A DNA stretch of 64,000 nucleotides from an uncultured bacterium (GCA_965370685.1 CBDUVN010000001.1:1763-65762), one strand, 5' to 3'. Positions 1 to 64,000 are shown, counted from the first letter of the stretch. Made by a program: numbers and translations. Notes: generated by a model from the letters alone, not told the origin.

Positions 1-402
1 GCGATCCTGCTGATCGTAGACAACGTCGCATCCGGCCTGGTGGTACACGAAGCGGTGATCGACGCCCGGCTCACTCGAGCGCTTCCGTTCCTGGTCACCG
101 AGCGGGTGCTGATTGCCGGTGTCCGCAACGGAGGCGACAGACAGGAGTTGCACGAACGCATCCGGGTTCACGCCATGGCCGCACGGGAACGCCTGGATGC
201 TGGATCGGACGATAACGACTTTTTGCGACGCGTGGCTGATGACTCCGCGTTCGGGCTGTCCACGGATGAGCTGACCGATCTCTCCCGGCCGGAGGATCTC
301 GTGGGAAGATCCGCCGAGCAGGTGACGCGATACCTGCGCGACGAGGTCGGTCCGGTGCTGGCGGGATATTCGGGCGCGGCAGCGTCACGACTGAGAGTGT
401 AA
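1..402 (+). CDS. purB: adenylosuccinate lyase, C-terminal fragment (5' end lies outside window)
   Basis: Frame 1 is open from nt 1 to the stop at 402. The translation ...VIDARLTRALPFLVTERVLIAGVRNGGDRQELHERIRVHAMAA... matches the conserved C-terminal region of PurB/ADSL. purC starts 5 nt downstream. Confidence 0.8.
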   Translation, partial: AILLIVDNVASGLVVHEAVIDARLTRALPFLVTERVLIAGVRNGGDRQELHERIRVHAMAARERLDAGSDDNDFLRRVADDSAFGLSTDELTDLSRPEDLVGRSAEQVTRYLRDEVGPVLAGYSGAAASRLRV

Positions 403-407
403 GCGGG

Positions 408-1340
408 ATGGATGATCCGAAGATGACTGATGCTCGTGGAACAGACCTTCCCTTCCCCCTGCTTCGAAGGGGGAAGGTGCGCGAGATGTACGATCTGGAC
501 GATGCGCTGCTGATGGTCGCCAGCGACCGGATCAGCGCGTTCGACTGCATTCTGCCCCAGCCGATCCCGGACAAGGGGGCAGTCCTCACCCAGATCTCGC
601 GCTTCTGGTTCGACCGTTCCAGCCACGTTGTGCAGAATCACTGTATCTCAGCGGATCCGGACGAGATCGTGCGGCTGCGTCCGGAGCTCGAGGGCACACG
701 GGACCAGTGGGCCGGCAGAGGCATGCTGGTAAAAAAGACCGAGCCCTTCCCGATCGAGTGCGTGGTGCGCGGCTACATAACAGGGTCTGCGTGGAAAGAG
801 TATAGGGACTCGGGCACGCTGGCCGGCGAGCCGCTGGCGGAGGGGCTTGTCGAGGCCCAGGAGCTCGATCCGCCGATTTTCTCCCCCGCGACGAAAGCGG
901 ACTCCGGTCACGACGAGAACATCACATTCGATCAGATGAAGGGAGTCGTGGGCACGAAAGTCGCCGAATACCTTCGCGAGACCAGCCTCGACCTCTATAC
1001 GTTTGCTCGCGCCCACGCGCGTGGAAGAGGAATTCTGATCGCGGACACGAAATTCGAGTTCGGAACGGCGCGCACCGGCGAGGTACTGCTGATCGACGAA
1101 GCCCTGACGCCAGATTCATCGCGATTCTGGCCGGCTGATGAGCACCTGCCGGGCCGGACGCCGCCGTCGTTGGACAAGCAACCTGTACGAGACTACCTCG
1201 AAGGCCTCGTCCAGGCGGGCGAGTGGGACCGAACTCCTCCCGCTCCCGACCTTCCGCCCGACATCGTCGCCTCCACGAGCGAGCGATACCGAGAGGCATA
1301 CCGTCGGCTCACCGGCGCCGAGCTACCGGAGTATCGATGA
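408..1340 (+). CDS. purC: phosphoribosylaminoimidazole-succinocarboxamide (SAICAR) synthase
   Basis: 310 aa. Conserved SAICAR synthetase stretches are present: GKVREMYDL, MVASDRISAFDCIL, KGAVLTQISRFWFD and ILIADTKFEFG. Confidence 0.9.
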   Translation: MDDPKMTDARGTDLPFPLLRRGKVREMYDLDDALLMVASDRISAFDCILPQPIPDKGAVLTQISRFWFDRSSHVVQNHCISADPDEIVRLRPELEGTRDQWAGRGMLVKKTEPFPIECVVRGYITGSAWKEYRDSGTLAGEPLAEGLVEAQELDPPIFSPATKADSGHDENITFDQMKGVVGTKVAEYLRETSLDLYTFARAHARGRGILIADTKFEFGTARTGEVLLIDEALTPDSSRFWPADEHLPGRTPPSLDKQPVRDYLEGLVQAGEWDRTPPAPDLPPDIVASTSERYREAYRRLTGAELPEYR

Positions 1341-2767
1341 CTTCGATGTCACTCCCGATCCACCTGGACGACGACAAGCCCCGGGACGAGTGCGGAATTT
1401 TCGCGATCAGCGGCTCCCCCGCTGCCGCAGAGCTCACTTTCCTGGGCCTCTACGCGTTGCAGCACCGGGGGCAGGAGTCGGCGGGCATCGTCGCGATAGA
1501 CGACGAAGGCGTGGCACGCAGTCACAAGGGCATGGGCCAGGTGAACGAGGTGTTCGATGACGCCACCATAAGTCGACTTCAGGGCGACGTGGCACTCGGC
1601 CATGTCCGATACTCGACCGCGGGAAGCTCCTCGCTGCGCAACGCGCAGCCGGTGCTGGTCAACTACCGGCACGGCCCGATGGCGCTCGCCCACAACGGAA
1701 CGCTCACGAATGCACTGGAAATCGGCGAGCGCCTGACCGACGAGGGCGCGATTTTTCAGACCGACAGCGACTCCGAGGTCGTGATTCACCTGATCGCTCG
1801 TTCACGCCGCGACTTGCCGGACCAGCAGGTGGATGACGCGCTGTCGCAGCTCGTCGGCGCCTTTTCTCTCGTATTGTGCATCGGGAGGACGATCTACGTT
1901 GCGCGGGATTCCCGCGGATTCAGGCCGCTGGTGCTCGGACGGCTGGGAGACGCTGCAATCGTGGCGTCCGAGACGTGCGCGCTGGATATCATCGGTGCCG
2001 AGTACGAGCGGGACGTACGCCCCGGAGAGGTGTTGCGCATTGACGACGGCGTCGTGACGCCGCTGCGTCCTCTCGAGCCCGCGCCGGCCTCGCCCTGCCT
2101 GTTCGAGCTCGTCTACTTCGCCAGACCGGATTCGCAGATCTGGGGCTGCAGCGTCGACCGTGCCCGGCGTGCGTTCGGCCGGCAGCTTGCACGCGAGCAC
2201 CCGGTCGACGCGGACTGCGTGTTCTCTGTCCCCGACTCGTCCAACTCGGCGGCCCTGGGCTACGCGGAGGAGTCGGGTCTGCCGTTCGAGCTCGCACTGA
2301 TTCGGAATCATTACGTCGGCCGCACGTTTATACACCCGACACAGACGGGCCGGGACTTCAGGGTTCGCGTGAAATACAACCCCGTTGCAGAGTTGATCGA
2401 CGGAAAGAGAGTCGTGGTGGTGGACGACTCACTGGTTCGGGGCACGACAAGCAGGGGACTCGTGACGTTGCTGCGCGACGCGGGGGCGCGCGAGATCCAC
2501 TTCAGGGTGGCTTCTCCACCGATCATCTCGCCCTGCTATTACGGAATCGACATGCCGACGAAGCAGGAGCTGGTCGGCGCCAACTTCACGGTCGAGGAGA
2601 TCGGCCGGCATCTCGGCGTCGAATCTCTCGGCTACCTGTCGCTTGACGGAATGCGATCTGCGGTCGCGGATTACGGTCCGTTCTGTGATGCCTGCTGGAC
2701 CGGGAACTACCCGGCTCCACTTGTCGACATCGAGCACGCCCGCGTGGCGGAGGCGGCGGACCGTTGA
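1337..2767 (+). CDS. purF: amidophosphoribosyltransferase (glutamine-PRPP amidotransferase)
   Basis: The ATG at 1337 overlaps the purC stop (ATGA). The protein starts MTSMSLP...DECGIFAI (N-terminal nucleophile Cys). It has the PRTase motif VVVVDDSLVRGTTS and a C-terminal Fe-S cysteine cluster (CYYGIDMP...CDACWTG). The upstream part of the table ORF (1223-1336) is read-through of purC sequence. Confidence 0.9.
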   Translation: MTSMSLPIHLDDDKPRDECGIFAISGSPAAAELTFLGLYALQHRGQESAGIVAIDDEGVARSHKGMGQVNEVFDDATISRLQGDVALGHVRYSTAGSSSLRNAQPVLVNYRHGPMALAHNGTLTNALEIGERLTDEGAIFQTDSDSEVVIHLIARSRRDLPDQQVDDALSQLVGAFSLVLCIGRTIYVARDSRGFRPLVLGRLGDAAIVASETCALDIIGAEYERDVRPGEVLRIDDGVVTPLRPLEPAPASPCLFELVYFARPDSQIWGCSVDRARRAFGRQLAREHPVDADCVFSVPDSSNSAALGYAEESGLPFELALIRNHYVGRTFIHPTQTGRDFRVRVKYNPVAELIDGKRVVVVDDSLVRGTTSRGLVTLLRDAGAREIHFRVASPPIISPCYYGIDMPTKQELVGANFTVEEIGRHLGVESLGYLSLDGMRSAVADYGPFCDACWTGNYPAPLVDIEHARVAEAADR

Positions 2768-2782
2768 GTCCGCCGCCTCCGC
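2747..2782 (+). other. perfect 15-bp inverted repeat (gcggaggcggcggac / gtccgccgcctccgc) with a 6-nt loop containing the purF TGA stop; candidate attenuator or terminator-like stem-loop ahead of ppdK
   Basis: The inverted repeat was read directly from the sequence. It lies about 14 nt before the ppdK ribosome-binding site (caggag) and ATG at 2806. No U-tract follows. Confidence 0.4.
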
Positions 2783-2805
2783 GACTCGCCTGAACAGGAG
2801 CCCCC

Positions 2806-5436
2806 ATGAACTACGTCTACTTCTTCGGCCGTGGGCATGCCGACGGCGGCCGCGACATGAAGGACCTCCTCGGCGGCAAGGGCGCGAATCTCGCCGAAAT
2901 GACGAATCTGGGCGTGCCGGTTCCTCCCGGCTTCACTCTGACCACAGAAGCCTGCCGGCACCACCTGATCAGTGACGAGCTTCCGGCTGGAGCGCGTGGA
3001 GAGGTCCACGAAGCGCTGGCAAGGCTCGAGAAGACCGTCGGCAAGACATTCGGGGGCGCAACGGACCCGCTTCTCGTGTCCGTTCGATCCGGTGCCGCCG
3101 CATCGATGCCCGGGATGATGGACACGATCCTGAATCTCGGCCTGAACGACCTGAGCGTCGATGGACTGGCGCGGACATCGGGCGACGAGCGTTTCGCGTG
3201 GGACAGCTACCGACGGTTCCTGCAGATGTACGGTGAAGTAGTGCTCGGTGTCGAACACTCCGCATTCGAGTCGATCCTGACCGACGTTCGGCTGGAGGCG
3301 GGAGCGGAGTCGGACGATGGAATCCCGGCGGACGGGCTCCGGCAGGTCGTGTCCCGTTACAAGGAGCTGATCGAGCGCGAAGGCTCGGGGCCATTCCCCG
3401 AGTCTCCGGAAGACCAGCTGTGGGGAGCGATCGACGCCGTGTTCAAGAGCTGGCGGACACCACGCGCGAACGCCTATCGCAAGATCAACGAAATCTCGAA
3501 TGACCTGGGTACGGCCGTCAACATACAGGCGATGGTGTATGGGAATCGTGGACCGGGCAGCGGCACGGGGGTCGCGTTCACCCGGAACGCGGCGACGGGC
3601 GAGCGGAAGCTGTACGGTGAGTTCCTGGTCAACGCGCAGGGAGAAGACGTCGTAGCCGGCACCAGACACCCCCTGTCGATCGAGCAGATGGCGGATTATC
3701 TGTCGGACGCATTCGAGAAGCTGAACGAAACCGCAGACCGCCTGGAGGTCCATTACCGGGAGATGCAGGATCTCGAGTTCACGGTCGAGGACGGAGAGCT
3801 GTTCCTGCTGCAGACGAGGAGTGGCAAGCGCACGGCCCGCGCAGCTGTTCGCATCGCGGTCGAGATGGCCGATGAAGGACTGATCTCGCGTGAAGAGGCT
3901 GTCGAGAGAGTCGAGCCGGAGCGGCTCGACGAAGTTCTGCACCCAATGGTCGATCCCGACGCAGACTACACGCCGTTCGCCATCGGCAACCCGGCCTCGC
4001 CGGGCGCCGTATCCGGCAGGATCGTATTTACGGCGCGCGAGGCCGTGGAGCAGGCGGAGCAAGGCGAAAGCGTCGTACTGGTCCGCAACGAAACGTCTCC
4101 AGACGACTTCGAGGGCATGGTCGCAGCGGTGGCCATCGTGACCGCGCGCGGCGGCAAGTCCAGCCACGCGGCCGTCGTCGCGAGGGGCATGGGCAAGTGC
4201 TGTGTCGTCGGGACCAGGTCGCTCGAGATCGACGAGGAACGAAGGGTGATCCGCTCGAACGGCCAGGTCGTGGCGGGCGGTGATTGGATCACGGTGGACG
4301 GAGCGAGCGGCGAGGTCATCCCGGGCCGGATCCCCACGGTCGAGCCGGAGCCGGGAGAGGAATTCCATCGCCTGATGAGCTGGGCCGACGAGATCCGGCT
4401 GCTCCGGGTGCGGACCAATGCCGACAACCCTGAGGATGCCGCAGCCGCGCGGGAATTCGGTGCGGAGGGAATCGGCCTGTGCAGGACCGAGCACATGTTC
4501 TTCGGCGAGGAACGGGTGGATGCGGTGCGGGAGATGATCCTCGCGGCGGACGTAGATGGCCGAAAGCGCGCGCTGGACAGGCTCCTGCCGATGCAGCGCT
4601 CGGACTTCGAGGGGATATTCCGGGCGATGGACGGCCTTCCGGTGACGATCCGACTCCTCGACCCTCCGCTGCACGAGTTCCTTCCGTCGGAACCCGAGGA
4701 ACTGGAGCGGATCGCTGCAGTGTTGGAGCGGACGGTGGAGGATATCAAGACAGCCGTGGAGCGTCTCACCGAGGTCAATCCGATGCTCGGACACAGGGGC
4801 TGCCGTCTCGGCTACTCGCACCCGGAGATCACCCGGATGCAGGCGCGCGCCATTTTCGAAGCGGCGCTGGATGCCCAGGCCGACGGCATCGACGTCCAGC
4901 CGGAGGTCATGATTCCCCTGGTGGGCCATGTCGCAGAGCTGCGTCACCAGAGGTCACTGGTGGACCAGACCGCCCGCGAGGTATTCGCGGAGCGGGACGA
5001 CCAGGTGGACTATCTCGTCGGCACGATGATCGAGCTGCCGCGAGCCTGTCTCACGTCGGGACCGATCGCTGGTGAGGCCGAGTTCTTTTCGTTTGGAACC
5101 AACGACCTGACCCAGACCACGCTCGGTCTGTCACGCGATGACGCCGGCTCTTTCCTCCCGCTGTACGTGGAATCCGGCGTGTACGCGAAGGATCCTTTCC
5201 AGTCGTTGGATATTGAGGGCGTCGGACGCCTGATGCGGGCGTCGGTGAAGGAAGGGCGGGCTGCCCGACCGGATCTGAAAATTGGAATCTGCGGTGAGCA
5301 TGGAGGAGACCCGGACTCGGTACGGTTCTGTCACGGACTGCGGATGGACTACGTCTCCTGCTCCCCGTTCCGGGTTCCGGTCGCCCGGCTGGCCGCGGCA
5401 CACGCCGCGCTGGAAGACAGGCCGGACACCGACTGA
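2806..5436 (+). CDS. ppdK: pyruvate, phosphate dikinase
   Basis: 876 aa. The N-terminus is GGKGANLAEM, the catalytic phospho-His region is RGGKSSHAAVVARGMG, and the PEP-utilising TIM-barrel motifs CRTEHMFF and NDLTQ are present. An SD (aggag) lies 6 nt upstream. Confidence 0.93.
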   Translation: MNYVYFFGRGHADGGRDMKDLLGGKGANLAEMTNLGVPVPPGFTLTTEACRHHLISDELPAGARGEVHEALARLEKTVGKTFGGATDPLLVSVRSGAAASMPGMMDTILNLGLNDLSVDGLARTSGDERFAWDSYRRFLQMYGEVVLGVEHSAFESILTDVRLEAGAESDDGIPADGLRQVVSRYKELIEREGSGPFPESPEDQLWGAIDAVFKSWRTPRANAYRKINEISNDLGTAVNIQAMVYGNRGPGSGTGVAFTRNAATGERKLYGEFLVNAQGEDVVAGTRHPLSIEQMADYLSDAFEKLNETADRLEVHYREMQDLEFTVEDGELFLLQTRSGKRTARAAVRIAVEMADEGLISREEAVERVEPERLDEVLHPMVDPDADYTPFAIGNPASPGAVSGRIVFTAREAVEQAEQGESVVLVRNETSPDDFEGMVAAVAIVTARGGKSSHAAVVARGMGKCCVVGTRSLEIDEERRVIRSNGQVVAGGDWITVDGASGEVIPGRIPTVEPEPGEEFHRLMSWADEIRLLRVRTNADNPEDAAAAREFGAEGIGLCRTEHMFFGEERVDAVREMILAADVDGRKRALDRLLPMQRSDFEGIFRAMDGLPVTIRLLDPPLHEFLPSEPEELERIAAVLERTVEDIKTAVERLTEVNPMLGHRGCRLGYSHPEITRMQARAIFEAALDAQADGIDVQPEVMIPLVGHVAELRHQRSLVDQTAREVFAERDDQVDYLVGTMIELPRACLTSGPIAGEAEFFSFGTNDLTQTTLGLSRDDAGSFLPLYVESGVYAKDPFQSLDIEGVGRLMRASVKEGRAARPDLKIGICGEHGGDPDSVRFCHGLRMDYVSCSPFRVPVARLAAAHAALEDRPDTD

Positions 5437-5439
5437 GGA

Positions 5440-5461
5440 ACACCTGAACGACACCTGAACG
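5440..5461. repeat. tandem direct repeat 2 x 11 bp (acacctgaacg acacctgaacg) immediately after the ppdK stop
   Basis: Read directly from the sequence at 5440-5461. Confidence 0.6.
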
Positions 5462-5468
5462 GGTTTCC

Positions 5469-5491
5469 GGGGGCCGGCGGTTCCGGCCCCC
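5469..5491. terminator. GC-rich hairpin (gggggccgg-cggtt-ccggccccc) between the convergent ppdK and fbp genes; candidate bidirectional terminator
   Basis: A 9-bp perfect stem with a 5-nt loop, read from the sequence. It lies between two convergent gene ends (ppdK 5436, fbp 5523). It lacks a clear U-tract, which is common in high-GC genomes. Confidence 0.45.
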
Positions 5492-5522
5492 ACACCCACT
5501 CGACCTCCGGACCGACCTCCGA

Positions 5523-6542
5523 TCAGGACTGCGGCACACCTCCACCCGACAGCGTTCGCTCGGCGAGGTCGACCCATTCTCGATTACCCATGAACAGTGG
5601 CGTCCGCTGGTGAAGCTCGTGCGGCTCGATCGACATGATATCACGTGTACCGTCGGTCGCCCGGCCGCCTGCCTGTTCGCACAGCATCGCCAGTGGAGCC
5701 GCCTCGTACAGCAGTCGCAGCTTGCCGTCCGGGTGCTCCCGGTCCCCGGGATACATGAAAAACCCGCCGTATAGAAGGGTCCGGTGGAAGTCCGCGACCA
5801 GAGAACCCACATACCGGTGCGAGAACCCACCTCCTCCGTTCGAGCCCGTTCCCCGGAACCACTCCACCAGCTCCTGCTGCTCGGGAGACCAGCTCGAATA
5901 GTTCCCCTCGTTCACGCTGTAGATCCGCTTTCCCGGTTCGGGAATGCTGATCTTGCTGTGCGACAGCAGGAATTCTCCGATCGACGGATCCAGCGTGAAA
6001 CCGTGCACTCCGCTCCCCGTCGTGTACACGAACACCGTCGAGGACCCATACATGATGTAGCCTGCGGCCACCTGCTTCGAGCCGGCCTGCAGGCAGTCCT
6101 CGAGCGATCCGTCCCGTCCCGCCGAGCACCGTTTGTGAACCGAAAAGATCGTCCCGATCGAGATGTTCGCATCGATGTTCGAGCTGCCGTCGAGCGGGTC
6201 GAACAGGAGGACGTAGTCTCCGGTCGGAAACTGCTCGGGAATCTGGATCAGCCCCTCTTCCTCCTCCGAGGCCATGACACACAGGTCCCCGCCATGGTCC
6301 AACGCGTTGAACACCACGTCATGTGCGTACTCATCGAGCTTCTGGACCTCTTCTCCGTGTACGTTTCCTTTCCCTGTCTTGCCGAGGATGTCGACCAGGC
6401 CGGCCTTGCTCACCTCGCGGTGAATCAGTTTCGCTGCCTGGGTCAGGTCATACAGGACGGAGGTCAGCGCCCCGGTCGCTCCCGGGTGGTCGCGCTCCTG
6501 CTCGAGAATGAATCGCCCCAGCGTGACTACGTATCGATCCAT
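5523..6542 (-). CDS. fbp: fructose-1,6-bisphosphatase class 1
   Basis: 339 aa. The FBPase signature is present: the metal-binding stretch ASEEEEGLIQIP...FDPLDGSSNIDANISIGTIFS and the GYIMYGSST and YSVNEGN motifs. Confidence 0.92.
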   Translation of the reverse strand: MDRYVVTLGRFILEQERDHPGATGALTSVLYDLTQAAKLIHREVSKAGLVDILGKTGKGNVHGEEVQKLDEYAHDVVFNALDHGGDLCVMASEEEEGLIQIPEQFPTGDYVLLFDPLDGSSNIDANISIGTIFSVHKRCSAGRDGSLEDCLQAGSKQVAAGYIMYGSSTVFVYTTGSGVHGFTLDPSIGEFLLSHSKISIPEPGKRIYSVNEGNYSSWSPEQQELVEWFRGTGSNGGGGFSHRYVGSLVADFHRTLLYGGFFMYPGDREHPDGKLRLLYEAAPLAMLCEQAGGRATDGTRDIMSIEPHELHQRTPLFMGNREWVDLAERTLSGGGVPQS

Positions 6543-6668
6543 GACGGCCTCCGGTTTTCTGCAGCTGTCGAAGCGTGCATCTCAACCCGATGCGCGGGTG
6601 GCACGAAGCGCCCGACCCGGGCCCGCTCCCACCACACTGAGCAGGCCGATTCCCCACGTCAACAGCCT

Positions 6669-9251
6669 TCAATCTCCGTGCCGTACGGCAAGCTCCGCTG
6701 AGACCGGTGCGTTCCACACGGATTCGCTGTCGATTCGCCATCTCCCATCCCGCCGAATCTCGATGCAAAGCGTCCCCCTGCGGTCCGTACGCCACACTAC
6801 GGGAACGTGCGCGGCATCGAGTCGGGCGACGACCTCAGGATGCGGATGACCGTATCGATTCCCCCGCCCGGCAGAGATCACGGCAACCGTCGGGCGCACG
6901 GCTGCCAGCCATTCACCAGAGGTCGATGTGCGACTTCCGTGATGCCCGACCTTGAGCAGGTCGGCCCGCAGTGAATCGCGCGGCCACGACCGGAGGATAT
7001 CCGTCTCCTCGACGGCGGTCGCGTCACCGGAATTCACATACCGGAACCCCGCCAGACTCACCCGCACGACGAGGCTCGTCTGATTGGCGCTGAGCGGCCC
7101 TCCCTCCCGGTCTGTCTCAGTTGCCGGATCGGGCCCGAGCACGAGTACCTCGGCGTCATCGACGTGGATCCGGGTTCCGCGTCGGGCGATGAGCCACGGC
7201 ACGCCGGCCTGCTCGGCCACCGCCAGCAGTCGGGCGTAGGGAGCTCTCGGAAGCGGGTCCGCGGTATCGAGTACGCCGCCGACCGGCACGCTCGTGAGCA
7301 GTCCCGGGAGTCCTCCCAGGTGATCCACATCAGGATGCGACAGGACGACGAGGGCCACAGATCTGCCACCCCGCCGACGCAGCGCTCCAACGATTTCCTC
7401 CCGACCCGCTCCCGGGCCCAGCTCCGGACCTCCATCGAATACGATCCATCGACCCTCGAACGTCCGGAGGATCGCCGCGTCCCCCTGGCCAACGGACAGG
7501 GTGCACAGAAGACCCGTGTTTCTGTGTTCGAGCAGACGAGTGAAGGGCTGTCCAAGCGCCAGGGAGACGAGGATGGCCACGGGAACGATCGTCCGCGCGG
7601 GCGAGATGCCCCGAGCGATCCGGGCCAGTATCCCGAACGCGATCAGCCAGGCGAGCCAGGTCTCAGCCGATGGAGGAGACGACTCGAAGTGACCTCCCGT
7701 CCAGTTGCTGAACCAGCCTGCCGCGGCGTGCAGCACGCGAAGACATACCGTGGCTCCACCGGCGAACCACGTGCCGAGAGGATCGGGAAGCAGGGTGCCG
7801 GCAAGGCCCCAGATCGACAGAGCGACGATCGGAGATCCCACCAGGTTTGAAACCATCGAAACGGGGGCAATTCGTCCGAAGTGCCAGGCGGATATCGGAG
7901 CCGTGGCCAGGAATGCCCCGATCCCGGCGAGCAGACCGGTGCTCAGCCCCCTGATCAGCTTTCCAGTTCGGCCGGCGGCGGTCAGTCGGGCTTTCCCGCG
8001 TCCGGCGGACAATGCGCGAGCCACTGCTGGCCCGATCGAAACGCCGGCAAACCCCGCGAACGACAGCTGGAACCCCGGTTCGAGGATGGTCGAGGGATCC
8101 GAAACGAGGAACACGAGCGCCACGACTCCCAGGAGATCCGCACCGCGAATGGGACGCCCGACGAAGCGGGAAGTCGCCCAACCGGCAAACAACAGGCTCG
8201 CCCTGAGCGCCGGGGTGGGCGCTCCGAGAATCGCCACGTACACGCCGACGATCGCCGCGGCGACGAGGTAGACCCTGCGGCCGCGCACGAACGGCCTCGA
8301 CAGCGCGAGTATCAGACCCGCGATGATTCCGACATGCAGTCCCGAGATCGCCAGCAGGTGCGCGAGGCCGGCATCGACGAACCGCCTCCGAAGGCTCGCC
8401 GGCAACTCGTCACGCTCCGCGAGAAGCAGGGCTCGGGCCGTCGCATCTACATCGGCGGGCAACCGGGCCCGCAGACGGCGGGCCGCCGCGGACCTGATCG
8501 TCCGGCGAACGGAGCGGATCGTCGCCCCGACACCTCTGTCGGAGCCCTGCACGTACCGTTCATCGCGTGTGACTCGGGCCTGTACTACGATGCCTGTCCG
8601 ACCCGGGAGATCGAGGCCCTGTCCGTTGGGCGACTGTGCTCGCAAGCGCAGCCACTCCCCTTCCAGCGCTATGGGGGCCCCGAACGGGATCGACGGATCC
8701 GCCGATGCAACGAATACCGAGACCCGGGGCATCCGGCACTCTCCGGCCCGGGCGGACAACACCACGTCTTCCAGTGAAACGCGCACGTTCGAACGCCGGT
8801 CCGTTCCCCGGGCACCGGCGGATTGTTCCACGGAGTAGCCCCGCACGACGACCGGCGTCCCGGTCTCGAGCGACGTTTCGCAACCCGCCCGGATCGTCGC
8901 GGCCGAATCCGCACCGACCAGTGCTCCTGCCGCCACGAGCACCGCAACAAGAACCGTAGGGGTCGCGAGAGTGGCGATTCCACCCGCAGAGCGGGAACCG
9001 GCCAGACGGAATGCGCAGATCATCAGAGCCGCGAACATCGTCAGTGCTACGGCACCGGGTCGCACCATCCCGAGTGCGGATCCGGCGGTGAATGCGAGGG
9101 CTGCCGCGAGAACCGGGGGGAAGGAGCGGGTGACCGGCGGTCCCCGCCGATGGATGGAGTCCTGAACCGCTCGTGGCGCGGGCCTGTCGCTACGGCCCTT
9201 CCTGCTCGTCCTCCGGGCGGCCCTGTGGCCATTCCTCTCCGAGTGCTTCAC
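6669..9251 (-). CDS. comEC: DNA internalization-related competence protein ComEC/Rec2
   Basis: 860 aa polytopic membrane protein. It has a competence domain and a C-terminal metallo-beta-lactamase fold (VLSHPDVDHLGGLPGLL, KVGHHGSRTS). The true start is uncertain and may be downstream of 9251. Confidence 0.85.
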   Translation of the reverse strand: MKHSERNGHRAARRTSRKGRSDRPAPRAVQDSIHRRGPPVTRSFPPVLAAALAFTAGSALGMVRPGAVALTMFAALMICAFRLAGSRSAGGIATLATPTVLVAVLVAAGALVGADSAATIRAGCETSLETGTPVVVRGYSVEQSAGARGTDRRSNVRVSLEDVVLSARAGECRMPRVSVFVASADPSIPFGAPIALEGEWLRLRAQSPNGQGLDLPGRTGIVVQARVTRDERYVQGSDRGVGATIRSVRRTIRSAAARRLRARLPADVDATARALLLAERDELPASLRRRFVDAGLAHLLAISGLHVGIIAGLILALSRPFVRGRRVYLVAAAIVGVYVAILGAPTPALRASLLFAGWATSRFVGRPIRGADLLGVVALVFLVSDPSTILEPGFQLSFAGFAGVSIGPAVARALSAGRGKARLTAAGRTGKLIRGLSTGLLAGIGAFLATAPISAWHFGRIAPVSMVSNLVGSPIVALSIWGLAGTLLPDPLGTWFAGGATVCLRVLHAAAGWFSNWTGGHFESSPPSAETWLAWLIAFGILARIARGISPARTIVPVAILVSLALGQPFTRLLEHRNTGLLCTLSVGQGDAAILRTFEGRWIVFDGGPELGPGAGREEIVGALRRRGGRSVALVVLSHPDVDHLGGLPGLLTSVPVGGVLDTADPLPRAPYARLLAVAEQAGVPWLIARRGTRIHVDDAEVLVLGPDPATETDREGGPLSANQTSLVVRVSLAGFRYVNSGDATAVEETDILRSWPRDSLRADLLKVGHHGSRTSTSGEWLAAVRPTVAVISAGRGNRYGHPHPEVVARLDAAHVPVVWRTDRRGTLCIEIRRDGRWRIDSESVWNAPVSAELAVRHGD

Positions 9252-9555
9252 GATATCGGCGCAGCATGCGTCGTGTCTTCAGGTCGGCACGCAGGCCGAC
9301 AGCGAACACGAGCGTCATCCCGAACAGGATCGAGAGAAACACGACGGCCGACAGCGGAATCGACCGCAGAGTTACGATTCCCAGTCGAAGCGTGACCCTC
9401 TCGCCGATGTTCAGCCAGGCGAACAGGGCCGCGAGGGCCGAGCTTCCAAGGATGATGGCGATCCGGCCGGGAACCCCGTTCACCGGACGACCTCCCCGAT
9501 GAACGTCGCGCCGGTCGTCGAGACCAGGCGGACCTGGCGAAAGCTCCCGACCCAC
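9190..9555 (-). CDS. small two-TM membrane protein, LapA/DUF1049-like (lipopolysaccharide assembly protein A family)
   Basis: The architecture is two TM helices (IAIILGSSALAALFAWL and LSAVVFLSILFGMTLVFAVGL) followed by a basic tail (RADLKTRRMLRRYREAL), as in LapA/YciS. The ORF overlaps the miaB 3' end by about 75 nt and the annotated comEC start by about 60 nt, so the true start is probably internal (alternative codon). Confidence 0.45.
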   Translation of the reverse strand: MGRELSPGPPGLDDRRDVHRGGRPVNGVPGRIAIILGSSALAALFAWLNIGERVTLRLGIVTLRSIPLSAVVFLSILFGMTLVFAVGLRADLKTRRMLRRYREALGEEWPQGRPEDEQEGP

Positions 9556-10874
9556 GATTCTTCGCCCGGAAACACGACGACCTTGTTCGTCCCCGTGCGG
9601 CCGAGCATGTCCCCGTCCGTGCGAGCCGGCCGCTCGACGAGGACTTCGGTGATCCCTTCGAGCTCCTGGTCGTGAATCTCCCGCCGGATCTCACGGTGCA
9701 GCGCGATGAGCTCGGACAGACGACGACCGGACGTCTCCTGATCTACGAAATCGGCCGCAGGCAGACGGGTGGCCGGCGTACCCTCCCGCGGAGAGTACCG
9801 GTAGAGAAAAGCGTCGTCGAACCGGACGCGGCGCAGCAACTCGGCGGTGTGCTCGAAGTCCTGCTCCGTCTCGCCGGGGAACCCGACGATCACATCCGTG
9901 CTCAGCGCGATCCCCGGGACCCGGTCCCGGACCCGGTCCACGATGTCGAGAAATTCCTCCCGCGAATAGCGCCGGACCATGCGCTTCAGCATGCGATTCG
10001 ACCCGGACTGGACAGGCAGGTGGAGCTGTGGGCAGACAGCGGGCTCCGTGGCCATCGTGTCGAGCAGCTGATCGGTGACATCGTTTGGATGGGGTGACGT
10101 AAACCGGACCCTCCGAACTCCGTCCACCCGGGCGACGTCGCAGAGCAGTTGCGCGAAGTCCGTCGTACCGTGGCGATAGGAGTTCACGGTCTGACCGAGG
10201 AGCGTCACCTCTGGAAACCCGGATTCGACCGCGTTCCGAACCTCGGAAAGAATCGTCGCCGGACTTCGGTTCTTCTCCGGACCGCGAACGTACGGAACGA
10301 TGCAGAACGTGCACCGATGATCGCAGCCTCGCTGGACCGTGATCCATGCGCTCACACCCGCCCGGCGAATCGAGGATACCCCGTCGTAATTCTCCTCCTC
10401 GTCCAGTTCGAGCAGCAGTTGACCCCTCGCGAGCGCTCCGCCTCGGATTCCGTCGACGACATCGCCCAGTCGCCGATAGGAATCCGGACCGGCCACCAGG
10501 TCCACGCCGGCCGAGCGTTCCAAGAGATCGGGACCGAGCCGCTGTGCCATGCAGCCGGTGACGGCCAGCACGACATCCGGCCGGTCGCGCCTCACCTGCT
10601 GCAGCTGGCCGATCCGACCGAGAACCCGCTGCTCTGCATGTTCGCGGATCGCACAGGTGTTGATGACGATCACGTCCGCCTGTGCCGGGTCGTCCACCGT
10701 TACGTAGCCGCGGTCCGCCAGCGCTCCGGCCATGATCTCGGAGTCGCCGATGTTCATCTGACACCCGTAGGTCTCGATATACGCGCGGCGGGATATCGGA
10801 ACCGGAGGACCGGAGTTCGGCCCGGACCGCATCCGCGCCGTACGCCGACGCAGCGGAACCAGGGGCTCGCTCAT
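9480..10874 (-). CDS. miaB: tRNA-2-methylthio-N6-dimethylallyladenosine synthase (radical SAM methylthiotransferase)
   Basis: Contains the MTTase N-terminal domain YIETYGCQMN, the radical-SAM motif CDHRCTFCIVP and a C-terminal TRAM domain. Confidence 0.9.
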   Translation of the reverse strand: MSEPLVPLRRRTARMRSGPNSGPPVPISRRAYIETYGCQMNIGDSEIMAGALADRGYVTVDDPAQADVIVINTCAIREHAEQRVLGRIGQLQQVRRDRPDVVLAVTGCMAQRLGPDLLERSAGVDLVAGPDSYRRLGDVVDGIRGGALARGQLLLELDEEENYDGVSSIRRAGVSAWITVQRGCDHRCTFCIVPYVRGPEKNRSPATILSEVRNAVESGFPEVTLLGQTVNSYRHGTTDFAQLLCDVARVDGVRRVRFTSPHPNDVTDQLLDTMATEPAVCPQLHLPVQSGSNRMLKRMVRRYSREEFLDIVDRVRDRVPGIALSTDVIVGFPGETEQDFEHTAELLRRVRFDDAFLYRYSPREGTPATRLPAADFVDQETSGRRLSELIALHREIRREIHDQELEGITEVLVERPARTDGDMLGRTGTNKVVVFPGEESWVGSFRQVRLVSTTGATFIGEVVR

Positions 10875-11046
10875 ACGCTTCCGTGTGTCATGATTCGTGT
10901 CTGCTCCTCAACGCAATCGCAACGATCGGGGCCGGAAACTACGAGCCGACAGCGCCCGCGGTCCACAATCTCCCCACCGGGCACTGCATATGGGCGTATC
11001 CGGCCGGGCTTTGCCGATTCTGTCAGGTCATCATAGCATTCCCGGC

Positions 11047-11817
11047 ATGGTGACGGTCGAGCAAGTCCCGTTTGACGGAATGCAAGTACCGGTCGAAGTT
11101 TACGCTGGTCCCGACCGGCCTCTGCTGTTCCTCCCCGGGTTCGGCGTGCATCCGCTGAACTACCGGGAGGGTGTCGAGAGGCTTGCGCGTCATTTCACGG
11201 TGTTCATGCCGGACCTCTCCTTCCGGACCCACGCTGAGCTCCCACTCCAGGTCGCCCGGTACAAGGCTTTCGTCGAGTTGCTGGCCGATCGATATGCACC
11301 GGAAGCACCGCGGACCGGCCACTCGTTCGGCGGTCTGCTGGCGCTCCTCGGAACTCGCGAGGCCGTGGCCCTCGCGCCGATGATCCCGATTGCCGTCGGC
11401 TGGCCCACCAAGGTCCGGAGAGCAATTCTCCTCGAGTTGCGCGAACTCGTCGGGCTCGAGGGTCGGAGAGGAGTCCGATGGGCGTTCCACATCTCCGGAG
11501 AATACATTCGGACCGCGGCACGCAGGCCGCACTGCCTGTTCCCCTCCGTGTCCGAGACACTCGGACGGATCCACGAGGAGTTCCTCCCGACAGCGCCGAA
11601 CTCGACGCTGGTTCTCGCCAGGCGTGATCGATTGTATCTGCAATCAGAGTACGACGCGTACCTGGCCCTGTCCGACACGACGCGAATCGAGACGCGGTAC
11701 GTGTCGCGGGGGCACGATTGGCCGGTGACCCACCCGGGGCTGGTGGAACGGGAGGTGCTGGAGGCCCTGCGCATCGAGCGCCCTGCGGATATCGCGCGAA
11801 CCGACATTCCGGCCTGA
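11047..11817 (+). CDS. alpha/beta-fold hydrolase
   Basis: GHSFGG nucleophile elbow (GxSxG) and an LFLPGFG N-terminal motif. I chose the ATG at 11047 (MVTVEQ...) rather than the upstream table start. It is divergent from miaB. Confidence 0.7.
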   Translation: MVTVEQVPFDGMQVPVEVYAGPDRPLLFLPGFGVHPLNYREGVERLARHFTVFMPDLSFRTHAELPLQVARYKAFVELLADRYAPEAPRTGHSFGGLLALLGTREAVALAPMIPIAVGWPTKVRRAILLELRELVGLEGRRGVRWAFHISGEYIRTAARRPHCLFPSVSETLGRIHEEFLPTAPNSTLVLARRDRLYLQSEYDAYLALSDTTRIETRYVSRGHDWPVTHPGLVEREVLEALRIERPADIARTDIPA

Positions 11818-11843
11818 AAACACCGACGGGCCGAAAAGACGTC

Positions 11844-13061
11844 TCAGAGCTGGAACAGGGACATGGAGATGGACAGCCGCCGAAAGCTCTCCTGGACAAA
11901 GCTGGTCTCGAGGTCTCCGCGCGTGCCTAATTCGACGGCCAGGTCGAAGGCCGCCAGCCCTCCGGATACCTCGAGCCCGACACCGAACGTGACCGCGGTC
12001 TCCACAAGTTGCTCGGTTCCGACCAGGAAGAACGGCAGGTCCGTGCGGCGCACGCCTGCACGCAGGGGAAGGCCGGCACCGAACACCGAGAAGCCGACAT
12101 ACTCCAGGCCCACGCCGAACCAGAATACATCGGCCGCAGAGGCACTGTTGAGGTCCTCGCTGGTCGTAGACCATCCCGAGTAGCCGAGTGCTGCGGTAGC
12201 GAGCAGACTGGAAGTAATCTGGCCGCTTCCGCCAATCGCCCACTCTAGCGGCATCGAGAAGTCGAACCTGTCGGCACCCTGGTCCACGGAATCTCGCTTG
12301 GCCTTGAAATCGGTAGTCAGGCCGATCACCCCGGAAAGTCGGATCCGGGAGCCCAGTTGTGTCGCCGCTCCCCCGCGAATGCGGAACCCCGAAAAGCTGA
12401 ACTGGGCGTCACCGCCGGCGATTCCGATGTTGACGGTAGGATCCTCGAGAGATGGCTCGAAGGTCCGGAAGAACGATTGCCGCAGACTGCCCGTGAGGAT
12501 CGAGCCATCGATTCCGACGCTGAATCTGCCGACGTCCCGCGCAGCGGTCAGCGTTACCGAACTCAAGCCGCCGTCGTGCTCACGACGCTCGTCATACGGG
12601 AAGGTGCCGAACGATGATCTCAGCGTGTCCTGGAGGTTGACGCCCCAGTCCATGTCGAGTTCCGCCGTGAAGCCGAGACCAAAGGTCCAGGATCGGATCG
12701 GAACGGCGGCCTGGACGATCGCGACACGGCTGCGCCCCGTCGTCTGAGAGCCCCCGGGCGAATCCACGGTTATTGCCTCAGGAGCGTACGTCAACCCCAG
12801 CGTCGGTCGGCGGAATCCCCGCAGATCGGCAGGATTCCGGCTGGACAGACTCCCACCGAGAAGTCCCATGCCCGTTCCGCCCAGGGCCGCGGCTCGTGCA
12901 TCGATCGCCGGGACCGGGTACCCGAGACCGAGCCCCGTGACCGGCATCTGAGCCATCATCGAAGGGGCGAGCATCAATAAAAGCAATCCCGCCAGACCGG
13001 GAACCCGGACGATTGATGATCGAATAGAGCCAGTACGATTCGAAGTCACCGGCCGCCTCAT
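11844..13061 (-). CDS. outer-membrane beta-barrel protein, FadL/OmpP1/PorV-like
   Basis: Has a signal peptide (GLAGLLLLMLAPSMMAQ). The N-terminal Gly-rich hatch segment IDARAAALGGTGMGLLGGSLSSRNPADL, with its NPA motif, resembles the FadL family plug. The amphipathic beta-strand pattern runs to the C-terminus. Confidence 0.6.
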   Translation of the reverse strand: MRRPVTSNRTGSIRSSIVRVPGLAGLLLLMLAPSMMAQMPVTGLGLGYPVPAIDARAAALGGTGMGLLGGSLSSRNPADLRGFRRPTLGLTYAPEAITVDSPGGSQTTGRSRVAIVQAAVPIRSWTFGLGFTAELDMDWGVNLQDTLRSSFGTFPYDERREHDGGLSSVTLTAARDVGRFSVGIDGSILTGSLRQSFFRTFEPSLEDPTVNIGIAGGDAQFSFSGFRIRGGAATQLGSRIRLSGVIGLTTDFKAKRDSVDQGADRFDFSMPLEWAIGGSGQITSSLLATAALGYSGWSTTSEDLNSASAADVFWFGVGLEYVGFSVFGAGLPLRAGVRRTDLPFFLVGTEQLVETAVTFGVGLEVSGGLAAFDLAVELGTRGDLETSFVQESFRRLSISMSLFQL

Positions 13062-14323
13062 GGGGCCGTGAACGGGACGCGAGGTGTCACCAGCAGTCGC
13101 ACGCTGGGCCGGAGCTCCGGTGCGTCCTCCGCCGAGCCAAATCGCCAGAATCCGGGATCACGTCCCTCCGGCAGCGCCCTCAGGCCGACCCTCAGCACGG
13201 TGATCGAATCGGCCGAGGCGAGCGACCACGCGAGCACGAGCCCCGTGATACTCAGCACCAGCTCCGCGCCGTCCTCCGTGATCGTGTCGGGATCCAGCAA
13301 CACGTTAGGCCCGAGGGTGGCTCCGATCGGAGTCTTCGGCCCGACCACGAACGGGTCCGCGAGAAGCAGGAAAGACGTGACCTCCAGCGGGAACTCGAGC
13401 AGAAACGGAATCGGCGCCGGCGGGCCGGGCCTGAAAACGAGCGACGCGGCGTTGATCGTCGACCCCTTCAACTGCAGACCCTGCCAGGTATCCGGCAACT
13501 CGAAGTCGAGATAAATCCTCGACGATGGCAGTCCCGCCAGGCGTGACGTCTGACCCGGGTCCGGGGTTTCGGGAGCGAAGATCACGGTGGTGCCTGCCGG
13601 CGAGCGCGCCGCCGCGATGAGAGTGTCCTGAGTCTCCGGCTTCGCGTCGAATACCAGTGCGATCGACGAGACCTGGACAAACGCGGTCGATCCCGAAGCA
13701 CCGATCGCAAATCCGGGCTCTCCACCGGTGGCCCGCCAGGCGGACAGGACGCTGTCGGTGCTCACCACGAACGGCACGAAGACCGTGTCAGAGACCGTCG
13801 AATCGAATGGCGCGTCGATCCTCAACGTGGCGATCCGCTCCCCCAGGTCCCCACCGGGAGTCGACCACGGAACGTCGGTATCCGCGAGCGTCCACGTCGC
13901 CTGCTGCTGTGCGTACCTGCGCGTCAGTGTGTAAACCTCCAGATCCATCCCGAGGGGCGGCACGTGGCTGAACGCCGTGTCGATGATCAGTCGAAACCGG
14001 CCGTTGGCAAACCCCTCGATCGCTTCCCGCCCGGTGGGAGTGTCGATCGAGTCGGGAAGCGTTTCGATGCGCCCGAGCAGACGGGCCTGCTGGTCCACCG
14101 AGTCGACGACGACCCTGTAGTTGGAGGACGCCGGAAGCACGTAACCCGAATACGTGGTGTCCCGCCAGGACAGCAATCCCTCGACAGGAATCTCAATTTC
14201 TTCCGTCGGAGTCTTCTGCCCGGGGGACGTTTGAGAGTCGACTTCGAGCAGCGCGCGTTCCGTGCAGCCGGCCGTGACGAGCGCGACAGCTGCAAGCACG
14301 ATCGCGGCCGGAAGCCGCCTCAT
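13058..14323 (-). CDS. hypothetical lipoprotein (no recognisable domain)
   Basis: Signal peptide plus lipobox MRRLPAAIVLAAVALVTAGC. It overlaps the downstream OMP start by 4 nt and the upstream cdd stop by 4 nt. Confidence 0.65.
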   Translation of the reverse strand: MRRLPAAIVLAAVALVTAGCTERALLEVDSQTSPGQKTPTEEIEIPVEGLLSWRDTTYSGYVLPASSNYRVVVDSVDQQARLLGRIETLPDSIDTPTGREAIEGFANGRFRLIIDTAFSHVPPLGMDLEVYTLTRRYAQQQATWTLADTDVPWSTPGGDLGERIATLRIDAPFDSTVSDTVFVPFVVSTDSVLSAWRATGGEPGFAIGASGSTAFVQVSSIALVFDAKPETQDTLIAAARSPAGTTVIFAPETPDPGQTSRLAGLPSSRIYLDFELPDTWQGLQLKGSTINAASLVFRPGPPAPIPFLLEFPLEVTSFLLLADPFVVGPKTPIGATLGPNVLLDPDTITEDGAELVLSITGLVLAWSLASADSITVLRVGLRALPEGRDPGFWRFGSAEDAPELRPSVRLLVTPRVPFTAP

Positions 14324-14754
14324 CGTGAGTCCCCCGGCCCGGGCCCAGGCACGGATCGCAGAGCGAAGCGCTCGGGCAACAGACCACTCAGGGCCCAGCT
14401 CGCACGGTCACCACTCCCGCTCTCGCTCTCGACTTCCAGCTCCGGGGCGAACTCCGCCAGCGCCTGCCTGCACATCCCGCAGGGCGCGACCGGCACATCC
14501 GCGTCGGTGCACAGAAAAATCCGTCGGAACTGACGGGCGCCAGCCGCGACAGCGGCTCCCAGGGCCACTCTCTCGGCACACATCGTCACTGCATAAGAGG
14601 CATTCTCTACGTTGCAGCCCACAAAGCACCTGCCGTCGGCGGCCTCGAGACATGCCCCCACCCTGAAGTCGGAATACGGGGCGTAGGCTGCGTCACGAGC
14701 CCCCAGGGCAAGCGACCGCAGACTGTCGGCTTCCGTTGTTCCGTCCTCACGCAT
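14320..14754 (-). CDS. cdd: cytidine deaminase
   Basis: Zinc-binding motifs CAERVALGAA and PCGMCRQ, and AAYAPYSDFRVGA near the N-terminus. I chose the internal ATG (MREDG...) at 14754, which clears the alr stop; the table start is 14802. Confidence 0.82.
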   Translation of the reverse strand: MREDGTTEADSLRSLALGARDAAYAPYSDFRVGACLEAADGRCFVGCNVENASYAVTMCAERVALGAAVAAGARQFRRIFLCTDADVPVAPCGMCRQALAEFAPELEVESESGSGDRASWALSGLLPERFALRSVPGPGPGDSR

Positions 14755-14782
14755 TCCGTTCTCCGTGTGCCGGCACGGGGCG

Positions 14783-15925
14783 TCAGCGCCCGGACCGTTC
14801 ATGCATCTCTATCCTGGGCAGCCGGCGGCTCCAGCCCGTGAGGATCTCGTAGTCAATCGTACCGCACAGCTCAGCGATTTCATCCAGCCCGATCTCCGTG
14901 CCCCCGTCCGGGCCGAGAACAGTCGCCACGTCGCCCGGGCGAACATCATCGCGATCACCGATCTCGACTACCGTCGAGTCCATGCACACGACACCCCGAA
15001 TCGGAGCCGAACGTCCGTGAATCAACACCCGTCCACGGTTCGACAGTTCGCGGCGCAGACCGTCTCCGTACCCGATTCCGATCGTTGCCAGCCGCCCGGG
15101 GCCCGGGGAGCTCCACGTCGCCCCATAACTCACCGTGGCACCGGCCTCGACCTCCCGGACATCGAGGATCCGGGATCGAACCGCCACGACCGGACGACCC
15201 CGCGGCTCCCAATTCCCGCCGCCGTACAGCCGGATCCCCGGCCGTACCAGGTCCGCGGAGAATTCCTCATACCGGAGAATCGCCGCACTGTTCGCTGCGT
15301 GCACGACCCCGGTATCGACACCGGCTACCCGCAGCGCCTCCAGGGCACCGACGAACCGGGTCCACTGAACCAGCGTCTGCTCAGGGCTCGTGTCAGCGGA
15401 GTGAAAATGCGTCAGCGTTCCCCGCAGACGCAGCCCTCCGAGCGACAGCAACTCCGCCACCTCACCAGCCCGACGATCCGCATCGCGCCAGCCAAGACCG
15501 AAGCGGCCCATTCCGGTGTCGATCTCGAGATGGAATGGCAGTGAACCTCCTGCCTTCCGAGCGGCGAGACCGCAAGCCGCAAGCATATCACAGCCCGAAA
15601 CCGCGGGCTCGAGCCGTCGTTCCAACAACTCCCGTGTGTCCGACGGAAGCGTCGGGGAGAATACGATGATCGGACCCGCCCAGCCGAGCGAGCGCACCGC
15701 GGTCCCCTCGTCCGTCGTGGCCACGCCGAATCCCCACGGACCGAGGGACATGAGCGTACGCACCGCTCGGCCCAGCCCGATTCCATAGGCGTCGGCCTTC
15801 ACCATGGGGAGAATGCCGCAACCCGGTGACAGGCGTTCAGCGAAGGAGCCGAAGTTCGACCGGAGCGCATCCAGATCCACTTCGACCCAGGCGCGGCGCT
15901 TGGGCTCGATTGACACGTTTTTCAA
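14783..15925 (-). CDS. alr: alanine racemase
   Basis: PLP-lysine motif ILPMVKADAYGIGL and a C-terminal beta-domain. TTG start. Confidence 0.88.
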   Translation of the reverse strand: MKNVSIEPKRRAWVEVDLDALRSNFGSFAERLSPGCGILPMVKADAYGIGLGRAVRTLMSLGPWGFGVATTDEGTAVRSLGWAGPIIVFSPTLPSDTRELLERRLEPAVSGCDMLAACGLAARKAGGSLPFHLEIDTGMGRFGLGWRDADRRAGEVAELLSLGGLRLRGTLTHFHSADTSPEQTLVQWTRFVGALEALRVAGVDTGVVHAANSAAILRYEEFSADLVRPGIRLYGGGNWEPRGRPVVAVRSRILDVREVEAGATVSYGATWSSPGPGRLATIGIGYGDGLRRELSNRGRVLIHGRSAPIRGVVCMDSTVVEIGDRDDVRPGDVATVLGPDGGTEIGLDEIAELCGTIDYEILTGWSRRLPRIEMHERSGR

Positions 15926-15948
15926 GACCGGGATAGTATACCTGCCAT

Positions 15949-16815
15949 ATGTCTGACGAGCAACAGATTTTCAGCGATTCCGGAGAGCGTTCGGAGCACC
16001 TGGCGCAGACCCGAGATGCCGACTCAGCTCTGGGTCGTAGTCTGGCGCTCGTCCGCTTCCTCCGGGCGGGCTGTCCCTGGGATGCGAAGCAGACGCCGTC
16101 CACTTTGCGCCCCTATCTGCTCGAGGAAGCGCACGAGGTGGCCGAGGCGATCCGGAGCGGGGACGAAGAGGAGCTGTCGTCGGAGCTCGGAGACCTGCTG
16201 CTGAACGTCGCGTTTCAGGTCGTGCTGGCTGAGGAGCGAGGTTCCTTCGGCCCGGAGGAAGTCGTCGCCGGCCTCGAGAAGAAAATGCGTGACCGGCATC
16301 CGCAGCTGTACGGCGAGGCCGACGAGGCTCCCGACTGGGAGGAGCTGAAGGCGAGGCTGAAAGCCGAGTCGGCAGCTGACTCCGGGCGATCAACGGATCC
16401 GTTCGACGGAGTCCCGACGGGTCTCGAGCCGCTCAGCAGGTCCCTGCGCCTGCAGGACAGGGCCGCCGCGCGAAACTTCGACTGGCCGGACGTGACTGGA
16501 GCGCTGGAGAAGCTGCACGAGGAGTTGGGCGAACTCGAGCAGGAACTGGCCCGGTCGGACGTGGATCCGGCGGACGAGGATCTACGTGACCGGATCGAAG
16601 ACGAAGTCGGAGATCTCCTGTTCGCGGCGGTCAATGTGGCACGGCTTGCAGGGATTCACCCGTCAACTGCCCTCGAGCGGGCCGCCGGCAAGTTCGCCGC
16701 GCGGTTCAGGGCTCTGCTCGATCTCGCCGCTGACCGGGACATCGACCCCGACGACTCTGACCTGGAGACTCTGGATCGGCTGTGGGAGGAAGTGAAGAAA
16801 GGGCCGCGGTCCTGA
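15949..16815 (+). CDS. mazG: nucleoside triphosphate pyrophosphohydrolase MazG
   Basis: Tandem MazG domains with GCPWD, EEAHEV and GDLLLNV / EEVGDLLFAAVNVAR motifs. Confidence 0.88.
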   Translation: MSDEQQIFSDSGERSEHLAQTRDADSALGRSLALVRFLRAGCPWDAKQTPSTLRPYLLEEAHEVAEAIRSGDEEELSSELGDLLLNVAFQVVLAEERGSFGPEEVVAGLEKKMRDRHPQLYGEADEAPDWEELKARLKAESAADSGRSTDPFDGVPTGLEPLSRSLRLQDRAAARNFDWPDVTGALEKLHEELGELEQELARSDVDPADEDLRDRIEDEVGDLLFAAVNVARLAGIHPSTALERAAGKFAARFRALLDLAADRDIDPDDSDLETLDRLWEEVKKGPRS

Positions 16816-16879
16816 CGTGGGGGGCGGGCCCGACGCCGAAGCCACGGCCCTTCGATATTCACAGCCCGCTCGACCGCGC

Positions 16880-17188
16880 TCAGCCCCCGCTGAGGAGCTT
16901 CACCTGTTTCTGGCCGCTGCGTACACCTGCACCGACCGTGATTCCAAACGCCAGCGCCGTGAGACCACCCACGACTGGCAGGACCGCCACCACCGGTGCC
17001 GCCAACAGCGTGGCACCTGCACCTGCGGCCCAGGGTGCCGCATTCTTTTGCGCGGCCTCGACGAACCGCAGCTTCTCGCGCACGAAGCTCCGGGTTTTCA
17101 CGTATGTCACGTAAAGGCCCGCTCCGGTACCCCCGAGTACGAGCATTCCGATCAGGGTCTCGATCATGGTTTTCCTCCTCTCGCCCAT
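16880..17188 (-). CDS. small Gly/Ala-rich membrane protein, hypothetical
   Basis: 102 aa with two hydrophobic segments (LIGMLVLGGTGAGL and LLAAPVVAVLPVVGGLTALAFGI). Its codon usage is consistent with the neighbours. It lies between mazG and asnS. Confidence 0.4.
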   Translation of the reverse strand: MGERRKTMIETLIGMLVLGGTGAGLYVTYVKTRSFVREKLRFVEAAQKNAAPWAAGAGATLLAAPVVAVLPVVGGLTALAFGITVGAGVRSGQKQVKLLSGG

Positions 17189-17239
17189 CTTGTACGACGA
17201 AGCACCCTCACGGGTTTCACCTTCCCCCCCACGATCGAT

Positions 17240-18544
17240 TCACGGATCGAGGCGGGTCATCGTCCGCGGGAACGCGATCGCCTCGCGAACGTGGGGAAGA
17301 CCGCAGATCCAGCTTACCGTCCGCTCGAGCCCGAGGCCGAACCCCGAGTGGACGAATGTCCCGTAGCGCCGCAGGTCCAGGTACCAGGAATACGTCTCCT
17401 CGGGCAGTCCTTCTTCCCGGATCCGGGCGGTCAGCAGATCGAGATCATCCTCCCGCTGGCTTCCACCGATGATCTCTCCGTATCCCTCCGGAGCGAGCAG
17501 GTCGTTGCACTTGACCGTGCGTGGATCGTCCGGGTTCTCCTTCATGTAGAACGCCTTCGCCGTCTTCGGATAATCGAACACGAACAGCGGCTTCGCTCTG
17601 CCGTCCATCAGGATCGCCTCGTCCTCCACCCCGAGGTCTGCACCCCATTCGATCTCGCTTCCTCGCGCGTTCAGGACTTCCACCGCTTCGGTGTAGCTCA
17701 TGCGATCGAACGGAGAGACGGCGGCCTGGAGAGGTCCGATGTCCCTCTCCAGCACGGACAGCTCGTCCATCCGGTGATCGAGGACACGCCGCACGATCGC
17801 CGAGACGAATTCCTCCTGCAGCTCCATGTTTCCGTCAGAATCCAACCACGCCACCTCCGGCTCAACCATCCAGAACTCCGTCAGATGTCTGCGGGTCTTG
17901 GACTTCTCCGCTCTGAACGTGGGTCCGAAGCAGTACACCTTGCCGAGCGCAGCCGCCGCGGCCTCCACGTACAACTGGCCCGTCTGGGCCAGATACGCCT
18001 TGCCGAGATCGAAGTATTCCGTCTCGAACAGCGTCCCCGCCGACTCACCGATGGAACCGGTCAGAATCGGCGTGTCCACCAGCACGAAGTCTCGCTCATA
18101 CATGAAGTCGCGGATCGCCTTCACCACCTCGTCCCGCACCCGCATGATCGCCGTCTGCCGGGGTGTGCGGAGCCACAGGTGGCGCTGGCCGAAGAGAAAA
18201 TCGACGCCCGCCTCCTTGAGCTGGATCGGGTAGTCGTTGGACGAGTCGCCCAGGACCTCGATCCGCGTTGCCGTGATCTCGACTCCACCGGGTGACCGCG
18301 CATCGGACTGCACCGTCCCTTCGACCAGGACGCTCGTTTCGTAGGCGATCCGACCGGTGACCGTCTCCCAGGTCTCGTCATCCACATCGTGCCGGGCCGC
18401 GACGACCTGGGTGTCGCCCGATCCGTCCCGGACGATGAGAAACGCGATCTTCCCGCTCGAACGGTGATTCCGTACCCATCCGAGGATCTGCACGGTCTTG
18501 CCGATGTGATCTTTGAGCGAACGGATCGTGGTCGTGTCGGGCAT
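17240..18544 (-). CDS. asnS: asparagine--tRNA ligase (class IIb; an archaeal-type AspRS cannot be fully excluded)
   Basis: About 434 aa from the internal Met (MPDTTTIRSLKDHIGK). The OB-fold N-terminus, the class II motifs, and GGSQRED and HSGFGLGLERTV (AsnRS-type signature) are present. The upstream 76 codons of the table ORF are probably read-through. Confidence 0.78.
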   Translation of the reverse strand: MPDTTTIRSLKDHIGKTVQILGWVRNHRSSGKIAFLIVRDGSGDTQVVAARHDVDDETWETVTGRIAYETSVLVEGTVQSDARSPGGVEITATRIEVLGDSSNDYPIQLKEAGVDFLFGQRHLWLRTPRQTAIMRVRDEVVKAIRDFMYERDFVLVDTPILTGSIGESAGTLFETEYFDLGKAYLAQTGQLYVEAAAAALGKVYCFGPTFRAEKSKTRRHLTEFWMVEPEVAWLDSDGNMELQEEFVSAIVRRVLDHRMDELSVLERDIGPLQAAVSPFDRMSYTEAVEVLNARGSEIEWGADLGVEDEAILMDGRAKPLFVFDYPKTAKAFYMKENPDDPRTVKCNDLLAPEGYGEIIGGSQREDDLDLLTARIREEGLPEETYSWYLDLRRYGTFVHSGFGLGLERTVSWICGLPHVREAIAFPRTMTRLDP

Positions 18545-18626
18545 CGGTTCCTCGCCTCGCGAGAGGCCGTTGAAGATGGATGAGGCGACCGGACGCCGCG
18601 AAGCTAGGCGAACAGCCGCCGGATCG

Positions 18627-20699
18627 TCAACCGATTCCGAACAGTGCCTCGCGGTCGGCGTGCCGCTCCGCGAGCTCCCGCGCGAGACCGCGATGCGGAC
18701 GCGATGAGAGATCCGGATCGACCGACATGATCTCCCGGGCCCTGACGCGGGCACGCTCGAGCAGATCCGCATCCCGCTCCAGGTCCGCGAACCGCAGCTC
18801 CGGAAACCCGTGCTGCTGCTGGCCGAACAGGTCCCCCTGCCCTCTCAGTTTCAGGTCCTCCCTGGCCAGGTAGAACCCGTCGGTGGATGAGGCGAACACG
18901 CGGAGTCGTGCGGGGATCTCGTCTCCACCATGAAACGCCACACACCAGCTCTGCTCGGCCCCACGGCCTACCCGGCCGCGGAGCTGGTGAAGCTGGGAGA
19001 GGCCGAATCGTTCGGCGTGCTCGATCACCATCACCGTAGCGTTCGGCACGTCGATCCCGACTTCGATCACGGTCGTGGCCGCGAGCAGTCCGACGTCGCC
19101 CCGGGAGAATCGACGCATCACCGACTCCTTCTCGGCGGCCGGCATTCTGCCGTGCACCATCTCGACCACGAATTCCGGGAATCTGTCGCGCAATTCCTCG
19201 ACCGCCTCCGTCACGGCCCTGGCATCGAGATTCTCCGATTCGTCGATCAGGGGATACACGAAGTACGCCTGCCTGCCGTTCGTGAGCTCGCTCCGGACCC
19301 ACTCGAGAGCCGCATCCCGGTCTCCATATCCCCGGACTCCCGTCCGGATCGGCCTCCTTCCGGGCGGCATTTCATCGATAACGGTCAGGTCCAGGTCCCC
19401 ATACAGGGTGAGGGCCAGCGATCTCGGGATCGGTGTGGCGGACATCACCAGCATATCTGCCGGTCCCCCGAGATCCCGCAGTGCGCGTCGCTGCGACACG
19501 CCGAACCGGTGCTGCTCATCAATCACGAGCAGACCCGGCCTGTCCAGTTCGACACCCTCCTGGAACAGGGCGTGCGTACCGACCACCAGTCGGACGTGCC
19601 CATCACGCAGACCGGCCAGGACCGCCTCCCGCTCCCGTCCCGTCACCGAGCCCGTGAGCAGTGCCGGCACCTCACCGATCGGCGCCAGGAACTGTGTGAG
19701 CGTGCGCCGGTGCTGCTCGGCCAGCAGTTCCGTCGGCGCCATCAGGACCGCCTGGAATCCGTTCTCGATCGCCTTCAGCATCGCGGCCACCGCCACGACG
19801 GTCTTTCCGCTCCCCACGTCTCCCTGCAGAAGTCGGTACATCGGAGCTTCGTCCTCCATGTCGTTCCCGATCCGCGACCACGCCTGATGCTGTGCATCGG
19901 TAAGCTGGAAAGGCAACGACGCGAGCCATGGCTCTGTCAGCTCCGGAGGTCCGCGCATGGCGATTCCGGACTCGCGGCTGCGTACCTCGTGACGTGCCCG
20001 GGCATGCAGGAGCTGCAGAAAGAACAACTCTTCCCAGGCAAGCCTGCGCCTCGCCCGTTCCACCCCGCCGAGGTCCTCCGGCCGGTGCAGGACCTCCAGG
20101 GCGTCCGCCAGTCGAGGAAGACCGAGCTCTGCCAACCAGTCGTCCGGGAACACCTCCCGGCCGACCGCTTCCTCGAGCAATTCGTCGAGATTCGCCTCCA
20201 CGATGCCGCGAATCTGTCGGTGAGTGAGCCCCTCCGTGGCAGGATACACGGGAAACACGCGGCCCTGGTCGAGGATCTCCCCTTCACGTGCCAGGATCGT
20301 GTGCTCGCGTGGCCGGAGCTGGCGTCCGTGGAAGAACCCGACGGACCCCATCACGAGAAGGAGATCTCCCTTCGAAATCTGCCGGTCGAGCCACGGCTGG
20401 CCCGGCCAGGCACATTCGATGAGCCCGGAAGAGTCCTTCAGCACCGCCCGGAAAATCCTCAGCCGCTTGCGGGTCGGGAGTACGCCCTTCGCCACGACCT
20501 CTCCGATCACCGTCGCATCGTCCCCCGGGCTCAGCGAGCCGATCTGGTCCACCCGGGTCGCGTCCTCGTACCGGTGGGGGACGTGGTACAGGAGATCCCG
20601 GCCCGTGCGGACTCCGAGCTTGTCGAAATGCTCGGCCCGCCGGGGCCCCACGCCCTTCAGGTACTGTACCGGATCCTGGAGCCGAGTGTGTGCGGCCAT
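18627..20699 (-). CDS. recG: ATP-dependent DNA helicase RecG
   Basis: 690 aa. The wedge domain is at the N-terminus, followed by helicase motifs GDVGSGKT and DEQHRFG and a C-terminal domain. Confidence 0.92.
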   Translation of the reverse strand: MAAHTRLQDPVQYLKGVGPRRAEHFDKLGVRTGRDLLYHVPHRYEDATRVDQIGSLSPGDDATVIGEVVAKGVLPTRKRLRIFRAVLKDSSGLIECAWPGQPWLDRQISKGDLLLVMGSVGFFHGRQLRPREHTILAREGEILDQGRVFPVYPATEGLTHRQIRGIVEANLDELLEEAVGREVFPDDWLAELGLPRLADALEVLHRPEDLGGVERARRRLAWEELFFLQLLHARARHEVRSRESGIAMRGPPELTEPWLASLPFQLTDAQHQAWSRIGNDMEDEAPMYRLLQGDVGSGKTVVAVAAMLKAIENGFQAVLMAPTELLAEQHRRTLTQFLAPIGEVPALLTGSVTGREREAVLAGLRDGHVRLVVGTHALFQEGVELDRPGLLVIDEQHRFGVSQRRALRDLGGPADMLVMSATPIPRSLALTLYGDLDLTVIDEMPPGRRPIRTGVRGYGDRDAALEWVRSELTNGRQAYFVYPLIDESENLDARAVTEAVEELRDRFPEFVVEMVHGRMPAAEKESVMRRFSRGDVGLLAATTVIEVGIDVPNATVMVIEHAERFGLSQLHQLRGRVGRGAEQSWCVAFHGGDEIPARLRVFASSTDGFYLAREDLKLRGQGDLFGQQQHGFPELRFADLERDADLLERARVRAREIMSVDPDLSSRPHRGLARELAERHADREALFGIG

Positions 20700-21644
20700 C
20701 TAACCGAGCAGCTTCTCCACGTATATGTCCGCGTCGAATGGCTCCAGGTCCTCCGCCCGCTCTCCGGTACCGAGCCAGCTGACCGGAACGTGGAAATCCC
20801 GGGCCACGGCGACGGCCGTCCCGCCGCGGGCGGTGCTGTCGAATTTCGACAGCACGATTCCGGTAAGCGGGAGTGCCTCACCGAACGTACGGGCCTGCTG
20901 AATCACGTTCTGGCCAGCCGTCGCGTCTACGACGAGAAGTCGTTCGTGCGGGGCTCCGGGGACGATCCGTCCTACGACACGGTCAATCTTCCTCAGCTCT
21001 TCCATCAGTCCGCGCTGCGTGTGGAGCCGCCCCGCGGTATCCACGATCAGTACGTCAGCTCCCCCCGACATCGCCGAGGACGCCGCATCGAACGCGACGG
21101 CTGCCGGGTCCGCTCCCGCCCGTCCACCCACGAATCCAGACCCCAGTCGATCCGACCAGATCTTGAGCTGCTCCTGCGCCCCGCTGCGAAATGTGTCGGT
21201 GGCCGCGAGCACGACGGATTTACCTTGCTCGACAGCCAGGTGGACCAGCTTGGCGGCCGTCGTGGTCTTCCCGGTTCCGTTGACACCCAACAGGAGGATC
21301 ACGTGCGGTCCGTCTGTCGCTTCCGGAATCACCGCCGGCCTCGGGACGCCCGCCCTGCCTGCCTCCTCGAATACGGATCGGATCCGGTCGGCGAGGAATT
21401 CTCTCAAGTCGGACTCCGACTTCACCTTCCCCCGCTGAGCGGCTCGTTCGAGCTCTTCAACCAGCTCCATCGTGACATCCACACCAAAATCGGCTTCGAG
21501 AAGTACCTGCTCGAGAGCCTCGATCGACTCCTCGTCGATCCCCTTCACCAGGGTGCTGACGTCCGTCAGCGAAACGTCGACGATCTTCTGCCACAGCGAG
21601 CGTGCCGCTCCCCGCTTCGGCTTGTCTGATCTTTCTTCCATCAT
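20700..21644 (-). CDS. ftsY: signal recognition particle receptor FtsY
   Basis: NG domain with GVNGTGKTTT, DTAGR and the GTPase motifs. Start at the internal Met (MMEERS...). Confidence 0.9.
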   Translation of the reverse strand: MMEERSDKPKRGAARSLWQKIVDVSLTDVSTLVKGIDEESIEALEQVLLEADFGVDVTMELVEELERAAQRGKVKSESDLREFLADRIRSVFEEAGRAGVPRPAVIPEATDGPHVILLLGVNGTGKTTTAAKLVHLAVEQGKSVVLAATDTFRSGAQEQLKIWSDRLGSGFVGGRAGADPAAVAFDAASSAMSGGADVLIVDTAGRLHTQRGLMEELRKIDRVVGRIVPGAPHERLLVVDATAGQNVIQQARTFGEALPLTGIVLSKFDSTARGGTAVAVARDFHVPVSWLGTGERAEDLEPFDADIYVEKLLG

Positions 21645-21709
21645 TATTCGGTCATTCGGTATTTGAGTCCAATTCGCTCTCCCGGCCCTGTCTCCCGTGC
21701 GCGCGTTCT

Positions 21710-23677
21710 CTAACGAAGACCGAGGCGGCGGCGCCAGGTCCACTCGGCGCACAGGAGGCCGGCAGCGAGCACGTACGGCCAGAGTGAAGGTACCGTTCGT
21801 CGTCCCGCTGGCCGTCGGGACGATGACGTCGGCGCACGCGTGGTGAGCGAGGCACCGACGTCCCGGCCACTCAGCTCCACTGTTGGTCCGGCGACGGCGA
21901 ACGGACGGCCGACCACGAAGGCTGCGCCCTCCAGCTGTCCTCGTGCCTCGTACTCCAGATCGCCCTCCGGAAGGTCAGGTCCCTCGACCCGATCCGCGGG
22001 CATGCCGATCGAGTCTGTCCACACCACGCTTCCAGTCGAATCACGGATCGCAATGACGAGATCCACGACGCCCGGTGCAATGCTCCAGGCGATCGAGGCC
22101 CGTCCGTCAACCGGGTCCGCAGCCAGGATCACCGGAACGCGACGGAAGTCCCCGAGCAGCCATCCTGTAATTCCTGCATACAAACCACGATACACCGCCC
22201 GGGCGGAACCGGTTCGAGCCGACCACCGCCAGGTCCCCTCGGCCAGCACCAGCACCCGCCGACCGCGTTCGGTTACGAATCCGACCGCCGCCGGCAGCGC
22301 GTCCCCGCGACGGTCTCGCCGAAGCTGGAGAATTGGCCACGCTCCAGCACCCTGGACAGAGCGTAGAGCGGCGACCGGAGGGAGCCCTTCCGCCTCGAGA
22401 CCCGACAGAGACCCCGCGACCGGGCTCGAGGGAGATGGCAGCACGGGAAACCATTCTCCCTCCACCGGCGTTCCGACGGCGAAGTCGCTTCCGGGCAGCT
22501 TCCCGCTGCCTCGCGCCAGGACAAGGACTCGGGCGTGGCGACCCGTAAGGTCGCGAAGCCATGGGGGAAGTTCGGCCATACCGCCCTGCACGACCAGCAT
22601 TCCCGCGCCAGCAGCCTCGGAGCGCACCCGCGTACCGGTGATCGGCTCCGGGACGGTCCCGACCCTCACCCATCGATCGGGCCCGATTCGCAGGTACGCC
22701 CGCGCACCCCCGCTGCTCGCCCGCGCCAGGACCGGAAGAAGCTGGCGCGGCTCCCAGTCCGGATCGATGGAAACCAGGACGACACCTGCCCTGCCCCGGG
22801 TGATCTCGACCCACACGGTCCGCCTCTGTTCCGCTTCCAGTGGGTCCGCCCCGGGGTCGAGTGATACGCCGAACCGGCGCCAGGCAGACTCCTGGCGGAC
22901 ACCCGGTGCCGGAATCCGCAGCTGTACGATCCTGCTGCGTCCCGCAGACGGGCGCTCTACCCGAACCGTGTCTTTCGTACCGGCCGGTCCCTCGACCGTG
23001 ACCGTGACCGAATCGTCACCCGGTGTCGTTCCCCCGCTCGCAGGCGTCGAGATCTCGACCGCGAACGAGATCGTGTCGCCGGCCGAGACCCGGCCAGGCG
23101 CCGATACATCCCGCACGGTAGTTCGAATCACCGATTGCGCCGTCCTGATTTCACGCACCTGAAGACCCAGTCGCTCCGCTTCCCGCCTCGAGTCCTCGCG
23201 GTCCTCCAACTCCCCATCGGTGATCAAGACGACGCTGTCAGCACCCGCGGCGCGAGCCACCCGGAACGCGGTCGCGAGTCGGCTCCCCGCGCGATCCACC
23301 GCCTCGATCACACGGTCCAGCTCCGTCGGCTCGACAGCGGCCGTGGCCGACATCCCGAAAGCCACCACGCGATCCGGCGCCAGACGCTGAACTTCCGCCC
23401 GGCCGGAGTCGAGCCGGGTCGGTCCTCCGGGAAGACTCGGAAGGTCCATGCTCGCTGAGATATCCAGGATCGCGACGCGCGGCGTGGGAGCGGTCGGGGA
23501 GGGTCGAAGCGGGGGCAGGACGAGACCGGCGAGAATCAGGAACAGGGCAATCGCGAACAGTATCCCGGGGCCCGTCCTGCCGGGCACCGCTTCTTCACGA
23601 AGGCCGTAGCGGATCCACGCGGCCGCCGCGGCCGCGATCGCCGAGCCGGACAACCACACGACCGGGCCGGAGAGCAT
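21710..23677 (-). CDS. BatA-like membrane protein with N-terminal double-TM segment and vWA (MIDAS) domain
   Basis: N-terminal two TM helices, a MIDAS-like DISASMD...VVLITDGE region, and a C-terminal TM anchor (LWPYVLAAGLLCAEWTWRRR). 655 aa. Confidence 0.6.
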   Translation of the reverse strand: MLSGPVVWLSGSAIAAAAAAWIRYGLREEAVPGRTGPGILFAIALFLILAGLVLPPLRPSPTAPTPRVAILDISASMDLPSLPGGPTRLDSGRAEVQRLAPDRVVAFGMSATAAVEPTELDRVIEAVDRAGSRLATAFRVARAAGADSVVLITDGELEDREDSRREAERLGLQVREIRTAQSVIRTTVRDVSAPGRVSAGDTISFAVEISTPASGGTTPGDDSVTVTVEGPAGTKDTVRVERPSAGRSRIVQLRIPAPGVRQESAWRRFGVSLDPGADPLEAEQRRTVWVEITRGRAGVVLVSIDPDWEPRQLLPVLARASSGGARAYLRIGPDRWVRVGTVPEPITGTRVRSEAAGAGMLVVQGGMAELPPWLRDLTGRHARVLVLARGSGKLPGSDFAVGTPVEGEWFPVLPSPSSPVAGSLSGLEAEGLPPVAALRSVQGAGAWPILQLRRDRRGDALPAAVGFVTERGRRVLVLAEGTWRWSARTGSARAVYRGLYAGITGWLLGDFRRVPVILAADPVDGRASIAWSIAPGVVDLVIAIRDSTGSVVWTDSIGMPADRVEGPDLPEGDLEYEARGQLEGAAFVVGRPFAVAGPTVELSGRDVGASLTTRAPTSSSRRPAGRRTVPSLWPYVLAAGLLCAEWTWRRRLGLR

Positions 23678-23690
23678 CCCCGGCCCCGGA

Positions 23691-25025
23691 TCAGTCGGCT
23701 ACCGCGGGTTCCGCCGCGGCAGCCGGCGACGGTACGGGGAGCGGCACCGCATCCAGAAGGGCGAGCGCTTCATCCCGCTCGACCCGGAACGACTCCAGGT
23801 ACTCCTCCTCCAGCCGCTCGGCGGACGGGAGATCCAGGGTGGCCGGGTTCCGGTGCGTTCCGCCCTGCAGGAATTCGTAGTGCAGGTGGGGCCCGGTCGC
23901 GAGACCGCTGGACCCGACCCGCCCGATCACCTGTCCCTGCTGGACGAATGCGCCGACAGTCACTCCCCTGGCAATGGAGCTCAGGTGCGCGTAACGGGTG
24001 CTGAAGCTCTTCACGTGACGGATTTCGACGATCCGGCCGAAGGTGCCCCAGGTTCCCGCGCGGACCACCGTTCCGGCGGCCGTCGCCTTGACCGGTGTCC
24101 CGTGCGGTGCCCCGTAGTCGATCCCGAGATGCGGCCGATTCCGCTTCAGAACCGGGTGATACCGACGCGACGAAAACCCGCTCGTGATCCGGAAGGGAAC
24201 GGGATACCGGAGGAACACTCCACGCAGCGCTTCCGCATCCACGTCGAAGTACTCCCTGCGTCCGCCAGGGCGGGTGAACGGGATCGCCTGGAGCACCCGG
24301 TCGCGATTCCGCAACTCGATGGCAAGGAACCGTCGCGACCGGAGTGATCCGTCCGGACGTCGCTCGCGCTCGATCGCCACCCGGAAGGCATCCCCGCGTC
24401 GAATATCGCGCGTGAAATCGATCTTCCACGCGAACACGTCCGCCAGGTCGAATACATACTCGCTGAATTCGTCCTCACCGAGCTTCCAGACTTCGCCGCT
24501 GAGATCGGCGAGCCACAGGCTCGATTCGATCAGACCACCGAGAATCACCGTGTCCATCCGCACGGGGACTTCGTGCACGACAGCCGTCCAGCTGGAGTCC
24601 ACGGCGATCAGATCCAGCAGCGAGTCCGGGTTCAGCTGCAGGACGATTCGATCGGGCTCCTTACCGGGGTCTGCCGTAAACCGGACCACCAGGCCGGCGC
24701 GGAGCGATCGCGGGTTCTTGTACTCGCGCACCACTTCCGTGAGCGTATAGGTACTGGGACCGCTCACGCCGTTCGCCGCCAGCAGCTCTCCGAGAGTTTC
24801 TCCGGGCCCGAGGGTGTCGTACTCGCTCACGGGAGGGACAGGAGCGGGTACGACGACGACGGGCACGATCGATTCCCGGTCGGTAGCGTCCGATCCACTG
24901 CGGCGGATCGCAGAGGCAAGAATGAGGAGCAGCGCCACGGACAGGAGCACGGCTCCGATCCGCGGAATTGACACGCCTGGCGCGCCATTGCCGGCCGAAG
25001 CCGGCTCTGTCGGCTGGTGCTTCAA
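23691..25025 (-). CDS. M23 family metallo-endopeptidase (MepM/Csd-like) with N-terminal TM anchor
   Basis: Intact catalytic motifs HLGIDYGAPHGTPV (HxxxD) and GPHLHYE (HxH). N-terminal TM (IGAVLLSVALLLILASAI). Lies 37 nt downstream of ftsZ. Confidence 0.85.
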   Translation of the reverse strand: MKHQPTEPASAGNGAPGVSIPRIGAVLLSVALLLILASAIRRSGSDATDRESIVPVVVVPAPVPPVSEYDTLGPGETLGELLAANGVSGPSTYTLTEVVREYKNPRSLRAGLVVRFTADPGKEPDRIVLQLNPDSLLDLIAVDSSWTAVVHEVPVRMDTVILGGLIESSLWLADLSGEVWKLGEDEFSEYVFDLADVFAWKIDFTRDIRRGDAFRVAIERERRPDGSLRSRRFLAIELRNRDRVLQAIPFTRPGGRREYFDVDAEALRGVFLRYPVPFRITSGFSSRRYHPVLKRNRPHLGIDYGAPHGTPVKATAAGTVVRAGTWGTFGRIVEIRHVKSFSTRYAHLSSIARGVTVGAFVQQGQVIGRVGSSGLATGPHLHYEFLQGGTHRNPATLDLPSAERLEEEYLESFRVERDEALALLDAVPLPVPSPAAAAEPAVAD

Positions 25026-25062
25026 ATCACTGTCCTCACTCCCGGTGGCCGTTCAGGCGACG

Positions 25063-26226
25063 TCAGTCCATCTGCCTCCGGATAAACGTCGGTATCTCCA
25101 GGTCCTCGAGCTGCAGACGCGATCCTATCTGTCCGCGAATCTGGTCCCGGCGTGCGTCAAACGCCTCGGGCCCGCCACCGGCCATACTCACCAGTCGCGG
25201 CAGCGCTTCCAGCGGCGCCGGAGTGGCCGGAACGACCTTGAGGGTCGGAACGGGCTCGACGTCCACCTCGTCCCCGAACCCGGTGGCGATCACGGTCACC
25301 CGAATCCGGCCGTCCAGATCGGGATCGTGTACGGCTCCAAAGATCATCTCAGCTTCGTCACCGGCGGCCTCCTGCACGATCGAGTTGATCGTCGTGACCT
25401 CGTCGATCGCCAGGTCCATCCCACCGGAGATATTCACCAGCACACCCGTAGCTCCGTGGATGGATACGTTGTCGAGAAGCGGTGAGCAAATCGCCTGTTG
25501 AGCGGCCTCGACCGCCCGGTTCTCCCCGGTTGCTTCCCCCGTACCCATGAGCGCCGCACCGCGGTTCGACATCACCGTGCGGACATCCGCGAAGTCCACG
25601 TTGACCTCGCCGGTGACGCTGATCAGATCTGAGATGCCCTGGGTGGCGTGGAGCAGGACTTCATCCGCCTTCTTCAAAGCCTCACGGAACGTCGTTCCCT
25701 TCCCCACTACCGACAGCAGTCGCTCGTTCGGAACCACGATCATCGTGTCGACGGCTCGACGCAGATCCTTCAGGCCGAGATCGGCGTGACGCATCCTCTT
25801 CTTGCCCTCGAACAGGAACGGGCGTGTCACGATCGCGATCACCAGGGCGCCGAGCTCGGAAGCGATCTGACCGACCCGTGGAGCAGCTCCAGTACCTGTC
25901 CCACCGCCCATTCCAGCGGTTACGAACACCAGGTCTGCGCCATCCAGGGCTTTCCGGATTTCCTCCTCGTTCTCGGAGACCGCCTGTCTCCCCACCTCCG
26001 GACGCGCCCCCGCACCGAGACCTCGGGTGAGCTTGCGGCCGATCTGGAGCCTGATGTGGGCTTCACAGTTCTTCAGCGCCTGCGCATCAGTGTTGATCGC
26101 GACGAACTCGACTCCATCGAGGTTCTCGTCGATCATCCGGTTCACGGCGTTTCCTCCAGCGCCGCCGACACCCACGACTTTCATCCGCGCGTTGCGTGTT
26201 CCGCCGTCGTCGAACTCGAATACCAT
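25063..26226 (-). CDS. ftsZ: cell division protein FtsZ
   Basis: Tubulin signature [13 protein letters not shown] and the motif [15 protein letters not shown]. Start at the internal Met (MVFEFDD...), 387 aa. The upstream 76 codons of the table ORF are read-through. Confidence 0.95.
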
Positions 26227-26336
26227 CTGTCCCTCCCGTTCGAGCGTTTTTCCTGCGCTTCCGTCCCTTCGGGTCATCCGCCGCTCAGGCGACCGCCTCT
26301 CAGTGGTGGCTCCTTCACGAGTCCGATCCCGTCCCA

Positions 26337-27569
26337 TCAGAAGAACTCCCTGAACCAACTCGACACGCGCCCGATCGCGCGCACGGCGGAGCCGACCGGT
26401 CTTTCCGCCCGGCGATGGCGTCCGTACAGCGCCAGTCCCACCGCCGTAGCGCACTCGGGCCTCCGTACCGCATCCACGAGCCCGGACAGGCCGGGCCCCG
26501 GTTCGCCAAGTGCGACCGGGAGATTGAACACTTCCTGGGCGAGCTCGACTACGCCGTCCATTCGAGCCGTCCCGCCGGCCAGAACCACTCCTGCCTGCAA
26601 CCCGTCGAGCAGTTCGCGGGAATCGAGCTCGTCGTAGATGAGTCCGAGCATCTCGTCCAGCCGTTGCTCGATGATGTGGGCGAGAAGTTCCTTCGAGACG
26701 GTGCGTACGGTTCCCGGAGTCGGCCCGGGGATCTCGAGCATTTCCGATGCATCGACGCGCTTCGTCTGCGCGCTCCCGTGCTCCGCCTTGAGGCGCTCGG
26801 CCTCGGCCGCCGATACTCCGAGTCCTTTCACGATGTCGCTTGAAACCGTCGCGCCTCCCCAGGGAAGGGTCGCGAACAGCCGGAGTCGCTCGTCTTTGAA
26901 TGCGAGTACTTCGGTAGCCGCTGCACCGATCTCCACCACCACGACTCCCACACGTCGCTGCTCCTCGGAGAGCACTGCGAGATTGGTGGCGAGCGGAGCG
27001 AGAACGAGTTCCTCGAGTCTGAATCCGGCCCGGTCGATCGCCTTCCGGAGGTTCTGAGCCGGAACCGAGCCGGCAGTCACCACGCAGACTTCGGATTCGA
27101 GCCGGGTAGCCTCCATCCCGGTCGGGTCCTGCACGGCCGGAATTCCATCGACCACGTAGTCCTGTGGAATCGCGTGCAGGAGCTCCCGGTCCGGCGGAAC
27201 CACGACCGCACGTGCCACTTCGTGAACCCGGTCGAGGTCCCGCGGGAGGATCTCCCGGCCCAAGATCGCCACGACCCCGGTGGAGCTGTCTACCTCCACG
27301 TGGTCACCGGAAATGCCGGCATACACGACGGATGCCTCGGCACCGGCCATTTCCTCGGCCAGCCGGAGAGCTTCCCTGATCGATTCGGTGGCGGCGTCCA
27401 GGTTTGTCACGACACGATTCCGGACACCGGATGTCGGTGCCTCTCCGATCCCCAGGACCCGGGCCTCGACATCGCCGTCTCCCCACGCGACGCTCAGTTC
27501 CACGAGAACTGCGCACGTGGTCTCGGATCCGACATCCAGGCCGGCCAGACAGCGGGTACCGTTCATCAC
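26337..27569 (-). CDS. ftsA: cell division protein FtsA
   Basis: Actin-fold ATPase with GLDVGSETT and [13 protein letters not shown]. Overlaps the ftsQ stop (ATGA). Confidence 0.92.
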
Positions 27570-28306
27570 CGCTCGCCTCCAGTGCGCACAAAGACCTTCT
27601 CGGCGTACCGGGCATCGGCCGATACGATGACTCCCCGCTCTTCCGCGGCCTGGATTGCGGCTGCCGCCTGAAGGAAGGCCCGCGACGCGTCCCGATAGGG
27701 CAGCGTGATGCTCTCGACGATACTTCCGTCCATCAGCTTCAGATCGAACGCCTCCGAGTCGAGCGCCAGGACTTCGGAGACTCGTTCCACGAACTCCGGC
27801 GCCAGTAGATCGATCTCCTCCAGGACAGCGAGTGATCGCCTCGCTTCCTCTTCACGAATTCGTCCAGTGGCTGAGTCGATCGTGGCATCCCGGAGAATCG
27901 GTAAGTCCAGCCTGTGCACGGCAGGATCCACGTCGAGCCGATACCCATCCCCATCCACTGCTACGAGCCCGGGAACCGGAACCAGCGCGACAGGCCTGAC
28001 CTCTCGTACCTCGATCCGCAACCGATCCGGTCCGGCCCGCACCACACGAGCTTCCGCGACCAGGGGATGTTCGACGATCGATGATTCCCAGCTGCCCGGG
28101 TCGTCCCAGATCGAAGACAGAGAATCGATCCCCGACATCTGTCGGAGGTCCGCACCGGATGCGAATCGAGTCCCGACAACATCGACCGTCTTCACATGGA
28201 ACGCGGGAATCCCGCGGAGAATCGGGGGACCCCAGACGGGGCTCGAGATTCCAACGAGCGCGCTCGTGAGAGCGACCGTGAGTCTGCGCCGGCTCTGCCG
28301 GGTCAC
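27566..28306 (-). CDS. ftsQ: cell division protein FtsQ (POTRA domain)
   Basis: TM helix (LTVALTSALVGI) plus POTRA and FtsQ beta-domains. A GTG start overlapping the murB stop (GTGA) is proposed; the table ORF extends to 28414. Confidence 0.75.
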   Translation of the reverse strand: MTRQSRRRLTVALTSALVGISSPVWGPPILRGIPAFHVKTVDVVGTRFASGADLRQMSGIDSLSSIWDDPGSWESSIVEHPLVAEARVVRAGPDRLRIEVREVRPVALVPVPGLVAVDGDGYRLDVDPAVHRLDLPILRDATIDSATGRIREEEARRSLAVLEEIDLLAPEFVERVSEVLALDSEAFDLKLMDGSIVESITLPYRDASRAFLQAAAAIQAAEERGVIVSADARYAEKVFVRTGGER

Positions 28307-29253
28307 GAGACGGCCCCCACGGACTGGAGCTCTTCGGTCTCGAAGCCCCAGAACCGGATTTCCGGCTCCAGCGCGATCCCGACCTGCTCCAGAACCCGGC
28401 GTCGAGTCTCGCACATCAGCGCGAGCACGTGCTCCGCCTTCGCCTGGTCGAGATTCGCGATGAAATTCGCGTGCTTTTCAGTGATCTGAGCCCCTCCTGT
28501 CCGGGCACCCCGCATTCCGACCGCTTCCACCAGTTCCCAGGCCGATCCCCACCCGGCCCCGGGGTTCTTCCACACGGACCCGCAGCTCGGGAGGTCGTAG
28601 ACCTGGGTCGCCACCTTCCTTCGCCGGCGTTCGAAGTGCTCGGCCTCGACTGCTTCCGGATCGCCAGGACTGGTCCTGAACCGGGCCGACGTGAACACCC
28701 ATTCCTCCGGAATCTCGACCCGCCGATACGTGGGCCGAGCGTCAGCCGCCGTCAGCCGGACGAGTTCGCCGTCTGGAGTCACGGCCTCCGCCTCGATCAC
28801 CCGATCCCAGATTCCCGTGTCGGTGGAACCGGCGTTCATCCGCAGGCCTCCGCCGACACTCCCCGGCACAGCTTCGAGAAAGCACCAGCTCTCAGCTCCG
28901 ATACGGCGTGCTTCACCGACGAGCGCAGGAAGGCCAGCGGCACCGCCGGCCTCGATGATTCCGGGAATTGTCCGGATCGAGTCGAGCTCATCCCCGAGCA
29001 CGAGTACGGGACTCGAGACGCCGCGATCAGCGACGAGCAGGTTTGCCCCCCACCCCAGCGTGAGAAATGGCTCTCCCGCCAGGTCGGCCAGCGCTTCGAT
29101 CAGATGCGAGACCGAGGAAACGCGGCCGAAGCGGGCAGCCGCGCCCCCGATCCGCCAGCGGACCTCGTCCGCGAGATTCACCTCAGACTCCCAGCGCATC
29201 ACCCGTGAGCTCCCTCGCCGCGCGGTGCGCGGCATCCGTGACATCCCCGGCAC
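28303..29253 (-). CDS. murB: UDP-N-acetylenolpyruvoylglucosamine reductase
   Basis: FAD-binding domain (GWGANLLVADRG) and C-terminal MurB domain (GSVWKNPGAG). The start may be the internal ATG near 29199. Confidence 0.85.
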   Translation of the reverse strand: MPGMSRMPRTARRGSSRVMRWESEVNLADEVRWRIGGAAARFGRVSSVSHLIEALADLAGEPFLTLGWGANLLVADRGVSSPVLVLGDELDSIRTIPGIIEAGGAAGLPALVGEARRIGAESWCFLEAVPGSVGGGLRMNAGSTDTGIWDRVIEAEAVTPDGELVRLTAADARPTYRRVEIPEEWVFTSARFRTSPGDPEAVEAEHFERRRRKVATQVYDLPSCGSVWKNPGAGWGSAWELVEAVGMRGARTGGAQITEKHANFIANLDQAKAEHVLALMCETRRRVLEQVGIALEPEIRFWGFETEELQSVGAVS

Positions 29254-30622
29254 CCATGAACACGATCACCGTCTCGCCGCGAGCCTCCGAGGCGAGATCT
29301 ACGGCCTCGTCCACTCTGCCTTCCCGGACGTGTCCCGGCGCTTCCCGTACCACGAGTCCTGCATCCACGCCTTCGATCGGTTCCTCACGCGCCGGGTAGA
29401 TCGGCAGCACGAGCGCCAGATCGGCCGCGGACAGCTCGCGCCCGAATTCCGCCGCCATCGCCTGCGTCCGGCTGTAGAGATGCGGCTGGAATGCGACGAT
29501 CAGTCGCGCACCGGGCCATGCGGACCGTAGTGCCGAGACGGAAGCGCGAACTTCCGTCGGGTGGTGCGCGTAGTCGTCCACGATTACCACGCCGTCGCGG
29601 GAGCCGAGAACCTGGAGCCGCCGATCCACGCCCCGGAACTGGCGCAGACAGCCGCCGATGGTGTCCGCCTCGGCTCCCAGACGGATCGCTGAAACGAGTG
29701 CAGCGGCAGCGTTCTGGGCGTTGTGAGCGCCGGGAGCCGCGAGATCGAACGACAGCTCCAGCTCCGGGCCGCTCACCCGGCAGCGCTGCCCGTCGGGGGC
29801 GGTCGCTACGATTTCGACCCGGTAGTCTGCCGAAGCGGAGAACCCGTAGCTCAGGGAGGAACCGATCCGCCCCGCGAGCTCGAGGGCTCCCGCGTCATCT
29901 GCGCACACGAGCACACCGATTCGATCGGCAGCGGGAGCGGCGAACGTCTCGAATGCGGATCTCAACTGGGTCTCGCCGCCGTAGCATTCCAGGTGCTCGG
30001 GCTCGACGGATGTTACGATTGCGAGCGACGGATCGAGCTGGAGGAACGATCGGTCGTACTCGTCTGCCTCGACCACGGCCTCCGGGCCTCCTCCGATCCG
30101 CGCGTTTCCGCTCCACTCGGATACGTGGCCACCTGTGAGGACCAGGGGGTCCCTGCCGGCGGCTTCGAGGGCCAGACCCAGCATCGTCGTCACCGTCGTC
30201 TTGCCGTGCGTTCCGGCCACGGCCGCGAGCCGCCGCTCGTTCACCAGGGCTGCGACCGCGGCGGCCCGTTTCAGGACCGGGATGCCGGCTTCACGTGCCG
30301 CGGAGAGAGCCGGGTGCTCGTCCGGGATGGCCGAGCTCCGGATCAGCACATCTGCATCGGTGGCGGCCGAGGCGTCCGAGTCAGACAGGGGAGTCAGGCC
30401 GATCGCGGAGAGGGAGGCGACCGCTGCCATGTCGCGGTCTGAGCCCGAGACTTCCCATCCACCGTCGATCAGTACCGCAGCCAGTGCACGCATTCCGGCT
30501 CCGGCCGCCCCGAGCAGGTGCACCCGGGAGCCAGGGTTCGGGAGATCCGACAATCGCGGGTACCGATCAGCCACGAGCATCAGCCTCCCCGCTCTCCATC
30601 TCCCGCGACTCGAACTCACCAT
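29183..30622 (-). CDS. murC: UDP-N-acetylmuramate--L-alanine ligase
   Basis: VHLLGAAGAGMRALA N-terminus, GTHGKTTVT P-loop and DDYAHHPTE. The start is probably the internal ATG near 30580. Confidence 0.9.
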   Translation of the reverse strand: MVSSSRGRWRAGRLMLVADRYPRLSDLPNPGSRVHLLGAAGAGMRALAAVLIDGGWEVSGSDRDMAAVASLSAIGLTPLSDSDASAATDADVLIRSSAIPDEHPALSAAREAGIPVLKRAAAVAALVNERRLAAVAGTHGKTTVTTMLGLALEAAGRDPLVLTGGHVSEWSGNARIGGGPEAVVEADEYDRSFLQLDPSLAIVTSVEPEHLECYGGETQLRSAFETFAAPAADRIGVLVCADDAGALELAGRIGSSLSYGFSASADYRVEIVATAPDGQRCRVSGPELELSFDLAAPGAHNAQNAAAALVSAIRLGAEADTIGGCLRQFRGVDRRLQVLGSRDGVVIVDDYAHHPTEVRASVSALRSAWPGARLIVAFQPHLYSRTQAMAAEFGRELSAADLALVLPIYPAREEPIEGVDAGLVVREAPGHVREGRVDEAVDLASEARGETVIVFMGAGDVTDAAHRAARELTGDALGV

Positions 30623-31739
30623 CGTCTCCCCGCTCGGCGAGATCGAGCAGTTCCCGGGCGATCCGATCGGCCGCGCCGGGACGTCCGCGGGCGCTCATGG
30701 CGGAAGCCATCTCTCGCAGCCTGTCCTCTTCGCGCAACAGATCGAGGACCGACTCCCATAACTCACCGCTCTGCATCGATCGCTCCTCGAGCATCACTGC
30801 CGCTCCGGATGCGGACAGCGCCGCTGCGTTGTGTCGCTGGTGGTCCGCCGCCGCTGCGGGGAATGGAACGAGCACCGCCGGCACGCCGGCTGCGCCCAAC
30901 TCGGAGCAGAGCATCGCGCCTGACCGGCAGATCGCGAGGCTCACACCTGACAATCGGCCGCCGAGGTCATCCACGTACGGAACCGCCAGGATCCGATCCG
31001 ACCACCGACCGTCGGCAACCGCGCTCGAGACTGACGCGTAGTGGTTCGGTCCCGTGATCCACACGAGCGTAGTGTCAGATGGCCATTCCGTCGCGGCTTC
31101 GAGGTCCGCGAGCAACCGCTCGTTCAGACCTCTCGCCCCCTGGCTTCCTCCGATTACCGCAGCGACCCGGCCGCTCGGCCAGCGGAACCCGTCTTCCTCT
31201 GCCTCATTCCGGGGGGACGACGTCGGAGTCGCCACGGGATTTCCCCACGAGAACACGTCGGTGTGCGGACCGGGAGAAAGATGCTCAACCGCCTCCGGGT
31301 AACCGAGGAAGATGCGGTCCACCTTCGGGGCAAGTCGTCGGGTCACCAGGCCGGGGAATGCGTTCTGCTCCTGCAGGGCGGTCTTTCGGCCGGACAACAG
31401 TCCGTACAGAACCGCGGGACCCGACGCGTACCCGCCGGTACCGACGACGACGTCCGGATCCAACTCGTTGAACAGGCGTCGCATGCCGTTCATCACCGCG
31501 GGCGCAGATGCAGCGAGCCGCCAGTTCCTCACCACTCGACCGCGACGGAATGGCTGCATCGGGAGCAGCCGATATGGAACGCCTGCCTTCGGGAGCACCG
31601 TGGCCTCGATTCCGCGTGACGCTCCGACAAGCATGAGTTCCACGTCGGGCCGCGCAGCTCGAAGCGCGGTCGCCAGGTTCAGTGCCGGGTACAGGTGTCC
31701 GCCCGTTCCGCCGCCGGCGAGCAGGATCCGGGCGCTCAT
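30567..31739 (-). CDS. murG: UDP-N-acetylglucosamine--N-acetylmuramyl-(pentapeptide)-PP-undecaprenol GlcNAc transferase
   Basis: The internal Met start (MSARILLAGGGTGGHLYPAL) gives the GGTGGH motif. The ATG at 31739 overlaps the ftsW stop (ATGA). Confidence 0.92.
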   Translation of the reverse strand: MSARILLAGGGTGGHLYPALNLATALRAARPDVELMLVGASRGIEATVLPKAGVPYRLLPMQPFRRGRVVRNWRLAASAPAVMNGMRRLFNELDPDVVVGTGGYASGPAVLYGLLSGRKTALQEQNAFPGLVTRRLAPKVDRIFLGYPEAVEHLSPGPHTDVFSWGNPVATPTSSPRNEAEEDGFRWPSGRVAAVIGGSQGARGLNERLLADLEAATEWPSDTTLVWITGPNHYASVSSAVADGRWSDRILAVPYVDDLGGRLSGVSLAICRSGAMLCSELGAAGVPAVLVPFPAAAADHQRHNAAALSASGAAVMLEERSMQSGELWESVLDLLREEDRLREMASAMSARGRPGAADRIARELLDLAERGDDGEFESREMESGEADARG

Positions 31740-33004
31740 CGTCCGCGGGCCTTCGCCGAAGACACGTTGAGCAGGATCCCGGTGGCTGCGAGCGTGATTA
31801 CGAGGTTCGTGCCACCCGCGCTGATGAACGGGAGGTTGACTCCGGTGGTGGGGAGCAAACCGAGTGCGATGCCGATGTGGGCGAATGCCCCGAGTGCGAC
31901 ACCGGCGGTGATCCCGGTGGCGAGGAGACGCCCGAACAGGTCCGGCGCGGAACGGGCGACGCGGAAGCCCAGGTGCACCCACAGGGCGAACAGACCGATG
32001 ACCGCGACGGCACCGATGAATCCCCATTCTTCAGCGATGATCGAGAAGATGAAGTCGTTCTGCGGCTCCGGGAGGAACTGCATCTTCGTCGTGCTGCGCC
32101 CGAAGCCCACTCCGGTCAGTCCGCCGGAGCCGACTGCGATCAGCGATTGCTTGAGCTGATAACCGCCGGCGCCGGCCGCCGCCTCCGGATCGAGAAACGC
32201 CACGAACCGCTGTAGTCGATACTGGGCTGTCGCAACCTGGGTCGCTGCCAGAACCATCACGGACGCGCCGAGCAGAGCGAAGTGTCCGATTCGCGCTCCG
32301 GCAGCGAACAGGACGGTGCCGGCGAGGACGGCGATCCACATCGCTGCGGAAAAGTGCGGCTCGAACAGCACGAGCAGACAGACTGGCGCGAGAACGATGA
32401 GGAACGGGAAGATTCCCTCGCGAAAATCGTGCAGCGAGTCCTGCTTCTTGACCGCCAGTGCGGCCGTCCAGATCACGACCGCCAGCTTCGTGAGCTCTGA
32501 TGGCTGCATCGTGAACCCCAGGTCGAGCCAGCGGCGGGCCCCGTTGACCGTGGGCGCGATCGCTTCGGTTCCGGGGAGGACGAGCGGAACGAGCAGAATG
32601 GTCGTAATCGCGAGAATCGGCCACGCGAGTCGGCGGTACACCCGATAGTCGAGAATGCTGGCAGCAGCCATCACCATGCACCCGATTCCGGCACGATTCG
32701 CCTGCTGGAACAGGTAGTAGGTGTCCGGGCGACCTGCCTGTTGGGCCACGTACGAGCTCGCGCTGTACACCGACAGGAGGCCAAAGCCCACCAGGACGAG
32801 GGTTGCGACGAGCAGTCCGCGGCCCGAGGCGGAAGGAGAGTCGACCGCCGGTCGAACCGGGAATCCGCGGAGTCCGAGTGCTCCCGCTCTCGTAGGTCGA
32901 TCCCGCTTCACGGAGCCGACTCCACCGGCTGCAGACCGACTACTGCCGCCTCGAAGGCTCGGCCCCGCTCCAGGTAATTCGGGAACATGTCGTAGCTCGA
33001 GCAC
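31736..33004 (-). CDS. ftsW: peptidoglycan glycosyltransferase FtsW (SEDS family)
   Basis: Ten-TM SEDS protein with the conserved motifs RWLDLGFTMQPSELTK and PFISAGGTNL. Confidence 0.9.
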   Translation of the reverse strand: MLELRHVPELPGAGPSLRGGSSRSAAGGVGSVKRDRPTRAGALGLRGFPVRPAVDSPSASGRGLLVATLVLVGFGLLSVYSASSYVAQQAGRPDTYYLFQQANRAGIGCMVMAAASILDYRVYRRLAWPILAITTILLVPLVLPGTEAIAPTVNGARRWLDLGFTMQPSELTKLAVVIWTAALAVKKQDSLHDFREGIFPFLIVLAPVCLLVLFEPHFSAAMWIAVLAGTVLFAAGARIGHFALLGASVMVLAATQVATAQYRLQRFVAFLDPEAAAGAGGYQLKQSLIAVGSGGLTGVGFGRSTTKMQFLPEPQNDFIFSIIAEEWGFIGAVAVIGLFALWVHLGFRVARSAPDLFGRLLATGITAGVALGAFAHIGIALGLLPTTGVNLPFISAGGTNLVITLAATGILLNVSSAKARGR

Positions 33005-34305
33005 GCCGGCGCCAACAGCACGACGTCGCCCGCTTGCGCCAGGTCGGCGGCCGCCCTCACCGCGGAGTCGAGCCCCGACTCGACCACGACGGTTTCCACC
33101 GCACCCCTCAGCTCGGACACGATCAGGGGCGCCGCCTCCCCGAACGCGATCACGGCGCGAGCGCGCTGTCTTGCCGCGTCTGCCAGCGCAGCATACGGCT
33201 GACCTTTGTGTCGACCGCCGAGCAGGAGAATGACCGGTCGGTCAAACGCGTTCACCGCGGCCACGGCCGCGGAAACGTTTGTCGCCTTCGAGTCGTTCAC
33301 CCACAGGACTCCGGCACGCTCAGCGACCGGCTGCAGGCGGTGCGGAAGCCCACGGAAGCTCCGCAACGAGGCCGACAGCGTCCGGGGATCGACTCCGGCA
33401 ACTACCGCCGCAAGGCAGGCGGCGAGAGCGTTGGACACGTTGTGCCGGCCGATCAGGGGAATATCGTCCACGTGCGCCCACCGAACTGGGGAGTCACCCT
33501 CGACCAGCCGGGCAAGCAGACCTCCCTCCGGGTCACTCCACGCTCCGACTGAAACCTCGCTTTCGACCGAGAACAGGAATCGTCGCCCGGATGCTCTGAC
33601 GGCCAGTTCGAGAACGGCGGGATCGTCCGCGTTCAGCACCCAGCTCGGATCCGCACTCGCCCTGTCAAACAGCCGTGCCTTGTCTCCGTAATAGCTGTCG
33701 ACGTCCCTGTATCGATCCAGGTGATCAGGCGAGAGATTCAGCAGAGCGCCGATCTCCGACTCGAACGAGTCGAGGTCGGCGAGTTGGAATGAACTGAGCT
33801 CTACCACGACCCAGTCGGGCTGTCGCTCTGAGAGAGCGCATTCGGATAGCGGACGTCCGACGTTTCCGACGGCCTCGGCATCGATGCCGGACGACTTCAG
33901 CAGGTGGGCCGTCAGCTGCGTAGTCGTCGTCTTTCCATTCGTACCCGTGATCGCGATCACCCGACTGGTCAGACTGCGGTATGCCAGCTCGACTTCTGCA
34001 ATCGTCCGGATCCCGGCGGCGGTCACCGCCTGGCGGACGTCGGAGAACGGACTGATCCCGGGACTCGTGACGACGAGATCCGATTCGAGAATCCTGTCCA
34101 TGTCGTGACGTCCGGCCTCGGCCGCGATGCCTTTGGCCCGGAGCCGCTCGGCCGCGGCGACCTGTCGCGGTCCCGCCGCCGAGTCGCTCGCATACACCTC
34201 CGCCCCACCGACGCGTGCCAGCAGCGCGGCCGTACTGCCCGAGACTCCGAGTCCGATGACCGCCACACGGTCTCCCGGCGCGAATGCCGGCTCGCGCCTC
34301 ATCAT
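32908..34305 (-). CDS. murD: UDP-N-acetylmuramoylalanine--D-glutamate ligase
   Basis: Internal Met start (MMRREPAF...). P-loop ITGTNGKTTTT and motif NLSPDHLDR. Overlaps the mraY stop (ATGA). The 279 upstream codons of the table ORF are read-through across mraY. Confidence 0.92.
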   Translation of the reverse strand: MMRREPAFAPGDRVAVIGLGVSGSTAALLARVGGAEVYASDSAAGPRQVAAAERLRAKGIAAEAGRHDMDRILESDLVVTSPGISPFSDVRQAVTAAGIRTIAEVELAYRSLTSRVIAITGTNGKTTTTQLTAHLLKSSGIDAEAVGNVGRPLSECALSERQPDWVVVELSSFQLADLDSFESEIGALLNLSPDHLDRYRDVDSYYGDKARLFDRASADPSWVLNADDPAVLELAVRASGRRFLFSVESEVSVGAWSDPEGGLLARLVEGDSPVRWAHVDDIPLIGRHNVSNALAACLAAVVAGVDPRTLSASLRSFRGLPHRLQPVAERAGVLWVNDSKATNVSAAVAAVNAFDRPVILLLGGRHKGQPYAALADAARQRARAVIAFGEAAPLIVSELRGAVETVVVESGLDSAVRAAADLAQAGDVVLLAPACSSYDMFPNYLERGRAFEAAVVGLQPVESAP

Positions 34306-35408
34306 CGAACCTTCATTGTCGCCAGGGCGGCGAGCGCGAAAATGATCGCGACAATGTAGAACCGGATCACGACCCGGGTCTCGGGCCAGCCCAGCTGCTC
34401 GAAGTGGTGGTGCAACGGTGCCATCCTGAACACCCGGCGTCCCGTACCCGTGCGCCAGCGCGTGAGCTTGAACACGCCGGTCTGGATCATCACGGAAAGA
34501 GCTTCCGCTACGAAGATCCCACCTACCATGAGGAGCAGGAGTTCCGACTTCAGCAGTACCGCGACGGTACCGATTGCTCCGCCGAGCGCGAGTGACCCCG
34601 TATCGCCCATGAACACCGAGGCCGGGGGAGCGTTGAACCACAGGAATCCGATCGCCGCCCCGGCAACCGCCACGCAGAACACGGTCAACTCGCCCGCGTC
34701 GGCGAGGTACGGCAGTCCGAGGTAGAACGAAGTGTCTACTCTCCCCATGACGTATGCGAACACACCGAAGGTCAGTGCCGCGATGGCTGACAGGCCGGCC
34801 GCCAGTCCGTCGAGCCCATCGGTCAGGTTGACGGCGTTTGCGCTTCCTGCAACGACGAGAGCCGCGAACAGCGGAAACACGAGCGGCACGAATACCAGAT
34901 GGACGTTCTTGAAGAACGGCACCAACCGGTGGGTGACCTCGCGCGCATCGGGAGCGGTTACGACCAATAACGTTCCGAACGCGAGCCCGAGCGAGAACTG
35001 CCACACGAGCTTGTGCCGGGCGATGAGACCACGCGATTCGTGGCGGATGATTTTCAGCCAGTCGTCCGTGAAACCGATCGCGCCCATACCAAGTGTCATG
35101 CTGAGGGCGGCGACGACCGACCAACCGTCGAACCGGGCCCACAGAACGGTCGAGACCGTCAGGGCCACGAGAATGATCAGCCCGCCCATCGTAGGGGTCC
35201 CCTGCTTACGACGATGGGTCCTGGGCCCGTCGAGCCTGACAACCTGCCCGATGTTCCGCGCCTCGAGTCGACGGATGATCGGCGGTCCCACGATGAAGCT
35301 CAGGAGCAGCGCGGTCACCATGGCGCCTGCCGCCCGGAACGAAATGTACTGAAACAGATTGAACAGAATGTGACGATCCGCGAGCGGGAACAGGTAGTGA
35401 AACAGCAT
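34302..35408 (-). CDS. mraY: phospho-N-acetylmuramoyl-pentapeptide transferase
   Basis: Internal Met start (MLFHYLF...). Motifs NAVNLTDGLDGLA, FMGDTGS and PLHHHFE. Confidence 0.93.
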   Translation of the reverse strand: MLFHYLFPLADRHILFNLFQYISFRAAGAMVTALLLSFIVGPPIIRRLEARNIGQVVRLDGPRTHRRKQGTPTMGGLIILVALTVSTVLWARFDGWSVVAALSMTLGMGAIGFTDDWLKIIRHESRGLIARHKLVWQFSLGLAFGTLLVVTAPDAREVTHRLVPFFKNVHLVFVPLVFPLFAALVVAGSANAVNLTDGLDGLAAGLSAIAALTFGVFAYVMGRVDTSFYLGLPYLADAGELTVFCVAVAGAAIGFLWFNAPPASVFMGDTGSLALGGAIGTVAVLLKSELLLLMVGGIFVAEALSVMIQTGVFKLTRWRTGTGRRVFRMAPLHHHFEQLGWPETRVVIRFYIVAIIFALAALATMKVR

Positions 35409-36778
35409 CAGTCCCCCGCCCCGAACTGTTCCGCGAGCCCGTCTACTACCCGCTCGAGCCGCTCGCCGCGAGATGCCTTCACCAGGACCACTTCGTCTCC
35501 CGTCAGCTCCGCCGCGAGTGCCTTCACGGCATCGGCCGGTCTCGCCACCGAGGTGACGCGCGTGCCGTTCGTAGTCGCAGACAACGCGTCGAACGCCGGT
35601 CGGAATTCTCCCAGCGCCACGACCCGGCAGAATCCCGCCTCGATCAATGACCGGGCGATACGCTCGTGGGCCGCTGCGGACTGCGAACCGAGCTCCAGCA
35701 TCGAGCTGACGACCGCAGCCAGACGGCGGTCGGGGAACGCGTTCACGCAGTATTCGATCGCGGCTTCGAACGACTCCGGGTTCGCGTTGTAGCAATCAGC
35801 GACGAGCGTCAACCTGCCCAGCTGCCGGATGGATCCACGCATGCCGACCGGGCGGTACGCGGCCAGACCTTTCGCGATCGCACCGGATCCGACACCGAGT
35901 GCTTCCGCCATGGCCGCCGCGAGCACCGCGTCGCGCAGATGGTGCTCGCCTCCGACCGGTACCTCGTATCGTTCCCCGGCGCGCTCGAACCACGCCGATT
36001 CGGCGCCGACCTCCCACCGGTCCGGGTGCCAGTCGGAACGGGACTCGAGTCCCGCGACGACCACGTCAGGTCGAATTTCGGCTGCCGCTGCGCCGAGAAG
36101 TTCCGGTCGCTCGCCGACTACGATTCTCCCGGCGAGCTTGGCGGCGCGGACGAGTGAGAGCTTCTCGCGCAGCACCCCGGCCTCGTCCAGAAATCCTTCG
36201 AGGTGGGCTGGTCCGACCGTCGTCACGAGCGCGTCGTCAGGCTCCGCGATCGACGCGAGACGCGCGATCTCCCCGGGAGCGTTACTGCCCATCTCGAGCA
36301 CCCAGAACTCGGTGTCGGGCGGTGCGCCGAGAATCGTCAGCGGGAGACCGATCTGATTGTTGAGGTTTCCCGAAGTCGCATGAGTAGGCCGTTCCGCTCC
36401 GAGCACACCGGCCAGCATCTCCTTCACGGTCGTCTTCCCGCTGCTTCCGGTCACACCGATCACCCGCGCAGCGCAGCGCCGACGGTAGTGGCGAGCGAGG
36501 TCACCGAGTGCCTGCGTGGTATCGGGGACGACAAACCACTCGAGGTCCAGATCCGGCAGCGCGTGGCCCTGCTCGATCACGGCACCCACTGCGCCCTTTC
36601 CGGCCGCCCGGTCGAGAAACTCGTGACCGTCAAACCGCTCGCCTCGCAGTGCTACGAACAGCGCTCCCTTTCGCAACTGACGAGTGTCCGTGGAAACGGA
36701 ATCGAAGCCAATCCGGCTGGACGAGGCGGCCAGGCCAAGCGCTCGCCGGACCTCGTGTGCCTCGAAGCGCGCGCTCAC
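35408..36778 (-). CDS. murF: UDP-N-acetylmuramoyl-tripeptide--D-alanyl-D-alanine ligase
   Basis: GVTGSSGKTT P-loop and Mur ligase middle and C-terminal domains. Confidence 0.92.
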   Translation of the reverse strand: MSARFEAHEVRRALGLAASSSRIGFDSVSTDTRQLRKGALFVALRGERFDGHEFLDRAAGKGAVGAVIEQGHALPDLDLEWFVVPDTTQALGDLARHYRRRCAARVIGVTGSSGKTTVKEMLAGVLGAERPTHATSGNLNNQIGLPLTILGAPPDTEFWVLEMGSNAPGEIARLASIAEPDDALVTTVGPAHLEGFLDEAGVLREKLSLVRAAKLAGRIVVGERPELLGAAAAEIRPDVVVAGLESRSDWHPDRWEVGAESAWFERAGERYEVPVGGEHHLRDAVLAAAMAEALGVGSGAIAKGLAAYRPVGMRGSIRQLGRLTLVADCYNANPESFEAAIEYCVNAFPDRRLAAVVSSMLELGSQSAAAHERIARSLIEAGFCRVVALGEFRPAFDALSATTNGTRVTSVARPADAVKALAAELTGDEVVLVKASRGERLERVVDGLAEQFGAGD

Positions 36779-38241
36779 TGATCTCCCCCTGTCGCCACGA
36801 GCAGAGATTTCACGATCTCCGCCTCGTCGAACGGCAGTCGCTCGCCGTCTATCTCCTGGTAGTTCTCGTGTCCCTTTCCGGCGAGCAGGACACCGTCGCC
36901 TTCTGTCGCGATGCTCAAGGCCCGCTGGATCGCCATCCGCCTGTCGACGATCGCCTCCCAGTCACCGGGCTCCAGGTCGGAGACCGTCTCCCGGACGATC
37001 GACTCCGGGTCCTCCGTACGTGGATTGTCGGAGGTGATCAGGGCGATATCCGAGCCACTCACTCCGATCCGCCCCATCAGGGTCCGCTTGCCGGGGTCAC
37101 GATCTCCGCCGCAGCCGAATACCACGATCAACCGTCCGGGTACCGAGGGCCTGAGAGCCTGGAGTGCGCGCTCCAGTGCGTCGGGGGTGTGCGCGTAGTC
37201 CCGGACCACGAGAGCTGGCCGCGTCGCGAGCGCCTCCATCCGACCGGGAATCTGTGGGGCCGAGCTCAGTCCCAGGGCGATCGACTCCGTATCGAGCCCG
37301 GCGGCCCAGGCTGCGGCGGCCGCCCCCAGAGCGTTAGCGACGTTGAATGCGCCCAGGAGCGGCAATTGAACCGTGGCCTGGCCATCCGGCGTGACGAGCT
37401 CCCACTCGCTGCCGTTCGCCCCGATGCGCAGCTCCTCGGCCCTGACGTCCGCATCGCGTCCGGTGCCGTACCGGATCACGCGGGCATTACCGAAGTCAGC
37501 TCCATCCCACGCCGGCTCGTCCGCGTTTGCCACGCAGACGCCGCCGGGCCGCAGCAGCCGCGCCAGCCGGAGCTTGACGGTCCGGTAGGCATCCATGCCG
37601 AGGTGATAGTCCAGGTGATCCCGGGTCAGGTTCGTGAATACCACGACCGAGAACGGGATCGCGTCGACCCTGTGCTGGTCGAGCGCGTGGGACGAGACTT
37701 CCATCGCTACGAAGTGCGTATTCTCGGCCACCAGCTCGGCAAAGATCTCGGCCAGGTCCAGCGGATCCGGAGTCGTAAGACGTCCGCCGGTCGAGCTCCC
37801 GTCGAACCTGGTCACGCCGAGCGTTCCCAGTGCCGCCGCAGGAGCTCGGACCGCGAGAAGGTGCCGCAGCAGAACCGCTGTCGTGGTTTTTCCGTTCGTT
37901 CCCGTGACCCCGATTACGTCCAGCTCGAGAACGGGATCTCCGGCGAACAGCTGCGCCAGGTGTGCCGCCGCGACGCGGGTATCAGACACGACGAAGCAGG
38001 GAAGGCCGGAAGCATCCCCCGCATGTTGGACAATGGCGGCGGCCGCTCCGGCGGCCGCGACCCGATCGAGGAACGAGTGGCCGTCGAAACGAATGCCAGG
38101 AATTGCGCAGAACAGGTCGCCCGACCCGACGGTCCGGGAATCGAGCCGAAGCGCTTCGAAGCCGGGCGGCGGAGTCCCCTCCCAGAATCCGTGCAGACCT
38201 GCGTCCCGCAGTCTCCGCTCGACTTCAACCGTCAGAATCAC
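36775..38241 (-). CDS. murE: UDP-N-acetylmuramoyl-L-alanyl-D-glutamate--2,6-diaminopimelate ligase
   Basis: GVTGTNGKTT P-loop and DNPR motif (SDNPRTEDP). Confidence 0.92.
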   Translation of the reverse strand: MILTVEVERRLRDAGLHGFWEGTPPPGFEALRLDSRTVGSGDLFCAIPGIRFDGHSFLDRVAAAGAAAAIVQHAGDASGLPCFVVSDTRVAAAHLAQLFAGDPVLELDVIGVTGTNGKTTTAVLLRHLLAVRAPAAALGTLGVTRFDGSSTGGRLTTPDPLDLAEIFAELVAENTHFVAMEVSSHALDQHRVDAIPFSVVVFTNLTRDHLDYHLGMDAYRTVKLRLARLLRPGGVCVANADEPAWDGADFGNARVIRYGTGRDADVRAEELRIGANGSEWELVTPDGQATVQLPLLGAFNVANALGAAAAAWAAGLDTESIALGLSSAPQIPGRMEALATRPALVVRDYAHTPDALERALQALRPSVPGRLIVVFGCGGDRDPGKRTLMGRIGVSGSDIALITSDNPRTEDPESIVRETVSDLEPGDWEAIVDRRMAIQRALSIATEGDGVLLAGKGHENYQEIDGERLPFDEAEIVKSLLVATGGDQ

Positions 38242-38293
38242 GACTTACTTCCCGCACGGGCCGCCCGCTCGCAGTTAGTGTTTCGAGTTCGCC

Positions 38294-40333
38294 TCAACGG
38301 AGAATGACACTGGCACCGCGCACAGCTGTCATACCGGCTGCCGGCACCTGGTCCGTCACTTTGTCGCTTCCGTGGATCTCTACCTTCAGCCCCAGACCAT
38401 GCAGTCTGCGGACGGCGGCCCGAACGTCCAGGCCGCGCACATCCGGCACGGAGATTTCCGCCATATCCGACTCGGGATCCGGAGTCCGTCCGAGTTTCCC
38501 TGTGGCCGTTTCGCCATTCGCGACAAAGCGGAACACGGACGCCGGCCGGCTGTCAGTGCGAAGCTCTCCGTCCGGAACTCGACGTTCGACTGCGGACGAG
38601 GCACGGCCCCAGTCGAGGTCGCTGCCGAGGAAGGCTCCGCGTACAATCCCCGGTCCCGGACCGGCCCCATCCATCAGACCGGCGTCCTGACCGGCCAGCA
38701 TTGCCTGCAGTACGCGCCGACTGACCGGCGCAGCGATTCCGCCCCCGTAATACTTCCCCTGCGGGTCCTCCAGCTTCGTGAGAATGACAAGCCGCGGATC
38801 ATCGGCCGGCGCGAAGCCAACGAATGACGCCGTATACCGTCGTTCGTCGTATCCGCCGTTCGATGCTATGCGCACCGTGCCAGTCTTGCCGGCAATAGGA
38901 AGAGTCTCCAGAGCCGCCCTGCGTCCTGTCCCATTCTCGTTCACCACCCACGTGAGGACTTCGGTGATTTGCGAGGCCACGTCCCGGTGGATAACGCGAC
39001 GAACGGGCTCCGGAACCGACCGCCAGGAGGCATCGCCATTGATGTCCCGGATCTCGCGCACGAGGGTCGGTCTCATCAGCACGCCCCCGTTCGCCAGACT
39101 TCCATAAGCGGCTACCAGCTGCACCGAGGTAATCAGCAGTTCGTACCCGAATGCCAACGAGCCCTGACTGACCGCTGACCAGGACGCGGGTCGACGTAGA
39201 AGCCCGGCCGATTCCGAGGGAACCCGCAGGCCCGTTGGTGTCCCGAACCCGAAGTCGCGCAGATATGAGTACTGCAGGCCCCGCTCGAGCCGCCTCGCAA
39301 GCTTGGCCGCTCCGATATTGCTCGAGTGGAGGAGTACCTCCGCCACCGAGAGCGAATCGTAGCCATGTACATCGCGAATCGTCCGATGTGCGGTCCGCCA
39401 CACACCGTTTTCGACGTCAACCCGATCGTCGAGGGTCGCTCGATTCTCCTGGAGCAGGGTCGCGATGAGAAACGGCTTCATCGTAGAGCCGGGCTCGTAA
39501 GGATCGGTGAACGCGGGAATACCGAATTTCCGATCCTTACGCACGCTGGCCACGGCAAGCAGTTCACCGGTCCGTGGATCGGCCATCAGCACATCACCGC
39601 CGGACGCGCCGGTCTCGGCCAGCGCCCGGGCAAGTGCCTGCTCGGCTATCTCCTGGAGCTCCAGGTCGATCGTCAGGAAGACATCCAGGCCGGGTAAAGG
39701 AAGCGAACGCTCTGCCTCGGGCACGGGGTAAAGCTCACCGCGGGCGTCTCGCCGCCAGACGACTTCACCCTCGGTACCGACGAGCAGGCTGTCGAACAGG
39801 AGTTCGAGACCCGACTGTCCCTTTCCCGTCTCGTCCACGCTTCCAAGAAGACTCCGGGCGATCCCACCTTCCGGATACACTCGTGTGACAACCGCACGGA
39901 AGTGAATACCGCTGGGAACCGCCTCTTCGAGTCCGGCCCGCACTCGACCATCCACCCGGCCGATCGGAGACCAGCCCCGCTCCGCTTTCGTCAGTCGAGC
40001 CGCGGCGCGCGAGTCCAACTCGGCGATCCTGATGATCGTCTCGACATCCCGGGCGCCGTCACGACTCTCGGCCGGTGCGAAGAACGCGTCGAATTCCTCG
40101 GTCGAAACCGCGAGCGGCCGGCCGTGGCGGTCGAAGATGCCCCCACGGGCTGCCGGCAGGGTTCCATGGAGGTTTCCCTGAGACTCGGCACGGGCTCGCC
40201 ACTGATCCGCCTGAACCAGCTGGATCTGCGCCGCTCGGGCCGTCATCGCCACGGCCGCGACCAGGACCAGGATCGACAGGAATCGGCAGCGTCTTGTGTG
40301 GACCCGACAGTAGGCACCAGGGGCTTTCGTCAT
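38294..40333 (-). CDS. ftsI: peptidoglycan D,D-transpeptidase FtsI (class B PBP) with C-terminal PASTA domain
   Basis: Internal Met start (MTKAPGAY...). TM anchor, transpeptidase motifs STMKPF (SxxK), HSSN and KTGT, and a terminal PASTA fold (ISVPDVRGLDVRAAVRRLHGLGLKVEIHGSDKVTDQVPAAG). Confidence 0.9.
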   Translation of the reverse strand: MTKAPGAYCRVHTRRCRFLSILVLVAAVAMTARAAQIQLVQADQWRARAESQGNLHGTLPAARGGIFDRHGRPLAVSTEEFDAFFAPAESRDGARDVETIIRIAELDSRAAARLTKAERGWSPIGRVDGRVRAGLEEAVPSGIHFRAVVTRVYPEGGIARSLLGSVDETGKGQSGLELLFDSLLVGTEGEVVWRRDARGELYPVPEAERSLPLPGLDVFLTIDLELQEIAEQALARALAETGASGGDVLMADPRTGELLAVASVRKDRKFGIPAFTDPYEPGSTMKPFLIATLLQENRATLDDRVDVENGVWRTAHRTIRDVHGYDSLSVAEVLLHSSNIGAAKLARRLERGLQYSYLRDFGFGTPTGLRVPSESAGLLRRPASWSAVSQGSLAFGYELLITSVQLVAAYGSLANGGVLMRPTLVREIRDINGDASWRSVPEPVRRVIHRDVASQITEVLTWVVNENGTGRRAALETLPIAGKTGTVRIASNGGYDERRYTASFVGFAPADDPRLVILTKLEDPQGKYYGGGIAAPVSRRVLQAMLAGQDAGLMDGAGPGPGIVRGAFLGSDLDWGRASSAVERRVPDGELRTDSRPASVFRFVANGETATGKLGRTPDPESDMAEISVPDVRGLDVRAAVRRLHGLGLKVEIHGSDKVTDQVPAAGMTAVRGASVILR

Positions 40334-40656
40334 TGGCCAGCGCTCCCGGCGCTCGACGGCGCCGTGACATCGGGCAGGTAAAGGATCTCGCCCTCCAGCG
40401 AGGGACGGAGACCCAACTGTCTGGCAGATTCGAGAACTCGCTCGCGAGACTCCAGGGAATCGACCCGAATCCACTCCTCGACTGCCTGTGCCTCGAGCGC
40501 GCGCTCCTCTCTCTGCAGATCCGCGAGCTCCGCCGCGATTCGCGTTCCCTGCGCGCTTCGACTGACCGAGATCCCCAGACTCGCCACCAGAACAGCGAGG
40601 GTCAGCGCAGCGGTCACTTTCCGACGCCAGTTCCGGATGCCCTGCCGATTCTTCAC
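40330..40656 (-). CDS. ftsL: cell division protein FtsL
   Basis: About 108 aa with a TM helix (TAALTLAVLVASLGI) and a coiled-coil (IAAELADLQREERALEAQAVEEW). The proposed GTG start overlaps the rsmH stop (GTGA), and the stop overlaps the ftsI start. Confidence 0.55.
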   Translation of the reverse strand: MKNRQGIRNWRRKVTAALTLAVLVASLGISVSRSAQGTRIAAELADLQREERALEAQAVEEWIRVDSLESRERVLESARQLGLRPSLEGEILYLPDVTAPSSAGSAGQ

Positions 40657-41627
40657 GATTTTTCCCAGGCGCGGAGCCGCGCGCTGCGGGCCCTGGGATT
40701 CCGTTGGATCTCGGCTTCGTCCGGCCGCAACGGTTTTTTTGTCAGGACGCGGCCCAGTGCCACACCACGACAGCGACAGACAGGGAGCTCGGGCGGACAG
40801 ACGCAGTCCCGGCTCCACTCCCGGAACGCGTGCTTGACGATGCGGTCTTCCAGCGAGTGGTAGGAAATGACGACGAAACGCCCGTGAGGTGAGAGCAGGC
40901 CTCGAATCGCGGCCAGGGCCTCCTGCAGGGCAGTCATTTCGTCGTTTACCTCGATCCTCAGGGCCTGGAAGAGCCGCGCTTTGGTCCGGGCGTCGACTCC
41001 CGGTCCGAGAACGGTCGTGAGCGCCGCGACGAGATCGTCCGCCGTCCGAAACGGAGTGGACTGTCTGCGTCGAACGACCTCCCGCGCGACAGCCCTCCAC
41101 CGGCGTTCCTCGCCGTACTCTCGAAACAGCGTTCCGAGTTGCTGTTCAGACTCAGTGTTCAGAATGTCGGCCGCGGTCCTCCCTCCGCCGGTTGTCCCGC
41201 CCATCCGCATGTTCAACGGTGTGCCTCGGCGAAAGGAGAACCCGCGCGCCTCCGAATCGATCTGGAACGATGAGACACCCAGGTCAAGCAGTGCTCCAGC
41301 CAGATCTCTTATGTCGGACAGGTCCGTGGCGATCTGTGCCACATCCCTGAAATTTCCACTGATGAATACGACCCGGTCCCCCCGGATACCGAGCCGTCTT
41401 CGGGCCGCAGTCAGCGCATCAGGATCCTGATCCAGACCTACGACCCGCGCTCCCGGGGCAGCGGCCAGGATCTGCTCGGCGTGGCCGCCACCACCCAGCG
41501 TACCATCCAGAAACGTCCCGCCGCGGTTCGGAGCGAGGAGTTCGACGACTTTGTCCGCGAGCACCGGATCATGCGCGAACTCCTCCGCCGCCATCGGGCT
41601 TCGCTCTCGATGCCGCGGGTCAGGCAA
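40653..41627 (-). CDS. rsmH: 16S rRNA (cytosine1402-N4)-methyltransferase
   Basis: Motifs DGTLGGGGHA, LGVSSFQ and SYHSLEDR. Confidence 0.92.
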   Translation of the reverse strand: MPDPRHRERSPMAAEEFAHDPVLADKVVELLAPNRGGTFLDGTLGGGGHAEQILAAAPGARVVGLDQDPDALTAARRRLGIRGDRVVFISGNFRDVAQIATDLSDIRDLAGALLDLGVSSFQIDSEARGFSFRRGTPLNMRMGGTTGGGRTAADILNTESEQQLGTLFREYGEERRWRAVAREVVRRRQSTPFRTADDLVAALTTVLGPGVDARTKARLFQALRIEVNDEMTALQEALAAIRGLLSPHGRFVVISYHSLEDRIVKHAFREWSRDCVCPPELPVCRCRGVALGRVLTKKPLRPDEAEIQRNPRARSARLRAWEKS

Positions 41628-42054
41628 AGATTCCGGCGAACATGTCGCCGAAGTCTCCGCCCGTTCCCTCCACCGAAGCGTCGAATCGCTCCGGATTCCA
41701 GATTTCGATCTTGTCCAGCGCGCCGACGAGCTGCGCCTCGTCCGTAATCCCCACCCGTTCCCGCAGTCGCTCGGGAATCAGGATTCGCCCCTGCCGGTCG
41801 GGCGTAAGCACCGTCGCGTTCGCAGTGAGCCCGAGTGCGAAGTGTCTGGCCCGTGGTGTTCGTCGTGCGTGTTCCCGCAATCGGACCTCCACTTCCAGCC
41901 AATTCTCTTCCGGATAGAGCGTCAGGGCGTCCTCGTGTACATGGATGAGGACGAATGGCGCGAACTCATCGCGGCCTTTCCGAAATGCCGCAGGTAGAGT
42001 CACGCGACCCTTCTCATCAACCTGATACAGGTAACTACCGAGAAAACCGCCCAC
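41620..42054 (-). CDS. mraZ: transcriptional regulator MraZ
   Basis: 144 aa. Duplicated MraZ/SpoVT-AbrB-like halves (GRVTLPAAFR and GRILIPERLR). Confidence 0.9.
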   Translation of the reverse strand: MGGFLGSYLYQVDEKGRVTLPAAFRKGRDEFAPFVLIHVHEDALTLYPEENWLEVEVRLREHARRTPRARHFALGLTANATVLTPDRQGRILIPERLRERVGITDEAQLVGALDKIEIWNPERFDASVEGTGGDFGDMFAGIFA

Positions 42055-42082
42055 TTAGCTCCGTTCCGACAGGCGTGAGTTA

Positions 42083-42118
42083 TCCCCACACTTTCCCACT
42101 TTTCCCCACCGCTCCCCA
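42083..42118 (-). promoter_or_regulatory. MraZ operator: four direct TGGGR repeats at exact 10-bp phasing (TGGGGA-n4-TGGGGA-n4-TGGGAA-n4-TGGGGA), 29-64 nt upstream of the mraZ start
   Basis: On the minus strand the sequence is TATGGGGAGCGGTGGGGAAAAGTGGGAAAGTGTGGGGATAA, read directly from the window. It matches the known MraZ-binding direct-repeat architecture (GTGGG-type repeats with 5-nt spacers) found upstream of dcw clusters. Confidence 0.7.
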
Positions 42119-42349
42119 TAGTATGCCTCGTCTGTGGGACGCGCAACCCCGGAATCCTCGCGAAATCGACTGACCGTCGAACTGTCGGGGAAACATCATG
42201 AATCGGTCGGACAGGCGGATTGATGCAACGTCAAAACGCCCGCCGAGACCGTGGTCTCGGCGGGCGTTACGCTGTCTCATCGCCGGCTGTTGCCGGCCCG
42301 AACTCCTGAACCGCGCCCGGCGGAGAGCCGGACGAACCCGGTCTCTACT

Positions 42350-44104
42350 CTACTTGCATGCCTTCTTGATCAGCTGCTCCTGCCGGTACAGATAGACGTC
42401 CGTGCTCTCGCGGATGTCCGACTGCGCGTTCGGTTGCTCGCTTCCGGCCCGATTCAGGTTCGGCAGGACCCGCTCAAACTTCGACAGAGCACGACGTGCC
42501 GGAGCACATGCTTCGGCTGCTTCGTTGGAAGCATCGATCTGCACACCCTGCTGGTAGTATCCGTAGGCCGTAAAGAAATACAGCTGGTCCCGAGTTCGAC
42601 CGGGCGGCGCGAACTCGGCGCCGACCGTGAACATCTGGATCGCATCGTCGTACCGGCCGGCCTTGAAGTGATCGTTGTACCCGCGACTGAGCATCTGGCT
42701 GGCCACCGCGTCGGGATCCGTCCCGTCCTGGACCGCCAACCGGAGGTCCACGATCGCCGAATCGGTATCGCCGGCCGCGAGCTTGAAGAACCCGCGGCGC
42801 GCGTGAGCGTTCGGATAGCTCGGGTCGAGCGCGAGGACCTCGTCCATCGCATCGGCCGCTTCCGCGGGACGATCCATCTTCCCGTACACGTCGGCCCGCA
42901 TCGACCACAGGGCTGGATCGTCCGTCCGGCTCACCTGTGCTCGGTCCGCGAATGCGAGGGCCTGATCGTAGTCGCCGAGCGCCAGGTGTGCGGCGATCAC
43001 GTTCCGGAGAATCTCCGGACTCGTTTCCTCGCCCTTGAGTTGGAGAACCTGGTCGTACGCCTCGGCAGCCCTGCGGACCGCGTCTTCGTCAGTGATCGTG
43101 GCCTCACCTTCCTCCCCTTCGGAGGCGGTACCCTTGTTCAAGGACACGTTTCCGAGGTACTCCCACAGATCCGCATTCGTCGGGTCGACCTCGATCCCCT
43201 CCTCGAGCAGTGCAATTGCGGGATCATACGCACCCGCCTGGGCGAGGTCATAGGCAATGGTCATCCGTACGCTGGCGTCACCGGGATTGAAGTTCAAGTA
43301 CTCCCGGTACAGCTCCGTCGCCCGCTCGGTATTCCCGAGCTGCGCCTCGGAATAGGCGAGGGACTGGAGCGCCAGCACCTCTGCCGGATTGTCTTCGACC
43401 ACCTTCGCGAGATCGGTCCGAGCATTTTCGTAGTCCTCCATGCCCATGTACACTCGACCCCGCAGGTAACGGGCGGTCATCGACTCCGGATTTCGTGTCA
43501 GAGCGTCATCGCAGTTGCGGATCGCATCTTCGTATTGCTGGGCGCTCAGATAGTCCCCGCAGAACATGATTGCGCGCTGATACTCGACCTGGCCCTCAAA
43601 CGCGGTGACGATCACGTCTGCCGCCTCTCGGACCTCGTCCTTGCCGTCGCCGGCAACCCTGAACTCCGGAACCGTCAACTCGTCGCCGCTCCGGGATTCC
43701 ACAAAACTCACGTTTATGGCGTTCCCGCCCGGCGCCCTGCTCACCTCACCGTACATCACGAGGTCGGCGTCCAGGCGGCCGGCGAGCTGGCGCCACTGGA
43801 TCAGACCGAGGTCTTTCTCATCCAGCTTCAGACGCTTGAGCTCATCTTTGACCGTTTTGCTATCGATCGTGGTGAGCGTCGGGAAGTCCCTCAGATCCTT
43901 CTGGACTTCCTCCGAAACCTTCTTGCCGAAGTCCTTCTTGACTCCCTCGCCCGACTTCAGCGGAGCCACGAGCACGCGCGCGCGACCGCCCGAGCCCCCA
44001 TTGCCCTCCTGGGCAGTCACGACATCGGCTTGCGTGAATGACACGGCGACAACCGCTGCGAGGCTCACTACGAGCCGAATGGTCGTTCCTGAAACTCGAT
44101 TCAT
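42350..44104 (-). CDS. secreted tetratricopeptide-repeat (TPR) protein
   Basis: Signal peptide from the internal Met (MNRVSGTTIRLVVSLAAVVAVSFTQA). Multiple TPR-like helical repeats occur throughout (e.g. AYSEAQLGNTERATELYREYLNFNP). Confidence 0.75.
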   Translation of the reverse strand: MNRVSGTTIRLVVSLAAVVAVSFTQADVVTAQEGNGGSGGRARVLVAPLKSGEGVKKDFGKKVSEEVQKDLRDFPTLTTIDSKTVKDELKRLKLDEKDLGLIQWRQLAGRLDADLVMYGEVSRAPGGNAINVSFVESRSGDELTVPEFRVAGDGKDEVREAADVIVTAFEGQVEYQRAIMFCGDYLSAQQYEDAIRNCDDALTRNPESMTARYLRGRVYMGMEDYENARTDLAKVVEDNPAEVLALQSLAYSEAQLGNTERATELYREYLNFNPGDASVRMTIAYDLAQAGAYDPAIALLEEGIEVDPTNADLWEYLGNVSLNKGTASEGEEGEATITDEDAVRRAAEAYDQVLQLKGEETSPEILRNVIAAHLALGDYDQALAFADRAQVSRTDDPALWSMRADVYGKMDRPAEAADAMDEVLALDPSYPNAHARRGFFKLAAGDTDSAIVDLRLAVQDGTDPDAVASQMLSRGYNDHFKAGRYDDAIQMFTVGAEFAPPGRTRDQLYFFTAYGYYQQGVQIDASNEAAEACAPARRALSKFERVLPNLNRAGSEQPNAQSDIRESTDVYLYRQEQLIKKACK

Positions 44105-44252
44105 GCTTCCGTCCTCGAAGTTCTGTCCGACGTCCATCGGGCCGGGACAGGCCGATCTCGGCATGTCAGACTGTTACGACACCCTCACTCACGGCGAAGT
44201 TCCGCGCCCGAGCAACCAGACCGGCCTTGCAAGCTCCGCCGTGTCGGGCGTA

Positions 44253-44327
44253 TGGGCGAAGCAGGATTCGAACCTGCGACCTCCTGCGTGTAAAGCAGGC
44301 GCTCTGGACCAACTGAGCTATTCGCCC
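44253..44327 (-). tRNA. tRNA-Val (anticodon UAC)
   Basis: Minus-strand sequence GGGCGAATAGCTCAGTTGGTCCAGAGCGCCTGCTTTACACGCAGGAGGTCGCAGGTTCGAATCCTGCTTCGCCCA folds as a cloverleaf. It has a 7-bp acceptor stem, an anticodon loop TTTACAC and a T-loop TTCGAAT. It is 75 nt with no encoded CCA. Confidence 0.88.
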
Positions 44328-44575
44328 CCTGCTTTCGTTTCCTCTCGTCCGTCCGACTGGCGAAGCCCCGCAAGCAGCCCTGCCGGTATCAGAACCATGT
44401 ACCCCAGCACCAGCAGTACCGGTGCAGCTGTAACCGATCCCCGATTCAGCAACACATACCCAAACAAAACGGCCACGACCCCCGCGAGCAGCAGCGCCCA
44501 GTTCATGACGTGCAGGCCCAGAAATCGTGGACGTTCGAGCATCGCTCCATCTCGATCCGAGCGGCTTCGGTCCAT
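44318..44575 (-). CDS. hypothetical small membrane protein
   Basis: 85 aa with two hydrophobic helices. Its 3' end overlaps the tRNA 5' end by about 10 nt, so it is doubtful. Confidence 0.3.
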   Translation of the reverse strand: MDRSRSDRDGAMLERPRFLGLHVMNWALLLAGVVAVLFGYVLLNRGSVTAAPVLLVLGYMVLIPAGLLAGLRQSDGREETKAGGE

Positions 44576-44584
44576 CTCTTGAGA

Positions 44585-45604
44585 CTACCCTTCGAATCGC
44601 CCGTAGTCAACGTAGAGATCCTCCTCGCAGGGCGTCTGACGTTCCTGCTCTCGCATCTCCTCCAGGCGTTGACGATCACGGCGCATGCGGCGCAGACCGA
44701 CGGTCAGCACGACGACGGTGATCAGGAGCCAGAAAAGTGCAGTTCTTGAAAGGAGATACAGCCAGCCGTAGCGGTCCATGACCGTCGCCCGCCATTGACG
44801 CTCGAATTGTTCCTGTGTGAGCCCGTAGACGCGTCGAAGGCCCACGTCCAGCGAGTGCCCGTTGCGCAGGGAGTTGAACAGGGCAGAGATGCCGGCGTCG
44901 CCACCGAGACTGTGCAGTTCCTGCACCACGGTATACGAGAGCAGGTAGGCGAGACGGATCTCTTCAGGATTGCTGCGGAATCGAAGATCCACGTCCTTGA
45001 GGGATTCCGACCCGCCCAGAAACAGGGAAATCTGGATTTTCCATGCATCGTCCCATCCCCAGGCACCCGAGGCGAATTGCGCGTATCCCTCGTGAAGCCA
45101 CCGCGGTGCTCTTCCACCGCTCGCCGCGTGCACCAGCAGATGTGCGAGTTCGTGCCGGAACACCGTTCTCAAGGTTGCCAGGGTTTCGAGCTCGGTTCCC
45201 GCACGTAGCGCGATCCGAAGGCCGTCCGGATCGGCGAGACCGGCAACCCACCGCTCCGGCTGTCCGAATCCCGCTTCCCGCAGGTCGCTGAGATCCCGGA
45301 GCAGGATCAGCTCGACCGTGTCGCGAATCCACGCCTCGGGCGACCCGATTCCGGGAAACTCGGCCGTAGCTCCGGCGTCGGTCACGATGCTGCGGGCAAT
45401 CCCCTCGAGGCCTTCCTCCGCCCGGATCCGAAAATTCAGCTTCGAAGACTGCGAGGCCGAAATGCTCCGCGCCGCGTCCGGGACCGCGGCCAGAAGAGGC
45501 CCGATCAGCAGGACAGCCAGGTATGTCGGGCGGAGGCCGGCGAGATTGCGTGCGACCGATCGGATCCGCCAATACACGCGACGTCGAGTTGAATTCCCGA
45601 TCAT
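44585..45604 (-). CDS. membrane-anchored putative zinc metalloprotease (HExxH...E zincin-like), hypothetical
   Basis: N-terminal signal/anchor, the motif FRHELAHLLVH followed by WLHEGYAQF (a gluzincin-like third ligand), and a C-terminal TM helix with a charged tail. Its start overlaps the rluD stop (ATGA). Confidence 0.6.
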   Translation of the reverse strand: MIGNSTRRRVYWRIRSVARNLAGLRPTYLAVLLIGPLLAAVPDAARSISASQSSKLNFRIRAEEGLEGIARSIVTDAGATAEFPGIGSPEAWIRDTVELILLRDLSDLREAGFGQPERWVAGLADPDGLRIALRAGTELETLATLRTVFRHELAHLLVHAASGGRAPRWLHEGYAQFASGAWGWDDAWKIQISLFLGGSESLKDVDLRFRSNPEEIRLAYLLSYTVVQELHSLGGDAGISALFNSLRNGHSLDVGLRRVYGLTQEQFERQWRATVMDRYGWLYLLSRTALFWLLITVVVLTVGLRRMRRDRQRLEEMREQERQTPCEEDLYVDYGRFEG

Positions 45605-46584
45605 GCCGCGGTGCTGTCGCGTGCCCAGTCGACGGCCCCGGCGAGAACCGCGGGAAGCGGAGAACTGAACGCCAATCGCTCCCCCGTCATCGGGTGGCGG
45701 AAAGTCAATCGCGCCGCGTGCAGGAACAGCCGGCCCGATCGACGAGCCAGCTCGTCAGCCCAGCGGCCGCCCGCTCCCGTAAACCCACGCTGCCAGTCTC
45801 GCCCGTAGATCGGATCTCCCACGATCGGATGACCCGCGTCGAGCAGATGAACGCGGATCTGGTGAGTGCGTCCCGTCTGAAGCCGCACGGCGATGAGGTC
45901 GGCCGCGATGAACCGCTCGAGACGCCGAACGTGCGTCACCGACTGTCGTCCGGTCGAGACGACCGCCATTCGCTTCCGATCCTTTGGATGCCGCCCCACC
46001 GGCTGATCGATCGTCAACTGTTCGGGTTCGAGCCGTCCCCAGCAGGCCGCTATATACCCACGACCGATCTTTCGTGCGGCAATGTCGGTGGAAAGCGCAC
46101 GATGCGCGGCTTCGTCCTTCGCGACTACCATCAGTCCGCTCGTGTCCCGGTCCAGTCGGTGGACGATGCCGGGGCGTAACGGAGCCCCGATCGTCGACAG
46201 CCGGTCCGTTCTGGCGAGGAGTGCGTTGACGAGAGTACCCGACGGGTGCCCCGGTGCCGGGTGCACGACCAGACCGGCCGGCTTGTCCACCACCAGGAGA
46301 ACTTCGTCTTCGAACACGACGGGAACCGGAATCGATTCCGGCTCGACGGAGACGGCGGGTGTTGGCGGCATACTGACCAGGAACAGATCTCCGGCATGCG
46401 GACGGTAGCTCTTTCGCACCGGCTCTCCGCGCAGCAGTACCCTGCCGTCGTCCATCAGCGATGCCACCCGGTTCCTGCTCAATGCCAGCCGGTCAGAAAG
46501 AAAAGCGTCGAGCCGTTGGTGTATGTCGGTCTCGACGTGTACCCGCAGGGGATCAGCCTGCCGCGGGCTCGTTCCCTTCTCCAC
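45601..46584 (-). CDS. rluD: 23S rRNA pseudouridine synthase, RluD/RluA family
   Basis: S4 domain at the N-terminus, catalytic motif HRLDRDTSGLMVVAK and GRTHQIRVHL. Confidence 0.88.
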   Translation of the reverse strand: MEKGTSPRQADPLRVHVETDIHQRLDAFLSDRLALSRNRVASLMDDGRVLLRGEPVRKSYRPHAGDLFLVSMPPTPAVSVEPESIPVPVVFEDEVLLVVDKPAGLVVHPAPGHPSGTLVNALLARTDRLSTIGAPLRPGIVHRLDRDTSGLMVVAKDEAAHRALSTDIAARKIGRGYIAACWGRLEPEQLTIDQPVGRHPKDRKRMAVVSTGRQSVTHVRRLERFIAADLIAVRLQTGRTHQIRVHLLDAGHPIVGDPIYGRDWQRGFTGAGGRWADELARRSGRLFLHAARLTFRHPMTGERLAFSSPLPAVLAGAVDWARDSTAA

Positions 46585-47110
46585 GCGCCCTCCGTTCCTC
46601 GCGCCAGAAGGAGATCAGAAGGAGAACCGCTCCGACGCTCACCGCGCTGTCAGCTACGTTGAACGTCCAGAACCGCCAGTCTCCGATTCCGACATCGATG
46701 AAGTCCACCACGCCCGCCTCGTATCTGAGGCGGTCCAGGATGTTCCCGATGGCCCCGGCCGCGATGAGTGCGACAGCGACCAACCGAAGGACGTCCTGCC
46801 GGGGCGTCGCGCGGTAGATCAGGAACAGCGCGACAAGCGCGACGACTGCCAGGGCCAGAAAGAACAGGCGAGAGTGCTCGCCGATGTTCATGCCGAACGC
46901 CGCACCTGGATTGTGCGTATAGGTGAGCCGCAGAAAATCACCGATCACGCTGCGTCTCGAATACATGGCGATATTGGCGACGACCCATTCCTTCGACAGG
47001 TAGTCGGCCAGAACGACGACGAATATGACTCCTGCGAGAAGGGCGCCCCTGTGGACGCCCCTCCTCGCGACCTCCGGGTCCAGATTCAGTCCCGGTTCAT
47101 CGGGAGGCAC
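46553..47110 (-). CDS. lspA: lipoprotein signal peptidase II
   Basis: Conserved NPGAAFG and FNVADS motifs, about 185 aa. GTG start proposed at VPPDEP. The upstream part of the table ORF overlaps the conserved DksA-family ORF in another frame and is rejected. Confidence 0.8.
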   Translation of the reverse strand: MPPDEPGLNLDPEVARRGVHRGALLAGVIFVVVLADYLSKEWVVANIAMYSRRSVIGDFLRLTYTHNPGAAFGMNIGEHSRLFFLALAVVALVALFLIYRATPRQDVLRLVAVALIAAGAIGNILDRLRYEAGVVDFIDVGIGDWRFWTFNVADSAVSVGAVLLLISFWREERRARGEGNEPAAG

Positions 47111-47492
47111 CCGTCTCCTCTTTCTCTTTGCACTTGATGCAGAGTCGGGTGTGCGGAAGCGCTTCGAGGCGCTCCATTCCGATGTCGTCCCCGCAATCCT
47201 CACACTCGCCGAACTTCTCCGGCGCTCGATACAACCGACGCAGGGCCTCATCGAGGTGATACAGGTAGCGCCCCTCCTTGCTCGCGAACAGGAAGGCCTT
47301 CTCGCGCTCCATCGCGTCGGTACCCTGGTCCGCCATGTGGAAGCTGTATGCCGACAGGTCTCCGTCCGAGGCCTGCAGAGAGTTGGCAAACGACTCGTCG
47401 TAATTCGCGAGTTCTTTCAGGGCCCGCTCCCGCATCGTGAGCAGGCGATCCTCTAGCTGCTTGATGTCCTTCTTCTTCATCCCTATCCCCAC
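47097..47492 (-). CDS. DksA/TraR-family C4 zinc-finger protein (ylyA-like position)
   Basis: Coiled-coil N-terminus plus a CEDCGDDI...CIKC zinc finger. It sits between ileS and lspA. Confidence 0.8.
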   Translation of the reverse strand: MGIGMKKKDIKQLEDRLLTMRERALKELANYDESFANSLQASDGDLSAYSFHMADQGTDAMEREKAFLFASKEGRYLYHLDEALRRLYRAPEKFGECEDCGDDIGMERLEALPHTRLCIKCKEKEETGASR

Positions 47493-47523
47493 TGTGCAGA
47501 ACAGATTTGTCCGGTTATCCGGA

Positions 47524-50500
47524 TCAGGCGCCTTCCGACACCGTAACGACCCGGCTCAAAGCCACGGTTACCCTCTCCCCATCGATCTCGAGCTCGTGAA
47601 CGTGCTCGTGCCCGGCTGCCGCGGCGACACCAGTCTCGATCTCGAGCGCCAGCGTCTCGCCTCCGATCCGATCGCGATGGGATCGGACAACTTCTTCCAG
47701 ACTCTCGGACCCCGCAACGGCGAGTCGAATCCGATCGCTCACCTCGAGGCCCACCTCACGCCGCAGACGCTGAACCCGACTCACGACTTCGCGTGCCAGT
47801 CCCTCCGCCAACAGCTCTTCCGTAAGATTCGTGTCCAGTCCGACGACGTATCCGCCGCCCGTCTTGACGGTCAGATCCCCCTTCGCCTCCTCGACGATCC
47901 GCACGTCCTCCGGCATGATCTCGACGTTCGCTCCGTCCAGATCGGCCACCACGCTCGTGCCGTCCCGGAGTTCCTGGAGCACCGCGGCGTCCAGATTGTC
48001 GATCAGTCGAGCCACGATCGGCGTCCGGTCGCCGAAACGTGGCCCGAGCCGCCCGAAATCCGGTTTTGCAGACAGCCGTATAATATCAGCGTCGGCCGCC
48101 AGGAAAACAACCTCACGCACGTTCAGTTCCTCACGCAGGATCTCATCCATGGCATCGGAGAGACGACGCCCGCCGGGGAGCGTCGCCTGAATCCCGGGGA
48201 GAGGCTGACGCACGCGAATTCCCGCCTCTTCGCGGGCTGCCCTCCCGAGGGTCACGAGAGTCCGCACGTCTTCCATTTCCGCTTCCAGCCGCTCGTCCCG
48301 TCTGCCCGACGCTGCTGGATAGTCCACGAGATGGGCTGAACCACCCATCAACTCCCGGTGAAGCCAGTCGGCCAGGAACGGAGCGAACGGCGCCAGCAGG
48401 ACAGCTGTGGTAGCGAGCGCCTCGTGCAGGGTGGCAAACGCGTCGTCAGTCCACAGATCGTCGCTGCCTCCCGGGCGAGTGGCCCAGAATCTCTCGCGGT
48501 TCCGGCGCACGTACCAGTTGGACAGATCATCGAGCACGAATTCGGAGAGGCGCCGGGCCGCTCGCGTGAGATCATAGCTTTCCAGATCGGCACTCACGGC
48601 GATAGCGAGCGAGTCCAGACGGCTGAGCAGCCAACGGTCGATCGGAAGCCGTTCCCCGGACGGACGAGCGTTGGATTGCTCGTGAGACCATCCTTCGAGC
48701 TGCGCATAGAGTGCGAAGAAGCGATATACGCTTCGCAGCGTATCGAACAGCTTCCGATTGGTTTCCCGAATGCCGTCACTGTCCCACCGCTTCGGAAGCC
48801 ACGGATTGCTCGATGCAAGAAGATAGAACCGGATCGCATCCGCGCCGTGGTCAGACAGCGCCTGCCAGGGATCGACCACGTTGCCCCTGGACTTGGACAT
48901 CTTCTGCCCGTCCTCGTCCAGCACCAGGTCGTTCACCACGACGGCCCTGTACGGCCCCTCGTCGAACAGCAGCGTGGAGATCGCGAGCAGCGAGTAGAAC
49001 CAGCCCCGCGTCTGGTCGACACCTTCCGCTATGAAGTCGGCTGGAAAATGCGCCTCGAACTCCTCCCGGTTCTCGAACGGATAGTGCCATTGCGCGAACG
49101 GCATCGAACCGGAGTCGAACCAGGTGTCGACCACTTCGGGCACCCGACGCATTACGCCTCCGCACCCGTCATACACGCACGCCCAGGAGAACTCGTCGAT
49201 TCCAGGCCTGTGGGGATCGAAGTCGGCCGGGAGCGGACCCGCCAGCTCCGCGAGACGCTCGAACGAACTCGGGACCTCGAGGTGCTCGAGGTCGGAATCG
49301 CACACCCAGATCGGAAGCGGAGTTCCCCAATATCGGTCCCGTGAGATCGCCCAGTCCACGTTGTTCGCCAACCACTCGCCCATGCGTCCCGATCCGATTT
49401 CGGGCGGGTGCCAGGCAGTCGCGGCGCTATGAGCCAGGAGACGCTCCTTTACCGCGGTCGTGCGGATGTACCACGAGTCGCGAGCCATGTAGAGAAGCGG
49501 ACTGTCACAGCGCCAGCAATGCGGATAGCTGTGGCGGATCGTCGCGGAGTCGAACAACAGGCCGCGATCTTCCAACATCGCCACCAGATCCGCGTCTGCA
49601 TCCTTCACCCCCATTCCGCCGACTTCCCGAACCAGCGGGTCGAACCGTCCAGCATCGTCCACCGGACGCACGATCGGCAGATCGTGTTCTCGACCCATTT
49701 CGAAGTCGTCCGCTCCGAACGCGGGAGCCGAGTGCACCAGCCCGGTGCCGCCCTCGTCGCTGACGAAGTCGGCGGGCCAGACACGTCCCGTGGTCTCGGA
49801 GTAGGAGGGGTCCAGGTCGAAAGGACGCTGGTAGGTAAGACCTTCCAACTCGTCGGCACCCACGTCGCGCACGATCCGCGCGTCGTCTCCGAACAGATCC
49901 TGGACGCGGGCCCTGCTGAGCACGAATCTCTCGCCGTCGCGCTCTACTTCCACGTAGGGAATCGCCGGTCCGAACGCGACTGCCACGTTCGACACCAGGG
50001 TCCAGGGAGTCGTCGTCCATACCAGCAGGCTGCGTCCTTCTTCTCCGACGATCGGGAACCGCACGGTCACCGACGGATCCGAACGGTCCACGTATCCCTG
50101 GGCAACCTCGTGACTGGACAGCCCCGTGCCACACCGCGGACAGTACGGAAGGACTTTGAAACCGCGGTACAACAGCCCTTTTCGCTCAATCTCCGACAGC
50201 GCCCACCACACGGACTCGACATACTCGGGCAGGAAGGTAATGTACGGGTGGGTGTAATCGAGCCAGTATCCGATCCGAAGTGACAGGCGTTCCCAATCCG
50301 CCTTGTAAGTAAATACGTTCTCACGGCATATCCGATTGAATTCGGCCACACCGAGCTTCTCGATCTCCGGCTTGCCAGAGATCCCGAGGCGTTTCTCGGC
50401 CTCGATCTCCACCGGGAGACCGTGCGTGTCCCAGCCGGCGATCCGGGTAACGTGGTATCCGGCCATGGCCCGATACCGGGCCACTGTATCCTTGATCGTC

Positions 50501-50682
50501 CTGGAGAGGATGTGATGAACACCCGGGCGGCCGTTGGCGGTGGGCGGACCCTCATAGAATACGAACTCGGGAGCACCTTCACGCAGTGCGAGGCTCCGCT
50601 CGAACGTCCCTTCCTGCTCCCACACCGAGAGAATCTCTTCTTCCAGCGCTCCGATGGGCTCAGTGAGCTCGCGGTACTCCAT
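47524..50682 (-). CDS. ileS: isoleucine--tRNA ligase
   Basis: 1052 aa. HIGH-type region (PPTANGRPGVHHILS), KMSKS motif (KMSKSRGN), and editing and anticodon-binding domains. Confidence 0.95.
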   Translation of the reverse strand: MEYRELTEPIGALEEEILSVWEQEGTFERSLALREGAPEFVFYEGPPTANGRPGVHHILSRTIKDTVARYRAMAGYHVTRIAGWDTHGLPVEIEAEKRLGISGKPEIEKLGVAEFNRICRENVFTYKADWERLSLRIGYWLDYTHPYITFLPEYVESVWWALSEIERKGLLYRGFKVLPYCPRCGTGLSSHEVAQGYVDRSDPSVTVRFPIVGEEGRSLLVWTTTPWTLVSNVAVAFGPAIPYVEVERDGERFVLSRARVQDLFGDDARIVRDVGADELEGLTYQRPFDLDPSYSETTGRVWPADFVSDEGGTGLVHSAPAFGADDFEMGREHDLPIVRPVDDAGRFDPLVREVGGMGVKDADADLVAMLEDRGLLFDSATIRHSYPHCWRCDSPLLYMARDSWYIRTTAVKERLLAHSAATAWHPPEIGSGRMGEWLANNVDWAISRDRYWGTPLPIWVCDSDLEHLEVPSSFERLAELAGPLPADFDPHRPGIDEFSWACVYDGCGGVMRRVPEVVDTWFDSGSMPFAQWHYPFENREEFEAHFPADFIAEGVDQTRGWFYSLLAISTLLFDEGPYRAVVVNDLVLDEDGQKMSKSRGNVVDPWQALSDHGADAIRFYLLASSNPWLPKRWDSDGIRETNRKLFDTLRSVYRFFALYAQLEGWSHEQSNARPSGERLPIDRWLLSRLDSLAIAVSADLESYDLTRAARRLSEFVLDDLSNWYVRRNRERFWATRPGGSDDLWTDDAFATLHEALATTAVLLAPFAPFLADWLHRELMGGSAHLVDYPAASGRRDERLEAEMEDVRTLVTLGRAAREEAGIRVRQPLPGIQATLPGGRRLSDAMDEILREELNVREVVFLAADADIIRLSAKPDFGRLGPRFGDRTPIVARLIDNLDAAVLQELRDGTSVVADLDGANVEIMPEDVRIVEEAKGDLTVKTGGGYVVGLDTNLTEELLAEGLAREVVSRVQRLRREVGLEVSDRIRLAVAGSESLEEVVRSHRDRIGGETLALEIETGVAAAAGHEHVHELEIDGERVTVALSRVVTVSEGA

Positions 50683-50690
50683 CGGGTCCC

Positions 50691-51272
50691 TCAGTCTCCG
50701 TCCGACCCGGGTCGTGCCTCGTCCGGCCCATGGCCGGCCTCGTGTTCCGCAGACGCACCGGAAATCTCGAACGATGTCTCCAGGACACGTTCGTCGGCGT
50801 CCGCACCCGCACTGCCCCGGCGCTCCTCCTCAACGAGCTCGGCGAGGAAGTGCTCGATCGTCGAACGCAGGGAGCGCAGGAAACTGGATCGACGCACCCG
50901 CAGCTCGTCGAGCCCACGTCGCGCGCCCTGGACCGCAAGTTCAGCATCGCGGCGGATCGCCTCCGCCTGGCGTTCCGCTTCACGCACACGCAGATCGGCG
51001 GTCTTCTCGGCCTGGGCCCGGGCTTCCTCCCTCAATTCCTGGGCAGTAACCAGGGCTTCGTTCAGCGCCTGTTCCCGCTCCTGGAATGCAGCGAGTTGTT
51101 CACGGAGAAGGTCCGACTGTTCGCGCAGACGTAATTCCCGTCCCACCAGATCTTCGAGTCTGTCGGAGACGATATCGAGGAATCCATCGACCTCGGCCGG
51201 ATCATATCCGCGAACGACCCGGCGAAAGTCTTCCTTTTTCTTGCGCACGTCGAGTGGCGTAAGATCCATCAT
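50691..51272 (-). CDS. divIVA: DivIVA domain protein
   Basis: Internal Met start (MMDLTPLDVRKKKEDFRRVVRGYDPAEVDGFLD, a canonical DivIVA N-terminal lipid-binding domain) followed by a long coiled coil. Overlaps the yggS stop (ATGA). Confidence 0.85.
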   Translation of the reverse strand: MMDLTPLDVRKKKEDFRRVVRGYDPAEVDGFLDIVSDRLEDLVGRELRLREQSDLLREQLAAFQEREQALNEALVTAQELREEARAQAEKTADLRVREAERQAEAIRRDAELAVQGARRGLDELRVRRSSFLRSLRSTIEHFLAELVEEERRGSAGADADERVLETSFEISGASAEHEAGHGPDEARPGSDGD

Positions 51273-52009
51273 CTTCCCGGTCTTTCCCCTACGAGGATCG
51301 TTCCCAGGCGAAGTTCGGTGCTTCCCTCTTCGACCGCGAGCTCGAAGTCGTTGCTCATTCCCATCGACAGCACTTCGGCCGTGAATCCAGGCATGGTCTC
51401 CCTGCATCTGTCGAACAGGGTTCGTGTCCTGCGAAACACCGTCCGAAGCTGCCCGGGATCACCGACGAACGGAGCCATCGTCATGATTCCCAGAACTCTC
51501 AGTCCGGGCAATGCGCAGATCTCAGTCATCGGCTCGAACGCTTCCGCTACGGCGAACCCGCCCTTGGCGATCTCACCGGAGGCGTTGATCTGGACGAGCA
51601 CGGGAAGCGGAGCCCGCCCGACCCTCTCGCACGTCTCCGACAGACGGACCGCGAGTCTGATCGAATCCACAGACTCCACCATATCGAATGTCCGGACCAC
51701 CTGGGCGGCCTTGTTCCTCTGGACGTGACCGACCATGTGCCAGGCCACATCGAGTTCGGAAAGCGCTTCCCGCTTGCTTTCCGCCTCGGCAACGCGGTTC
51801 TCTCCGATGCGACCGAACCCGGCGGCGACGACTGCCGCCGTGGTCTCAGCGGAATGCCCCTTTGTGATCGGGAGAATCTCGACCGCTGTCGGATCTCGGC
51901 CGACCTTCTCCGCCGCCCTGAGGATCCTGTCCCGCACGAGAGCGGCTCGCTCGCTGATCTCCACCTGGTTCACGGCCGGGAGTCTACAGGCCGGGACCGG
52001 TCGCGGCAA
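51269..52009 (-). CDS. yggS: YggS/YlmE-family pyridoxal-phosphate homeostasis protein
   Basis: Alanine-racemase-N-like TIM barrel with the motifs ILPITKGHS and VGHVQRNK. The start is probably internal. Confidence 0.82.
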   Translation of the reverse strand: MPRPVPACRLPAVNQVEISERAALVRDRILRAAEKVGRDPTAVEILPITKGHSAETTAAVVAAGFGRIGENRVAEAESKREALSELDVAWHMVGHVQRNKAAQVVRTFDMVESVDSIRLAVRLSETCERVGRAPLPVLVQINASGEIAKGGFAVAEAFEPMTEICALPGLRVLGIMTMAPFVGDPGQLRTVFRRTRTLFDRCRETMPGFTAEVLSMGMSNDFELAVEEGSTELRLGTILVGERPGR

Positions 52010-52106
52010 CGCGCCGACTCGACACGTTCGGGACTGCAGATGCGACAGGCCGGCCGCGTCACCGCGGCCGGCCTGTTCGACGACCTGAGGATGTCGGGTA
52101 AAGCGG

Positions 52107-52829
52107 TCAACCTCTTACAGTAAAATCAATCCGCTGCGCGACCCAGACACCGACCGGCTTGTCCCGGTTCATTGCAGGCGAGAACTCCATCTGATCGACA
52201 ATCTGTGATGCCGCGTTGTCGAACGCCGGATAGCCGCTGGATTTCTGCACCTGTGACTTCGCGGCCTTGCCGCTCTCATCCACGAACACCCAGAGCGTGA
52301 CTTCGCCGCTGATGCCCGCCTCGCGCAGCATCGACGGATACAACCTCTGCAACAGTCGCTGGATTTCCCGGCCGTTTTTCAAGCGGGGTTCCACGTCACG
52401 CGGAATATACGACGGTACGTCCTGCGGCTTTGCGCCCTCGGGCGGCGGCGGGAGATTTTCGACCGGATTGTCCTCGAACGTGGTCGGGGCGATCGTGACG
52501 TCCTCGTCCATGTCCACGTTCGCCGATACGCGCGGGGTAGCCGGGCGTGCGATCTGCTCCGGCGGCGGCGGGATCTTCACTTCGGGAGGAAGGTCCACGG
52601 AGATGATCTCGTCAGACAGCGAGCCGATGTCCGCGGCCTGCAGCTGCGGGAACCAATTAAACAGCGCGAAATGGAGGAACGTTGCGCTGATCACCCCGAG
52701 CCACAGCCAGTTGGAGTAGTCCCGCTTGAACCGGTCGTTCGCCGTCATCCATACGGAGTCTTCGGCCTTGCGCTCCTTACGGCGATCCCTGCGGCTGCCG
52801 TCTTCGAGTGGAGTGTTCATGCTGCTCAT
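52107..52829 (-). CDS. tonB: energy transducer TonB
   Basis: N-terminal TM, a Pro-rich spacer (PPEVKIPPPPE, LPPPPEGAKP) and a C-terminal TonB_C domain. Its start overlaps the exbD stop. Confidence 0.85.
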   Translation of the reverse strand: MSSMNTPLEDGSRRDRRKERKAEDSVWMTANDRFKRDYSNWLWLGVISATFLHFALFNWFPQLQAADIGSLSDEIISVDLPPEVKIPPPPEQIARPATPRVSANVDMDEDVTIAPTTFEDNPVENLPPPPEGAKPQDVPSYIPRDVEPRLKNGREIQRLLQRLYPSMLREAGISGEVTLWVFVDESGKAAKSQVQKSSGYPAFDNAASQIVDQMEFSPAMNRDKPVGVWVAQRIDFTVRG

Positions 52830-53269
52830 CTCCTCGCGCGCTGCACCCGCTGCTCGACCCGGGTCGCGAACGTGACCCGAACGGCCCCGGATGCCTGCAA
52901 CTGCTTCGTGATCATATTGATCTCGGCGTAAGGAACGTCCCTGTCGCCCCTGAGCGCGACCACGAGCTCCCTGTTTTCCGAGTACAGGGGCCGAACCACT
53001 TCATCGATATTGTCCTGGGGCACGATCTGGTCGTTGATGAAGACCGTACCGTCGCGATCGACCCAGAGGTGCAGAATGTTCTTCCGCTTCTCATCGATCT
53101 TCTGCGTGGCTTCGGCCGAGACCCAGTCGATCGGCACGTTCCGCTCCTTGCGAAACACGGTCGAGACCATGAAGAAAATCAGCAGCAGAAATGCGATGTC
53201 CGCCATCGACGATGACGGGATCTCGCTGCTCGCGCCCGACTTCCGGCTGAAGCCTTTCCGCTTGGCCAT
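52826..53269 (-). CDS. exbD: biopolymer transport protein ExbD/TolR (copy 2)
   Basis: Motif MADIAFLLLIFFMV plus a periplasmic domain. Confidence 0.88.
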   Translation of the reverse strand: MAKRKGFSRKSGASSEIPSSSMADIAFLLLIFFMVSTVFRKERNVPIDWVSAEATQKIDEKRKNILHLWVDRDGTVFINDQIVPQDNIDEVVRPLYSENRELVVALRGDRDVPYAEINMITKQLQASGAVRVTFATRVEQRVQRARR

Positions 53270-53271
53270 GC

Positions 53272-53694
53272 CTATTCCTCGAGAATCTGCAGGGAGATAC
53301 GCTCAGCTCCAGCGAGCTTGACCTCGTCCAGTACGTTGACCATGTGGCGATACGCCGCGCTTCCATCGGTCTTGATCGCCGCAATCAGCTTCGCATTCTG
53401 CGCCAGCTCCTGGCGGAGAAGCACTTCGACCTGATCGTACGGAATGACCTGTTCTTCCTGGCTCTCACCTCGCTTGACCGTCACAGACCCGTCAGGTCGC
53501 ACGAGGAAGAAAATGATATTCTTGGCGGAGATGTCCAACTCTTCCGATTCCTCGGGAAGAACGATGGGAAGGCCCTTTTCCTCGTTGAACACCGTCGTGG
53601 TCAGAAAGAAGACCAGCAGAAGAAACGCGATGTCGGCCATTGATGCCGTGGGAATCTCGTCCGATACCCGTTCCTTGCGCTTCAGAATTGCCAT
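53272..53694 (-). CDS. exbD: biopolymer transport protein ExbD/TolR (copy 1)
   Basis: Motif MADIAFLLLVFFL plus a periplasmic domain. Confidence 0.88.
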   Translation of the reverse strand: MAILKRKERVSDEIPTASMADIAFLLLVFFLTTTVFNEEKGLPIVLPEESEELDISAKNIIFFLVRPDGSVTVKRGESQEEQVIPYDQVEVLLRQELAQNAKLIAAIKTDGSAAYRHMVNVLDEVKLAGAERISLQILEE

Positions 53695-53766
53695 CTCTCA
53701 CTCGTGCTCCGAAAAGGTCTAACCGTAGCTACACGATCGCTTGTGGTTCGGTCCGCCGTCAGGCCG

Positions 53767-54465
53767 TCAGGCCTGCCTTGACTGGCTGCGCCAGATCAGA
53801 TCGAGAACGGCCTCGGATCCTTGCTCCATGTCCGCGATCAGCGCGTCGATCCGCGTGACGAAATAGTTGTAGGCGACGTGAACCGGGATCGCGATTGCGA
53901 GCCCGGCAGCCGTGGTGATCAGCGCGACCTTGATGCCCGAGGCTACAAGAGTCGGTTCCACCTGACCGGCCTCTTCGATGGCGGCGAACGCCGCGATCAT
54001 TCCGATCACGGTCCCGAGGAACCCGAGCATCGGCGCCACGTTCGCGATCGTCGCCAGAACCGTCAGACCGCGCTCGAGAAAATCGAGCTCAATCTTGCCC
54101 GTCGTGGAAATCGCCTTGGTGACGTCCTTCGTTCCGCCACCATCCTTCACCCGACGAAGGCCCGTCAGCAGGATTGCGGCAACCGGGCCCCGCGTCTCGC
54201 GCGCAACCTGGATCGCCTCGTCGATCTGACCCAGCTCGCCGAGGTCCCGAATCTCCTTCAGGAGCTTCTTCGAGTCACGGTGGGCGACAAACAGCGTCCA
54301 CCCCTTGGCGATGATCACGCCCAGAGCTACCAGGGAGCAAAGCACGAGGGGGACCATCATGAATCCCCCGTCGTGAAAGATCGTCAACAGCTCATAACTG
54401 GTGTCTTGCACTCGAACCGCTCCGTTCTGCGGCAGGACTATTCCCGCCGGTTTCGAGAAAAGCAA
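53767..54465 (-). CDS. exbB: MotA/TolQ/ExbB proton channel
   Basis: Three TM helices and the conserved motif PMLGFLGTVIGMI. Confidence 0.88.
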   Translation of the reverse strand: MLFSKPAGIVLPQNGAVRVQDTSYELLTIFHDGGFMMVPLVLCSLVALGVIIAKGWTLFVAHRDSKKLLKEIRDLGELGQIDEAIQVARETRGPVAAILLTGLRRVKDGGGTKDVTKAISTTGKIELDFLERGLTVLATIANVAPMLGFLGTVIGMIAAFAAIEEAGQVEPTLVASGIKVALITTAAGLAIAIPVHVAYNYFVTRIDALIADMEQGSEAVLDLIWRSQSRQA

Positions 54466-54512
54466 GTTTACGTGCAGCGCTCCGCGGCGTCAACGCGTCA
54501 TTCGAGGCCCGC

Positions 54513-55352
54513 TCATCCTCCGGCCGACAGCGCCGAGGGTCGTTCCACGTCTGGTTCGGAGACGTCTTCGACGTCCGCCGAGCTCTCCAGACCACCAGCT
54601 TCCAGCCGCTGCCGGAGCTCGTCCGGACGCAATCCGCGGTACAGACGCCCCTGATGGGCCAGCGAGATCTGGCCTGTTTCTTCGGATATCACGACAACCA
54701 GAGAATCGGTTTCCTCGGACAGCCCGAGGGCCGCCCGGTGCCGCGTCCCGAGCGAGCGCTCCACAGTGGGCGACTCGGACAACCGGAGAATCACGGACCC
54801 GGCGTACGCGATCCGATCACGCTTCACGATCACGGCGCCATCATGGAGCGGGGAGTACGGCGTGAACACCGTCGTGAGCAGTTCCGTACTCAAGATCGCG
54901 TCGATCGGCGTACCGTGGTCAACGTGATTCAACAGGTCGACCTCCTGCTCGATGGCGATGATTCCACCGATCTTCGCTTTCGCCAGCCGGTCTGCAGCCT
55001 CCGCGATTTCGTCCATTACCTCCTGCTGCTCGAGACGGGCAAACGCCTGGAACAGCCGGGTCCGGCCCAGTCGCGCGAGAGCCGCCCGCAACTCCGGCTG
55101 GAAGATCACGATCAGGGCGAATGCACCGTACGTGAACACCTGCGACAGGAGGTAAGGAATCAGCCGCAACTGCAGCGCCTGGGATGCGACATAAACCGAG
55201 ACGAGGAGCACGAACCCGATCAGGACCTGGAAGGCCCGTGTCCCCGTGTATACGACCAGTACCCGGTACAGGAGAAACGAAACGACGAGGATCTCGGCCA
55301 CGTCCTTCAGATCGAGGCGGAGAAAGCCGAGATAGTCGAGCAGGGCCTGCAT
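54513..55352 (-). CDS. cdaA: diadenylate cyclase CdaA (c-di-AMP synthase)
   Basis: Three N-terminal TM helices and a DAC domain with DGAVIV, TRHRAALG and SEETG motifs. Confidence 0.88.
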   Translation of the reverse strand: MQALLDYLGFLRLDLKDVAEILVVSFLLYRVLVVYTGTRAFQVLIGFVLLVSVYVASQALQLRLIPYLLSQVFTYGAFALIVIFQPELRAALARLGRTRLFQAFARLEQQEVMDEIAEAADRLAKAKIGGIIAIEQEVDLLNHVDHGTPIDAILSTELLTTVFTPYSPLHDGAVIVKRDRIAYAGSVILRLSESPTVERSLGTRHRAALGLSEETDSLVVVISEETGQISLAHQGRLYRGLRPDELRQRLEAGGLESSADVEDVSEPDVERPSALSAGG

Positions 55353-56266
55353 CAGGTCCTCACGCCCCGGTCGCTCATCTCGCCAGTCCTCCAGCTCCGT
55401 CCGTCCTCTGACTCACCGCGGGCCCGCGAGACCTCCCAGGCCAGATCGAGCGCCCTGCGAACCGGCAGCACGTCGTGCACGCGGAACAGTCGAGCACCGG
55501 ACAGCAGAGCGACGACGCATGCCGCCACAGTACCTTCCACCCTCTGGTCCACGGGCAGGTCCAGCAGCGCCCCGATGAACGACTTGCGGGACGGACCGAC
55601 GAGCACCGGGTATCCTGGTCCCGAAAACTCACCACTTCGCGCCAGGATCTCGAGGTTGCCTTTCACTGATTTCCCGAATCCGATCCCCGGATCCACGACG
55701 ATCTGCGATGGATGGACGCCGCTCTCGACAGCCAGCTCCGCCTGTGCTTCGAGCCAGGTCATGACTTCGCGCACCAGGTCCTGGTAGGCAAGATCACTCT
55801 GCATCGTTCGGGGCTCACCCCGCATGTGCATGATGATGAGCCCGGCACCCGTTTCGGCGCACAGCGGAGCAATGCCGGGGTCGAATCGGAGCCCGGACAC
55901 ATCATTGATCGCTACCGCCCCGGCATCGAGGGCCTGCCTGGCGACCGACAGCTTCGTGGTGTCCACCGACACTGGAATGCCGGCCTTCGACAGCGCCGCG
56001 ATGGATGGCCCGATCCGGGCCCATTCTTCTTCCGCGCTCACGGGCTCCGCTCCAGGCCTGGTGGACTCGCCGCCTGCATCGACCAGATCCGCTCCCTGTT
56101 CGCGCATGATCCACGCGAGCTCGAGCGCTCGCCCGGCATTCCCCGCTTCGCCTCCGTCGGAGAACGAGTCCGGCGTGAGGTTCAGGATTCCCAGCACGAC
56201 GGGACGAGCCAGGGAGATGCTGTCGCCCCGGATGGACCACGCCGGTTCGGAAATCGCCCGGGCCAA
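55352..56266 (-). CDS. folP: dihydropteroate synthase
   Basis: Motifs GILNLTPDSFSDGG, DAGGEST and DPGIGFGK. Confidence 0.9.
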   Translation of the reverse strand: MARAISEPAWSIRGDSISLARPVVLGILNLTPDSFSDGGEAGNAGRALELAWIMREQGADLVDAGGESTRPGAEPVSAEEEWARIGPSIAALSKAGIPVSVDTTKLSVARQALDAGAVAINDVSGLRFDPGIAPLCAETGAGLIIMHMRGEPRTMQSDLAYQDLVREVMTWLEAQAELAVESGVHPSQIVVDPGIGFGKSVKGNLEILARSGEFSGPGYPVLVGPSRKSFIGALLDLPVDQRVEGTVAACVVALLSGARLFRVHDVLPVRRALDLAWEVSRARGESEDGRSWRTGEMSDRGVRT

Positions 56267-56280
56267 TTCCCCGTCCCCGC

Positions 56281-58269
<1,989 letters not shown>

Positions 58270-58302
58270 TACGTCTCCGGTTAATTCCTGACCTCTACCG
58301 CG

Positions 58303-58890
58303 TCAGCCGTCGAGACTGGCGACGAACGGCAGGTGCCTGAAGTCCTCGGCGTGATCGAGCCCGTATCCAACCAGGAAATCGGCCGGAGCATCGAACCCCA
58401 CCCAGCGTGGCTCGATCGCAAGGTCCGGTGCGAGATGCTTGTGCAACAGGGCGCAGAGTTCCAGCGATGCCGGATTCCTCGTTCGCAGCGATTTCGCCAG
58501 CCTGTCGATCGTATTTCCGCTGTCGACGATGTCCTCGACCAGCAGAATGTGCCGTCCTGCGATCGGCGCCGTCGGATCATACAACAGCTTCACGTCGCCG
58601 GACGAGGTCGTCCCCGCTCCGTAGCTGGAGGCGACGATGAAGTCCACGTGAAGCGGGCGTTCAACGTGTCGGACGAGATCGCTCATGAAGATGAACGAGC
58701 CCTTCAGCAGCCCGAGGACCAGGAGATCGGCGTCGTTTTCGTAGTACGCCGTGATCTCGACGGCCATCTCCCGGACCCGCTCCCGTATCCGCTCCGCCGA
58801 ATATACGACGGAGTGCAACCGGGCCGCGCCGGCTCGCGCAAGCCAATCCCCGGTCGACTGCGGCACGGCCGTATGGACTGGATCAGGCAT
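58303..58890 (-). CDS. hpt: hypoxanthine phosphoribosyltransferase
   Basis: PRPP-binding motif LVEDIVDSGNT. Confidence 0.9.
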   Translation of the reverse strand: MPDPVHTAVPQSTGDWLARAGAARLHSVVYSAERIRERVREMAVEITAYYENDADLLVLGLLKGSFIFMSDLVRHVERPLHVDFIVASSYGAGTTSSGDVKLLYDPTAPIAGRHILLVEDIVDSGNTIDRLAKSLRTRNPASLELCALLHKHLAPDLAIEPRWVGFDAPADFLVGYGLDHAEDFRHLPFVASLDG

Positions 58891-60619
58891 TCTTGATCTC
58901 GATCACGAGGTCCGCTTCTTCGGGCTCCGACCGTGCCCACTCCGCCACCGCCACGCCGAGAACCCAGATTACGCGGCCCGAGCGATCGACCAGTACCGGA
59001 CTGCGCCCACGGTCCTCAACGGAAAGCCGGTGCTCGGCGAACAGTTTCTTCAGCTTCCGTGTCCCTCCACGCGTGTGGATGCTGTCTCCCGGCGTCCACT
59101 CGCGAAGCCGGAGGGGAAACTGCTCGGGACCCACGGCGAGGGCAACGCGAGCAGACGAGTCCCGCCCGATCGAATCCGGAGCACTCCGACCACACGGACC
59201 CGGTCCCCAGCTGACCTGGAACGCCCGATCGCCGATTCGTGCTACGCTCCTGCCGCTGCCCTGCGACAACTCGACCACCTCCGGAAGTGCGACAACGGAC
59301 GCAGCGTGATCCGGGCTGACGCCCCCGTGAGCGCCGGCACCTCTCATGTTCACCGCATCTGCTACGGTCTGGAGTACGAGGGTGCCGAACGAACGGGTAA
59401 TCCGCAGCCCACGACCCGGCTGTACGCTGCCTCCGCTCCGACCACGCGTGATAAACTCGACCGCCATCCGGGTTCCTCCACGACTCAGTCGGATGCCACG
59501 TTGACGGGCCCACAAACGCAGTGCTTCGGCTCGCAGCAGGGAGGGCTCCGACAACCAGGTCTGTCTCAGGAATTCCTCTCGCACGGGGTCGACTCCGGAG
59601 GAGCGGGAGCGAGACAGCAGCGACCTGGCTGCTTCCTCCATCTGGCGGTTCACATCAGCCGCCCGGTCGGCCAGTTGCAGCAGCAAGGGGACCGGATCGA
59701 CCCCAAGCGCCCGTTCGAGGGCCGGGAGAAGGACGTGCCGGACCCGCGCGCGCGACCAGCGCAGGTCCGCATTGGCCGGATCATCGTCGTATGCGATGCC
59801 GTTGTCGGACAACCATGCGAGGACTTCTTGCCGCCGCAGATTCAGCAGCGGACGCACGATCTCACCTCGACGAACTGGAATCCCGCTCAGACCCCGGATT
59901 CCGGTTCCTCGCTCGATCCGAAACAGAACGGTTTCCGCCTGGTCGTCGGCCTGGTGTCCCGTGGCGATGCGCGTTGCGCCGAGGCGGGAGGCCTCGGCCT
60001 CGAGGAACTCGTACCGGGCCGCTCGAAGCGCTGCGTGCTGAAGCGGCAACCGTCCGGCGGCGCGTCCGACATGACACGGAATTCCGATCAACTTGCAGCG
60101 CCGCACGCAGCATACCGCGGCCTGACGTGACTCCGGACGCAGACCATGATCGAAATGGGCCGCGCTGACCCGGATTCGACGAGATGTTCTGAGGCCCGAC
60201 AGAAAATGCAGCAGGGCAGATGAGTCCGGTCCACCGGAAAACGCTACGAGAACATGGCTTCCGACCGGCACGAGGTCCGGCTGGACAGTAAGGAGGGTAT
60301 CCAACTCACTGGAGACGGCGTTCACCTGAACGGCCCTCCGTTCGCCAGGAGGGCCGAAGTCAGTCGATTCGCGATCCGGCCGGGCGACGACGCCCTCCCG
60401 GGACACCGTCCCGCCAGGTTCCCGCAGCTCGATGGAACTGCAGTGTCTCGGGAACCGGGACGCCGATTCTGGTGCCCCGCTCGATGTCTGCGGTCCCCTC
60501 CCCGTCAGATCCGGACGGCGAATTCTTCTCTCCGGCTGCTGTGCGCTTTTCCTCCGCCGTCCAGAATCGATTCCGACCGGCGACGTAGATCCTGAGGGCC
60601 CGTCGAAGATCGCGGCCAC
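58883..60619 (-). CDS. tilS: tRNA(Ile)-lysidine synthetase
   Basis: PP-loop SGGPDS and C-terminal TilS domain. The true start is probably about 90 codons inside the table ORF, near 60331. Confidence 0.8.
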   Translation of the reverse strand: MAAIFDGPSGSTSPVGIDSGRRRKSAQQPERRIRRPDLTGRGPQTSSGAPESASRFPRHCSSIELREPGGTVSREGVVARPDRESTDFGPPGERRAVQVNAVSSELDTLLTVQPDLVPVGSHVLVAFSGGPDSSALLHFLSGLRTSRRIRVSAAHFDHGLRPESRQAAVCCVRRCKLIGIPCHVGRAAGRLPLQHAALRAARYEFLEAEASRLGATRIATGHQADDQAETVLFRIERGTGIRGLSGIPVRRGEIVRPLLNLRRQEVLAWLSDNGIAYDDDPANADLRWSRARVRHVLLPALERALGVDPVPLLLQLADRAADVNRQMEEAARSLLSRSRSSGVDPVREEFLRQTWLSEPSLLRAEALRLWARQRGIRLSRGGTRMAVEFITRGRSGGSVQPGRGLRITRSFGTLVLQTVADAVNMRGAGAHGGVSPDHAASVVALPEVVELSQGSGRSVARIGDRAFQVSWGPGPCGRSAPDSIGRDSSARVALAVGPEQFPLRLREWTPGDSIHTRGGTRKLKKLFAEHRLSVEDRGRSPVLVDRSGRVIWVLGVAVAEWARSEPEEADLVIEIKNA

Positions 60620-60655
60620 CCGGCAACGGAACCGTAGTTTCGTTTTGCATACCGC

Positions 60656-61213
60656 TCAGACCTCCATGACCTCGGATTCGCGGTGTTTGAGCAACTCGTC
60701 GATCCGCGCAATGTGCTCATCCGTGAGCTTCTGCAGGGCATCCAGCTCCCGGTGTCCCTCGTCCTCGCTGAGATCACTGTCCTTCACGTGCTGCTCGATG
60801 TCGGATTTAGCCTTATGCCTGGCGTGTCTGACCGCGACCCGTCCTTCCTCAGCGTACTTGTGCAGCAGCTTGACCATTTCTCGACGGCGCTCTTCGGTCA
60901 GTGGTGGAATGCTCACCCGGACCAGATTTCCGTCGACGGACGGGTTGAGCCCCAGGTCAGCCGATTGAATCGCCTTCGACACGGCCGCCACGAGATTCAC
61001 ATCCCAGGGCTGGACCACGAGCATGTGCGGATCCGGCGCCGAAATCGTAGCCGTCTGGTTCAATGGCATGCGCGACTCGTACGCCTCGACCTGAACGGTA
61101 TCGAGAAGCGCCGGAGATGCCTTGCCCGTACGCACGCCGGAAAATTCTCGTTGGATCGCCTCGATGTTCCGATCCATCTGGGACGAAGCTTCTTTGAGAG
61201 CAGGGCTTTTCAT
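60656..61213 (-). CDS. frr: ribosome recycling factor
   Basis: 185 aa, with typical RRF sequence throughout. Confidence 0.93.
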   Translation of the reverse strand: MKSPALKEASSQMDRNIEAIQREFSGVRTGKASPALLDTVQVEAYESRMPLNQTATISAPDPHMLVVQPWDVNLVAAVSKAIQSADLGLNPSVDGNLVRVSIPPLTEERRREMVKLLHKYAEEGRVAVRHARHKAKSDIEQHVKDSDLSEDEGHRELDALQKLTDEHIARIDELLKHRESEVMEV

Positions 61214-61225
61214 GAGCTGATCCTC

Positions 61226-61939
61226 TCAGGATACGAGAGTTCCGATGCGCTCCCCCTGCAGTGCGGAAAGGATCGCGCCCGGCTTTCGGATGTTGAGTAC
61301 GATTACCGGAAGGTTGTTTTCGCGACAGAGCGACATCGCCGCCGCATCCATGACCTGAAGCTCGTTGTTGATCACATCCCGATACGTGAGCTCCGGCAGG
61401 AACTCCGCATTCGGATCCACGATCGGATCCGAAGAGTAGACACCATCCACCTTCGTGGCCTTGAGGATCACGTCGGCGTCAATCTCGATCGCCCTGAGAA
61501 CGGCGGCCGTATCCGTAGAGAAGTATGGATTGCCCGTGCCACCGGCGAAGATGACCACGCGGCCCTTCTCGAGATGGCGGAGCGCGCGCCGCCGAATGTA
61601 TGGTTCCGCCAGTTCCTCCATGCGGATCGCCGACATGACCCGGGTCTCGACGCCGTACCGCTCGAGAGCATCCTGGAGCGCCAGCGCGTTGATCACGGTC
61701 GCCAGCATGCCCATGTAGTCCGCGGACACCCGGTCCATTCCCTGTTGACTGGCGACCGCGCCACGCACGATATTTCCGCCGCCGACCACGAGACCCAGCC
61801 TCACGCCGGCCGCGTGAACATCGCCCACCTCATGAGTCAGCTTCTCGACGACCTTGGGCTCGATACCGAACCCCTGATCGCCGGCGAGTGATTCACCTGA
61901 GATCTTGACGAGCGCCTTAGGATAACGGAGTTCGGACAC
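61226..61939 (-). CDS. pyrH: UMP kinase
   Basis: Amino-acid kinase fold with [10 protein letters not shown]. Confidence 0.93.
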
Positions 61940-61954
61940 GGGCCTTCCCCTGGA

Positions 61955-62806
61955 TTATTCTCCGATCTCGAATCGAGCGAAGCGGCGGACCGTAACATCG
62001 TCCGCGTGCGCAGCGAGAAAATCCTCGACCGTCTGGTCTGGATCCTTCACGAACGCCTGCAGCAGCAGCAACTGCTGCTCGAAATACTTCCGCATCCGCC
62101 CTTCGACGATCTTGTCAATGATGTGCTCGGGCTTGCCCTCGGCCCTGGTCTGCTCGGTCAGGACGGCCCGCTCACGCTCCTGCACCTCCACCGGGATATC
62201 CTCCGGACGAACACCGACCGGACGCGCGGCCGCGACATGCATCGCCACGTCGCGGGCCAGACCTTCGACCTCAACGGCGCCCGCTCCGAGCAATTCCACC
62301 ATCACGCCGATCCTGCCGCCGAAGTGGAGATATGACCCGACGGCACCCTCGTCACCAGTGGCGTACCGAACAGCGCGATGCACCCGGATATTTTCACCGA
62401 TCTTCGATTGCAGGTCAGTCAGCTCCGTGGCAAACGACTCGAACTCCGGACGACCCAGCAGTTCCTCGCCCGTGAGGATCTCGCCGTCCGGTAGATCGGA
62501 GCCGACTACTGCCTCGGCAAGACGGTTGGCGAATTCCTGAAATTCCTTGTTGCGCGCCACGAAATCTGTTTCGCTGGAGACCGAGACCATCGCAGTCGCG
62601 TCATCCCGCGACACGATCTCCACCACGCCCTCCGAAGTCTCGCGCTCAGCGCGCTTCGCCGCCTTGGCGGAACCCCACTGACGGAGCAGGTCGATCGCCT
62701 GCTCTTCGTCGCCGCCCGCTTCGATGAGAGCTTTCTTGCAGTCCATCATTCCCGCGCCCGTTCGGCCGCGCAAGGACTTAACTGCCTGCGCCGTGATTCC
62801 AGACAT
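61955..62806 (-). CDS. tsf: translation elongation factor Ts
   Basis: N-terminal motif LRGRTGAGMMDCKKAL. Confidence 0.93.
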   Translation of the reverse strand: MSGITAQAVKSLRGRTGAGMMDCKKALIEAGGDEEQAIDLLRQWGSAKAAKRAERETSEGVVEIVSRDDATAMVSVSSETDFVARNKEFQEFANRLAEAVVGSDLPDGEILTGEELLGRPEFESFATELTDLQSKIGENIRVHRAVRYATGDEGAVGSYLHFGGRIGVMVELLGAGAVEVEGLARDVAMHVAAARPVGVRPEDIPVEVQERERAVLTEQTRAEGKPEHIIDKIVEGRMRKYFEQQLLLLQAFVKDPDQTVEDFLAAHADDVTVRRFARFEIGE

Positions 62807-62877
62807 CGATCTGTTCTCTCCTGGTATCCGGAATCCAGATCGAGGACTCCGCCGTTCAGTTTCGCTCAGCGATCATC

Positions 62878-62910
62878 AAAAAAAAGGGGGCCACGCTGGT
62901 GGCCCCCTTT
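62878..62910 (-). terminator. intrinsic terminator/attenuator between rpsB and tsf
   Basis: The minus-strand hairpin GGGGGCCAC-CAGC-GTGGCCCCC is followed by an 8-U tract, read from the sequence (plus strand aaaaaaaagggggccacgctggtggcccccttt). Confidence 0.75.
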
Positions 62911-62917
62911 CGCGTGC

Positions 62918-63961
62918 TCAGGGCGAGCCGCCATCTTCTTGCGCCTTCTCCGGTTCGGCGCTATCCGAATCATCCTTCGCAATCTTCGCCGGTTCCCCGC
63001 CAGGGGCACTCTCAGACTCGACGGCCACCGCAGCCAGATCCGGTTCGACAGCCGGATCCGCCACCGGTTCAGCCGGGTCCACATCCGCCTCCTCCTTCGA
63101 TGCCTCCTCCGAACCCGGCTCCGGGTCCGTCGGATGAAGTCGGCGCTTGATCAGCTCCGGCTTCGGACGCCGTCTGGGGCGCTTCTTCTTCTGCGCCGGC
63201 GCCACTGCCTCGGCTTCTCCCGTCTCGGTCGAGTAGGTGAAGACCTCCGACTCGTCCTTCCCATCTGCCCCCTTCGGTATCTCCCGCCGGGCAGCCTCGA
63301 TTTCGTCACCGAGGACGCGCGTGATCAAAGATACCGACCGGATCGCATCGTCATTACCAGCTATGGCAATCGTGAGCTTGTCCGGATCAGCATTCGTGTC
63401 CGCGATCGCGACCACGGGAATACCGAGACGGTTCGCCTCACGAACGGCGATTTCTTCCTTCCTCGCATCGATGACAAATACGAGTCCGGGAAGCTTCGTC
63501 ATGTCCTTGATGCCGGACAGATAACGATCGAGCTTCTCGCGCTCGCGCTCGAGCAGCAGCTGTTCCTTCTTCGTATAGAGTTCGTACGAGCCTTCCTCCG
63601 CGCCCCGCTCCAGCTCCTTGAGACGACGGATGTTCTTCTTGATCGTCTGGAAATTCGTGAGCATTCCGCCCAGCCAACGCTCGGTTACATAATACGCACC
63701 CACGCGTTCGGCTTCCGCCCGCACGATCGGCGCAAGCTGGGGCTTCGTGCACACGTACAGCACGGTGCCACCGTTGCGAACCGTTTCGTGAACCAGTTCA
63801 CGGGCCTTCGTCAACTCCCGAAGCGTCTTCTTGAGATCGATCAGGTAGATTCCACCACGCTCGGCGAAGATGTACTTACGCATCTTCGGGTTCCACCGGT
63901 GTGTCTGGTGGCCGAAGTGGACGCCCGCCTGCAGAAGATCCTTCAACCCGACTTCAGACAT
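62918..63961 (-). CDS. rpsB: 30S ribosomal protein S2 with extended acidic/Pro-rich C-terminal tail
   Basis: Motifs LLQAGVHFGHQTHRWNPKM and VIDARKEEIAVREANRLGIPVVAIADTN. I chose the internal Met start (MSEVGLKDLL...). A low-complexity extension of about 100 aa lies after the conserved S2 core. Confidence 0.9.
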   Translation of the reverse strand: MSEVGLKDLLQAGVHFGHQTHRWNPKMRKYIFAERGGIYLIDLKKTLRELTKARELVHETVRNGGTVLYVCTKPQLAPIVRAEAERVGAYYVTERWLGGMLTNFQTIKKNIRRLKELERGAEEGSYELYTKKEQLLLEREREKLDRYLSGIKDMTKLPGLVFVIDARKEEIAVREANRLGIPVVAIADTNADPDKLTIAIAGNDDAIRSVSLITRVLGDEIEAARREIPKGADGKDESEVFTYSTETGEAEAVAPAQKKKRPRRRPKPELIKRRLHPTDPEPGSEEASKEEADVDPAEPVADPAVEPDLAAVAVESESAPGGEPAKIAKDDSDSAEPEKAQEDGGSP

Positions 63962-64000
63962 GGGACTCCGTGCTTGCTGCTCGGTTTCGGCCTGCATCGA

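Follow-up and report, generated by a model that had tools for sequence, protein, structure and literature searches.

In a 64,000-nucleotide stretch of DNA from an uncultured bacterium (the window), two neighboring genes encode a lipoprotein of 421 residues and an outer-membrane barrel of 405 residues that are very probably the Gemmatimonadota counterparts of BamH and BamG, subunits of the BAM complex that assembles outer-membrane proteins. A first-pass annotation had held that the pair matches no characterized system, but the match is to BamG and BamH of the BAM complex of Bacteroidota, or FCB, type, the outer-membrane protein-insertion machine in which the two subunits were described in 2025 and in which BamG is a FadL-family protein bound to BamA (PMC12611786, PMC12578637). 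Both proteins agree with these subunits in family and fold, both carry signal sequences, and their genes are strictly paired.

The genes for cytidine deaminase (cdd), the lipoprotein, and the barrel follow one another head-to-tail along the minus strand, and all three open reading frames are present at the coordinates given in Table 1. The product of cdd is of the tetrameric type, scoring above the TIGR01354 cut-off, and alr lies upstream, as first annotated. The three genes had been described as joined by start/stop overlaps of 4 nt, and an ATGA is indeed read at both junctions (...CACGATGAGGCGG... and ...CCCCATGAGGCGG...), that between cdd and the lipoprotein gene falling at 14320-14323. Public gene calls instead start the barrel at M30, giving a protein of 376 residues and a gap of 83 nt to the lipoprotein gene. 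As a complete signal peptide for the barrel (a basic n-region, GLAGLLLLMLAP, and then MMA/Q38) is obtained only with M1 (ATG 13061) or V5 (GTG 13049), the M30 start is almost certainly wrong, and the overlap, or near-abutment, with the lipoprotein gene is real. For cdd, the public start is M17 (144 residues), at 14754. The apparent overlap of 20 nt between alr and cdd hinges on longest-ORF starts and becomes a gap of 28 nt with the starts chosen by the callers.

Table 1. Features of the bamG-like/bamH-like locus, with coordinates counted from the first letter of the window.
Feature	Coordinates	Strand	Basis
bamG-like gene, 405-aa FadL-family outer-membrane barrel	11844..13061	-	NCBIfam, phmmer, family profile, Foldseek
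Very long barrel beta-hairpins, residues 152-236, putative extracellular "pillar" docking the lipoprotein	12354..12608	-	DSSP on AF2 model
Barrel N-terminal tail and hatch, residues 38-80: QMPVTGLGLGYPVPAIDARAAALGGTGMGLLGGSLSSRNPADL	12822..12950	-	Conservation, BtBamG alignment
NPA motif within barrel tail/hatch	12828-12836	-	Sequence
Barrel signal peptide, residues 1-37, cleavage MMA/Q38	12951..13061	-	Read from sequence
bamH-like gene, 421-aa lipoprotein, two beta-sandwich domains, predicted surface "canopy" subunit	13058..14323	-	ORF and fold match
Mature lipoprotein N-terminal tail, residues 20-45: CTERALLEVDSQTSPGQKTPTEEIEI	14189..14266	-	Conservation
Lipoprotein signal peptide and lipobox (MRRLPAAIVLAAVALVTAG/C20)	14264..14323	-	Read from translation
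cdd (cytidine deaminase)	14320..14802	-	TIGR01354, 128.8 bits; ATGA overlap with lipoprotein gene
alr (alanine racemase), first gene of conserved cluster	14783..15925	-	TIGR00492, 275.8 bits

The barrel is nearer to BamG than to the transport proteins FadL and TodX or to PorV, by sequence and by structure. The one family that it hits is NCBIfam BamG (NF053685, E 4.5e-28), with an alignment that is full length (residues 44-402 against 12-388 of a model of 397) and a score of 98.4 bits that is far below the equivalog cut-off of 250. A phmmer search of the PDB returns 9n2d_B, "Bam G," as top match, and a profile of the barrel family matches the BamG chains 9hiv_F, 9n2d_B, and 9hjm_F with E values of 1.7e-15, 2.8e-14, and 5.9e-9, respectively. 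When the AF2 model of the barrel (pLDDT 85.4) is compared with known structures by Foldseek, the top three matches are the three BamG chains, with TM scores of 0.71-0.74. BamG (Fjoh_1412, BT_4367, PG_0448) is thus the best match to the barrel over its full length in both profile and fold, even though the window protein is from another phylum and only 15-18% identical to the solved chains.

The model is a 14-stranded barrel of FadL type with an N-terminal hatch, matched by Foldseek with probability 1.00 to both BamG and FadL chains, and in this respect the first-pass description of a FadL-like barrel with a glycine-rich hatch and an NPA motif (SSRNPADL, present in the translation) agrees with AF2 and Foldseek. 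The pair is unlikely to be a fatty-acid channel or a type IX secretion (T9SS) shuttle; uptake of hydrophobic substrates and PorV-like shuttling of cargo were the two roles that had been suggested for it. An uptake channel for hydrophobic substrates, served by a surface lipoprotein that captures them, would draw on the barrel architecture, hatch, and NPA motif common to Escherichia coli FadL, Pseudomonas TodX, and Ralstonia TbuX, as well as on the carbohydrate-binding-module-like fold of one lipoprotein domain. Such a channel is nonetheless highly improbable here, given that the family profile reaches only 1e-4 with TodX and 0.3 with FadL, both as partial matches (about 50 residues for FadL), that the TM scores of these proteins are 0.61 or less, and that a Pfam search at E 0.1 or better gives no match to Toluene_X. 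Further, the known channels have no lipoprotein partner, whereas the partner here matches BamH over both of its domains, and no genes for fatty-acid or aromatic catabolism are found near the pair. A PorV-like shuttle for type IX secretion cargo with an accessory lipoprotein is barely credible. PorV (PDB 6h3i_F, 8gl6_F) is itself a FadL-family barrel whose extracellular loops bind surface proteins, and the window barrel does show a weak N-terminal match to PorV_fam (NF033709, E 0.056), but this amounts to 13 bits where the cut-off is 90, the family profile matches the PorV chain over the N-terminal 70 residues only (E 0.013), the fold match to 8gl6_F ranks 34th (E 1.5e-5, TM 0.39), and the window contains no T9SS genes.

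Features of the barrel beyond its general fold also resemble those of BamG. The residue following signal peptide cleavage, Q38, is invariant in 62 homologues, and the tail and hatch that it begins form the most conserved segment of the family (majority fraction 0.79-0.83 versus about 0.6 elsewhere). The tail aligns with the conserved tail of BtBamG (Q23-NNTNSPYTRYGYG), the two having P-x-T-x-x-G-x-G in common ahead of the glycine-rich hatch and NPA motif. From the mature N terminus to NPA there are 38 residues in the barrel, 43 in BtBamG, and 32 in E. coli FadL (numbering as in the titles of the N33A and P34A entries), so that the extension is intermediate in length, about 5 residues shorter than that of BtBamG. 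In the AF2 model of the barrel, the tail is left unplaced, with pLDDT below 50 for residues 1-42. Toward the C terminus, a conserved G-x-(K/R)-G...E..F motif region is again like that of BamG, as are the long, putatively extracellular hairpins; strands assigned by DSSP in the model run from 152 to 177, 180 to 201, and 214 to 236 (22-26 residues each). By analogy with BamG, in which strands 3-7 have the pillar role (PMC12611786), this region may serve as an extracellular pillar for docking of the lipoprotein.

For the lipoprotein, the evidence is of a different kind. Searches of its sequence against Pfam, NCBIfam, and PDB sequences give no match, none of 98 members of its family matches DUF4270, and family profiles, including one of all 98 members, find no match among BamH chains. 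Its AF2 model (pLDDT 89.1, pTM 0.80), however, has a single significant PDB match in Foldseek, 9his_G (E 1.2e-11), the next match being at 1e-3. [quoted passage not shown] Thus a protein previously regarded as having no recognizable domain has the fold of BamH, and as no sequence similarity to DUF4270 or BamH is detected, common descent is argued from fold and synteny. BamH (Fjoh_0823, BT_4306, PG_1835; PDB 9n2d_C, 9hj3_G/9his_G, 9hjm_G) is the surface scaffold of an extracellular canopy, or dome, and shares with the window lipoprotein a lipid-bearing cysteine followed by a conserved tail. The window protein is shorter (421 residues versus 517-520 in Flavobacterium johnsoniae and B. thetaiotaomicron, with 439 in Porphyromonas gingivalis).

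The lipobox noted in the first pass (LVTAGC) is found in the translation, and its cysteine, Cys20, is shared by every one of 57 close and 98 more distant family members. In the tail that follows, C20, E22, P34, and G35 are invariant and T40 nearly so among the 57 close members, while the monomer model places residues 21-40 with low confidence (pLDDT 42-59). As an interaction of the BamH tail with a groove in BamG has been described (PMC12611786, PMC12578637), this segment would by analogy wrap around the BamG-like barrel. The window protein (CTERALL) has only one acidic residue at positions +1 to +6 after the cysteine, with E27 at +7; at least two acidic residues at +1 to +6, a lipoprotein export signal that would imply surface exposure if the rule applies in Gemmatimonadota, occur in 45 of the 57 close and 76 of the 98 wide members.

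Conservation of gene order provides another line of evidence. The barrel gene directly follows the lipoprotein gene in all 62 Gemmatimonadota loci that reach far enough (of 64 related loci), with the pair kept at lipoprotein identities as low as 32%, in keeping with the first-pass view of the lipoprotein as a dedicated partner of the barrel. Adjacency holds as well in two far more distant complete genomes (L068 and L069), where the gene starts chosen by the callers themselves give 4-nt overlaps at both junctions, and the barrels of the distant branch again match BamG best, scoring 31-44 bits with NF053685. The Gemmatimonadota lipoprotein family comprises 890 cluster representatives. Upstream of the pair, cdd is kept in most relatives (it is missing in L007, L038, L044, and L054) and alr in nearly all, the distant genomes included; their link to the pair is one of conserved gene order with translational coupling and indicates no functional connection. 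The window is core chromosome, with the dcw cluster, lspA, and ftsH, a setting consistent with a housekeeping role at the cell envelope. Genes for BamA and BamD are absent from the window.

The pairing is also consistent with the published distribution of these subunits. In Gemmatimonas aurantiaca, BamG and BamH are assigned to the adjacent genes GAU_1453 and GAU_1452, and Supplementary Table 1 of Liu et al. (Nature 2025) likewise lists adjacent genes in other FCB phyla, with Chitinophaga, Ignavibacterium, Salinibacter, Fibrobacter, and Caldithrix as cases; only Chlorobiota lack the pair. The lipoprotein gene of the window adjoins a BamG-like gene as in most FCB lineages outside Bacteroidia. 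GAU_1453/GAU_1452 and the window pair share phylum, adjacency, and assignment, with orthology suggested by family membership and by synteny throughout the phylum. The organism of the window comes from a marine or sediment lineage that is uncultured.

A weak point of this identification is that the size of the lipoprotein and the operon arrangement resemble those of the non-essential BamG2 and BamH2. In B. thetaiotaomicron (BT_1785/1786) and F. johnsoniae (Fjoh_1686/1685), it is the paralogues that are encoded as operon pairs, BamH2 falls short of BamH by about 100 residues and so is near the size of the window lipoprotein, and the paralogues are dispensable, with expression that is not detectable. 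The window pair could accordingly be a similar paralogue module, homologous but outside the main essential BAM complex and with a separate or conditional function. This is improbable, however, since outside Bacteroidia and Flavobacteriia each genome, that of G. aurantiaca included, is listed with a single BamG/BamH pair that is itself adjacent (Liu et al. 2025, Supplementary Table 1), the genome scan, which used two peptide patterns only, found one locus per genome, and the housekeeping neighborhood is kept across the phylum.

If the two proteins are BamG and BamH, as is much the better supported assignment, surface exposure, binding to BamA, and a role in assembly can be predicted from homology with the cryo-EM structures from F. 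johnsoniae, B. thetaiotaomicron, and P. gingivalis. Both proteins would be exported by Sec. The barrel, cut at MMA/Q38 and inserted in the outer membrane, would pack on the back of the BamA barrel, with its conserved N-terminal tail filling the FadL-type hatch and lateral opening, which is proposed to make it a structural subunit rather than a transport channel. The lipoprotein, acylated at Cys20 and carried to the cell surface, would bind through its conserved tail to the long hairpins that the barrel extends outside the cell, its acyl chains placed between the two barrels, and its two beta-sandwich domains would form a canopy above the site at which clients of BamA fold, aiding the assembly of outer-membrane proteins with large surface-exposed parts. 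The partners BamI-K and BamM, which are restricted to Bacteroidia or Flavobacterium, are unlikely to be present in this lineage.

A lipoprotein family that cannot be linked to DUF4270 by sequence, falls about 100 residues short of BamH of F. johnsoniae and B. thetaiotaomicron, and is always operon-coupled to its barrel might instead represent something less familiar, namely a minimal, ancestral-like BamGH module in which the canopy forms without the extra lipoproteins of Bacteroidota, or a module like BamG2H2 that acts independently of BamA in an undescribed surface-protein process; this is a minor prospect. With BamG and BamH as the favored identities, the lipoprotein/barrel pair is already explained by a described system, and its lipoprotein represents a branch of BamH that is undetectable by sequence and unannotated.

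The adjoining minus-strand genes for the 421-aa lipoprotein and the 405-aa barrel very probably constitute a Gemmatimonadota BamH-BamG module, a reading based on the folds and family matches of the two proteins, their targeting signals, and the strict pairing of their genes. The extended BAM system to which such proteins belong was described in two 2025 papers (PMC12611786, Nature; PMC12578637, Nature Microbiology). In the Bacteroidota, BamA-BamD are joined by BamG, a FadL-family barrel on the back of BamA whose lateral opening is plugged by its own N-terminal tail, and by BamH, a surface lipoprotein whose tail runs around BamG and whose body forms an extracellular canopy above the folding site (PMC12611786, PMC12578637). 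Of the seven other FCB phyla, six were reported to have both subunits, Chlorobiota alone lacking them, and Supplementary Table 1 of Liu et al. lists adjacent pairs in Gemmatimonas aurantiaca (BamG, GAU_1453; BamH, GAU_1452) and also in Chitinophaga, Ignavibacterium, Salinibacter, Fibrobacter, and Caldithrix (PMC12611786). The first-pass annotation had considered the pair unlike any characterized system; this novelty falls away, as the pair matches the published BamG and BamH and its probable G. aurantiaca counterpart was already on record.

The barrel has no match in Pfam, the FadL family Toluene_X included. Its one real match in NCBIfam, over the full length, is to NF053685, “BamG family beta-barrel-assembly machinery protein” (E 4.5e-28), with a score of 98 bits that lies below the equivalog cut-off of 250. 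Against PDB sequences, the single barrel sequence has one match, the “Bam G” chain of F. johnsoniae, and a 62-member profile matches, over approximately their full length, the BamG chains of B. thetaiotaomicron (1.7e-15), F. johnsoniae (2.8e-14), and P. gingivalis (5.9e-9), its matches to TodX (1e-4), PorV (0.013), and FadL (0.3) being only partial. In a Foldseek search with the AF2 model (pLDDT 85.4), a check proposed in the first-pass annotation, the fold is again of the FadL family and nearest to BamG: the same three BamG chains rank highest (E 2e-19 to 9e-16, TM 0.71–0.74), followed by FadL/TodX (approximately 1e-12, TM ≤0.61), with PorV at rank 34 (TM 0.39). Uptake of hydrophobic substrates, one of two functions suggested earlier, is disfavored by the missing Toluene_X match and by the poorer standing of FadL and TodX relative to BamG in both profile and fold. 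Against the other, a PorV-like shuttle, stand the low structural similarity to PorV, a PorV_fam match at the level of noise (E 0.056, NCBIfam), and the absence of T9SS genes from the 64-kb window, in which BamA, BamD, and SusCD genes were likewise not found.

The most conserved part of the barrel family is the N-terminal tail and hatch (residues 41–80), and the Gln at the mature N-terminus is invariant. In alignment, P-x-T-x-x-G-x-G is common to this tail and the conserved tail of BtBamG. The tail, left unplaced by the AF2 model, is of intermediate length, with 38 residues preceding the NPA motif in the window barrel as compared with 43 in BtBamG and 32 in FadL. In the barrel of distant-branch locus L068, BLASTP pairs the hatch NPA with E-P-T, so that not every BamG-like protein of Gemmatimonadota has this motif.

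The lipoprotein has a clean lipobox (LVTAG before C20) and, in the window copy, a borderline acidic export signal. Its description in the first-pass annotation as lacking a recognizable domain holds for sequence, with no match in Pfam, NCBIfam, or PDB sequences, but not for structure. No link to BamH emerged from phmmer or from 57- and 98-member profiles against PDB sequences, nor from NCBIfam or from a Pfam search with 98 family members, and no curated model recognizes the BamH branch of the window. The AF2 model is of high confidence (pLDDT 89.1, pTM 0.80), and Foldseek against the PDB returns a single significant match (E 1.2e-11; next, 1e-3), 9his_G, from an entry on “BamHIJK extracellular components”. 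This chain is Bt4306, a DUF4270 protein in the preprint naming and BamH in the final paper. As all sequence searches were negative, the BamH assignment rests on fold and synteny.

Chains compared with the lipoprotein, with the two values recorded for each
9hj3_G	B. thetaiotaomicron DUF4270	14.4	335
9hjm_G	P. gingivalis DUF4270	14.4	322
9n2d_C	F. johnsoniae “Bam H”	14.3	339
8wab_B	chondroitin-sulfate-binding CBM (single domain)	14.7	152

By homology, the barrel would be bound to BamA, a groove of the barrel would hold the lipoprotein's tail, and the lipoprotein itself may act as a surface canopy aiding outer-membrane protein assembly. Correspondence of the pair to the paralogous BamG2-BamH2 module of the Bacteroidota is, by comparison with the BamH-BamG assignment, quite improbable.

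The structural observations of the first-pass annotation, namely the 4-nt gene overlaps, the lipobox, and the barrel fold, were correct; in the DNA, ATGA is found at both the cdd/lipoprotein and lipoprotein/barrel junctions, the cytidine deaminase gene cdd being translationally coupled to the envelope pair. The alr/cdd overlap is probably an effect of start choice, with a 28-nt gap in its place. On identical contigs, the public gene calls have cdd beginning at M17 and the barrel at M30 (376 aa). The M30 start was rejected for the barrel, as it leaves no signal peptide; only M1 (ATG 13061) or V5 (GTG 13049) provides a complete one, ending in MMA before Q38, so that a start overlapping or abutting the lipoprotein gene is the credible one. 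The mis-called start thus strips the public entry of the signal peptide required of an outer-membrane protein, and the same truncation may affect many database entries of the family. Scanning 11500–16300 gave three terminator-like sites against 2.4 expected, which is chance level, and a single promoter-like match on the gene strand, inside the lipoprotein gene, that was given no weight.

Features of the window and of related loci
Feature	Position	Strand	Remark
alr	14783-15925	-	above cut-off of curated model
cdd	14320-14802	-	above cut-off of curated model
Lipoprotein gene, 421 aa	13058-14323	-	ORF
Barrel gene, 405 aa	11844-13061	-	ORF; publicly called from M30
Barrel gene in locus L001	11350-12480		publicly called from M30
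Barrel gene in L068	7341-8519
655-aa ORF	21710-23677	-	coding-like GC3, no Pfam match
dcw-type genes, lspA	25063-38241, 46553-47389
tRNA-Val(TAC)	44253-44327
246-aa ORF	51269-52009	-	sole match Ala_racemase_N
459-aa ORF	58751-60130	+	coding-like GC3, no Pfam match

The first-pass annotation had also proposed examining co-occurrence in related genomes. A scan of GTDB species genomes gave 64 loci, 63 of them in Gemmatimonadota, with alr and cdd upstream in most and miaB downstream in nearly all; wherever the locus extends far enough, the lipoprotein gene has the barrel gene as its immediate downstream neighbor (62/62). The pair is adjacent in two distant complete genomes as well, where each protein is approximately 25% identical to that of the window, the order is mazG(-), alr-cdd-lipoprotein-barrel-miaB-like, both junctions are 4-nt overlaps in the gene calls, and the best match of the barrels is BamG. 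An exhaustive HMMER scan places 890 cluster representatives in the lipoprotein family, every named member coming from Gemmatimonadota. Named matches from cluster look-ups and from a homologue search seeded with distant member P0306 were all Gemmatimonadota MAGs, with no G. aurantiaca record among them, and a literature search for BamH with Gemmatimonad returned only BamHI restriction-site papers.

Comparison of window positions 9480–16815 with loci L004–L069, very distant members included, gives an order kept across Gemmatimonadota: mazG(-), alr, cdd, bamH-like, bamG-like, in some an abhydrolase(-), miaB/rimO-like, a LapA-domain protein, and ComEC. The one exception by label, L022 (CAXMRU010000243.1, 61.5 kb; an Akkermansiaceae MAG, Verrucomicrobiota), carries the full Gemmatimonadota synteny at 45–71% protein identity; the contig is therefore probably mis-binned.

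Elsewhere, the window holds core chromosome, with the dcw cluster (ftsZ, a murC-like ligase, ftsW, mraY, and another Mur ligase), lspA, ileS, tonB/exbB, ftsH, tsf, and rpsB; the tRNA is the only RNA gene found. The 655-aa ORF, flanked by a Peptidase_M23 gene and ftsY, is a domain-less protein in public records. An Ala_racemase_N domain on its own is typical of YggS-type PLP-binding proteins, and the 246-aa ORF is the second member of this fold in the window, besides alr.

Both genes are “hypothetical protein” in all public records examined, and with the pair recognized as BamH/BamG, several hundred Gemmatimonadota protein clusters can receive this annotation. The pair reveals no new biology and no new kind of system. 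It does back the published claim of an extended BAM complex characteristic of the FCB superphylum and not confined to the Bacteroidota, and as a compact, operon-encoded module it could be easier to study as a model system.
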